Positions 1 to 64,000 of a stretch of DNA of 64,000 nucleotides are shown here, piece by piece. Source of the DNA: Felis catus. Its lineage: Eukaryota. The notes below the pieces were generated by a model. The model ran no database searches. It was not told where the DNA came from and saw nothing but the letters and a program-made list of their open reading frames with translations. Both the position numbers and the translations under genes were made by a program. Location of the stretch: positions 10,168,001 through 10,232,000 of the forward strand of contig NC_058383.1 of assembly GCF_018350175.1 (NCBI RefSeq), read 5' to 3'. Numbering within the stretch: position 1 is the first letter of the stretch; every line of letters begins with the position of its first letter.

Positions 1-385
1 GTGGGGAAGGGGCAGAAAGAGAGAGAGGGAGACCAGAATCCGAAGCAGGCTCCAGGCTCTGAGCTGTCAACACAGAGCCCAATACGGGGCTGGAACTCAT
101 GGACCACGAGGTCATGACCTGAGCCGAAGTCGGACACTTAACTGACTGAGCCACCCAGGCACTCTGATTTTAAAGTTTTTGAAAAGAGAGCCACCTGAGC
201 GGCTCAGTCAATAGGGTGTCCAACTTTGGCTCAGGTCATGATCTCAAGGTTCATCAGTTCAAGCCCCACATTGGGCTTGCTGCTGTCAGCGCAGATCTAC
301 TGTCTCCCTCTCTCTCTGTCTACCCCTTCCCCTCCCCTGCTCACGTTCTCTCTCTCTCTCTCAAAAATTGATATTAAAAAAAAGC
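1..385. mobile_element. Two Can-SINEs head-to-head (1-162 minus, ~190-385 plus)
   Basis: tRNA-derived head (ggctcagtcgg/ttaag), CT-rich tract, A tail. Confidence 0.85.
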
Positions 386-411
386 TTTTGAAAAGAGAAA
401 CCAAGTTTGCG

Positions 412-454
<43 letters not shown>

Positions 455-2579
455 AGCCACTCCACCCTGAGTCACCTTGGATGCTCTTACCCGAAGCCTC
501 CCTCAGCTGGAGGTGAATTGGGCATTTAGGTGGGGGGAGGAGGGAGGTGGCACATCAGGCCAGAAGAGGATTTGGGGGCATCATTGAGTGAGTTGAAGAA
601 GCAGGGGATGCAGGGGTGGACAAGAATGAGAAAGAGGAGTCTTAGCTGTGTCTCTAACTGGCAGCAAAACGGGAAGACAGTTTCCCCTGTTGGAGTCTCA
701 GTTTCTGCATCTGTGAAATGGGGGACCAAATCATGAAGGAAAAGTCGATAAATGTGACTACATTAAAGTGAGCAAGTTGGACCAGATTCGTTTTCACATC
801 AGAAGCACCCAAGTGTTCTACCAAAAAATATAGGTCTCAACCCAAAGGCAGTGAAAAAAGTCACTTCCCTTTGCAAGAAGCACGTCTCACGTTTCTAGAC
901 TTTCTGCTTCTATATTTATATTTAGGAATACGATAAGTGTATTGTTTATACATTTTTAAATTATGAAAATACCAAATAAAAATACATTCTATGTCGACTG
1001 CCCCTGGTCCCACTGAGAAGCCCTGCTCTTTGTGCTCTGAGATTGTGAGAAGGGAGGAGGAAAGGCAGGGGAGGAAGAACACCAGAGTAGAGATGGAGTG
1101 AGCACCCAGCTACTTCCCCTTATCTATTCAACTGTATCTATCTGCANNNNNNNNNNNNNNNNNNNNNNNNNNNNNNNNNNNNNNNNNNNNNNNNNNNNNN
1201 NNNNNNNNNNNNNNNNNNNNNNNNNNNNNNNNNNNNNNNNNNNNNNNNNNNNNNNNNNNNNNNNNNNNNNNNNNNNNNNNNNNNNNNNNNNNNNNNATCT
1301 GTCCATTCATCACCTCTCAACCCATCCATTCATCTCTTCTTGCATCCATCTATTTATCCATTCATGTCTTCCCAATCTGTCCATCTGTCCATTTTCCTTC
1401 CATTTATACATCTACCTAACCTTCCATCTCTTCATCCCTTTCTCCACCCAAATACCCCTTCAGCTGCCCATCCAGCACACGTATTAACTGCCTCCTTGTA
1501 TCAGGCCCTTAGTTAAGCCCGGGTAGTGGGGCGTGGGGAGGGCAGAGATTTGAACCCAAGGCTGATACCGTGCCTGGCAGCTTGCAATGGGTTCCTGCCC
1601 CAGGCTGGGCTGCGCTGGGGTGTGGGGTGTGGAGAGCCCAGGAGAGGAAAACAAGCAACTGGAGAAAGACCAGCAGACACGGTGGGAGCTAGGATCCAGA
1701 GCCTGTCCCAGACTGAGGAAGGACAGGAAAAGGAGGAGAGTGGCTCGGAAGGTCAGCCTGGGCTTCCCCAGATGGTCCTAGAAAAACCAGCCCAGGCCCC
1801 TGGGATCTGGGGGAACATGCAGTGAGGCTAGTTTCAGGCCCAGCCCACTTCAATACCTCTCCGTCTTCTTCCCTCCTCTTCTTCTGTGCCCCCTTTCTTC
1901 CCATCATCCAACTTCCCAAGGCCAGGGCCTTGGTCCATCCATCTGTAATTCCAAAGCCTGCCCAAAGTTTAGCCAACAAAACCACCAGTCTCTGCCTGGC
2001 CATTGGCAGGAACCACAGAACTTTCAGAATCTTCTCTTGTCCCTTGAGGAACCTAGATGAACAGGGCTTATGATTACTTGTCATCTATGAGCGAACAGGC
2101 TCAGAGAAGTTAACTTACTTGCTTGAGGTCACAGAGCAAGTAATCTAAGGCTCTAATTCCTCACCCTGTACTTTTTTTACTAGCATGGTTAAAATAGTAG
2201 TGAGGAGAGGGGAGCCGTTTCCATAGGGCCCTGGGGTGCAGCCCATGGTGGGGCTGGGGGTGTGGGTAGGTGGTGTGCAGGGATAGCTGGGAAGGAGGAA
2301 AACAGTGGCATCACCAGTGGGGTTATCTATCTGGAAACTTCCCCCTCTCCAACACTTTGGCTGCTTCGTGGGCAGTCTTAAAACCCCATCCCAGGCCAGG
2401 AAGAGGCAGAAATGATGTGGGTGGGGCAAAACATCTTTTCTCTACTCTGCTGTAAACAGGTAACATGGGATTATATTTTTGGATGACCATTTGGCAAAAT
2501 CTGTTACACCAAAAGCATTTATACTCTTTGGCTCATCAAGTTCAACTACAGAAATCTATCCTATAAAAATGTTTCCCTG

Positions 2580-3170
2580 GGGCACCTGGCTGGCTCAGTC
2601 GGTGGAGCATGTGACTCTTGATCTTGAGGTTGTGAATTCAGGCCCCACATTACTTAAAATAAAGATTACTTGGGGTGCCTGGGTGGCGCAGTCGGTTAAG
2701 CGTCCGACTTCAGCCAGGTCACGATCTCGCGGTCCGTGAGTTTGAGCCCCGCCTCGGGCTCTGAGCTGATGGGTCAGAGCCTGGAGCCTGTTTCCGATTC
2801 TGTCTCCCTCTCTCTCTGCCCCTCCCCCATTCATGCTCTGTCTCTCTCTGTCCCAAAAATAAATAAACGTTGAAAAAAAATTTTAAAAAAATAAATAAAG
2901 ATTACTTAAAAATAAAACCTTTAAAAAAATAAAAATAAAACTTTAAAACTCAAAGTAAAAATTGGGGCTCCTGGGTGGCTCAGTCAGTTAAGCATCCAGC
3001 TTTGGCTCAGGTCATGATCTCATGGTTTGCGAGTTCGAGCCCCACATCAGGCTGTCTGCTGTCAGCACAGAGCCCTCTTTGGATCCTCTGACCCCCTCTC
3101 TCTGCCCCTCCCCATCTGGTGCTCTCTCTCTCTGTCTCTCAAAAGTAAACATTTGAAAAAATAAAAATAA
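2580..3170 (+). mobile_element. Can-SINE cluster; young SINEC_Fc (2671-~2890) inserted in the tail of an older partial SINE, TSD aaataaagattactt; third SINE 2962-3170
   Basis: SINE heads ggggtgcctgggtggc; TSD at ~2657-2671 and ~2893-2907. Confidence 0.85.
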
Positions 3171-4212
3171 AAATGTGTCCCTAATGTACAAAGATGTACA
3201 AGGATGTTCCTCACAGCACTGTTTATAATTATGACAAACAGGAGAATGTTTGAATAAATTTTGACAGATCTCTACAGTGGAAAACCATGTAGCTGTTAAC
3301 AACTTTGTCTATAAAATGGGGATAAACAGGGTACCCACCTCTCACAGTTTTTATGAGGATTAAGTGAATCAATACCTTCAAAGTGCTCAGGTGGTAAAGA
3401 CGTGCTATCATTATCATAAGTGTAGAAATAGTAAAAGGTAGCTAAGGTGCAATGCTGATGTTAGAAGAAAGTTGCAAAAACAATGTGTGAAGTGTGATCT
3501 CACTCAAGTAGAAATAAATAATGGTGAACATTCATATATGGAAAGAGAAAAGTCTGGACACACAGCCAACAAACTATGGCATTATGATGGTCTTTATGGG
3601 ATATGGGAAACAGACATTCATTCACTTGTAAATTTCCGTAAATGCTAAAATTGTATAAGGCCTGTATATTACTTTTGAAACCAGAAAAAAAATCCTTCAG
3701 TAGAGTAAAGAAAATAAGAGGAGATAGGGCAGTAGATGATGGCTGCTTTCTTCTTGAGGACCCCAAAGTCCACAGATCAAAGATGTCCAAACAAAGAAAA
3801 GGGTCCCTGATTGGCTGACCAGACCCTGGGGAAGGGAAAGGTTCAGCCTTCTGCCCCATCGTGTCTGAACGCTCCTTCTCAATCCACAGAGCCCAAGGGC
3901 GCCATGGGGGACATTTTCTCTTTAGGGCACAGAGCCCAGTAGGTTGGCTCATCAGGTACCTGTGAGTCATCTCAGGCAAACCATTTACCCTCTCTGGGAT
4001 TCAGCTGCCCTCCCTGTAGCACGGGAAGCAGTGTAGCCTGTAGGTAGGTTGTGACCAGCCAGGGTGGAGAATGTGCTATACGGTAGTGCAGTGTCACAGC
4101 AGTGGAGGGATGGGGGGTCAGCCAGGAGATGAGGTTTTGCCAAGAAGAGCCATCCTACCAAGAGTCTGTCAGTTTGCAAAAATGTCACTGGCCACCATTT
4201 ACCAGTAGACAA

Positions 4213-4980
4213 TTTTTACTCGTGACACCTCTGACACCAAATGCATGATGTCTTTTCCAACACCACTTCTCCAATTCCCTGACACTGGCTGAGAGTCCTA
4301 CAATTCAGTTCCCTTCTGACACTATCTCCCAGGAGTTAGCATCCAACCCCACAAGTTAAGGGGTCAGTCCCGTTAAGACTGTCTCCATTTCAGATACCAA
4401 CCACAAGTCTGGGTTAACACTTGTACTTCTGACCGACCAGCTATAAATCAGGGGAATCTCAGCACGCCTTGTTCAGGTTTTTCCAATTTGCTAGAAAGGC
4501 TCACAGAACTCAGGAAAGCACTTTGCTTACATTTACCATTTTATCATAAAGGATACAACCCAGGAAAGCCAAATGTGGAAGACAGGCACGGGGCAAGGTA
4601 TGGAGGGCAGGGGGCACATGGGGTTTCCATGCCCTCTCCAGGTGCACCACCCTCCCAGCACCTCGATGTGTTCACCAACCCCTTCGTTGAGGAGTTTTTA
4701 ATGGAAATTCATTAGGCAGGCATGATTTTGGTGATTGGCGAGTGAACTCAGTCTCCAGCCCCATTCCCCTCCTGAGAGATGGGGGGGTGGGGCTGAAAGT
4801 TCCAACTCTCTAATCCCACCTTGATCTCCCTGGTGACCAACTTCCATCCTGAAACTATTAGGGGCCACCAGCCACCAGGCATCTCATTAGCATACAAAAG
4901 ACACTCATCGCTCTGGAGATTCCAAGGGTTTTAGGAGCTGTGTGCCAGAAACACAGGAGAAGGACTAAACATACACTGCT
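4213..4980 (-). mobile_element. MER21-like ERV LTR
   Basis: Motifs tctgacaccaa..gtcctacaattcagttcccttctgacact..gacactcatcgctctggagattccaagggttttaggagc, typical of MER21 (by eye). Confidence 0.65.
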
Positions 4981-5636
4981 CAGGACTCACATCTGCTACT
5001 TGGAAGTTTGGCACATCCGAATTGGAATAAGACGTAGAAATCAGCAAGGGCAACGGGCTCATGTGACTTGGAGGGGCTCCTTTGGAGCAGCGGCTTGCGT
5101 CAGGCTACCTGGTGCATGTCACATTAGTGACCGAGCCAGGTCTCCTGCCTCCCAGCTCCGACCCCTCCACACTGAACTTCTAGAGTTCCAGAAGAAGTAG
5201 AACAGGTAACACTGTGTTAGTCTACCCATTCTACAGATGAGAAAACAGAGGGCTGGAGAGCAGGTGCACCTTGCAGTACAGTCTCCTCCTTTGTACCTGT
5301 GGCATTTCTGGCCACCCCAGTGTGCCAGGGTGGGTCTGTGCCTCGTTGTTCAGAGTCAGCTCCAAGAGAGTAGAATGGGGAGTGCCTTGGAGGGGAGGGG
5401 ATTATCATCAAGGCTAGAGCCCCCCTGGTCCCACAGACCCCTCAGCATCCAGGTCAGATGATGCCCCTGCCATCCAGGGCTCCCTGGCACAGAGGCATGG
5501 GGGCAGGGTGTGGACTGTGGTGCTCAAATTTGCCCCTGTGTGTGACCCTGGGCTCCTCTCTGAGGGTGCTCCATACAAGGAAAGAGTGGTATCATGGGCT
5601 TTGAGCACTGGTTTCTCACTTTAAAATGGGTGTGAA

Positions 5637-5845
5637 GGGGGCGCCTGGGTAGCTCAGTTGGTTAAGTGTCCGACTCTCGATCTTGGCTTAGGTAAAGATC
5701 TTACAGGTTCATGAGTTTGAGCCCTACATAGGACTCTGCCCTGATAGCACAGAGCTTGCTTGGGATTCTCTCTCCCTTTCTCTGTGCCCCTCCTCCACTC
5801 ACGCTCTCTGTCTCTCGATCTCAAAAACAAGTAAATAAACATTTA
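5637..5845 (+). mobile_element. Can-SINE
   Basis: ggggcgcctgggtagctcagttggttaag head; TSD-like tttaaaatgggtgtg on both sides. Confidence 0.85.
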
Positions 5846-8799
5846 AAATGGGTGTGGGAAATTGATGTTAAATTCACCTTACGGGGTTGTTGGCAGAATC
5901 AAATGAGTATGTAAGAGCCAGTGGTAGGCACACGAGTGTGAATTTCCTTTCTCCTTCCCTCTTTTCCTCTCCCACCCCTGTCCTTCCTTTTTTCTTTCCT
6001 TCCTAACCAATACCTCTGAGTACGGTGTTAGAGAAAGAACCAGATGCTATGGGACAGGCCATGGGGGGACAGCCTCCACCAGGGGACTTGAGGATGGAAA
6101 ACGGCTTCTCAAACCAGCCGTGGGAAGGGACAGTCAGGGTCTGCCCTGCCCAGAATCCCCGGGCCTCCCACTGCTAAGGAGCTCAGGGAGTCACATGGGC
6201 CCCATGAGGGCGTCGGGTCCCTGGACTGACACAGAAAGGGGTCCTAGGGAGGCATACCTCTCATCCAGAGTCACGTGGCTGATGGGGCTGTGTGGGACAA
6301 GAGCTGACGTGACTCCCAGAGCTACCCAGCACTAGGGAGACCTGGGGTTTCTGGTCAGGATGGAGCAGACTGTCACAGGCCGGCTTACATGCCAGCCAGC
6401 CTGCCCCCACATCTCGGGGCCAGCTGGAGGGATGCGTCACCTATTTATCAGTGCCAGACCCTGCCCTGGGAATGTTTGGTTTCCTCCTGCCCTGTTGGGG
6501 ACCCCCTACACAAGATCAGCTTAGCCCACCTCTAAGAGAAAAGGCAAATGTGAGCTGCCTTGCTCCTGAAGCTCAAGGGCAGGAAAGTCCAGCGGGGAGG
6601 TGGGGAGTGGGGTGCAGACCATGTGGACACCCACGACCATCCACGAGTACACCCCCTGATGTGTGCTGCTCCCCGGATGCAACACACACGCTTGCCCACA
6701 GCTGCTCTCGACGGTGTCGGCATCAGTGTCAACGGATGCACGGGGTGAGGCCCAGAAGGTGACAGGGGACGAGGCAGAGGTAACAGTGGGAGCAGAAATC
6801 AGGGCTTTGGAATCAGGGTGGCTTGTTTTGAAGCCCAGCCCCGTCATTTCCAGGCTGTGTGACCTTGAGCCGGTGCTTTGACTTCTCTGTTTCCTCATCT
6901 ATAAAGTGGGCACGATACCCTTTCCCTCTCAGGTTATCAGGAAGAAGGAAACAGTGACAGAAAATCCCTGCACGGTGCCTGGCACGTAGTAGGTGTCCAG
7001 CAAATTTCAGTCCCTCCTTCCCCCTTCCGAGCGACCCTGGGCCTGAGGGAGCCCCCCTTTCCTTCCTCCCCTGCCTCACATCTGAGCCCAAACCCCTTTG
7101 TCAGCCCTGAACAGGGAGTGAGAATTGTGCTGATGAAGGCCTCTCTCAGCCCAGTCTCCACCTGCCTTTGCCCCTCACAGAGCCAGCAGCAGAGTCAAGG
7201 GCAGCCTCAGAGGGAGGCTCCAGGTACGGCTTCTGCCCAAAGGGAAGAAGTGGGCTCTGGGGCAGGGTAGTCCCCAGGAGCCTCAAGAGCACAGCCCCTC
7301 TCCCTCCGTCCCACCCTGCAGTTCCTCAAAGCCCATTGCGCCCTCTACCTCAGTTTACAAACATCACCTCCACCAGTGCTACTCACACACAGGCCGGACG
7401 ATTTCGTTGACAACATTCCAAGAACCCAGGTGCGTCCCTGGCCCTGGCCCCCTCACCTGGGCCCAGGTTGAGTCCTGATCCCACCCTGAGCCCTGAGCGC
7501 GATTCCAAACTGAGCCCTGGCCTGGGGTAGATCGTGTCCTTCCTGGGTGCAACCAGAGGGATGGCCCTCTCAAGAGAGGGAGGATCCTGGTTGCCACAGC
7601 ACAGAGCTCCTCAGTGGGAATCTTCCCCCTCCTCCAGGAGCTAGCCCTGCCCTGGGGCTAAGGAGCTGAGCCTCCCTGCCCATGTTCCCAGGCCTGAGAT
7701 CCCCAGGCCCCAGTTGTCCTCCCCCTGGATCCGCCGGTCTGGGCAGGAGATGGGCAGGCCACATGCAGAGAACAGAAAGAAACTCACCTGGACAAGATGG
7801 AGGCCTGGGCCAGGTCCCTGGCCCCACCCAACACCTGATCCAGCTGACCCTGGGACATCATCCTCCTTGTGAAGGACCACAAGGACCTTGCTTGGAGTGG
7901 GGCTCCCTGTCCTCCAAAGCATCCTGGTGTCCCATTTAATCCTGTCCCTATCTCCCCTCCAGTGTCCCAGGAACAAGCCTCCCCATGTCACAGAGGGAGG
8001 ATCTGAAGCCAGGCCCAGAGAAAGGAAGTAATGGGCCCAACGTCACACAGCCAGACACAGACAAGAACTCAGAGCTCCTAAACCCAACCCAGGCCTGACC
8101 CTGGCTTCTTTGCCCACCAGGGTGACCTCAGCAGACACGGAGGTGGGGGTAGGGTGGCTGGGAGGCCGAAGGGAGCCCTGGCCTTCCTGGGCCAGACCAG
8201 AAGGAGTGCCCTTTGCCATTTCCCTAGCCCCTACCTGTTGGCTAGAAGTCTGGTGGCCATGAATCCACGTGGCTTCCCTGCCCCACGGTAACATCTGGCT
8301 TCTCCCTGCCCAGCCAGGGGGAGCTCTGAGTCCTTGCTGCTGTGATCCTAGGGCCCATCTGGAACCGGCCTCTCTCCTGGCACCCACACCTGTCTTGGGC
8401 AGAGGGTGTAACAGAGAAGGCCCTCCCTCCTGCCTCCCCGGCCCCACAGTCACCTCTGTGGAGAGTCCCCAGAGCACCGTTCAATCCTTCCCCAGCTGGT
8501 GGGAGCCCAGGAGGCGGTGGGAACCCGTGTGCACTTCACCCTCTGCTCCTGGAAGAACAGGCAGGATGAATTCTCAGATTCTCGATCCTAAGCCCTCTCT
8601 GGGGTCTGAGCTTGCCTCCTTCTCCCGGCAGCTGAGCCAGGGCAAGTACACAAGAGTATTGACCCCACCAGCCCAGCAGAGCTGAACCGGTGGCCCTCCC
8701 CCATTGAGCAGGTGCGGGACTGAGGTCCAGCCTAGGGGAGGATCTGACTCCCCTTGGGCTATGCACCTGCACCCACCTGATCACCTCCACACCCCTCAC

Positions 8800-8965
8800 C
8801 TGGATTCCGAGGGATCTGCGGGTAGGGTGGGCCACGCCCGCAGGGTCTCCTCCTCGGCGGGCGGGCGCGTCTGGGGAGCAGGAGCCTTAGGGGCGCACGC
8901 AGGATGCTCCTGGGCCGCCGCCGACAGCAGCCGCCGCGTCTTCTCTGCGCCAGCGTCAGAGGGCT
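8800..8965 (-). other. MLXIPL: MLXIPL (ChREBP) non-coding alternative first exon 1b (ChREBP-beta isoform); 5' end approximate
   Basis: CpG-rich patch ~12 kb upstream of VPS37D, where synteny places the distal MLXIPL promoter. The minus strand reads CCGCAGATCCCTCGGAATCCAG|GTGAGG (consensus donor at 8800/8799), resembling human/mouse ChREBP-beta exon-1b sequence as I recall it. TATA-like CTAAAAG on minus at 8990-8996. Confidence 0.72.
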
Positions 8966-9100
8966 CTGTGCGCTACGCCCTGGGCCCGGCTTTTAGCAGC
9001 GGGTGTGGACGCGGGCACTGCTCGGCCCCCGCCCGTTCGGGGTGTCCTTTGCCCCTTGTTCCGGTGCCTCCTTCTCTCCTTAGCACGTGGGTGGCAGCCG
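8890..9100 (-). promoter_or_regulatory. MLXIPL: ChREBP-beta promoter motifs: ChoRE-like CACGCA-n5-CTCCTG (8896-8912), DR1/HNF4-type GGGGCAAAGGACA (minus, 9043-9055), E-box CACGTG (9084-9089)
   Basis: Motifs read directly. ChoRE consensus CAYGNG-n5-CNCRTG is matched with 2 mismatches. DR1 consensus is RGGNCA-A-AGGTCA. Confidence 0.6.
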
Positions 9101-9560
9101 CTCACCCGTCTGGCGGCCTGTGGCACAGCCATGGGCCTGGGCCACGGGCCCAGGCGCCTGCCAATCCCCGTCTGGCACCTACTCGTGCCCGCTCACCTTT
9201 AACCCCTCTCTCCCGGAGGGCTTGGTGCCAGGCTCCCAAACCGCTGGCTGGGTTTGAGAAGGAGGAGCCACAGGTATGGGACCATGGCCCAGGTGGACAG
9301 AGGCAGAGCCTGGGACGCTGCAGTCACCTCCCTGAGCCCCAGCCCCTCTGGGAACCTCATCCTGGCTCCTGAATTCCCTGTCTCTGTTGAGCTCCCATCT
9401 GGCTCACCGAACCCCCTTCATTCCCGCCCCTGGTTCTACTGGCCTTATCCTGAGTCCACTGGGCTTCTAAGCCCACTCACCCACTTCCTCACCTGGACCT
9501 CACCGAGCCCCCCCACCCCTTCCCTGGGCTCTCTTCTCCTCCCTGAGCAGCCCGCCCCCT

Positions 9561-9610
9561 ACTCTCTCTCTGTCTCTCTCTCTCTGTCTCTCTGTCTCTC
9601 TCTCTCTCTG

Positions 9611-9646
<36 letters not shown>
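9561..9646 (+). repeat. Compound microsatellite (TC/TG)n-(CA)n
   Basis: Direct reading. Confidence 0.95.
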
Positions 9647-9648
<2 letters not shown>

Positions 9649-11437
9649 CTCCACCCTCACGGAGCCCTTGGCCCTTCCAGAACGCCTATCCCCTCCTGAC
9701 CTCTCTCTCCTCCCTGTGCCTGTTTCCTCCTGTGTAAGATAGGAAGGAGGGCAAGGGGATGGCGATGGTCTTGGGCCTTCACATCAGAGAAAGGTAGAAG
9801 AAAGAAGTTCCTTGAAGGAATCCAATCCTGGAAGGCTTCCTGAAGGAGGAAGATGTTCATGGTTACTTTGAAGCTAAGAAAGAAAGGAGATGATTTTGAC
9901 AGCTTCTGTTGAGGGGCTACTCTCCTTTAATGGAAGCTGGGGAGGCATGGGCGGGGGGGGGAGCCTCCTTATTTAAGAAAGTCTCCTGAAGATCAACAGA
10001 AAGTATCTCCCTCTTCATATGAAAATTCTCTAGAACGAGGGCAGGGTTTCATTTCAACTCAACAAATCATTACCATTTCTGGCTAATGTTCGCTCAGCAT
10101 TGACTACTTACCAGGGTCCCGCCTACACCTCTTAAGCCCTTTATGTAGGTTAACTCATTGAATCCCTTCCATGGCCAGAAGGGGTGGGTGTCTTCTCCCG
10201 GTTTTACAGATGAGGGAACAGAGGTGCAGGGAGGTTCAGATCGGTGGTAGGTGGCAGAATTGGAGTCTGAGCCCAGGTGCCCCGACTCTGCACCTGCTGT
10301 GTAATAAATAGATCCTTTGCTGGAAAGAGGACATAAATGTTGTTCCTGCTCTCAGGGGACCCCTAAGGCTAACAGGTGGGGAATAGATGGGTCTTTAATA
10401 ACAGGTCAAGTTGGCATGAGGAAGGAATGCTGGGAAGGAAAAGGCTGATTCCGCCTTTGGAGGAGGGGGTGTGTTCTAGGTCAAGAAGGACGGGTCAGTT
10501 CTTCTACAGCTTTAGGAGAAGGCGTGTGGTGGGGGGGGAAAGGCATCCACGGTGGAGGGACACCTTGGCCAAAGGCAGGAGAGATGTGGAAATGCAGCAT
10601 AAGGTTGGGGGAATTGTCAGGCATCTGGCTCGACTGGAAAAGGGTCTCTGGGTCGAGTACGAGATTGGGGAAAAGAAAGAGGGAGAGAATCGTGGAGGAA
10701 CACAGATGTCACACAAAGAAATGAAGACCAGCTGAGAGAGAGCAGGGAGCCATGGAAGGATGGTGAGCAAAGGCAGAAGGTGGGGGGGCTTTACTGGGGC
10801 TGCAGCTAGAGGGAAGCACTGGGAGGGGGAGGAGACTGGAGGCTTCGTGGGGGTGGGTGCCTTAGCCCAGGGGTGGCGGGCCTGCCTGAGCTGGGCCCGA
10901 ACGTGTGACCGACCAGGGGAGGTGGATGGCGGACTCACCAGACTGAAGGGACAGCTTGTCACCGTGATTTCTGCGTGTGCTTCTCCAGAGGGCTTGGGCT
11001 CTCCTTCAACTCTGGATCCAGCCCCCTCCCGAGCAGGACCTGAAACAAAAGAGCATGTTTGTAAGTGTCGTCAGAATTACACCAAGAAGATCTGGGAACA
11101 GCTGGAAGATTTCCTGGTTTGAGCCTCGCTGGCCGGCAGGATGCCGACCCCCTAAACCAAATAAGGGGGTGCGGTGGAGACTGACCGGGCAGAATGGGAA
11201 GATACTGCTTTGAAAGGTCGCCAGGGGGTGACGTCCACTAGGCTGTTGTCTTCAGGATGGCAGGTCATGTCTGCGCCTCCCACGAGGCAGATGGGGATCT
11301 CTGAGGACACTGCCTGTTTCTTCAGGCTGTATTGCTGCGTCCTGTGGGCCTTATCCTGAGCCGGTGGGAGCATCATCAAAATGCAGGAAGGCGTCCTGTG
11401 CAGCCCTAAGAAGAGATGGCTGAAGTCAGAGCCTTCA

Positions 11438-11690
11438 CTTTCTTTCTCTTCTTTCTTTTAATGTTCAACTATTTATTTAAAATTTTTTTAATGTTTAACT
11501 TTTGAGAGAGAGGGAGAGACAGAGCGTGAGCAGGGGAGGGGCAGAGAGAGAGGGAGACACAGAATCCGAAGCAGGCTCCAGGCTCTGAGCTGTCAGCACA
11601 GAGCCTGAAGCGGGGCTCGAACTCACAGACCGCAAGATCATGACCTGAGCCGAAGTTGGACACTCAGCCAACCGAGCCACCCAGGCGCCC
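11438..11690 (-). mobile_element. SINEC_Fc with TSD cagagccttca
   Basis: TSD at 11427-11437 and 11691-11701. Confidence 0.88.
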
Positions 11691-11779
11691 CAGAGCCTTC
11701 ATGTTCAAAACACCTACAAATAGTATATTGTCTAGATGCACGTGTGTATACAAAAAGTATTTTTTAGCAAAGCGAAGGG

Positions 11780-12831
11780 ACTACCGCTTGTTAGAATGGG
11801 TAAAGTGGAAAAGGCTGAGCTTATAAAGCGTTGGTAAGGATGTGGATCAAGTAAGCCTCACACACTGCTGGTGGGGATGATGAAACAGTTTGGAAGACTG
11901 GGGTTTTCTTAAAATGTTAAATGGGTGCCTCCTATCTGACCCGGCCACATCACTCCCAGGTATTTAGATAAGAGAAATAAAGGAATAGGTCCATACACAG
12001 ACTTGTACACAAATGTTCATAGCAGCTTTGCTTGTAAAAGTCTCACACTGGAAACAGCCCACATGTCCATCAACAGATGGATAAACAAATTATGATATAT
12101 CCACATGGTGAAATACCATCCTGCAATAAGAAGGAACAAACTGCGACAGATAAATGCAACAGAGTGGATGAATATCAAAATAGCTATTATGAGTGAAAGA
12201 AGCCACACACCAAAAAAAAAAAAAAAATAGCATACACCGTACGATGCCATTTATATAAAATTCTGGAAAATGGGGACTAATCAGTAGTGTCAGGGATCTG
12301 GTCAGTAACCAGATCAGGGGTTATCTGGCTGAGGGGTAGGGGAGAGGCTGGAGGGAGAAATCACAGAAGAGCATAAATGATCTTTTAGGGGGGTTGGATG
12401 TGTTCATTGCCGTGATTTCTTTTAAGTTTATTTTTGAGAGAGAGAGACCACAAACGGAGGAGAGGGGTAGAGAGAAAGAGAAAGAGAATCTCAAGCAGGG
12501 TCCATGTTCAGCGCAGAGCCTGACTCAAGGCTCAATCCCACGTCCATGGGATCACGACCTGAGCTGAAATCAAGAGTTGGACGCTCAATCGACTGAGCCA
12601 CCCAGGCGCCCCCATTGCTTTGATTTTGAGGATAGTTTCACAAGCCAAAACTCATCAAATTGTACACTTTAAAATACGTGCAGCTTGGGGTGCCTGGGTG
12701 GCTGAGTTGGTTAAGCGTCCAACTTTGGCTCAGGTCATGATCTTGCATTTCTGGAGTTCAAGCCCTGCATTGGGCTCCTCTCTGACAGTGTGGAGCCTGC
12801 TTGGGCTTCTGTCTCTCCCTCTCTCTGCTCT

Positions 12832-12863
<32 letters not shown>

Positions 12864-14164
12864 TTAGATAAATAAACTTTAAAAAATATGTGCAGCTGAT
12901 TTTGCAGAAGTTACACCTCAGTAAAGTTATTTTTTTTCATGTTTATTTATTTTTGAGAGACAGAATGTGAGCAGGGGAGGGGTAGAGAGAGAGGCAGACA
13001 CAGAATCCGAAGCAGGCTCCAGGCTCTGAGCTGTCAGCCCAGAGCCCGACCCGGGGCTCAAACTCACGAACCGCGAGATCATGACCTGAGCCGAAGTCGG
13101 CCACTTAACTGACTGAGCCACCCAGGAGCCCCAGGAGCCCCAGTCTTCATGATCTTCAGTTGGGAAATGGTTTCGTCAATATGATGTCAAAGCTCAAGTA
13201 GCAGAAGAAAAAAATAGATAAATTGGACTTCATCAAAATAAAAACTCTCGTGCCTGTTGGCAGGAAATAAGCGCCCAGTGGTGTTGGGCAGGTGGACCCC
13301 TGGGTGAAGGCTTCCCACGGGGGACGCAGGAAGAAATAAATGCCCCTGCCTTCCTCAAAAATAATACAATGAAATAAAAATTAAAAAAAATTTTTTTTCA
13401 ACGTTTATTTATTTTTGGGACAGAGAGAGACAGAGCATGAACGGGCGAGGGGCAGAGAGAGAGGGAGACACAGAATCGGAAACAGGCTCCAGGCTCTGAG
13501 CTGTCAGCCCAGAGCCCGACGCGGGGCTCGAACTCACAGACCGCGAGATCGTGACCTGAGCTGAAGTCGGACGCCCAACCGACTGAGCCACCCAGGCGCC
13601 CCATATATAAAGAACTCTTACAACTGCAAAATAAAAAGGCAAATACCCAAGTAAAAAATTAGCGAAGGATCTGAAGAGACATTTCTCTAATGAAGACATA
13701 AAAGTGACCAATAGTGGGGCGCCTGGCTGGTTTAGTCAGAAGAGCACAGTGACCCTTGAACTCAGGGTTGTGAGTTTAAATCCCATGTTGGGGGTAGAAA
13801 TTTCTTAAATAAAGAAATAAGCTTTTTTATTTTATTTTATTTTATTAAAAATTTTTTTTAATGTTCATTTTTGAGAGAGAGCGAGAGGAGGAGGGGCAGA
13901 GAGAGAGAGGGAGATACAAATCCAAAGCAGGCTCTAGGCTCTGAGCTGTCAGCACAGAGCTGGACACGGGGCTCGAACCCACGAACATGAGATCACCATC
14001 TGAGCTGAAGTCAGACGCTTAACCGACTGAGCCACCCAGGCGCCCCAAGAAATAAACTTTTTAAAAAAATGACCAACAGTACATGAAAAGATGCTCAACA
14101 TTATTAGCCATCAGAGAAATGCAAATCAAAATCGTGAGATTCCACTTTACATCCACTAGGATAT

Positions 14165-14199
<35 letters not shown>

Positions 14200-15780
14200 T
14201 AAGTAGGCTTCATGCCCAGCGCGGAGCCCCACGCGGGGCCTGAACTCAGGACTCTGAGATCAAGACCTGAGTTGAGACCAAGAGTTGGAGGCTGAACCCA
14301 CTGAGCCACCCAGACGCCCCAGAAGAGTTGTGACAAGAAAAATGGATAATAACAGTATCGGTGAAGACATCAGACCCTGCCTACACCATTAGTGCAAGTG
14401 TAGGGAGGTGCAGCTGCTTTGGGAAATGGTCTGGCCTTCCCTCAGAAAGGTTAGACATGAAGTTATCATGTACCCACTCATTGGTACATAACCCAGAGGA
14501 AAAAAAAAACCCAGGTCACAAAAACACTTGTGCGAATGTTCGTAGCAGCATTATTCATAAGAGCCCAAAAGTGAAAACGACCCCAATGTTCATCGACTGA
14601 TGAATGGAGAAACAAATTGCACACCACATGTACAGTGGAATATTATTCAGCCTTAAAAAGGATGAAAATCCTGTCACGTGCTACAACATGGATGCATCTT
14701 GGAGAGATTCCGCTCGGTGAAATCAACTAGTCACGAAAGGACAAATACTGTCTGATTCCACTTGTACGAGGTTCCGAGAGTAGTCAGATTCATGGAGACA
14801 GAAAGTAGAACAGTAGGGTAGGTATCAGGATCCGACCTAAGGGGGAAATAGTATTCAATGGATATACAGTTTCAGTTTGGGAAGATCAACACGTTCTGGA
14901 GATGGATGGTTGTGATGGTCCCTGAGCAGTGTGAATGTGTTTAGTGTCACAAAGTGTGTACCTAAAAATGATTAAAATGGGGGTGCCTGGATGGCTCATT
15001 CGGTTGAGCGTAGGACTTCAGCTCAGCTCATGACCTCATGATCTCATGGTTCATGGGTTCGAGCCCCGCATCGGGCTCGCTGTTGTCAGCACAGAGCCCG
15101 CTTAGGATCCTCTGTCCTTCTCTACATCTCTGCCCTTCCCCTGCTTGTGCTCTCTGTCTCAAAAATAAAAAAAGAAAACATTAAAAAGAAAAAAGAAAAC
15201 ATGATGTGAAATGAAAGAAGTCAGCCACAAAACACCACATCTTATGGGATTCCATTAGTATGAAATGTCCGGAATTGGCAAATCTATAGAATAAGTAGAT
15301 TAGTGATTGCCTCATGCTGGGGCTGGTGGTGAGGCCAGGATTGGGGCAGGAATGGGGAGTGACTGCTAATGGGTACAAAGTTTCTTTTTGCGGTGTTGGA
15401 AATGTTCTAAAATTGTACCGAAGGTTGTACAACCCTGAATGTACCCCAAAGCACTGAATTGTAGAATTTAAATTGTTGAATTATATTGCATATGAATTAT
15501 ATCTCAATAGAGCTGTTTTTTTTTAAGGGGTAGCGATTGGATTTTTGGAGAATAATGAATTTATTTTTTTTAATGTTTACTTATCTTTAAGGGAAAGAGA
15601 GAGCTTTCTTTACTACTTTTCTACTTTAAGAGAAAGTAGAGAGAGGAGGGGACAGAGGATCTAAAGCAGGCTCTGTCCTGACAGCAGAGAGCCTGATACG
15701 CGGCTCGAACTCATGAACCATGAGACTGTGACCTGAGCCGAAGTTGGACGCTTAACCAACAGAGCCCCCCAGGCGCGCCT
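11780..15780 (+). mobile_element. Old L1 3'-end fragments (L1M-type) fragmented by many Can-SINE insertions
   Basis: L1 3' motifs (atgttcatagcagc, tgtccatcaacagatggataaac, catgaaaagatgctcaacattattagccatcagagaaatgcaaatcaaa) interleaved with SINEs at ~12420, 12687, 12925, 13391, 13716, 13850, 14190, 14979, 15560. Confidence 0.8.
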
Positions 15781-16237
15781 GGAGAATAATGAATTTAAAA
15801 ATTGAACCAGGGAGAAGATGAAGGGTCCCCTTTGTAGGGTCAGCCCCTGGACGTCCCGGGCAGATAGTAGGTGCTCCATAAATTAAAACCAAGGGAGCAT
15901 TTCCAGAAAGAGAAAACACATCGCGGCTGCTGTTTTTGGAGCACTGACCGGATGTCAGGCTTCATGCGAGACACTTACATCAAGTCACACCCTTCAACTA
16001 CCCATTTTACGGATACTATAATTGAGGCTCAAGGAATTAAGGAATTTACTCTTGGTCACACAGGAAGTAGCAGAACTCAGAAAGGGATCCAGGTCGGTCT
16101 GACTCCAAAGGTAAAGTCTAAAAATAGACCTTAAAAATTATTAATTTTATATCAAAGTTTTCAGACTTACTAAAAACATAAAGAATAATACCGTGCATAC
16201 CTGTGTACCACGACCGGCTTAAGAAATCAAACGATCA

Positions 16238-16749
16238 GGGTGCCTGGGTGGCTCAGTCGGTTAAGCGTCCAACTTCCGCTCAGGTCATGATCTCACCGTT
16301 TGTGGGTTCGAGCCCGGCATCAGGCTCTCTGCTGTCAGCACAGAGCCCACTTCAGGTCCTCTGCTCCACTCTCTCTGCCCCTCCCCTCCTTGTTCTCNNN
16401 NNNNNNNNNNNNNNNNNNNNNNNNNNNNNNNNNNNNNNNNNNNNNNNNNNNNNNNNNNNNNNNNNNNNNNNNNNNNNNNNNNNNNNNNNNNNNNNNNNNN
16501 NNNNNNNNNNNNNNNNNNNNNNNNNNNNNNNNNNNNNNNNTGCCATTGAACTTCCCTTGGTCCCTCCCTGACTGCAACCTTTTTCTGCCAGACAGCCATG
16601 CTCCAGAATTTGGTATTTATTGTTCTCATGCTTTTCCTTTGTACATATCTCCAAGCATTATGAAGTTTAATTCTGTTTGTTTCTTTTCTTTAAATTTTTT
16701 AAAATGTTTGTTCATTGTTGAGAGACAGAGAGTGAGTGGGGGAGGGGCA

Positions 16750-16800
<51 letters not shown>

Positions 16801-16927
16801 TCCAAAGCAGGCTCCAGGCTCCGAGCTGTCGGCACAGAGCCCGACACGGGGCTCGGGCCCACGAACGGTGAGATCATGACGTGAGCCGAAGTCGGACGCT
16901 TAACCGACTGAGCCACCCAGGCGCCCC
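16238..16927. mobile_element. Two Can-SINEs (16238-16397 plus, running into gap; ~16690-16927 minus, containing (CA)n 16751-16797)
   Basis: SINE heads/tails read directly. Confidence 0.85.
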
Positions 16928-17214
16928 ATACTTTTGCCTGTTTCTAAACTTTGTGTAAACAGCATTACACTTGATGAACTCTTCCCAGGTTGCCTTTTCT
17001 CAATTAGTGCTGTTTGTGGGATTCACCCAAAGGGTCGTGTGCACTATGATTTGCTCCTGTATTTGGTGTCTAGGGCAAAGGGGTGACTGTACAAAGGCTC
17101 ACCAGTTCCTTTGCCGTTCTTCTGGGGTTGGACGTCTGGGTTGTTTCCAGTTTTCCGTTCTTACAAGTTAGGGCCACCGTGAACATTCCCGTTCCCCAAA
17201 TTCCTAGGAGTTTG

Positions 17215-17697
17215 CTTTAGTTTCCTTTCGCAGCTACAACAAATTACCTAATTAGCGCCTCGAAACAACGCGATATTCTCTTACGGTTCTGGACTCACGA
17301 GTCCAAAATGGGTTTCACTGGGCTGAAGTCAAGGTGTCAGCTGGGTCATGCTCCCTCCAGAGTCTGGAGAGGAAGATGCGTTTCCTTTCCTTCTCCAGCT
17401 TCTAGAGGCTTCCATTCTGTATCTCGTGGCTTCTTCCTTCGTCTTCAAAACCAGTGACGCAGTGTCTTCAGATTCCTCTCTGACTCTGGCCCTCTGTTTC
17501 CGTTACCAGCTCCTCTAATTCTCACCCCCCCACCCCCGCCTCCCCTCTATAAGGACCTTTGTGATTACATTGGCCCACCCCCCGTCTCAAGATCCTTAAC
17601 TTAATCACATCTGCAAAGTCCCTTTTGCCTTGTGAGGTAACATATTCAGTTTCTAGGGTTTAGGCTGTGGACATCTTTGGGGGGCACTACGCTGTCC
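17215..17697 (-). mobile_element. MLT1-type (MaLR) LTR
   Basis: acaacaaattacc..aagtcaaggtgtcagc..ttaacttaatcacatctgcaaagtcccttttgcc..gtggacatctttggggggc. Confidence 0.75.
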
Positions 17698-18055
17698 AAC
17701 ATGGCAGGGACGTGATACGGGGATCTTTGAATGACGAGCTTGCCAGAATGCTCTTGGAGCCAATGATTCTCTCTCCCGCTGGCAGGACACGAGCATTCCT
17801 GTTGCTTCCCATCCTCACCAACGCTTGACGTTATCTGACGTTTTAATTTTTGTCGCCCAATGGCTATGGAATGTCTGGGGTCTGACTGCAATGTGGTCAA
17901 GAAAGAGATCGTGGTCAATGGTGGTGAATGTGAAAAAGAACAGCCCTGGCTCAGACCAGTGACTTCCAAGTGGTGAGTAGGGGGTGAGGTCAGAGTGAGT
18001 CGAGGAATTAGGAGGGTGAGGAAATGGACGCAGGGAATGAAGTGTGGAGGGGACA

Positions 18056-18435
18056 TCTTAGTCTGCTTGGGGTGTCAAAGTAAAGTGTCACAGACCAAGT
18101 GGCTTCAACAATAGACTTTTATTTCTCGTGATTCTGGAGTCTGGGAAGTCCAAGATCAAAGTAAGTACCACAGATCGGGCTTCTGGGGAGAGCCCTCTTC
18201 CTGGCTTGCTGAAGGCCACCTTCCTGCTGGGTCCTCACATGGTGGACAGAGAAAGAACTCTAGTCTCTCCTCCCCTTCTTGTAAGGACACTAATTCCATC
18301 ATGGGGACCCCAATCTCATATCCTAGTCTAAACCTAATCATCCCCAGAGGCCCCCCTCCAAATACCATCACACTGGGGGTTAGGGCTTTGACATATGAAT
18401 TTTAGGGCGGGGCACACAAGTATTCAGTCTATCAT
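18056..18435 (-). mobile_element. MLT1A/B-type (MaLR) LTR
   Basis: tcttagtctgcttgggg..ctgggaagtccaagatcaa..ctccaaataccatcacactgggggttagggct. Confidence 0.75.
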
Positions 18436-18462
18436 AAGTTACTTCAAAATATTGGGGGCGAT

Positions 18463-18641
18463 GGGGCGCCTGGGTGGCAGGGTCAGTTGAGCGTCTGACT
18501 TCGGCCCGGGTCATGATCCATGAGTTCGAGCCCTGCATCGGGCTTTGTTCTGACAGCTCAGAGCCTGGAGCCTGCTTTGGATTTTGTGTCTCCCTCTTCT
18601 CTGTCTTTCCTCCACTTGCACTCTGTCTCTATCTCTCTCTC

Positions 18642-18677
<36 letters not shown>

Positions 18678-18700
18678 ATGTTTAAAAAAAGAGAGAGAGA
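18463..18700 (+). mobile_element. Can-SINE with (AAAT)n tail
   Basis: Head ggggcgcctgggtggc; (taaa)n 18643-18679. Confidence 0.85.
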
Positions 18701-19879
18701 GAACAAAATATTGGGGGTGGTAGTGAAAGTAAGGTGCCAGTCTAAAGACAGAGATTAAAGATGTAGGAGACAGAGACAGAAAGAGAGACATAACTACTCG
18801 ATTGGATCAGGGCATCTGAGAGGAGGCAGGTGAAGGTGAGACCCATAGCAAAGGTACCTGGGTTGGCTTTGGAACCAGAGGGACTGCTCTTCCCGGAGGC
18901 AGGAGGGAAGGAAGGGCTGCCTGCCGAGCAGATGCAGAGAAAACCCAAAGAGGTGAGGCAGAAAGTGGCGGAAGCTTCTCCAGGTGACAGGCAGCAGAGT
19001 GACCTCCCCTCTCCCCCCCTCCCCTGCCGAGAGAGGTAGGAGTAAGTATGAGGGTCCGAGGAGTGTGGGGAGGGTTTAGGGGAGGCAGGAGGCGCTGCTG
19101 TGGGGCATTCAACAGAGGGACTGGTGAACAAAGGGGGGTGGGCAAGAAAGGGTGGGGAATGGAGCGGGGTAGGTGTCTCCCATCAGCTCTTACCAGCGCC
19201 TCCCAGAGTGCAGAGGTCCTGCAGCCCGGCGTAGGAGGGCCCAAAGGAGGGCCAGCTAGGGGGGTATCTAGGAGAACCACGGAAGCTTAATGGAAATGGT
19301 GGGTCCTGAGGAGGCAGGCCAGAACCAGGGAGATCATAGCCAGGAAACTGGCAGGTGTAGAGGTGCTCTTGATCATGGCCAGGACCAGGATGGAGGGACA
19401 GCAGGGATGGGACAGTGGGAGCGCAGAAGAGAGGGGCATGCGTCCCAGGCTGGGGAGGTAGAGAGGGCTTCCTGGAGGTGGTGGTGTTCCAGCTGAGTCT
19501 TGAAGGGGAAAACCAAATTCAGTTATCATTAAAATGTGGAAGAAATATTGTCGTCGTGGTCTGTCAATAAGCCTGTTCTGCCCAGCTCCATCAGTTTTCT
19601 CTCTGCTTCTCAGGTATCTCTACCATGTAGAGATATGTGCTCTGGCTGGATTGGGAGAGTCCTTGGCTTATGGGCTTCCCTTTGGTTTCATTATTTTCCC
19701 TATGAAAATAGGGAGCTTCAGAACTCCTATTCATCCCTCAAAACCCTGCTCAAACATCACCTCTTCTGGTGTCCTCTCCTTCCTCCCCGCCCCCCACCAC
19801 TGTGAGGTTTTCTGATTGTCCTGTTCCCACCTCTGTGCTTTCTTAGTGTGATGAGGTGGAATAAGCTTGCTCATTGCTG

Positions 19880-20080
19880 TTTTATTTTTTTTAATGTTCA
19901 TTTATTTATTTAGAGAGAGGGAGGGAGGGAGGGAGAGAGAGAGAGAGAGGAAGAATCCCAAGCAGGCTCCGTGCCATCAGCATAGAGCTCTAAGCAGGGC
20001 TCAAACCCATGAACCGTGAGATCATGACCTGAGTCAAAATCAGGAGGACGCTTAACCAACTGAGCCACCCAGCCGCCCCT
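19880..20080 (-). mobile_element. Can-SINE
   Basis: Reverse SINE ending ctgagccacccagccgcccc. Confidence 0.85.
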
Positions 20081-20699
20081 GCGGTTTGGTTTTAGATAAG
20101 TGACTTACTCTCTGTTTTCTGACAATGGCACTGGCCAAACCTATTCCTGAAGATAAGGTCCATGACATCCTCTGGCATCACATGGGAATCACAAAGGAAG
20201 ACATCATGTGGTTGATACCTGCCATTAAAGGAAGCTGAGAATGTGACTCTGCCTTAATCCGTGAGCTCTCTGAGGGCAGAGACCAGGCCCTCACAGAGCT
20301 TAGCCCAGTGCCCAGCACGGAGAGGCACCATGTGCTCTGTGCATACTATACTGCACAGACAGGAAGAAAGGAGAATGTCTATCATTTACCTGTAATGTGA
20401 CTTTGGGGAGATTACATCATCTGTGTGCATCTGTTTCCTCATCTCTAATATAACCATCGCTCACATTAGGTATTCACTTCCTACAGATAAGACACTCAGC
20501 ATTCACTAGCTCTAATCTTCACGTGGTGTATCGTCACCCCATTTTACAGAAGAGAAAACTGAGTCTTGGGGAGGTAAAGGACTTGCCCAAGTTAGCAACA
20601 GGGCAGAAGCTCCTGGCGCCCAGCCAAACTCAGCAAATTGTTGTGAGGATCCAAGGGAGAAATGTGAAATAGCCCTGCAAACTGTAAACGTCTGGGGTG

Positions 20700-21500
20700 G
20701 GAGAGTCCGCGCCAGGGGGAGGGGGGGATTGGGGGGGCGTGGTGAATGCCGGCCGGAGCAAGGGTGCGGGGAGAGAAGCCTCGGGTACCCGCCTGGCGGC
20801 AGGAGGATGGGTTTGCCGGGAGATCGCGGGTGCGGGAGGCGAGGCTCTGCCCCGGCAGCCCGGGGTGCGGCCCGCCCCCTCCCGCCCCCTCCCGCCCTAC
20901 CCCCAGCCCCAGCGCCGCGGCCCCTTTAAGAGCGGGCGGGGCGCCCTCTGGCGGCTGAGCGGCGCGCCTGGCCGGAGCCAGAGCCGGNNNNNNNNNNNNN
21001 NNNNNNNNNNNNNNNNNNNNNNNNNNNNNNNNNNNNNNNNNNNNNNNNNNNNNNNNNNNNNNNNNNNNNNNNNNNNNNNNNNNNNNNNNNNNNNNNNNNN
21101 NNNNNNNNNNNNNNNNNNNNNNNNNNNNNNNNNNNNNNNNNNNNNNNNNNNNNNNNNNNNNNNNNNNNNNNNNNNNNNNNNNNNNNNNNNNNNNNNNNNN
21201 NNNNNNNNNNNNNNNNNNNNNNNNNNNNNNNNNNNNNNNGGGGCGCGGGGGACGGGCCGCGGCCTGCCGGACCTACCGACCGACCAAAGGGCCGCGCGGG
21301 CCGGGCCGCGGGGCCGCGGGAACCTGGCACGTCCGAGTGGGCCCCGCGGAGTCGCCCCCGGGGGAGGGGGCGCCCGGAGCCGGCCTGGGGCGGGTGGGGC
21401 GCCGGAGACCCAGGGAGGCGCCCGTGCACCCCCGGGATGGCCGCGAGGCGTGTCCTCCAGCGGATGCTCCGGGGAGGTGTGTTCCGGGGACAGGGGGCGG
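20700..21500 (+). promoter_or_regulatory. VPS37D: CpG island / VPS37D promoter; exon 1 (about 46 codons) inferred to lie in N-gap 20988-21239
   Basis: Very GC/CpG-rich, with GC boxes and TTTAAGA at ~20924-20930 just before the gap. Exon 2 starts in phase 0 and no start-bearing exon is visible. Confidence 0.75.
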
Positions 21501-22558
21501 CTGTGTTGTGGGGGGCCCTGTCTCGCACACCCACGTTCAGTAGGGCCAAAAAGGGGAGGCGCCTTCTAGAGGGAGAACTAGGGGCCTGTTTGACACCTGG
21601 GGGGACCTCTGGGAGGGCGTCCGCATTCTAGGGGTGCAAGAGGGGGCTTTGTGTCTTCCGCTGGGGAGGGGTACTGGAAGCTGAGGCGTGTATTCCATAG
21701 GCCACCATAAGAGAAAGTTGTATATTTCACAGGAGATAGGCCCGGGCTGCTTGTCTGTGGGGGGCAGAAAGGGAAAGTGTATGTTGGAGGGAGGCAGACA
21801 GGAGGGGCATGTGCATCCTATAGGGGACAGATGGAGGGTAGTGCGTTCTCCAGGGGCAGGGAGGGGGGCTTGGCCCTCCGAGAAACAGAAGGAAAAAGCA
21901 TCCTCCAGAGCCAGGAGAGAAAGGGGGTCTGCTTTCTGCAAGAGAAGGAAAGCTGGGAGCAGGTGCTGGGGATCAGGGAGGAAAAGGGGGTGTGTATTCC
22001 TTGGGGTGTGGGGATTCCACTGGAGGGCAGAAGGAGGGGTGCGAAGGAAAGAGAGGGTGGCTTGAGGGGGGTGTCATGCAGGGACAGGGCCAAGGCATCC
22101 CTCTGGAGAGTAAAAGCAGGGGGGAGTGTTTTCGGCACAAACACCTGAGGAGGAAGCAGACAAAGGCCTGGAATAAGAGGAAAGCTGCCCATGCATGGAA
22201 AATGGGACAGAGGAGGGCGGGGGACTCCTTAGGGACCTGAGCAGACATATTAATTGAAAAATTAAAAATTAACTAACATTTGTGGAGGCGGTCATCGCTT
22301 TCCTCACTTGGTCTCACAACAACCCCACAAGGTAGATGTTTTTAGCTTACTTTGTGTGAGAGGAAACTGAGGCCCAGAGAGGGACCTCAAGGCAAAGCTC
22401 CGTCCAGGCCTCTCCCAGTCCCTCCACCTGTTAGTCCGCCACCCTGAAGGCTGGGGCGCCTTCGGCTTGGCCCTTGGGCCCTGTTCCCCCCGGGGGTGGC
22501 AGGAGGTGGACGTGGGCAGATTCCCTGAGCGGGCCTCTTGGTTCTTCTGTGCCGGCAG

Positions 22559-22730
22559 TTCCAGGGCCTGCAGCTGGAGCGCGAGGCATGCCTGGCCTCC
22601 AACCACGCGCTAGCCAAGGAGAACCTGGCATTGCGGCCCCGCCTGGAGATGGGCCGGGCTGCCCTCGCCATCAAGTACCAGGAGCTTCGAGAGGTGGCCG
22701 AGAGCTGTGCGGACAAGCTGCAGCGACTGG
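22559..22730 (+). CDS. VPS37D: VPS37D exon 2
   Basis: cag|TTCCAG...CTGG|gtgagg; 172 bp. Confidence 0.93.
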
Positions 22731-24240
22731 GTGAGGGACATCTGGGAGAACTGGCTGTGGCGGGGGGGGCAGCTGGCCATCCGGCTGGTTGGCCTTGGGG
22801 AGGTGCTAGGCTCTGAAGGGCAGGACGTGGGCAGACCTCTTCCCTGGGCGAGGCTTAGGGGTCCTCCTCCTGGAAGACTGAGTTGCGGAAGTGAGCAGTA
22901 AATGAGTAGAACTGGGGGCCCTGAGTAGGGGAAGGAAAGTGGCCTGGGGTGCTCCAGGGGACACAGCCCCTGCTTCCTCTTTTGCACTAGGACGGGGACA
23001 GAACCCTGGGAGGGGGGGAGGTTCACAAACTGATCCCATGGGCAGTGCACAGATAAGGACACTGAGGCTCCAGCGAGAGGCATAGAGTCACACACAGGGT
23101 CAGTGAGTGTCAGGATCGGGCCCTGGGGCTCTGGCCTGTCTGTCCTAGGCCATGGGTCCCGAAGGCAGGAGCTATTTACTGTGGTCCCTCTGTGGCCTTC
23201 AGAGGAGAGCATGCATCGCTGGAGCCCCCACTGCGCACTGGGCTGGCTGCAGGCAGAGCTGGAAGAAGCTGAGCAGGAAGCTGAGGTGAGGGGAGGGGCC
23301 GCTGCGCCTGGGGACAGGGCGGGAGACCCAAACTATCATCACCCCCCCCCCCTTCATTCTCACATGGTAGGGTTGAGAGCCCCTCCTCCAGGAAGCCCAC
23401 CTGGAGTGCCTGGCCCCGAGGAGAGCCCCGCTACACTGCTGTCCGCATTGGACGGCAAGGCTCATCCTCACCACCTGTGACTGTCTCAGTGTAGGACAGT
23501 GTAGACTGGGTCCCCCGAGGAGCTGGGACAGACTTCTCCAAGCTTGCCGGGTTGGGAGCGCAGTGCTGAGTTGAAGGAGGTAGGGGAGGAGGGGCCTTGG
23601 CCCTGGACTTGAGAGACACCTAAGTTTAAGTGTGTCCCCATCTCTGATTCTGCCTCGTCTTCCGCCCAGTAGGTCTGGTGACAGTGAGGAAACCAAGGCT
23701 TGAGAGTAGAGGACATGTGTCCGCTATCCCTCAGCTAGCCCCAGGCAGGCCCAGGCCACAACTCCGGTGCCTCATCTCCCAGCTGCGGGGTGGTGGCCCC
23801 TGGGAGAGATTCGGGGAGGGAGGGAGGGCGGTCTCCGGGGGTGCGCTTCTCACACGGGCTCGGCCCTCCCACCCCAGGAGCAGATGGAGCAGCTGCTGCT
23901 GGGGGAGCAGAGCCTGGAGGCCTTCCTGCCCGCCTTCCAGCGCGGCCGCGCCCTGGCCCACCTGCGGCGGACCCAGGCGGAGAAGCTGCAGGAGCTGCTG
24001 CGGCGCCGGGAGCGGTCTGCCCAGCCAGCCCCCACCGCCCCCGCGGACCCCCCCAGACCCTTCCCCGCCGCGGCCGTCCCGCCCACCGGGGCCGCCCGGG
24101 GGCCGCCGGCAGTGCCCCGGAGCCTGCCTCCCTTGGACTCCCGCCCCGTGCCCCCCCTGAAGGGCTCCCCCGGGTGCCCCCTGGGCCCGGCCCCTCTGCT
24201 GAGCCCTCGGCCCTCGCAGCCGGAGCCCCCCCACCGGTAG
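22559..24240 (+). CDS. VPS37D: VPS37D, ESCRT-I subunit (exons 2-4: 22559-22730, 23203-23285, 23878-24240)
   Basis: Spliced translation FQGLQLEREACLASNHALAKENL...EESMHRWSPHCALGWLQAELEEAEQEAE/EQMEQLLLGEQSLEAFLPAFQRGRALAHLRR...PEPPHR*: Mod(r) domain plus Pro-rich tail. All introns GT-AG with consistent phases. Confidence 0.95.
23203..23285 (+). CDS. VPS37D: VPS37D exon 3
   Basis: ttcag|AGGAG...GCTGAG|gtgagg; 83 bp. Confidence 0.93.
23878..24240 (+). CDS. VPS37D: VPS37D exon 4 (coding part)
   Basis: cccag|GAGCAG...CACCGG TAG; 120 aa + stop. Confidence 0.93.
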   Translation, partial: EQMEQLLLGEQSLEAFLPAFQRGRALAHLRRTQAEKLQELLRRRERSAQPAPTAPADPPRPFPAAAVPPTGAARGPPAVPRSLPPLDSRPVPPLKGSPGCPLGPAPLLSPRPSQPEPPHR

Positions 24241-24938
24241 GATCCGGCGTACGGCCCCCCGGTGGGGGGCCCANNNNNNNNNNNNNNNNNNNNNNNNNNN
24301 NNNNNNNNNNNNNNNNNNNNNNNNNNNNNNNNNNNNNNNNNNNNNNNNNNNNNNNNNNNNNNNNNNNNNNNNNNNNNNNNNNNNNNNNNNNNNNNNNNNN
24401 NNNNNCCGGAGAGCGGGCCGGAGGTGGGGTGGGCAGGGTGTCTCTGGCGCTGAGGAAACTCTGCCTTTTTTTCTTCCCCGGCTGGGGCCTCCCGGGTAAT
24501 GGGCCAGCCCCAGTGAAAGGACTTTCTGCCTGGGCGCCTGGAAAGGTGCCTGCTTCCCCCCCCGGGGACCCTGCCCAGGGGGCCGAAGCACCCTACCACT
24601 CCACTGGGCTGGCACAACGGGCGCCGGAGCGCCTTCCATCGCGTCCTGCTCCTACCTTTCCCCAGTTCTGGGGCCCACAGCCTAGGAGCCAGGTGGTCAG
24701 ACCCCAGCTGCGGGGCCGGGGACACCATGGCCCTGGGGCTACTCTGTGCCCCACTCATGCTCCGGTCGCTGGGGCAAGGTAGGCCAGGGGCTCCTGACCT
24801 GCACAGATGAGAGTGGGCCATCCCCAGGAAAGACCATTCTGTATTTTTCTGTCCCCGTCTCCTTAGAATGGAACCTTTTTGAGGGCAGGTCCTTGTCTTT
24901 GTATGTTCTGTCCCCAGCCCCACCTCCCAGGGGCCGTC

Positions 24939-24944
24939 AATAAA
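24939..24944 (+). terminator. VPS37D: VPS37D polyadenylation signal AATAAA
   Basis: First visible AATAAA downstream of the stop (~700 bp; a gap at 24274-24405 is unseen). Confidence 0.7.
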
Positions 24945-26169
24945 TGTGATGATGAGGATGACGATGCTGCCCGACTCGTCTCTGCTCCCTCAACCAGCCA
25001 CTCTGCCTCTGCCGTTGCAGCCTCCACACCGGAGTTCCTGTGCTTCCTCCTCTTGAGATGCCCTCCCTTCCTTTCTGCCTGTCCAAAGCCTAGCTCCTTC
25101 AGGTCCAGCACTGCTGCTGCCTCTTCCGTGAAGCCTTCTCTGATTACTGACTGGGAGTCTTTGCTAACTCTTAACTTCCCAGCACTTCTGGCCAGAAGCA
25201 CACTCTGCTCCACCTCTGTTCTCCCAACCGCCTCACCCGTATGCACCTTCTCCTCCTGGGCTGCCTGTAAGCCCAGTCAGGATGGTGCCTGCTCCTGCTC
25301 TGGCCGGCCAGATGACCACCTCCGCTGAGGAATGGAGGGCTTCTATAAGGCTGAAGGTATTGGTCTTCAGCCAGGGTGAATACTAGGTGACCAGCTTGGC
25401 TGGTGAGTGTGGGACAAGAAGTTAGGAGAGCAGAAACAGGCTGTGGATCAGCTTAGGTCAAGCCTAATGAGATGAAGTTTCGCAGGGAGGCATGGAAGGT
25501 CCTGCAAACAAGAGGGGGCAGAGTGCTGTAGAAGCGAGTGTGATCTTGGTCCATGTTAATAGGGATAGAACCGTCTAGAAAGAGTAAAGTATTGGGTTGG
25601 CTCTGCTTTTCACCGAAGTTTTACACTGTAAGAGGGACCGACCCACCAAACTACCGCCTTTGGTCTCCTCAGAATGTCCCTAGTGTGTATGATGAGAAAG
25701 AGGATTGGGACTAAATCCCATGATGAGTAGTTGAGGCATCTGGCTACAAGTGAGACAGTTAGCCTCTGAATCTCCAAGGGCTAGAGATGTAGAGCTGGAG
25801 GTCAGAGTCAAGACCAATGGTGGAAACCACAGGAAGAATGAGGACCAACCACAAAGATGTGTGAGCAGTACCCCAGTGACTGCTTGATGGGAGTTTTAGA
25901 GATGTAAGCAATGGCTGGAGGGACTGGCTCATTTGAGCCTTCCAGAGCCCTTCAAGTGCAGGCAGGCAGAGGTATCCCTGCCAGGGGCCCAGCCAAAGCA
26001 CACACAGATAGTGCCCACTTGAGAAGCTCTACCCCACACTGGCCTTGGTTCCCCTACTGTCCTTGCTGCCAGCACTTGAACTGCTGGGGGCTGAGGGACA
26101 CTGGAACCACCAGGTACCTGCCTGAGATGACAGAAGACTGAACAACTTTGGAAGACCTCCCACATTCTC

Positions 26170-27095
26170 AGCACAGCCTAGGGCAAGGTGGGCCCCCCTT
26201 GTCTTGGCTTTCCTTTCCTGGTCCAGTTTCCAGGGTTGTTCGTTTGCAACCAAAAGGAGAAAAGGAGCTAAGATTGGGCATGCCTGAATCCTCCTCCACT
26301 ATTGTGAATTGGGGAGAAGGCTCTAGAAGGCACAGGCTAATGTCCGCAGCCTAGTAGCTCAGCCTCCCCTCCCCAGGGCTGGTAAGTAGAAACAGGAATG
26401 ACCCAAGGGAGGATCTGAGAGGGGAAGAGTTAACAAGGGAACTAGATGATGTCTTTCAAAAGTCTTACACACCCCTTACCTCCCTCAAAGGGTTCAAACT
26501 CAGTTTTAGAAGGGGTACGGAACGAGGTTCTTTGGTGTTCAGCTCCAGCATAAAAGATTTGAGGCAGGTGGGTACGGATACTGACAGAGTAGAGTGGGCT
26601 CAGTTCTGGGCCATGGTAAAGTCTTGGATGGTAAAGAGTTGGATGGTTAATTAAACTTCATTAAGCCCCCTGCTTGAAAGTACATGGAATGTTCTGGAAG
26701 GCTCTGGAAGGTTCCAGGTGGTCTGGGCACTCTCTGCTGCCAGACAACTTTTGGAACTTTCTGTTGTGGGGTTCCCGGCACCCAGGGAATGTTCCTGGCT
26801 GCTGCACTCCTCTTTGAGAGAGTACGAACTTGAGAATCTAAATCAAGGGGCCCATGAGAAAGGTCTCACCTATTACAGACCATCAGTGCTTTCACAAACC
26901 AAAAAGAAAAAATTGTCCAAAGAACAAAACTTTTATCTCTTTTTGATAAAAAACAGTTCCCAGGGGTTCCTGGGTGGCTCAGTCGGTTAAGTGTCTGATA
27001 CTTGACTTTGGCTCAGGTCATGATCTGATGGTTAATGAATTCGAGCCCTGTGCGGAACTCGCTTGGAGTTTTCTCTCTTCTCTCAAAATAAACTT

Positions 27096-27144
<49 letters not shown>

Positions 27145-27630
27145 TTACCACCATTTAAGAAAGTCTGTTATGTGCATACCCTTGTTTGGGAATCACTAGC
27201 TTTTGAGTATTTTCCTAAGCTTCCCTCCTTCTCAAATATAAAACATAATACCATTTTTTGAGCCAATCAAGTCTTACTGAACTGAGCAGGCCTGAACCAG
27301 AGTGGGCTCAAATCTTTACCACTGAATTGTGGTGTGGTCACTGCAAAGTCACGGCTAAGAACTTGCCCCTGACCTCTAAGTCCAGAGAGAATCAAATGGT
27401 TTTTAAGAGACCAAGTTGGACTCGCTGCTGGTTTATCCCAACTTATATACAAGGATTTTATACAAAAGATTGAGCGCGAGTGCAGGAATTGATGCTACTG
27501 TACCAAAGGACCTCTGGCTTTGTCTAGGACCTTGGCCATTGCTGTAGACTTCTCAAAAGATCCTTCTTGTCCCACAATGAAAATAAGGTTTACACTCTGC
27601 CTCCCCGCTTAAGTGTGAGCTCTCAAAACA
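26170..27630 (+). repeat. Diverged direct duplication, copy A (interrupted by partial Can-SINE + (CA)n at ~26961-27141)
   Basis: Co-linear matches to 29240-30480 at ~3.06 kb offset, e.g. caaaaggagaaaagg, aattggggag..ctagaaggca..taatgtcc.cagcct, catggaatgttc, cccatgagaaagg, gaatcactag, ggctcaaatc.ttaccactgaat, cctctggctttgt. Confidence 0.85.
26686..26795. promoter_or_regulatory. Heat-shock element cluster A
   Basis: gGAAt-gTTCt-gGAAg-gCTCt-gGAAg-gTTCc (26686-26715; six in-phase inverted nGAAn units, five perfect), plus gGAAc-tTTCt (26753-26762) and gTTCc-n10-gGAAt-gTTCc (26771-26795). Confidence 0.7.
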
Positions 27631-27645
27631 ACATATGATGTAGCT

Positions 27646-28135
27646 CAGGGGTCTGCAAACTCAAATGTCTGCCAGGGCTAGGAAGGTCACAGAGGTGCAA
27701 AGCAGTCCATTTCCACAAAGAAATACAGCCTCCCTCATTTTTTTTGGAAATGCATGGTTTTTTTTTTTTTCTCCATCTCGACAGACATGGAATATAGACA
27801 CTTCTCTATTATGAGCAAAATGTCCAAGTGTGTAGATCAAGGCCTTTTACATTTCCTGTCTGCCGGTGGGAACACAGTGAAATGGGGGGCTCTGTCCTGT
27901 CTCAAAGGCAAATGTTACCGTTTCTCCCACGTGGTAGTACACTCGGGTGTGTGTGTGAGGGCAATGGCAGCACGTTTTCTCATTTTTTTGAGACAAGTCA
28001 GAATTCTAGATTTTTATACAGTCTCCCAAGATTTGAAAGTTGGCTAAAGTTTTTTTAAGACACCGTGCCAACCACAGCCAAACACTGTGTGCAGGTTGGC
28101 TATGTGGCCTGTGACCCACAAATCTCAGCCTCTCC
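27646..28135 (-). mobile_element. MER102-like hAT-Charlie DNA transposon fossil
   Basis: caggggtctgcaaactcaaatgtctgcc at left; agaattctagatttttat..aaagttggc..aaacactgtgtgcagg..tgtggcctg at right (family by eye). Confidence 0.55.
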
Positions 28136-29717
28136 TTGGTCCTCCTGAAACAGGCTTTCTTTTGTTTAGTAGCAGCCCCCTCCCAGGACTGAGGGTGTGA
28201 ACGCTGAAGGGGCCAAAGCAGGATGGAAAGGCAAACACACCTCAAGTCTGGTTAGAGGACCCCAGGTTTGGACAGGCTTAAGAGATGGTGGTGAGATGGC
28301 TAGATCGTGAAGTGACGCTATGACCTCATAGCAAATGGTGAAGATGAGTTCTGTGCACCTGCTTCTTGGGCACAACAGCACCGAGTATTCTCAGTATTTG
28401 CAAGTTCAGAGGACCAGACTCAGGTCACTCTCATCCTCAGAGGGACCCTCAACTGCTTTGCACAAACCCTATGGCCACCGAGGCCACAAGCTGGGCCTGA
28501 GAACTAAGGCACTGAGCACAGGTAAGGCGGGCCTTCTCCTATGATCCTGATCATAGGTAGGTGACAGTGTGTGACCTTGTCACCAGCTGAGGAACTGAGA
28601 GGAGGCAAAGACCAGGATAGAGCGCACTTATCTAGTGCACTGAATTCGAGACAGTGGACTGAAGTAACACCACCACTTACCAGCTGTCCTGTTTCAGCCT
28701 TTCTTCCTGGGATCTGGTGACCTTCCAGGAAGGTCCGAGATACACACCCCTTCCCCCATCCCCACCGTCATTTGCCCAAAAGGGAGTATGATGGCCGCTC
28801 ACTTGGGTTCCATCCTTGGCACCTCAGCTGTTGGCTGTAAGGACTATATACACGTGTATAAAAATGACCAGAGAGGCCACACACCGGCCTAAGGTAGGCT
28901 CTTCTTCCTCATCTTGGCTCAGCTGGGATCACTATGGAAGGCAAGGTGTGCCGAGTGAACGAAATGCCAGAACTTCAGAGGGGAAGCAAGGAATCCTGCT
29001 CCCTCAGCACTGGGATCTGTAACAGATCATTTCACCCAGCAATAAACAAAATGCGACAAAGGGAAAAGTTTGGCTCAGGAGAAACGAAGTCCTGATCCAG
29101 TCCAAAGACGGTATACAACATACAGTTGCCTCCACAACCTGACTCCTGGCTTGTCGGCCGGGTCTCCCCATTTAGGCCTTGTGTGTGCTGCTCACTCAGC
29201 CTGATACTGTACTCGCAACCCCATCCCCACCCCAGGGAACACAGCCCAAGGCAGGCTGGGCTGCTCTGGTCCACCTCCCGTCCTAGGTCCAAACCTTCAA
29301 GGGAGTTTTGTTTTAGTTTGTGATCAAAAGGAGAAAAGGGACTCAAGTTGAGCGTGTCTGAGCCTTCTTCCATTATTAGGAATTGGGGAGCAGCCCCTAG
29401 AAGGCAGGGATAATGTCCACAGCCTGGTTCAGTCTCTCCTCTCCAGAGCAGGTAAAAAACTGAGAAAAGAACGACCTATGACGACCCTCGGGCGTGGGGG
29501 ACAGGTGGGAAGGGGTCTGAGGGTCCTTCAAAAATCCTCCTACACATCTCCCCTTCCATAAAGAGCCCAAACTCCATTTTAGGGAGAGTAGAGTAGGAAC
29601 TTAAGAGTTCAGCTTGGGGCTAAGAAAAACCTGAGGTAGGCAAGAAGGCACTGTTAAATATAGTGTGAGCCTGGTCCTACGCCTAAGGAGAGGCTTACAG
29701 TTGGATGATTAACAAAC

Positions 29718-29723
29718 TTTATT
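29718..29723 (-). terminator. DNAJC30: Candidate distal DNAJC30 poly(A) signal AATAAA (proximal ATTAAA variant at 31088-31093)
   Basis: TTTATT on plus strand ~2.1 kb past the DNAJC30 stop. Confidence 0.5.
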
Positions 29724-29746
29724 GACTACCCTGCTCAGAGTTGCAT

Positions 29747-29846
29747 GGAATGTTCCAGAAGTTCCACAGGGTCTGCCCCTTCCTCCAGTCTTCTGTAACT
29801 TTCTATCCTTCTCCATGTTCTGGAGCCCTAAGGAATGTTCACGAGA
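29747..29846. promoter_or_regulatory. Heat-shock element cluster B
   Basis: gGAAt-gTTCc-aGAAg (29747-29761, perfect triple), cTTCt-gTAAc-tTTCt (29790-29804), gTTCt-gGAGc-n5-gGAAt-gTTCa-cGAGa (29817-29846). Confidence 0.65.
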
Positions 29847-30578
29847 GAAAACAAACCTGAGGTCTACGTTAAGGAGCCCATGAGAAAGGGCCCAGCAATT
29901 TACAGACCACGAGTGCTTTTATAAACCAACCCAAAAGAACCCAATCCTTTTTGATAGAAACTTTGATAGAACCTTGCCCCAAATAATGCCAACAGCTTGG
30001 CTGAGAATCACTAGTTTCTGTGCATTTTGCTAAGCTTAACACTACTTGTTTGGATTTCGAGAAGAACTTGTTTTCCAAATATGAAACATAGTAACATTAA
30101 ATGTTCTTTTCAAAAGTACATACACCCCTCCCCCCAAACCAAGGCTAGCTGAGCTCACCAAGCCTGAATCCAAGCAGGCTCAAATCCTTACCACTGAATC
30201 GTACAGTCACTGCAGCCCCTGACCTCCAAGGCTGGAGAGAATGAAATGGTTTCCAAGACACCAGTTTGAACTAGCTGTGGGCTTATCCTAATTACAAGGA
30301 TTTCACATGAAAGACTGAATGCAGGATTTCTTACTCATATACCCAAGCACCTCTGGCTTTGTTTAGAACTTACGCTCACTTCTGTCCTCACCCTTGTGGT
30401 AGATCTCTCTTGTAAAGGCTTCCCTAGCTCGCAGCTTTACACTTAGGCCCCATGCATTAATGCTTAAGCACCTAAAATCTTACAGCCAATACATGTACCA
30501 CGCGCAGGGACTCAGAGTTGACAGCCTGACTTCTACAGCTCTTGCCAAGCGATGACCAACTGCTTAGAAAGAGAGAGA

Positions 30579-30777
30579 GGAGCGCCTGGGTGGCTCAGTG
30601 GGTTAACCGTCCGACTCCTGACTTTGGCTAAGATCATGATTTCACAGTCCTGGGATGGAGCCCCACATCGGGCTCCGGGCTGAACATGGAGCCTGCTTAA
30701 GATTTTCTCTCCCTCTCTGTCTGCCCCTCTCCAGGGCTCACACATGTGCTCTTAAAATAAATATTAAAAAACAAAAC

Positions 30778-30805
<28 letters not shown>
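30579..30805 (+). mobile_element. Can-SINE in DNAJC30 3' region
   Basis: ggagcgcctgggtggctcag head; A-rich and (GA)n tail. Confidence 0.85.
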
Positions 30806-30808
<3 letters not shown>

Positions 30809-31856
30809 GCCTCAGCCAGCTCTGAATAAAGAAATTTGTTTTCACCACAAGCCTCTTGTCCCTTGTACTACCGTATACCCTAAACTCAAGCAGGTTTCAA
30901 GGACTTGGCTTGTGGGGCTAAACAAGAGGACAGGCCACATTCAAGCGACTCAGCGTCCCAGCTGGCCGCTCTATCTCTGGGAGGGGATGGGCTGCACAGT
31001 TAGCAATGGGGCTGGCTGGCAAAGGAATGACCAAGAGACAGGCATACTGACTGTCCCAAGGATAAACCTAACTCTATCACATCATGTTTTAATCAATGAG
31101 CCCATTAGAACTGTAGATAATAAAGTGTGACAGGCCTCAAGAGAGCAAATGATTTGTTCCTCTGCTGTCATGCCCACAGAGCAATTTCTCCAAGGTCATA
31201 CACATTAGGTAAGTGTGGGCACAGGAACACTCAATTCCTTATGCTCCACGACCTTGCTCTCCCACTCCCACAGGCCATCAACAGAAAAGGGAGTGGGGTC
31301 TGGGGCTGATCATACAAGAATGGCAAGGTTTCCAAAGATCACAGTCTTACGTCAGGTCTCACCTGTGGCTGGGGAACTCACAGAAAGACAAGGTTCGTAC
31401 AACCCCACAATTTTTCTTTTGGCAGCCAACAATTGGTCACATTGCACGGTTCAAGGTTACACAGGAGCCCCACGGTACAAGCGCGGGGCAGGAGCAGACA
31501 ATTCTTGCTCCGAGCTTTACAATAAAGCCCGAGCAAGTGTTCCAGAAGCTGACATCGGGAAGGCAACCTCTGGAAGCAGGCACCCAAGGGACTCCAGAAA
31601 ACCCTTCACTCTCGGGCTTTTGGGACTCTTCTTCTTGGGGCCTCTTTCTTGGGCATCGAGAAGCCTTCTTTTCTGGACCGTAGGGGAGGGAAGCGTACGT
31701 GGACGGCTAAGCTGGGCGGGCGGGGAACAGGAGGGGGAGAGCAGTTTCTCCGGACCCCCGCAGAGGTAGACTATGGAAGGCAAAGGGTTCAAGAACACCG
31801 GAAAGGCCATTTTCTCGGGGCTGGCGGGGGGCTGCTCCCTTTCTTCCTCTCTCCTT

Positions 31857-32537
31857 TTAAAAACGAAAGCCCATGATGATGAAGACCGTGAGGAGAAGGA
31901 AGACAAAGGTCGCGTCTCGGGTATCGTCCCAGTGGAAGCCCTTCTTGGCCCGGTCCTCCTGCTGTTTGCGTAGGGCCTCTCGCCGGGCCCTGAGGCGCCG
32001 TTCACGCTCCAGCTGTTCTCCGTAGTGAGCTTGGTAGAAGGCGTCAAAGTCGAACATGGTGCGGTTGCCGCCCGCGGTGGCCTGACCGCGGCCGTGGGCC
32101 TGAGACGCAGGGGGCGGGGGGCGGGGCGAGCCGGTGTCGCGGACCGGCGCCTTGGGGGGCCGCACGCCAGGTCCGCGCAGGTCCTCGTCGCTGAGCAGGC
32201 CGCGGTCATACTTGCGACGCAGGGTGGCACTGCCCAGCACCACGTAGGCCTGGGAGATGCGCGTGAAGCGCTCGGCAGCCTCGGCGCTCCCCGAGTTGCG
32301 GTCCGGGTGGTAGAGGAAGCTCTGCCGGTAGTAGGCCGCCTTGATTTGCGCCTGCGTGGCTGTGGTGGGCACGCCGAGCAGTTCATAGAGCGCCGTGCGC
32401 GAGTATGGGCCGTCGCCCTGGGAATAAGTCCTCCCTTCTAGGCCCAGGCCGGAACCCGGGCTCTGTGGAGCGCCCCGGGCCAGCCACAACCCCCACAGCA
32501 ACCGCCGTGGCCACCTCAGATCGCGCTTGGTTGCCAT
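31857..32537 (-). CDS. DNAJC30: DNAJC30 (WBSCR18), mitochondrial J-domain co-chaperone, intronless, 226 aa
   Basis: ATG at 32537 in strong Kozak context (aagATGG). Arg/Leu/Trp-rich presequence-like N-terminus, J-domain with HPD (LYELLGV...LYHPDRN...YDRGLL), [15 protein letters not shown] motif, hydrophobic C-terminal helix. 681 bp. Confidence 0.96.
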
Positions 32538-32744
32538 CTTGAACGGGCCAGGCGGGCGGTGCGAGACTAACTGGCCAATGGGAAGCGCGCGTTGTTCGCA
32601 GCGCGTCGGCCCTCTAGCCAATCGAGTAAAAAGGGAGGCGGGGAGAAAGGTGGAGCATGCGTGTTTTTGGGCGGGAGCGGGGCCGAAGATATAAAAGCCG
32701 GGTTCCCGGAACACTAGCGTGAGTCTCGCGGCTGAGGCGTGGGG
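32538..32744. promoter_or_regulatory. Bidirectional CpG-island promoter DNAJC30/BUD23
   Basis: 207 bp between the two ATGs. CCAAT at 32575-32579 and 32618-32622, GC boxes, GCATGCG (NRF1-like) ~32655, TATAAAAG 32690-32697, TTCCCGGAA 32703-32711, YY1-type AAGATGGC over the DNAJC30 start. Confidence 0.85.
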
Positions 32745-32792
32745 ATGGCGTTCCGCGGGAAGAGACCGGAGCACGGCGGGCCCCCGGAGCTG
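32745..32792 (+). CDS. BUD23: BUD23 exon 1
   Basis: ATGGCG...GAGCTG|gtgagg; 48 bp. Confidence 0.93.
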
Positions 32793-35700
32793 GTGAGGCT
32801 TGCGGCTCGCGCGCGTCCTTCTCTCCTCCATTTAAGGCCTTCGCGTCTTGATTCCTTCTATACTACTCTTCTCTTTTTCTTCCCCGCAGTTTTACGACAA
32901 GAATGAAGCCCGGAAATACGTGCGCAAGTAAGGGGAGCCTAGATGTCGCGCGGCGTCGGGGTTCGGGGGCCGGCAAGTTACCCTGATAGCTGGCGCGACT
33001 TGGAAAGCACGCAAGAGTTTGGGGTGTTAGGGAAGGAAGGGACCCGGATTGATCCTATTTTTCACGGTGGGAAAGTCAACTTTTGAGTAAATCTCGGAAC
33101 CCTCTGGGCCTCGGTGAACTTAGCATTAAAATGGAGGTGAATCATGCGTACTTTTTCTAGGGGGTTCTCAAAGTTTCATGTGACAGCTTGTTTGAAGCAT
33201 GCGGTAAAATCAGCAGGGGCGGTGGATACGTGTAGGGGGAGTCAGTGCTGTTGAGGGGGAGGAAGTAGTATTCCCAGAATGCTGTGTGCCCCTGTTTGCA
33301 TTATCATTAAGGTCTTATGACAAGTGGTGTAGAATCTGAATTTCAGGGGGGGAGTTAACTTGTGTTAACCATAGAGTCATTTAACAGGTGAAGGCTAGAA
33401 CAGGGACTGCCAAGCCTGCTCTCTCTGATACCACTACTCTAGAGATAACTGTTCTCCACTTTTCCATTCAAATTAGAGTCCAAGACCAAGGCCAGCAGAA
33501 ATCTCTGATCCGGTTGTCATTAGCTTTTTTCCCAGCTGCAGAATTCAGTGCGATTCTTCCTCTTGATCTTGGGAAAGGCAGAGAACACCAAAGATCCGTT
33601 TTGTTAAGAGGCAGTATTCTCTTGAAGTAATGTTTGGTCTGAATGACTTACGGTGAAGAAAACGTTAACATTTTACCTGTTGAATGTTGATGATGTGTTG
33701 AAATCGGGTTAAGATATATTACCAGGATTATTGGGTTGGGTAAACTATTACAACTAATTTTAGTATTTCATCTTAATCATGGCACTAAGAAAGTCCCACG
33801 TGGCTTGCATTATATTTCTCATGGGTAGCAACTGCTATGGATTTTTGTTGTACTTTGTTGAGCTTTATACAGGACAGTAACTATGGTGGGTAATTTTTCC
33901 AGAAAACGTGTTTTTCAGTAATAAACATATCAGAACCACGTGGAGTTGAAAATAGGCAATAGTTAGTCATTAGCTAAGCGATTTATTCCCTTCACATCAG
34001 TTTTGCAGCTGGCAAAGTTGTAATTTGTGTCGCAGAATAACTTGTTGCTGTATTACATGGACTTTGGGGGTCGCTCTTAAATAGGTGTAGTTGGGTATGG
34101 TGACTGGGACGGTGCCTCAGGGTGACTGTGCCTTGTTCTCTTTCTCTTCTTTTGCTCTGAGCAATGTTTTAGCCCAGAACTCCTTTATCACTTGTGTTTT
34201 CTGCCTTCCCAGCTCACGGATGATTGATGTCCAGACCCAGATGACTGGGCGCGCATTGGAGCTCCTTTGTCTGCCCGAGGGTCAGCCCTGTTACCTGTTG
34301 GATATTGGGTGAGATCCTGGGGCCTAGTTCAGCTTGTCCAGGTGGAGGAGTGTCTTTCCTGCTCACACTATTGAGTTCCTGTTTTTATTGTGTCTTCCAG
34401 ATGTGGTTCTGGGCTGAGTGGAGATTATCTCTCGGATGAGGGGCACTATTGGGTGGGCATCGACATCAGCCCTGCCATGCTGGGTAAGTATGTGCTACTT
34501 AGCATTGGAGCAGACTACGCTTCATGTGTACGGAGCAGCTACGCGTCGTCTGTTTTCCTGACGTATTATCGTCCAATGTAGATGCGGCCTTGGACCGAGA
34601 CACTGAGGGAGACTTGCTTCTGGGGGACATGGGCCAGGGCATTCCCTTCAAACCAGGCACCTTTGATGGTTGTATCAGGTAAGAGTCTTCAGTTCCTGCT
34701 TTTAGTCCTGCAGGTCAGTGCTTCCTAAACTGGTTGTGCAGAGTTACACAGGAGACTTAGAAATACACATCCCTGGTTAGAGCAGCGTCCCCAATTACGC
34801 ATTTTTTGTGTTTTGAAACTGTCTACTCCTTTGATCATCTTGCGCTGCCAGGTTCAGGTACCACTGGTATAGATTATAGATTCTCTGTGCTTTGTTGGAG
34901 GGTGGTGGAGAGGTGGCTTCTTACATCTCTAGGAGCCATCTTGTGGGCCCCAGCAGCCATCTTGTTTCCTTCTTTTTGACTAACTGTAATGGAGAGTGGT
35001 CCGGGATTTGCCAGTTTCTTCAGTGGCTTAGTCCTTTTTGGGTTGTCTGGGTTAAGTTTTGAGCCTTTATGTAGTACTTCGATAACAGATCTTAGAACGT
35101 TGAAGTGACTGTTAGAAACATGAAGTTGTTCTTTGTGTCCTGTGGTAAATTGTTGATTATTTGGTGTATTCTCTGTTCTCTTTGTTGATGGGGTGGAGGG
35201 TAGGGGATAGGGGAAGAAGTCAGCTTTAATCCTGTGATTGTGGGTTGAGCATTAGGGATCTGGGTAAGCAGTAAAAATGTAGATTTGAAGATTTTCTTCT
35301 AGGGTAAGGGATTAGTTTACATCTGGGAACAAGAGTGGGGGAAATCATTTCAAGGAAAGCAATTGCTTTTTAGTAACGGTTGAGTGAGATTGTTCTAAGC
35401 TGCAGCAAACCAAAGGCCGGTGATACGGTCTGTATGTTTTAGGAGTAAGTAGTCACTTTTTATTTGTTTTTGAGAGGAGAGAGAGTATGGCAAACTTACT
35501 ACTTTTTTTTTTTTTTTTTTTTAGCATTTGTTATATGTAAGACATGGTACAAGGTGCTGCGAGGTTTGTGGAAATACAACACAGTCCTTTTAATTTTTTT
35601 TTTACTGTTTATTTATTTTTGAGACAGAGAGACAGAGTGCAAGTGGGGGAGGGGCAGAAAGAGAGGGAGACACAGAATCCGAAACAGGCTCCAGGCTCTG

Positions 35701-36540
35701 AGCTGTCAGCACAGAGCCCGATGCGGGGCTCGAACCCACGAACCGTGAGATCATGACCCGAGCCGAAGTCGGATGCTCAACCGACTGAGCCACCCAGGCG
35801 CCCCCCTTTCTTTTAATTTTTAACTCTTCGTGGTGTGTCAGGTGCTATAAGACATGGGCCATACAGCTAAACATGAAGTTGAGTGTGGGGTGTGACCAGA
35901 GTTGTGGGACCCACCAGAGCGGTGAAGAAAAGCTAGAGAGCACGGGGAAGCCTTGAGGAGGAGGAGGGGCTGGGGTTGTGCCTTGAAGGCTCAGAGGAAC
36001 TTGGATAGTCCTGGGACTGGGGATGGGGCTCTGAGGGAAGGAACAGTGTGAACAAAGGCACAGAAGTGCCCAGGGAAAGGAACCTGATAGATTGTGGGAA
36101 AGACCAGAGGTGTTTTTTTAAGTTTGTTTATTGAGAGAGAGAGCATGCATGCAAGTGCATGCAAGGAAAGGAGGGACAGAGAGAGGGAGAGAGAGAATCC
36201 CACGTAGGCTCCTCCAAGCTGTCAGCACAGAGCCCGACTCAGGGGCCGATCTCAAGAGTTGGACACTTAACCTATTGAGCCACCCAGGCACCTCAAGAAT
36301 GAGAGCTTTTTAAATTCCATGCTGAGAAGTTTGAGCTTTATTGAGTAATTGATGGGAAGCTAGGGAGTAACCAGATCAGAGCTGTATTTTGGGAAGATTA
36401 TTGAGTGGAGAGGAGAGGGGCATCTGGGTGGCTTGGTTGGTTGAGGGGCCGACTCTTGATTTCGGCTTAGGTCGTGATACCATGGTTGTGGGGCTAACCC
36501 CCGTGTCGGGCTCTGTGCTGAGCATTGAGCCTACTTAAGA

Positions 36541-36578
<38 letters not shown>

Positions 36579-39500
36579 GTCGCTCTCTCTGCCCCTATTC
36601 CCCTGCTAGCTTGCATGTGCTCCCCCACTCCTTCAAATTAAAAAAAAAAAAAAAGGAAAAGAAAGGAGAGATTAGTTAGGTTGTTGAAGCAAGCTGGAGG
36701 TGGTGATGAGTGCTGACCAGGAGAATGGTAGAGGAAGGTAAAACCTGGGAGAGGCAGTTGGACAGGCAAGTGGGGTTTGGGCTTCCATTCATGTGTGTAC
36801 ACAGCAGTGAAGGGGGAAACACCTGAGTGGAGTACATAATAGTTGCTTGAGCATTTTAAATCTGGGGATGGTGAAGACACAGGTACAGTTAAAGGAACCG
36901 ATTGAAGAGGAGAAAAAGTGAATGAGTGCCTTTGTGTACATACTATAAAGGGGTTTTCCCTTGATTAGAGGAAGGGAATGAAGGGGTAGGTGGCAGAGAG
37001 CCTTGACACACTGAGTAATTTTAAATTTGAGATGCATGGAGAAACAAGGTTGAGAAAATACTGGTTTAGATTGGCTACAAGGAAGCTGATGCCAACCTTC
37101 TTTCTACTCTCCTTCATCCGGTATTATAGAATGGTCACCTGGAGTGGATCTGCACAGGCCCAGAAAGAGAGTTATAGGCAGGAGGGTTTCACCTGGGGCT
37201 CAAGGATTGTGTGTGGTGTTAGAGTCTTGAAGAGGCTGGAGAGAGCATTGCATGTTGGTACTTGTCCTGACTGGGGTCCTTTCCTTTCTCAGCATTTCTG
37301 CTGTCCAGTGGCTCTGTAATGCAAATAAGAAGTCTGACATCCCTGCCAAGCGCCTATACTGCTTTTTTTCTTCTCTTTACTCTGTGCTGGTGAGTATGAG
37401 ATCGTCTCCAGTCTGGGCTGGCCGCTTCTCCCTTCTACAGGCAGTAACGGAGTAGGAAGTTTCCCAGGGGAAAGCCATTCAAATGGTACTGCATGGGGTG
37501 GCAGGACCTTATCATGGTTCTCCTGTCTTGGCCTAAAGAGAGAGCTTGGTGGTCTGACGCTCCCTAATGAAATGGCAGAAGATGGTGGTGTCTGAGACTG
37601 ATCACAGTTCCTGTGTCTGGCTGCACTAAATTTTAATCGGAAGTTGGTGTGGGGGCACGGATTCCATGGAGTGAGGACAGAGACCTCATGTCCAGGGCAT
37701 GCAGAGTGCTTACATCCTGTGACTCCCACCCTCCCTCTCCCCTACTGCTGATGCTCAGATGGGGTGCAGGAGGGTTATTTATCACAGACAGAGCCTTCAA
37801 TAGCTTTTTATTTTTGTAACTGATGGTGTTGATTTCAGTTGTTTAATAGGATCAATTGATAGTTTGAGATTTTAAGTCCTAAAAATGAGTTCTTTTCCTT
37901 TTTGGAACAGGCCAGGTATATCTGGGTTCTTCTTTTTTAAATTTTTTTTTTTTTCAACATTTATTTATTTTTGGGACAGAGAGAGACAGAGCATGAACGG
38001 GGGAGGGGCAGAGAGAGAGGGAGACAGAATCGGAACCAGGCTCCAGGCTCTGAGCCATCAGCCCAGAGCCCGACGCGGGGCTCGAACTCACGGACCGTGA
38101 GATCGTGACCTGGCTGAAGTCGGACGCTTAACCGACTGCGCCACCCAGGCGCCCCATATCTGGGTTCTTCTTAATCACCTCGCTTCATCCCTGGTTTTTC
38201 TAGAATGGGTTGTTTCTTGTGGATGGCTGGCTGTCCTTGTGTGTTATGTGGTTTCTGTTGCACACACACACACTGGGGTTAATCTGAGGTTCTAACGGCC
38301 TTTGTGTTTGCCTTTCTGTGGAAATGGTTTTCCCTTCTATGTTCAGCCAGCTCCCCGTTACAGTCAGGATTCTGCCCAAGTGTTCCTCAGAGAGAGGCCT
38401 TCCTTGAGCCAAAAGTAAACCCAATAGTCTCCTGTCACTTACCATTCCTTTGTCCTGATTTGGTTTTCTTCTTGGCACTAAGTCACCACCATGTATTAGC
38501 TGCCTTTCTCACTGCAACGGGCCTTCAAGAGTTCAGGCGCTCTCTCTCGTTCACGGCTACATCCCCAGCCCTGAGAACAGGGTCACGTGCACAGTGGGAT
38601 TTCAGATATTTAGTGAACGAGGAAGAGAGAAGCGTTGGGCCCTGAGCCCATGGTATGTTTGTAGGAGAGTGATGTTTCTGTTGCTTATAGGTCCGTGGAG
38701 CCCGGGCTGTCCTGCAGCTGTATCCTGAGAACTCTGAGCAGGTGAGCGCCTTGGCTACTGGAGGTGCAGGGGAGGGGGAGAGACCCAGAACAGGTAAGCT
38801 GTCCTGTGCCTCCCTCACCTGCCCTCTTGCTGTTGGGAGGTGACGGAACAAGGAAATTGTTGCTGACTGGTGGGAAAAGTAGGGAGTGAGTACCTGAGGG
38901 AGAGGTTTCTGCGGGGTAGGATAGGACCTGTGTGTTTTCTCGGCTGATCTGTGGTATTACAATTATGAGGATGTGTCTGGTTTCTGTAACCAAATGAATG
39001 GCAGTGGGGGGAGGATTTGATACGATGGCAACAGCTGTCTGTTCTGTGGCGGGTCACGCCATGGGGATGAGGAGATACAGGTGCGGACCCTGATAGACCA
39101 GTGGTGAGCTGTCCCCGGCCCCTAACTTGAAGGAGTTTGTTTCCTGAATGGTGGCCTTTCATTCCTGAGATGGGAGCAGGGAGACGGGTCCCTGGGCTAG
39201 AAAAGTGAGAACCAGGGGAGTTGCTGTTCCAGCCTGCACTTTCCTGTGTATACGCCTTTTGGGGACTCAGAATTGGGAACAGTTTGATGAAGACCTTCAG
39301 CTCTCCTGGGTAGGGTCCACCCTGGGGGGCAAACTGGCTTCTCGAAAGGAGTGGAGCGGAAGCTGTCTGCTCCCCCAGTCTCCCTGCCTGACTCGCTGCC
39401 GTTTTCTTCTCAGTTGGAGTTGATCACGATCCAGGCCACCAAGGCTGGCTTCACTGGTGGCGTGGTGGTGGATTTCCCCAACAGCGCCAAGGCAAAGAAG

Positions 39501-42500
39501 TGAGTGCTGGGGGCTAGTGTATTGTCCGCGTTGAGCGGAGAGGGTGTTGGGGTGATGAGTGGGCCAGAGGAGTGCTCGGCTGGGTCACCGGGGCTTACAC
39601 ATTCTGCGCCTGTTCCTGGGAAGGAGTGTGGAGACTTGTACCTGTGCGTGGCTTTATGAGCCCAGCCCTCACTCTGTACTTTTCTGCTTTCAGGTTCTAC
39701 CTCTGTTTGTTTTCTGGGCCTTCGACCTTTCTGCCAAAGGTGAGGGATCCAGAGTTTGCAGGCTCGTGTCCTTTAGATTCCCTTCTTGTGGGGCTGGGCC
39801 TGGTACCTGTTGGAAGGACTCAGGGCTGGGTGGCCTGACCTTCTGGGGTGGGGCAGGTGGGTTGAGAGATCTCCAGGTTGATCTAAGAGCACGCTGGTCC
39901 CCGCAGGCCCTGACCGAAACTACTGATGAAGAGGAGGCCACGGAGTCTGCGTTCACGAGTGAGAGGTAAGCAGTTGTCACCCCTGCCTGGAGTGCAGGGG
40001 CTGGCTTCTGCTGGGGTCGTCCTACGTGGCTCTCTGCCTGCACCAGGTCTCTGAGGTTCAAGTGTGGCAGTGACACCAGGGTGGTAACAGTGGGGAACCC
40101 TGTGGGCCTGTGCCCGCTCCTGCCTCAGGCTGGGCAGCAGGGGCCCTTCTGGATGTCTGTGGACAGCCACGCAACCATCTTTCATTCCTCTCTCTGCCTT
40201 CCCTATTGCCAGGACTGCCGGGTTGTCTCCTCCCTCCCCGAGGCTGCCTCCGCCACCTGCATCCTGGCCTCTGTCCCCTCTTGGCTCTCCCTCCCCGCTC
40301 CTGTGTCCTCATGTTTACTCTCCTGGGTCATTCCCTCAGTTTGCAGAGACCCTGTTTCTTCTGTCTTCTCCCTAAGGGCCCTAACTCCCCCCGCTGCGCC
40401 CCCTCGTGCATGGGCTTCCCTCTGGGTCACATCTCATGTGTGCCTCTTGCTCCACCACACCATTCTCTCACTCCTCTCTGCTCCCACCTCCGTCTCCTCA
40501 TGGATTGCTTTTCTCAAGGCCACGCCAGCCTCTGTCTTGCCAAATCTGTGGCTGCTTCTCAGTCTGCTTTCTCTCTTGTCCTCCTCTTAACCTGCCTGTT
40601 CCTCGGGCACTGACGACAGCCAGCCACTCCCTCGATGCTTTTCCCAGTTCGGCCTCCTGCCTGCCGTCCTGGTTCTGTCCTCAGCTTGCTGGCTGTTCTT
40701 TCTCCGAGCACTCTGGGGCCCAGCCCGGACCCTTTCTCTCTCTGCTGCCTTAATCACCAACTCCAGGTTTGTTGCTTTGGGTTTATGCCTATGGTCTCAA
40801 CCTCACCTCCGTTTTCCTAACTGCCTCCAAAGTATCCGTACCTAGGCTTCCCACAAGTATTGGGAACAAAACCCAGCTCTTGTTTTTCACACCAAGACTG
40901 CCTTCCTCTGTCCTTCCCCACACAGTCATTCTTGTCTTTCTTACCTCACATCTGACCAGTCCTCTGTGTCTGTCCGGGTGACAGCCGGTCCCCTCCCCTG
41001 GTCTGAACCCCCACCGTCCTTGCCTGGAGTGTGGAAGTTGCGGCACTGGCCTCCTTCCACTTTGCCTCTTTGAATTGATTTTCTGCACAGCAGCAAGGTG
41101 AATTCTTTCTTTTTCCTTTAATTTTTGAGAAAGGGAAATCACACGTTGCCATTTATCTGTTCCAGTATCCTTGGTGAGTTCTCCTTACTCTTTATTTTCC
41201 TTACCACCTTTCACTGTTCTCAATCCTGTGTGTTTGTTTGCTTGCTGGCTCCCCAGCCAGAAGGGGGACTTGGGCTCTGCTGGTGTGTCCCTGATCCCAG
41301 AGTAGGGTCTTATTGTTAGTGAAAGGTTTCCGGTGTTTGCTGACTGGATAATTGATGGTAAGGCAGTGAAGGAGGTTATTTCTTAGTTCTGGTTGATGTG
41401 AGTGAGAAGCCTGAAGACTTTTAAGACGTTTAAGGGGAAAAATGCGCAGAGAATAGGTCAGGAAGGCCACAGGTGGTGAAGATCACAAGTGTGTTCCTTG
41501 TGTCCACTACAGAGTGGAGCCCCCTGACCTCCCCACGGTCATCTCTGTTAGCTTCCTCAGCCCGTGTTCCCCGTGGGGATTTGCGGGCCGGTGGGGGGGG
41601 GAGGGGCTCTCCTAGATGTTTTCTGCTCTAAGGCGCCCACCACTTGCTCCCAGCGAGTGGCGCCCTCTCCCACCTCACAGAGGATGTGCACGTGGTTCAT
41701 CCCCCTCCACCCACCATAGAATCCCTCTTGTCCTCACACTGGGGTCTACAGACGACATGTGCTAACTGTAAACTTAGGTAAGCGTCCGTTTCTTGGCTGT
41801 TCAGCGAGGGGATAATGCCAGCACCCGGGCAGCGTGTGGAGGAGCAGAGCGCGTGTGTGTGGGCAGACCCGGCACAGTGCCCGGCACGGGCCTGTCTCCC
41901 TGGCTCTGTGGGCACTCGCTCTGTGGGTCCTCGGCTCGGGGGGCGGGGGGGCAGGGGGCTGTTGTCCTTTGGGAGGATGATCTGGCCTTCTCGTGTTCTT
42001 GTCATTTTGTCTAATCATTCTTTTTTTTTTTTTTTTTTAACATTTTATTTATTTTTGAGACAGGGAAAGACAGAGCATGAACAGGGGAGGGTCAGAGAGA
42101 GGGAGACACAGAATCTGAAACAGGCTCCAGGCTCCGAGCTGTCAGCACAGAGCCTGACGCGGGGCTCGAACTCACGGACCGCGAGATCATGACCTGAGCC
42201 GAAGTCGGCCGCTTAACCGACTGAGCCACCCAGGCGCCCCTTTGTCTAATCATTCTTGTCAGTCTCTGACTTTCTCTGATGACTTGGTCCACCTGTGGCA
42301 TTTGCCACTACTGCCCAACTTCCTTCTTGGCACCTTTGGTCTGGGGCCCTCGCTCACTGCCCCCATCTGCTGCTCGTATCTGCCCCCATGACTCTTTCCC
42401 ATCATTACTTCTGTGGCTCCCAGCTTGCCACCCAGCTTGTCCTTCCTTACAGACCCTTGATCATTAGTCCTGTACTTCCAGCCCCCTGTTGGCAGCTGCC

Positions 42501-44572
42501 TCCTGCTTTGCACTTGGTGCCTCAGACTCCTGCCCCCTGGTTGTGGGCATTCTTAATGTTTCTTTCATGCACCACTGCCTGTACGTGCTGAAGTGTCTAG
42601 ATCACATTGTCTCATTTCTTTGTTGTGAGACCTCATTGGCCGCCCACTGCTTACTGAAGGGAGAGCACACTCCTTGCCTGTATTCACACCTCCATGAACT
42701 GGCCCAGCCAAGTGAGATTGAGACTTTTTTCTTTTTAAAATTTTTTCATGTGTTTTTACTCAGTTTTGAGAGAAAGCATGAACAGTGGAGGGGCACAGAG
42801 AGAGGGGGACAAAGGATCCAAAGCAGGCTCTGCACTGACAGCAGCCAGCCTAATGTGGGGCTCAAACTCACAAACCGCAAGATGATGACCTGAGCTGAAG
42901 TCAGACACTGAAGCGACTGAGCCACCTAGGCGCCCTTAACTTTCTATTTTAGAGGAAGGGAGAGGGGCAGAGGGGAGAGAGAGATTCTTAAGCAGGATTC
43001 ATGCTGAGTTCAGAGCCTGACACGGAGCTTGATCCCACGAACCACGAGATCATGACTTGAACCAAAATCAAGTCAGATGCTCAACCGACCGAGCCCCTGA
43101 GTTTTTTTCGTTTTTAATGATTCTGACTTTTATTCTTAGGTCAGAACAGATGAGAAGTAGCTGCAAACATGGTCTGTGCTGGAATCCGGCCTGCACTGGC
43201 CCTCATGCCAGGAGGGAACTTGTGCTTTGGACCCTCAGGATCTCACTTGGACCCCTCCCCTTCTCTTGCCTGGCACACGGGACTCTTGTTCCCTAACTCT
43301 CCCTCGGTCCTTTCAGTGCCGCACCCTTGCGTGGTTCTTCTGGTCTTGCTGCCGCCCCACCTTCGGCCTGCAGAAACGCCCGCTTATCTCAGCAGCCTTC
43401 TTGTTTTTCGCAGACTCTGCTTTTCCTTTCCGTGTCATTCCCTCGGTAGCTGCTGGGTCTCTGCACTCCCTTTGCCTGGTGTGGCTGGTCCCTGCCCTGG
43501 CCCAGTTGTGGGCTCTTCAAGGGCAAGCCTGGTTCGTATCTGCCGTAGGACATCCATGGGTCCGGCGCTCAGGTGCTCAGGAAATGGTTGTTACTCAAAT
43601 GGCGAGCGGCCCTCCGTGGCAGGAATTATGCTGGAAATCGTTTGAGCCCAGCTGCCAGGTGGGGATGTGGTTTAGGGACAAAAGGCTTCTCCCTGTTCCC
43701 AGGGCCTCTCTCCCATGGGGCTGTGAGGGGTCCCTTTTCTCCTCAGCCAGGGCTGGAGGCCAACATCAGTGCTTGAGGATCCTTGTCGCGGCTGCCGTGA
43801 GCTGACAGCCTTGTTTTCCTGCCTCAGACATCTGTCGTTGCTGGGAACCCCCACTTGGTCTATGCCAGGCACGCCGACCCCGCAGCCGGACCAGGGTCCG
43901 AAGTCGGCAGCACTGGGCATCGGGCCTCTGGCTGTCCTTGGCAGTGCCAGGCTCTCGAGGGCTGACCCTGGCCCGTGTTGCCCTAAAAGTAGCTCGGCCC
44001 CCTGCCTGCCCGACAGGCAGCACCTAACAAGGGAACACACCTGAACAGGTGGTTACTGCCCCAAAGATGCCCGTGAGGGAGTGGGGCCTCTCACCTCCCG
44101 CTCGTCTACCAGACAACCGCTTTGGCCCCAGGGGATATCACTGGGGGAGGAGAGGTGTCCAGAAGCAGGGACTTCTGTGGCAGGGGCATCGGAGGCCGCC
44201 TGCCTCGGGGAGGACCACTATTTTTCCCTGCGTGGACTAGCTTGAGTGCCACGTGGGTTCCACCCGTGCCCTCAGAGCTGTGTTTCCCGCATAGGATCCA
44301 GCGCAGGATGGCGAGGCGCGGGGTGGTGAGGAAGAGCCGTGAGTGGGTGCTGGAGAAGAAGGAGCGCCGCAGGCGGCAGGGCAAGTGAGTACCTGGGCTG
44401 GGGATGGGGGGAGGGCGTGGTCTGTGGCCACCAAGGGATCGCCTGCACTTGAAAGCCTCCCTGAGGTAGGTCCTTTGTTCTTTTTTCTGAGACCGCCCCC
44501 TTGTCTCCTTGCCACAGGGAGGTCAGACCCGACACCCAGTACACCGGCCGCAAGCGCAAGCCCCGCTTCTAA
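32745..44572 (+). CDS. BUD23: BUD23 (WBSCR22) 18S rRNA m7G methyltransferase, 12 coding exons, 281 aa
   Basis: Exons total 846 bp. [26 protein letters not shown]...LLDIGCGSGLSG (SAM-binding motif I)...[11 protein letters not shown]...[15 protein letters not shown]. All introns GT-AG. Confidence 0.97.
32890..32927 (+). CDS. BUD23: BUD23 exon 2
   Basis: cgcag|TTTTAC...CGCAA|gtaagg; 38 bp. Confidence 0.93.
34213..34308 (+). CDS. BUD23: BUD23 exon 3
   Basis: cccag|CTCACGG...ATTGG|gtgaga; 96 bp. Confidence 0.93.
34401..34483 (+). CDS. BUD23: BUD23 exon 4
   Basis: tccag|ATGTGG...CTGG|gtaagt; 83 bp. Confidence 0.93.
34582..34678 (+). CDS. BUD23: BUD23 exon 5
   Basis: tgtag|ATGCGG...ATCAG|gtaaga; 97 bp. 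Confidence 0.93.
35590..36660. mobile_element. Three Can-SINEs in BUD23 intron 5 (35590-35803 -, 36112-36292 -, 36418-36660 +)
   Basis: SINE heads/tails. Confidence 0.85.
37293..37389 (+). CDS. BUD23: BUD23 exon 6
   Basis: ctcag|CATTTC...GTGCTG|gtgagt; 97 bp. Confidence 0.93.
37935..38155 (-). mobile_element. Young SINEC_Fc with 17-bp TSD atatctgggttcttctt
   Basis: TSD at 37918-37934 and 38156-38172. Confidence 0.9.
38691..38741 (+). CDS. BUD23: BUD23 exon 7
   Basis: tatag|GTCCGT...GAGCAG|gtgagc; 51 bp. Confidence 0.93.
39414..39499 (+). CDS. BUD23: BUD23 exon 8
   Basis: ctcag|TTGGAG...AAGAA|gtgagt; 86 bp. Confidence 0.93.
39694..39739 (+). CDS. BUD23: BUD23 exon 9
   Basis: ttcag|GTTCTAC...CCAAAG|gtgagg; 46 bp. 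Confidence 0.93.
39907..39965 (+). CDS. BUD23: BUD23 exon 10
   Basis: cgcag|GCCCTG...GAGAG|gtaagc; 59 bp. Confidence 0.92.
42022..42240 (-). mobile_element. SINEC_Fc with 16-bp TSD tttgtctaatcattct
   Basis: TSD at 42006-42021 and 42241-42256. Confidence 0.9.
42725..43100 (-). mobile_element. Two tandem Can-SINEs in BUD23 intron 10
   Basis: Reverse SINE bodies 42725-42935 and 42945-43098. Confidence 0.8.
44295..44384 (+). CDS. BUD23: BUD23 exon 11
   Basis: catag|GATCCAG...GGCAA|gtgagt; 90 bp. Confidence 0.92.
44518..44572 (+). CDS. BUD23: BUD23 exon 12 (coding part)
   Basis: cacag|GGAGGTC...CGCTTC TAA; 55 bp. Confidence 0.93.
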
Positions 44573-44751
44573 GCCGTTGGCTCCACGTAACCGGGCAGCT
44601 CGGGCCTGCACAGTTGCAAGCGGGCAGTTTTCTCTGTCGAAGTGCCTACTTGCATCCGCTGACAAAACATCGTTTTAGAAATGTTTTCAAGTTCTAACCG
44701 TTTTTCTTTACTAACAAAAGTTCTAAAAGCATCTTATTTTGTTCTAAAAGC

Positions 44752-44757
44752 AATAAA
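44752..44757 (+). terminator. BUD23: BUD23 poly(A) signal AATAAA
   Basis: 180 bp after the stop, followed by T/GT-rich sequence. Confidence 0.8.
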
Positions 44758-45507
44758 CCACTTTTTGTGGAACTGTGGCTCTGGCATTTTCTAGCTCTGG
44801 GATCCTGAACAAATCTCGAGTTTCTCCGAGTACTTGACTCCCCTGATCCAAAAGAGGCTCGAAGAACTTGAGTGTATGAAAAGCACCCTATTTTAACCTA
44901 CAAGGAACACAGGTAGATTGAATTTTGGTCTGTTTATTCCAGCACTAGGCAAATTTGGGAAAAATGGGTGGGGTCAAAGTATCGGTGGGACCCACTGTTC
45001 TGAGGCCACCGCCCAGCCTCTGGTTGTCCCCCAGTCTGAAGGCGGCATCCAGCCAGGGCCTGGGCTGACCTTTGGCCCTGAGCTACACCAACTGCTGATT
45101 GGCCCGCACTTGGTTGCCTTTGGGTGTGTCTCCTGTCCGATTACTAGTGGTCAGGAGAGCAGGCAAGCCTGCCCTGGGGTGCGGGGGAGGGGGGGACTGT
45201 AGCAGCAGGCTAAGCAAGTGGGGATCCAGGTCTCATTTGTGGCTACTGGGAAAGCAGAAGGAGGGGTAGATCTGAGCCCTCAGCACAGAAGGGGCGGGGC
45301 ATCAGGCTTTAAGCAGGAGTAGAAACGTTCAGGCTGGGGTGGAGGGGCCAGAGGATCTGGAGGTTGAAGGCCGAGGTGGGAGGCGGGATCCTCTGCCTCT
45401 GAACCCCTTCTTCCGGTTAGTGCTGGGCACATTTACCCCCAAGTTCTAAGGCTGTGACCTCATGACAGTAAGAAACCTAGGGCAGAGACACGGTACAGAT
45501 ACAAATG

Positions 45508-45513
45508 TTTATT
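45508..45513 (-). terminator. STX1A: STX1A poly(A) signal AATAAA (second candidate 44933-44938)
   Basis: TTTATT on plus ~1.3 kb past the STX1A stop, with GT-rich sequence downstream on minus. Confidence 0.75.
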
Positions 45514-46849
45514 CTACATAAAAATTTCACAAAAGGGGCAGCTGGTTGTACCAAGACCTTTGGTGAAGGGGTGGAGGAAGGGAAGTTGCTGTTAAAGAAG
45601 GCAGCACGGACAGTGGTCACAGTCACTGGGCAGGAGCAGAGCTGAGGGAAGGCGGGGCACGGATGCGGCCCCATCCCCTACTGCATGCACTCGCATGCAC
45701 ACTCCCTGCCTGTCAACGAGGAAGAGGGGGGCTTGGGTGGGGGCACGTTTCTGACTTGAGAAGCCCCGAGATGGGGAGGAGGGAGGTACTCCTCCCTGGC
45801 TGGCTGCTGAATACTGCATCCTAGACACCAGACACCCACGTGGCACATCACTGGGGAACAGCAAGGGCAGGACGCGATTGCAGGCCTGAAGGGACACCTG
45901 ACTTCCCAGAGCACGAGAGCAGGAACCACTGTCCCAAACATGCAACACAATGGCTTGAGGACCTGACTGAGGCCTGCCGGGGAGAGTGGCTGGCCCAGGG
46001 TGCAGGCTTCAGCTTATGGCAGAGAACTGACGGGCCCGATCTGCCTCCCTGGCTGGAAGGGTGGCTGGAAACCAGGCACCGGACAGTCTCTTGTGGAATG
46101 TTACCTGGGGCCAGGCACAGCCCAAAGGGGTTGCTCCTGGGGTTGCAGGATTGCGGGAAGGGAGGATGAGGCAGCCAAGACCCGCTGGACTCTGCCCCTA
46201 GGCAGGGGAGGGAGCCTGGTCTCGACACAGCCAGAAGCCACCTGGCCACAGCACCCTGAGCCTCCCTGGCAGTGATCAGCTGTTAGAGGCTTAGAGCTGG
46301 GCTGTCTCTCAGGGCCACCCCTCCCCTAACCTGAAAAGCAGCACCATGTGGCCAGCTGGTCCCCACCCCTCAGGGGGCTCGGCTTAGGGGGACAGCTGGA
46401 GAGGACAGAGGTCAGGGCAGATGGGCCAGTCAGGAGGAGGCAAGGTTGGGGTCCAGAGCGAGCCTCGGTCCCAGGAGAGGGCAGACCCCAGGCTGGAGTG
46501 GAATTCGTGAAGGCAGGGGAAGGGGGAGGGGGGAATATGGCTACCCTGGGTGGCACTACCTGGGAAGGGTGAGGCGGCCTGGGCCAGGGCCTGAGTCTGT
46601 GCCTTGCTGACCTGCCCCACCCCACTGGCTGTTTCCCAGCCCGGCTCCCCGCTGGCTCCCCGTACAGACACACACACACGGTCACAGAGATCATGCACAC
46701 GACGGCTCGGGGTGGGGACGGAGGGCCCTGCGGCAGAGAAAGGAGCAGTACGGGGCGGGGAGGAAGGGGCTCCGAGCCAGAAGGCAGCAGCAGCCAAGGG
46801 GCCTCCTGAGGGCAGACCATCCCGAGCGGGGTGGCGGGTGGGGTGGTTT

Positions 46850-54611
<7,762 letters not shown>

Positions 54612-55264
54612 CTGCACAGGGGTGTGGACACATGAGCGGACCTGTGGTGGGCCCACTGGGGCCCGCTGGACCTGGGGCCACAAACTGCCCCGCATCTATA
54701 CTCAGCAGCTCAGCTCCAGGGCCCTGACCACCGCCCTCCGTCATCTTGGCAGGGACGAGGTCCGGCTGTGCCCTCGGCTCCCGGCCACAGTGAGGCCTGG
54801 AGGACCCCGGGGGACCCAGCATAAGGAGAGAGGCCTGGCCTGTCGAATTGGTGACCGGACCGGGTCTCCACCTCTAGGCCGGGGATTCCTTCCTTTACCC
54901 AGCTGCCTGCCCCTTCCCCACAGGACTGGGGTCCTCCCAGTAGGCCCCTCACCCTAGGGCACTGCTGGGAAGGCTGGGTCCCCTGGCCAGTGGCCCCAAC
55001 TCACAGACCTGGCCTGAGACAGGCTGCCTGGAAGCCATTCTTCTCTCCTTTCTGGGCCTGAAGGTTTTAATTAAGACGGGGCCCAAAGTTCCCAAGTTCC
55101 CTTTCTTAGGGGCACCCGGGAAGGGGAGGCCCAGGTGCCAACAACACCTGCCTCTAAAAAGGTAGGATGACTCAGAAAGAGGCCGTCCCACAGCCCCTCA
55201 GGCAGGCCTGAGACACACTGCCTGCACGGGGCTCTGTGAACTCTGTTCTCTCCTTGTCATTCTT

Positions 55265-55489
55265 TTTTTTCCTTTTAATTAAAAAAAATTTTTTTTTAAT
55301 GTTTATTGATTTTTGAGAGAGAGGGAGAGTGCCAGCGGAGGAGGGACAGAGGGAAAGGGAGATAGAGGGTCCAAAGTGGGCTCCACACTGATAGCAGAGA
55401 GACTGGCACGGAGCTCGAACCCATGAACTGTGAGATCGTGACCTGAGCTGAAGTTAGACGCTTAACCGACTGAGCCACCCCGGCGCCCC
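55265..55489 (-). mobile_element. Can-SINE with TSD cttgtcattctt
   Basis: TSD at ~55253-55264 and ~55494-55505. Confidence 0.85.
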
Positions 55490-58400
55490 TCTTCTTGTCA
55501 TTCTTGACATCAGACCTCGATCCTCTTTCCCTCCAGGCTCAGAGGTGGGCCTGGCAAGACCAGTCATGTCACTTGGCTCAGGGGCTGCCCTAGGCCCCAG
55601 CTACAGGTGCAGCCGCACCCCACCACCCTGAGAGCAGCTGTATAGAAGCCCCCCACCCTGGGGGGCGGGGTAATTACACCTCTGACTTCCCAGTGCACTG
55701 GCCGTGCTCGTTCCTGTCCGCCTTAGGCACCTGCAGTCGCCAGGGGCAGCCCACTCCGTTGGCAAGGGCAAGTCCGTCTCCACAGCCAAAGCCAGGATGC
55801 CCAGGGGCAGGACCGGCCTCGCCCTGGACTGGGGATCTCAGGCTTGGTCACATCTCATATCTTAGCACCCCACAGGGCAGGCATGAGCTGGCTCAGCACC
55901 GGCGTTCACCTCAATCTCTCTTACATCAGGGTCAGAGCCAAGGACAGGGGCAGGTGGAGGTCGAGGGTCGGTGAAGCTGAGGGACCCAGAGGGCTGGGCC
56001 CAGCTAGCCTGCTGGGGAGGGACCCAGGTTCTGCACCCAGCAGGGGCTGACTGAGGGACCTGCCCTCTGGGTCTGTCTGCTCCTGTTTGCAATGGGGACA
56101 GCGATGCCCGGCCGCAGGGACAGAGGGCAGAGAAAGGGTGGGAAAGCACAGCATGTTCTGTAAAGGGCTGTGCCCCTGGGGCTCTCGGGGTCCTACTGCC
56201 CCACCGGAGTGGGACCAACCAGGAGACGGGGTTGGTTGGGAGCTTCCTGGAGGCGGCTCTGACAGGCCCCTCTCATCAAGAGATCACACCTCCTCCCCCA
56301 GCAGCTAAAATAAATCCTCGCTCCCACAAGTGTCTGTGGCTGCTACCAGGTGGCCCCCTCCCCCCAACCGAGCCCACCTATAGACAAAGAAAATCTAGGA
56401 GCCATTTCTACACTTTTGGGCCTTGCCAGGCCCGGGAGCTAAGCTGGAAGAGCACTCCCTAGGGAAACTGAGGCAGAGTGCAGTCTGGAGGAGCCCAGGT
56501 CCCCCTTCAGGGCAGGCTGCCAGCTTGGGAGGTGGCCCTAGGAGTGCCTGCCATTCAGCACCCAGCCCTGTCTTTTTGGTGTCTAGAGAGGGACAAGGGT
56601 GGACAGGAGAGGACTGAGGAGAATTTTCCAGCTCCGCTCCCAGAAAGAGTAATGACTGGCGGGGGCCAAAGACAAGGGCATCAGAGTTTCCAAGGATGAG
56701 AGTCGCTGCCAGAGGCCCCTGGGATCTGGGCTGATGGCTCTCCCCGGGCCTCGGCTTGCCCATCTGTAAACTGAGGACGTATCTTCTCCATGCATCCAGG
56801 AGCTTTGACCTGCTCCCTCCACAGCCTCCCCAGAAGACTGAAGAAGCCTGGCCTCAGGTAGTTTCTCCAGCACAGGGTTGGCAGGAAAGATGCCCACGCT
56901 CTCCTCCAGGCCCTGTGTCAATGAGGGCAGAGCTGAGGAAGGGGACACCTGGGGCCAGGGCCTGGTGGGGGCCCCCAGGTTGGGGTCTGTCCTGAAGGCG
57001 GCGTTCAGATTAGCCCCCAAAGCTGGTTGGAGGGCTTAGGGCCTGACTTCACAGCCTTGGTCACACCAGTGGTGGCTCCAAGCAAAACCCTGAGGGGATT
57101 CTCCATGGGGACCCCTTCCTTACCAAGTCTCAGCACTTCTTCCTCTCGGGACTTTTCGCCCACCACCCTTCATCACCTCGCTGCTGCAGCCTAAAACTGG
57201 ACCCAGCACGCCCCACCTATAACCATTTCCCTGCTTCGATGACCCACCCAACTGTCTTCCCTTTCCCCATGCAATTCCCTCTGCCTGGAATGCCGATTCC
57301 ATGAAGCTGGCGTTCACTGCCCTCATCCTTGGATGCTGCCTCCTTCCAGAAGCCTTCCCCAGCTCCCCAGGGTCACTATCTTGTTCCTCTGCTTCCCCCT
57401 GCACTATTCCCTTCTCTGCTGGAACCACAACCACAGTCTCTCAGGCCCTGAGGGACCTGAAAAAACCACCTTGGCCTCAGCTTCCAGACTCAGCTTGCAT
57501 ACCTCCTGTGATGGTGAGCTTACTACCTTTCCTGGGCAGCTCTGCCCATCTTGGGCTGCCCCAATTGTCCCTTTCCTGTACAGTTTGGCCCTAGGCCATA
57601 AAGAACCTGTTGGTGCCCTCTCCTTGGGCTGGACTTGCTAGAGATCTAAAGACAGCATCAGCATCTTCTCTGGGTTTTTCTACTCATGTTGGCTATTCCC
57701 TTCCCCTCAGATCCTTCCTAGGGCCCGAAGTTGCAGTCCTTGCCCCAGACTTACTTGGTTCAGCCTCTATCTTCTCCTGCAGTACATGATACAGACTGAA
57801 TTTGCTGCTGATTGTGGTCTGAATGGTACCAATGAGCTGACCCATCCCCTCCCTCTTTTTATGTGGTCTACCTCTGTTAATGCAACCAGAAATCAGTATG
57901 ATATACGATATATGATCGCATCAGTGATCATATAGCACTTCCTGCCCAGGAAAACCCCAAGCCCTTCCCCACCACTGTCTACTTGGTTGGATTTTAGGCT
58001 CAAGCGAAGGACTTTTTTTTCCGTTTCATTTATTCATTTGTTCAGATCCTTATTCCACTTTGTGAGAATCTGATGGCTCATGATTTTGCTGCCCCCCCCC
58101 CCCCCCCCCCCGCAACCTCATCCACATCTAGGCCGGTGCCCTGTGGCACCTTTCTAGAGACATCCTCCAGGTTAACTAAGACTGAGGTCAGGTCTCATGG
58201 GACGCTGAGTAAATGACAAGCCCCAAACCCAGACACGCTCCTGACCCAAAAGGAAGTAGGAAGTAGGCTGGTGTGCTATCTCCTAGTGTCTGGGGATGGT
58301 CAGGGCAGACATCACCTACACGCACACAGGGGCCACCCAGATAGTTTTAAATCATGAGGGCCCCAGCTCCCTTAGAAATCTGCCAGCCTTCTGCGAGTGA

Positions 58401-58710
58401 CAGTCACAGCTCCAGAAAGAGGGCTGGACTAGACTGGAGACTTGAGGGTCCCCAGTGGCAGCTGGAGGTGGCAGCTGGAGCCTGGAGTGGTCACAAGCTG
58501 GAAGCTGCAAACATCTTTAGAAAAAACCCACCCAGGCATCCTGTGATGTACCCTACCTGCCATCTGGCCCAGACGAGGTTCCACCTCTTTCTCTTGAGCC
58601 CCCATTCCCGAGCACCCTCAAATCAGAAACCGGGGTACATTCACATTCTTCCTTTTCTTCTCACATCCAACCAATATTTTACTTGTCATGATGTTTTTTT
58701 GTTCATCCCT

Positions 58711-58899
58711 CCATGGTTCTCAACCCTGTTCCAGGACCATAATTCCTTGGGGGCTTAAAAAACCCCCACCAGCTTCCAGGACTCTATCCTAGAGAGATTG
58801 AATTGGACTTTCAGGGGGTGGGGCTGGGGAGGCTGTTTTTAAAAAGCTCCGCGCCCCCCCCCCGCCCCCCCCCCCCCCTCCAGGGGTTGAGAACCACTG
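58711..58899. mobile_element. MER5A1-like hAT MITE with terminal inverted repeats
   Basis: Left ccatggttctcaaccct / right aggggttgagaaccactg. Confidence 0.7.
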
Positions 58900-61800
58900 G
58901 TCTGGTCTTACTCCTCTCCATAGGCTCTGGCCCAAGCAACCAGGAATGAAAGCCGCACTTGGGAGAAGCCCCAACCTTCTAGTGGAGGCCAGACAGCCCT
59001 GGTGGTCTCTCCTGGCAGAGGCTCCAGGATTCCAGGATACCTTCCTGGAAACAAAAGTGATTCTTCCAAGAGCCTCGGAGGCCAGGCAGCCTCCAGGCCT
59101 GTCCCCAGGGATGGAGAGTGGGAGGCCAGCCAGCAGGGCTGATTCATTCCTCCTGAGCAGGAGTCGCTGTTGTCTGCCTCGAGGACTATATTCCCCCCCT
59201 CCTTTTTAATGACAAATCAAAGTCAATACCACCAGAGCGGACAGACCCAGAGCTGAGTCAGGGGTATGCGAGGCCAAGCTCCATCCCCAGTAAAGAAGGG
59301 CTCCCCGCATCTGATCCCTTCCCCCTCTCTGCATCCTGTGTGTGCCCTTCACCAGATCCCTGCCCCTTAGCAGGCCCCCAGGGCAGCTCCAGGAGGCAGC
59401 CTCAGCCCCAGGAGATGAGTTGGCCTCTGCCCGGCACCCTCCAACACACGGTGTGACCTTAGATAACACCCTGGCCCCTTCCAGACCTCAGCTTTCCAAT
59501 CTGTGAAAGGGGAGGTTGGACTAGACAGTCCCTGGAGGTCGTTCCGGCTGCACCCCAGATGAAAATGTGCCCAAATTCGCTGCACCCCAAGGAGGTCAGA
59601 GGAGGGAAGGAGGCCTACTCTTACATCCCCATTTCTTCCACTCTGCAAGGCGGATCCCACTCGCTCCACTGTATGGGTGAAATGGGCACAGAGAGGTTAA
59701 GGCAAGAACCTGCCTGGTGTTGCCTAGGGCACCCTGTCTCTTCCCGGCAATGAGAGAGAAAAGGGGAACTGGGGGACAGAGGGGCCCACGGGGTTTTCCC
59801 TTCCGGGCCTGCCCCTGCTGCTCCAGTGAGCAGGCGTCAGACCACCTACCACTGTCGGTTGGGCATTCCAACCTCTCTGCCTTGACTCATGCGGGTCTCT
59901 CCTTTGGGACCACCTTTCCTCCCCCCATCTAAATCCAACTCCTCTTTCTGGGCCACCCCAAGTTCTCTTCTCCCACGGTCTGGCTGCCCCAACACTCCCT
60001 CCTCTCCATCCTCTGGCTTCTGCAGCAGGCCTCCTGTGTCGCACACGACTCCGGACAAAGATAAACACCGTCCTGGGCTCGGGGAGGGGTAGGTCTGAGA
60101 ACTTCTGGTTCTCAGAAAGAAAACCAGAGAGGCCTCTGAATTGGGGGAAGGAGGCAGCTGCGTGCCAGGTGCGGCTGCCCAGGGACACTTCGCCCCAAGT
60201 CTCTCTGGCTGTGTGCCCCTGGGCTAGTCTTTGCCCCTCTTAGGCCCTTGGGTTGCCCTTTTGATCTCGGAGGGCCCCCAACGATCCCTTCGGTCTGTCT
60301 GCACAACTAGAGAATCAGCCTTATGAGTGAGGGGAGAGGCTGGAGGGCCGGGCCTGGCCTGCAGAGCGCTGAGGAAATGCGCCAGCTCCTTCCCCAAGTG
60401 TGACTTTTATAAATAAGCTCCATTTGCCTTCCTTCCAAATGTGGTGGCGTTGGGTGGGGAAGGAGGAGGGGGGAGAAGGGAGGGAGGGCTGGTGGTGGTG
60501 CAAGTCACTGTCCCGAGCACCACCTCTGTCCAGCCCAGCCAGTACCGGCCTCTTGGGTCCTGGGGATTCTAATCTGAAAATTCTGGCTCCTGGGGTTCAA
60601 GGTCTCCCCGAAATACGGAGGCGACTCAGGAGACCTGTGACTACCCCTTGCCCTGAGAAACTGGGTTCTAGGTGTCTCATCTCCGCTATATAGCTGGGAA
60701 CTCAAGGCCCGGAGGGGGACTTGTGGGAAACGACAGCCCCCCACAGACTACCTGTTCACCCCACACAGTGTGGGCTCCTGGAGGTTGCAAGAGACGCCCA
60801 ATGGGCAGGGCCACCCAGCAGTGGATACAGCAAACCTCCATGGGTTCTGACTGCCTGAGGGGTGGGGTCTAGAGAGGAAGCCCCCCTCAATTCACAGAGA
60901 AGCCAAGCCTCACCCTCTAGGGGACCACGCTGGCTAGTGTTTATGTGTATATGGGGGTGGGGGGTGGGGGTGAGGGGTCACAGAGACACGTACCGGAGCC
61001 AAACACCTGGGTTCAACCTCCCTACAACCCTAGCTCTCCTGGTGGTTCCCCGCCCAGCCAGGCCTAAGTCTATCTTCGGGACTAGGCTCTCTTGTGTCTC
61101 AGTTTCCCCTTTATCAGAGGGGATGAAGGCTGATGAGCCACAGATCCTGTCACCTGGAAAGGACTGCGTTTCCCTGACCACTTGGTTCCCACATATACTC
61201 TCGTCTGACCCACCAGGCACCCAAACATCAGCAAATGCACCACGTGGACATACGTTGCCAAGATAACATTCTTTCTGACTCAACGTAGCACAGGAAGCTT
61301 GAGGGCAACCGCAAGGGCTGGCGGGGGAAGTGTTTAGACATCATATATGACATGAGGGACCATCTTCTTCCTTTGAAACCTCGTGGGGTTTACCCTAGGG
61401 GCCGGGCACTTGGCCAGGAATAAAAGGTCTGATGGGAGGGTGGGGCCGGTAGCCAGAGCCAGGGGGGGGGATAGAGGCAGGATGGTACAGGTCGCAGCTC
61501 CGCGCTGCCCAGGACACAGGACTGGTATAATGGGGGAGACGGGGCACAAACGCGGGGAGCCTCTGGACAGAGAGGGCAGGCCATGAGATCAAAAGCCCAA
61601 AGCACACTTGAAACTTTCCCTATGAGAGGACCTATGTCTCTGGCTCCAGGTGGGGCAGCAGGGGGAGGGCTCTGAGGGGCCACCGAGCTAGCGGGCCCCC
61701 CCACCCTAGATCAGTGGTACGGGAAGGGCACCTGCCAGCCAGCAGGGTGGTCAACTAGGGGATCAGACAAGGGTCAGCCTGGTCTAGAGTCCTCATGTCC

Positions 61801-62149
61801 CCCTCCCCACAGGCAGACTTCACTTCCTTCACTGCTCCCGCGGGGCCCCCAGGCTTGCCATCTCTAAGGGCAAAGGTGAGAATGCCCTGGTAAACGTCAG
61901 CGGCCACGGGAGGCTGGGGAGGGGGGTGCATGAGAAACAGGCGGCAGGGCTCTGGGTCAGGGCTGGGAAAGGGTGGGCTCTGGTCAGAACCTTTGCGCAT
62001 CCTCTTACTCCCCACGAACCCCGCCCCGGGAGCCACACCCCGGGGGCCCCCCGAGACACAGGTGGAAAAATAGACAGGTTCAGGTTGGAACCAGACCAGG
62101 AACCCGGGAAGGGTCTGAAAACACCACCGGGGTCGGGGTTGCTCGGGGG

Positions 62150-63070
62150 CTAGGAAGGTGGACCGGAGGATGGGGGGCGAATCTGACCCCTCTGGGACCT
62201 GGGCGGGCAGCAGACCCCGAGCGTGACCGGGATGGGGAGCCACAGGTGATGGGAGCTACAGGTGACGGGGGCGGCCCGCGGGACAGCGCCCGCCCGAAGA
62301 GCCCAGCCCCACCCGGCGGCCCGGTTTCCGCAGCGCCCCGCAGCTGGGCTCTGAGCAGGGGACCGCCCCCGGCCCCCTTCCCGCTGCGGTCCCGCCGTCT
62401 GTCTCTACCAGTGCGGGGGACAGGAGGGTCGGTGATGAGGCACAGTGTGGGGACAGAGACGGGACCTGCTCCGCGCGGGCTACGGGAGAGGTCAGCCCTC
62501 TGTCCCGCCACCGGTATCCGATAATAGCCCTCCGACCCCTCAAAACAAGGGGGCGCCGAAAAGTTTATCCAGGATCCCGGGCTCCGGCCGCCAGCCCGCG
62601 GGCCCATGGCGCCGAGCTCACGCGAGCCCGTGACCCCGAGTGGGTCCGAGGGGCGGGACCCGGAGGGGGGTCGCGGTCCTCGGCTCCGCACCGCTCCTTC
62701 CCGCCGGGTCGGGGACGCAGGGGCTGTCGCCGGGTGGCCGCCGAGGCCGGGCGGGGAGCGGGCGGCGCGCCGGGCGCGGGCGGCGAGNNNNNNNNNNNNN
62801 NNNNNNNNNNNNNNNNNNNNNNNNNNNNNNNNNNNNNNNNNNNNNNNNNNNNNNNNNNNNNNNNNNNNNNNNNNNNNNNNNNNNNNNNNNNNNNNNNNNN
62901 NNNNNNNNNNNNNNNNNNNNNNNNNNNNNNNNNNNNNNNNNNNNNNNNNNNNNNNNNNNNNNNNNNNNNNNNNNNGCCCGGCCCCGCCCAGCCGCCGGCC
63001 CACGCCCAGCGCAGTGGGGTCGAAACCCTGGGACTTCTTGCGCCTGTGTTCCCCACCCCGCGTGATCCCT
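62150..63070 (-). promoter_or_regulatory. STX1A: STX1A CpG island / promoter with exon 1 in gap
   Basis: Very GC/CpG-rich and flanks a 188-N gap. MKDRTQELRT coding sequence is not visible elsewhere. Confidence 0.8.
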
Positions 63071-64000
63071 GCCTGGGATGGGGCTCCAGAGCCCCTGCTC
63101 CCTCCCCTACCCCAACCCTCTCGGCACTCAGCCGCTCAGCAGCCCAGCCGTCGTTCTGGACCCTGGATCGTCACCCCCAGAGCTCCTCACCTCCTTGGGG
63201 ATTTGCTGGAGGTTGGAACCCCCTCGATTTTATGGCCTTGGAACTTCTAGCACTCCCCTCCGAAAACCTCCTCCCCCAAAAGCCTCCTCCAGAGTTCCAG
63301 CCTCTGAGCCCCTACCCTTCCCACTTTCCCCCAACACTTCATCCAGACTCAGGCTCTGGCCCCTCTTTCCCTGGGATTTCTCAGTTCACTGGTCTGATGC
63401 AGGGTGACCACTTCTTTTCCTTTAGTTTCCGCCCCCAGCAGGACGCAGGAACCCTTCTGTCTTTGGGGAAAGGAAATCTAAGTTAAAGCCTGCTCCCCCC
63501 CCCCCCCAAGATTCTATTTCCTATATACCAGGGGGGGGGGGGCATTTAAGCCTGGGGCCCGGCTCACTCTGACACTAATGGAAAGCTTAGCTGTATGTAG
63601 AGGGGTAGTGGATGGGGGCTAGTCAGTAGCAGATGCTCCTTTTCTGGTCCTTGCCAGCATCTTGTTGAGACAGCAGCCATATAACACCCTCCCTCCAGCT
63701 GTCCCCTCTGTGCCCTGGCCCAGACCTTCTTGACCTCAAGCCAAACACTCCCTCTTCCTTTCCCCAGGGCTGCCAAGGTGTTGCTCTGGAGCTGGGCCAG
63801 CCCCCTGCTGCCCTGTGTGTCTGGTCCTGGCGCTTCTCCCAGACTGTGGGCACAGGTTAGCTGGCTGGCAGACAGGCTACAGACACTGTTCCAGCCATCT
63901 CTCCTTCCCTGGAAATCTGGCCCGAGACTAGCTTAGACGCAGCCTGGCATGAGAGGCGGCCACACCCTTCCCAGTTGTCCAGACCTCAGCTTTGGGCGCC

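Follow-up and report, generated by a model that had tools for sequence, protein, structure and literature searches.

In the 64-kb window of Felis catus DNA (GCF_018350175.1) analyzed here, two homologous sequences of about 1.25 kb lie between VPS37D and DNAJC30, and one of them carries a heat-shock element (HSE) of six units that is not expected by chance. At the human site that matches by position, published data record both HSF1 occupancy and enhancer transcription brought on by heat. We favor, as fairly probable, an HSF1-bound distal enhancer located in an old local duplication and having low output on its neighbors. Such an enhancer is a known class of element, while the duplication that hosts it is apparently undescribed.

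Two diverged copies between VPS37D and DNAJC30

Copy A spans positions 26172 to 27625 and copy B 29240 to 30475, both on the plus strand and with approximate ends, those of A (~1.27 kb without the SINE that interrupts it) being placed by anchored extension tests. With the SINE cut out of A, the copies agree in 835 of 1173 aligned columns (71.2%), and the same SINE-free alignment contains 179 transitions and 159 transversions, for a K2P of 0.37. Tiles of copy A match copy B at consistent offsets, from 3026 to 3075 on the left of the SINE and from 2815 to 2872 on its right. The duplication is real, and the co-linear homology proposed for this region by the first-pass annotation is borne out. As homologues on the same strand of one locus, A and B are direct repeats, and in this sense the earlier term tandem duplication stands; they are not head-to-tail, since a 1.6-kb spacer (27626 to 29239) intervenes. 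The spacer has no detectable homology with either flank and no Pfam match in 6 frames, and its start (about 27646 to 28130) is presumably an old hAT-type DNA transposon.

Also as proposed, a SINE is present in copy A and absent from B. It is a fragment on the plus strand at about 26962 to 27141, with an (AC)22 tail and near-duplicated flanks, which we take to be a Can-SINE (carnivore SINE); it shares 81% identity over 63 nt with the SINE at 30578.

Extension of the homology into the flanks of the copies was not above a null made of real segments of the window (P 0.37 on the left, 0.33 on the right). Homology of the left flanks, which would make a 3-kb repeat unit, had P 0.03 against shuffles and was rejected, being reached by 27% of real segments. 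A third, older copy at ~31020 to 31623 (score 155, P 0.013 against shuffles as the best of 8 comparisons) was likewise rejected, since 33% of real segment pairs reach that score and a profile of A and B gives nothing outside the copies at E <4.5. Neither tile searches nor this profile found a further copy of the unit in the window.

A coding exon or pseudogene was discarded, with no Pfam family in any of 18 frames of A, spacer, and B (E 0.1) and no period-3 signal over 16 gap-free blocks (P 0.60). A known structured ncRNA was discarded as well, since the two Rfam matches at gathering score in the window both lie outside 26 to 30.5 kb. The old duplication holding an HSF1-type element appears to be new: in the literature on DNAJC30, VPS37D, and 7q11.23 that is accessible without subscription, we found no description of either duplication or enhancer.

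Heat-shock elements of the copies

At least three contiguous inverted nGAAn units, the canonical form of an HSE, are present in cluster 1 (HSE-1) of both copies and lacking in clusters 2 and 3 of both. As first described, HSE-1 of copy A (26686 to 26715) is an array of six units in phase and that of copy B (29747 to 29761) a perfect triple. Of the six units in A, five are perfect and one carries a single mismatch; in B, the triple is followed by a TTC shifted by one base from the phase. The perfect three-unit HSEs, at 26687 to 26699 in A and 29748 to 29760 in B, occupy equivalent places in the copies and are the only two perfect GAAnnTTCnnGAA matches in the 64 kb (shuffle mean 0.56, with at least two in 11 of 100 shuffles). 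The six-unit pattern occurs once in the window, against a shuffle mean of 0.02 and at least one occurrence in 2 of 100 shuffles. On a phasing score devised for this analysis, the array of A reaches 16, the top value in 40 block shuffles being 12. HSE pairs are also in excess: the 2690 bp of the copies contain 9, where 1.5 are expected, and for copy A by itself the P value is 0.0014. Six nGAAn units give room for two HSF1 trimers.

The three-part module said to be kept in both copies is overstated, being retained in its first cluster and only partially in the others. Cluster 2 consists of two units in A (26753 to 26762) and of a broken TAA plus TTC in B (29795 to 29804). In both copies, cluster 3 has two adjacent perfect units, with a single TTC placed 15 bp upstream of them; in A (26771 to 26795) it reads as a TTC, two degenerate units, and a perfect GAA-TTC pair, and in B (29817 to 29846) as six phased positions with 3 perfect. 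The latter, previously taken for an extended array, has a phasing score of 8 that 39 of 40 shuffles reach. Clusters 1 and 3 are 100 bp apart in A versus 85 bp in B, and A has an extra triple HSE with one mismatch (26315 to 26329) which is absent from B.

GAA/TTC units that belong to pairs were preferentially kept between the copies, 7 of 8 versus 14 of 38 lone units when counted from A (Fisher P 0.012) and 5 of 5 versus 16 of 40 when counted from B (P 0.017). The two tests share one alignment and are not independent, and the clusters were chosen with both copies in view. Within the pair, HSE-1 is not the best-conserved stretch, its identity being equaled in 40% of 30-column windows. All nine core positions are preserved in 35 of 675 gap-free 13-mers, which gives the shared triple, taken by itself, a P of ~0.05. 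The array of A doubles as a microrepeat, with 2.7 copies of a 10-bp unit; removal of one 10-mer from A and addition of one base to B produce an identical four-unit frame. The GGAATG common to both copies is presumably also a TEAD-type motif, and 4 of the 10 GGAATGT sites in the window are inside HSE clusters.

The 3' end of DNAJC30 and the neighboring genes

The coding sequence of DNAJC30 (31857 to 32537, minus strand) is a single exon for 226 aa, with its best PDB match in 2YUA (E 2.8e-49), titled 'Williams-Beuren syndrome chromosome region 18 protein'. In convergent orientation, the last exon and 3' UTR of VPS37D occupy 23880 to 24960 on the plus strand, with the stop at 24240 and an AATAAA at 24939; this gene was named from synteny and a Mod_r match under the Pfam cut-off (E 0.0011). 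The bidirectional DNAJC30/BUD23 promoter (32400 to 33000) contains no GAAnnTTC or TTCnnGAA pair, in line with the earlier observation that it has no comparable HSE array, and the segment 20300 to 20988 contains none either.

Copy B probably corresponds to the distal part of the DNAJC30 3' UTR together with the adjoining 3' flank. It holds the sole minus-strand AATAAA between 24800 and 31900 (29718 to 29723), 23 nt from its HSE-1 and at the distance expected of a poly(A) signal: from the DNAJC30 TSS there are 2634 nt with the SINE excluded, versus 2534 nt for the annotated human transcript. Judging by strand and distance, this is probably the DNAJC30 poly(A) signal, with an ATTAAA at 31088 as the alternative. 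The counterpart in copy A is AATGAA (26657 to 26662, minus strand).

Human data at the matching positions

In K562 cells, an HSF1 target site of the class 'dTRE' is recorded at chr7:73088746-73089853 (hg19, as all human coordinates here), with an HS_only dTRE at 73089018-73089489 (PMC5557961). In MCF7 cells after E2, an HSF1 peak flagged HSE+ lies at 73089112-73089520 (PMC8709578). Measured from the end of VPS37D to the DNAJC30 TSS, the human peak is at a fraction of 0.25, copy A at 0.23, and copy B at 0.63. From position alone, we infer that copy A and the human peak are orthologous; the unequal size of the interval, 8.8 kb in human versus 4.7 kb in Felis catus, counts against this match. No HSF1 site occupies the place expected for copy B among the 1295 K562 sites (PMC5557961) or in the MCF7 table (PMC8709578), so the proposal of a duplicated HSF1 enhancer module agrees with the human data for A and not for B. 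Close to where the left end of B would be expected there is another HS_only dTRE (73094109-73094851; PMC5557961), and HSF1Base has mouse Dnajc30 as a direct HSF1 target with no position given, which could reflect binding nearer copy B in mouse. The main text of a preprint on heat-shock PRO-seq in dog (10.1101/2025.03.20.644285) mentions neither the three genes nor HSE or HSF1.

The response of the neighbors was looked up for DNAJC30, WBSCR22/BUD23, and VPS37D in K562 at 30 min of heat, where gene-body transcription is 0.51x (DownLC), 0.67x (DownHC), and 1.17x ('UnReg'), respectively (PMC5557961); none of these three genes is activated. Heat increases promoter-proximal Pol II 4.9x for VPS37D and 1.9x for DNAJC30. 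U2OS arrays after heat give 1.30 for WBSCR22, 1.18 for VPS37D, and 0.82 for DNAJC30; under dominant-negative HSF1, DNAJC30 is at 1.04 while HSPB1 drops to 0.29. The human interval thus has the peak and the heat-only dTRE that the first-pass annotation suggested looking for, but not the induction of genes, and stress control of DNAJC30/BUD23 or VPS37D by the element is unsupported. An HSF1 site at the matching human place with no induction of its neighbors looks like an ordinary distal stress element. The Hsp40 nature of DNAJC30, put forward as a link to HSF1, makes a weak link to heat stress, since the protein is a J-protein of the mitochondrial inner membrane.

Proposed history and alternative explanations

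We suggest that a 1.25-kb piece of the DNAJC30 3' region was duplicated locally at about, or before, the human-carnivore split. By parsimony, the ancestral piece would have had an HSE of probably four units with a minus-strand poly(A) signal 23 nt off. Copy B would have stayed in the 3' end of DNAJC30 and retained AATAAA, with a one-base slip reducing its HSE to three units. Copy A, free-standing, would have acquired AATGAA in place of AATAAA and gained one 10-bp repeat, reaching six units and, with them, space for two HSF1 trimers. Its HSE-1 is the likely core of the enhancer: under stress, HSF1 on copy A would recruit Pol II and give rise to enhancer RNA, in human data with no increase in productive transcription of VPS37D, DNAJC30, or BUD23.

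It is unlikely that both copies work as HSF1 modules and act from the 3' side to induce DNAJC30/BUD23 or VPS37D, an induction perhaps limited to certain tissues or to stresses like mitochondrial misfolding. The perfect triple in each copy, the preferential retention of paired units, the lack of an HSE pair in either promoter, and the small U2OS increases of WBSCR22 and VPS37D are consistent with this possibility. Enhancers bound by HSF1 can act on genes up to 100 kb away (PMC9226494), HSF1 has a role in the mitochondrial unfolded protein response, and HSF1Base lists human DNAJC30 and VPS37D, like mouse Dnajc30, as direct targets with regulation 'N/D'. However, the K562 gene bodies, the indifference of DNAJC30 to dominant-negative HSF1 and its decrease in U2OS, and the empty place of B in both human tables argue against it, and the paper on HSF1 in this mitochondrial response does not name DNAJC30 in its main text. 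The gain in paused Pol II could be read in its favor, but such an increase is general in heat shock.

Improbable too is an LTR origin, in which an old minus-strand retroelement with an internal deletion left B as its 5' LTR and A as its 3' LTR, with HSEs and poly(A) signal arriving with the element and used later by the host. Direct repeats of 1.25 kb flanking a unique spacer suggest this arrangement, as do a minus-strand TATA box in B (29917) followed ~200 nt on by AATAAA, both changed in A. Near the right end of both copies there is TTTACA, with a minus-strand purine run beside it in A (such runs are found at 17 of 1026 regional TGs), but the homology continues ~35 bp beyond it (P 0.008), so it is not a clean LTR end, and the left end has no TG. 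Among 105 TG/CA pairs, a single 5-of-6 target-site match was found, away from the homology ends, although decay at this age could mask such a duplication. The 18 frames contain no gag, pol, or env remnants at E 0.1, the window has no additional copy, and the HSEs stand between TATA and AATAAA rather than 5' of TATA. HSEs carried by Helitrons are known in Caenorhabditis, according to the part of PMC6927752 at hand. Since a retroelement origin remains among the candidates, it adds doubt to the distal-enhancer explanation.

We consider doubtful a broader scenario in which the duplication split a unit of HSE plus poly(A) signal, leaving A as a free six-unit HSF1 enhancer and B as a DNAJC30 terminator with an HSE. 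The two would jointly place DNAJC30 under HSF1 from the 3' side during mitochondrial misfolding, in neurons, or in heat recovery, through promoter contact or 3'-end choice.

Coupling of HSF1 to 3'-end processing, another suggestion of the first-pass annotation, is unsupported, with one suggestive anatomical feature. The HSE of B would recruit symplekin/CstF64 to DNAJC30 cleavage and polyadenylation, protecting or shifting 3'-end choice in stress. This is very unlikely: the perfect triple does lie beside the only minus-strand AATAAA, and the transcript length agrees with human, but both human tables lack an HSF1 site at the place of B, the signal at 29718 is a candidate with an alternative at 31088, and the HSF1-symplekin/CstF64 complexes cited in the passages of PMC5740759 at hand concern hsp70 mRNA. 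Hardly credible, finally, is a dead duplication with a chance triple inherited twice, lengthened in A by slippage and sharing at most TEAD-type GGAATG binding, since the microrepeat, the 5% of 13-mers retaining nine core bases, the unremarkable conservation of the HSE window, and the GGAATGT sites agree with it but stand against a human HSF1 peak with HSE and heat-only dTRE at the corresponding place in two cell lines, in a genome where the K562 list holds only 1295 such sites.

Significance and comparison with known systems

The locus provides a sequence-level account of a catalogued human HSF1 site; of the initial claim that the element had not been described, the part on the duplication apparently holds, but the human site was already recorded as heat-activated. 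It also offers a natural experiment with sister sequences, A apparently bound and heat-transcribed with six units, B apparently neither, with three units by a poly(A) signal, and this contrast lends itself to testing what makes an HSE work as an enhancer. DNAJC30 is a repair chaperone of mitochondrial complex I and a gene of recessive LHON/Leigh disease. Should the element prove to tune this gene under mitochondrial stress, it would qualify as a candidate non-coding modifier of DNAJC30-linked optic neuropathy in the Williams-Beuren interval, although the expression data speak against such tuning in acute heat shock.

The closest system is that of the HSF1-bound heat-induced dTREs (Vihervaara et al. 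2017, PMC5557961), which likewise have a canonical HSE in an intergenic position; the human site matching by position is one of 446 HSF1-bound dTREs there, present only after heat, and the passages of that paper at hand do not discuss the locus. Here, in contrast, an old local duplication surrounds the element, which lies in one copy, while the other appears to include the poly(A) signal of a gene, and binding in the carnivore is predicted. HSF1 enhancers driving nearby genes (Himanen et al. 2022, PMC9226494) are similar in binding away from promoters and in neighbors whose promoters have no HSE, but Flnb, B4galt1, and Hspb1 are heat-induced via HSF1, whereas the three neighbors here are uninduced in K562. 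The Helitron-borne HSEs of Caenorhabditis are also repeated DNA with HSEs, as described in the available part of PMC6927752, whereas here there are two copies at one locus with no transposon hallmarks found. Distal HSF1 peaks are frequent, with 16,461 in heat-shocked MCF7 cells, and only modestly tied to nascent transcription (bioRxiv 10.1101/2022.12.14.519647), as in the present case. Unlike those low-output sites, the matching human site is heat-transcribed and present in two cell lines, which places it in the smaller and more robust set of HSF1 sites.

Organization of the locus

The two homologous units, copies A and B, lie in the 7-kb gap between the converging 3' ends of VPS37D and DNAJC30. 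VPS37D, with a weak Mod_r match, approaches from the left side, with its stop codon at 24240 and an AATAAA at 24939. On the minus strand, the coding sequence of DNAJC30 occupies one exon (32537-31857); in the PDB it matches the human WBSCR18 J-domain best (E 2.8e-49). BUD23 (WBS_methylT match near 44300) runs in the opposite direction from a promoter common to both. Five runs of N, 865 bases, are present (1147-1296, 16398-16540, 20988-21239, 24274-24405 and 62788-62975), and distances across VPS37D are approximate since two of them fall inside this gene. The SINEs of the window are presumably of carnivore type. Four of them are read as tRNA-like by ARAGORN (13512-13597, 13957-14040, 35714-35799 and 42150-42235; 35715-35799 also by Rfam), and these calls are most likely heads of tRNA-derived carnivore SINEs, not genes. 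A full-length Rfam match to SCARNA20 (43703-43833, plus strand, 121 bits, model 1-130 of 130) apparently sits in a BUD23 intron, upstream of the WBS_methylT-matching exon. Since the named human SCARNA20 is, as we assume, in another host gene, this match could be its paralogue or else a related H/ACA RNA.

An old duplication, not head-to-tail

Self-BLAST, tiling and alignment agree in placing copy A at about 26172-27625 and, in direct orientation, copy B at about 29240-30475. Once the SINE of copy A is excised, the alignment has 835 identical positions among 1173 columns (K2P 0.37), and the duplication proposed in the first-pass annotation is real. It is not tandem in the head-to-tail sense, given the 1.6-kb spacer between the copies and flanks of which neither aligns above random real segments. 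Each copy would have accumulated about 0.18 substitutions per site, which under neutral substitution rates would place the duplication around the time of the last human-carnivore common ancestor. No third copy survived testing. Within the unit there is no Pfam family in any of 18 frames, no 3-base rhythm (P 0.60) and no Rfam match.

Immediately past copy A, the spacer at about 27646-28130 looks like an old DNA transposon, which we take to be a hAT-Charlie (MER102-like) element. A 5' splice-site-like G/GTAA is kept at the equivalent place in both copies (26381-26387 and 29451-29457, plus strand), possibly the relic of a non-coding exon.

We prefer a local duplication as the origin. The main rival is that the copies are the relic of an LTR-internal-LTR element, as could be read from the minus-strand TATA box and AATAAA of copy B, in LTR-like order, and from TTTACA near the right end of both copies; however, homology extends about 35 bp beyond TTTACA (P 0.008), the left end is without TG, no convincing target-site duplication was found and the 18 frames hold no retroviral coding remnants in Pfam.

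Copy B probably forms the distal part of the DNAJC30 3' UTR together with the cleavage region, since it contains the sole minus-strand AATAAA of the 24800-31900 interval (29718-29723), and this signal lies 2634 nt from the estimated DNAJC30 TSS without the carnivore SINE, compared with 2534 nt spanned by the annotated human transcript (PMC5557961). The copy A counterpart reads AATGAA. An ATTAAA at 31088 is an alternative candidate. The consensus TATA box of copy B (29917-29924, minus strand), about 200 nt upstream of AATAAA, is altered in copy A.

Heat-shock elements in the two copies

Only two perfect GAAnnTTCnnGAA matches occur in the 64 kb (26687 and 29748), at homologous positions. Alone this is not rare (11 of 100 shuffles), but the six-unit array of copy A (26686-26715) is (2 of 100), its phasing score of 16 exceeding every value in 40 shuffles (at most 12). 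All three of the top-ranking phased arrays in the window lie within the copies, where heat-shock element (HSE) pairs are six times denser (9 seen, 1.5 expected). Three further HSE-like arrays, each with one mismatch, are found at 25567-25581, 26315-26329 and 28718-28742, and 6 of the 14 window arrays scoring at least 7 fall within 25.5-29.9 kb.

A three-part HSE module had been described in both copies. Its first cluster (a triple at 29747-29761 in copy B) stands, but the second, two units in copy A, is broken in copy B, the third is only two adjacent perfect units, and spacing differs between copies by 15-19 bp. The copy A array doubles as a 10-bp microrepeat; removing one repeat there and adding one base to copy B gives an identical four-unit element, the simplest candidate ancestor.

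GAA/TTC units in HSE pairs are retained between the copies more often than lone ones. From copy A, 7 of 8 HSE-paired GAA/TTC units are kept against 14 of 38 lone ones (P 0.012; 1 paired and 12 lone unaligned units set aside), and from copy B 5 of 5 against 16 of 40 (P 0.017; 2 and 7 set aside). Nevertheless, the HSE region is not an identity peak (40% of windows are equally high) and all nine core positions are kept in 35 of 675 gap-free 13-mers, so that selection on the pentamers is suggested rather than demonstrated.

Four other exact runs of 12-15 nt, at least as long as the HSE run, are common to both copies (copy A 26251-26265, 26850-26863, 27365-27376 and 27510-27523). One contains what we take to be a nuclear-receptor-like TGACCT half-site, and the shared GGAATG presumably also fits a TEAD site. 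Shared factors other than HSF1 may outweigh it in importance.

HSF1 binding and heat response in human cells

In heat-shocked K562 cells, the target-site list of PMC5557961 (supplement file 4, apparently Supplementary Data 3, judging by its column headings and the text; 1,295 rows, in an unexplained order not by chromosome) gives as its 32nd data row an HSF1 site at chr7:73088746-73089853 (hg19), classed as a distal transcribed regulatory element (dTRE). In oestrogen-treated MCF7 cells, an HSF1 peak with an HSE-positive flag is listed at 73089112-73089520 (PMC8709578). The VPS37D end is 2.9 kb and the DNAJC30 TSS 8.5 kb away from the human peak; the peak's fractional position of 0.25 is near that of copy A (0.23; copy B 0.63, with estimated window TSS positions), so we assigned it to copy A by position rather than alignment. 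The proposed HSF1 binding finds a positional human match for copy A, but not for copy B: no file-4 coordinate begins with 73090-73096 in K562 (PMC5557961), and the MCF7 table, from cells that were not heat-shocked, assigns no peak to DNAJC30 (PMC8709578). Among the matches listed, HSF1Base counts DNAJC30 and VPS37D in human (from Mendillo 2012) and Dnajc30 in mouse among the direct HSF1 targets, with regulation "not determined" for all three (PMC6888953).

The dTRE at 73089018-73089489 is flagged HS_only in K562, one of seven so flagged between 73086015 and 73094851 (PMC5557961, supplement file 3); the six others may be eRNA or read-through signal. The seven fill the human VPS37D-DNAJC30 gap, with four on the stretch from the HSF1 site to the VPS37D end. 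Such a series points to read-through or to a long eRNA induced by heat, which might run antisense to VPS37D.

Stress control of the neighboring genes, as proposed, is contradicted by acute heat-shock data. In K562 cells heated for 30 min, Pol II in the gene body was 0.51x for DNAJC30, 0.67x for WBSCR22/BUD23 and 1.17x (unregulated) for VPS37D, and promoter-proximal Pol II rose at VPS37D (288 to 1418) as well as at DNAJC30 (9384 to 17729; PMC5557961). U2OS arrays give 0.82 for DNAJC30, 1.30 for WBSCR22 and 1.18 for VPS37D (PMC4768219); with dominant-negative HSF1, DNAJC30 is at 1.04 while HSPB1 falls to 0.29 (PMC2981734). DNAJC30 is a mitochondrial inner-membrane J-protein (PMC12953747), not a cytosolic heat-shock Hsp40. 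HSF1 also acts in the mitochondrial unfolded protein response (PMC10284689, where the main text does not name DNAJC30), which leaves a narrow opening for control in another stress. As for the suggested coupling to 3'-end processing, the AATAAA of copy B is 23 nt from its triple, and PMC5740759 cites complexes of HSF1 with symplekin and CstF64, but neither human table lists an HSF1 site at the expected place of copy B.

Comparison with known HSF1-bound elements

The first-pass observation was largely right, and an apparent division of labor places the enhancer in copy A and the poly(A) signal in copy B. No published description of the duplication or of this division was found in the literature searched; the human counterpart is already catalogued in genome-wide tables. 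HSF1 enhancers are able to drive neighboring genes (PMC9226494), but the majority of distal HSF1 peaks have little effect (10.1101/2022.12.14.519647). The element behaves like, and probably belongs to, the HSF1-bound distal elements induced by heat, of which there are hundreds to thousands.
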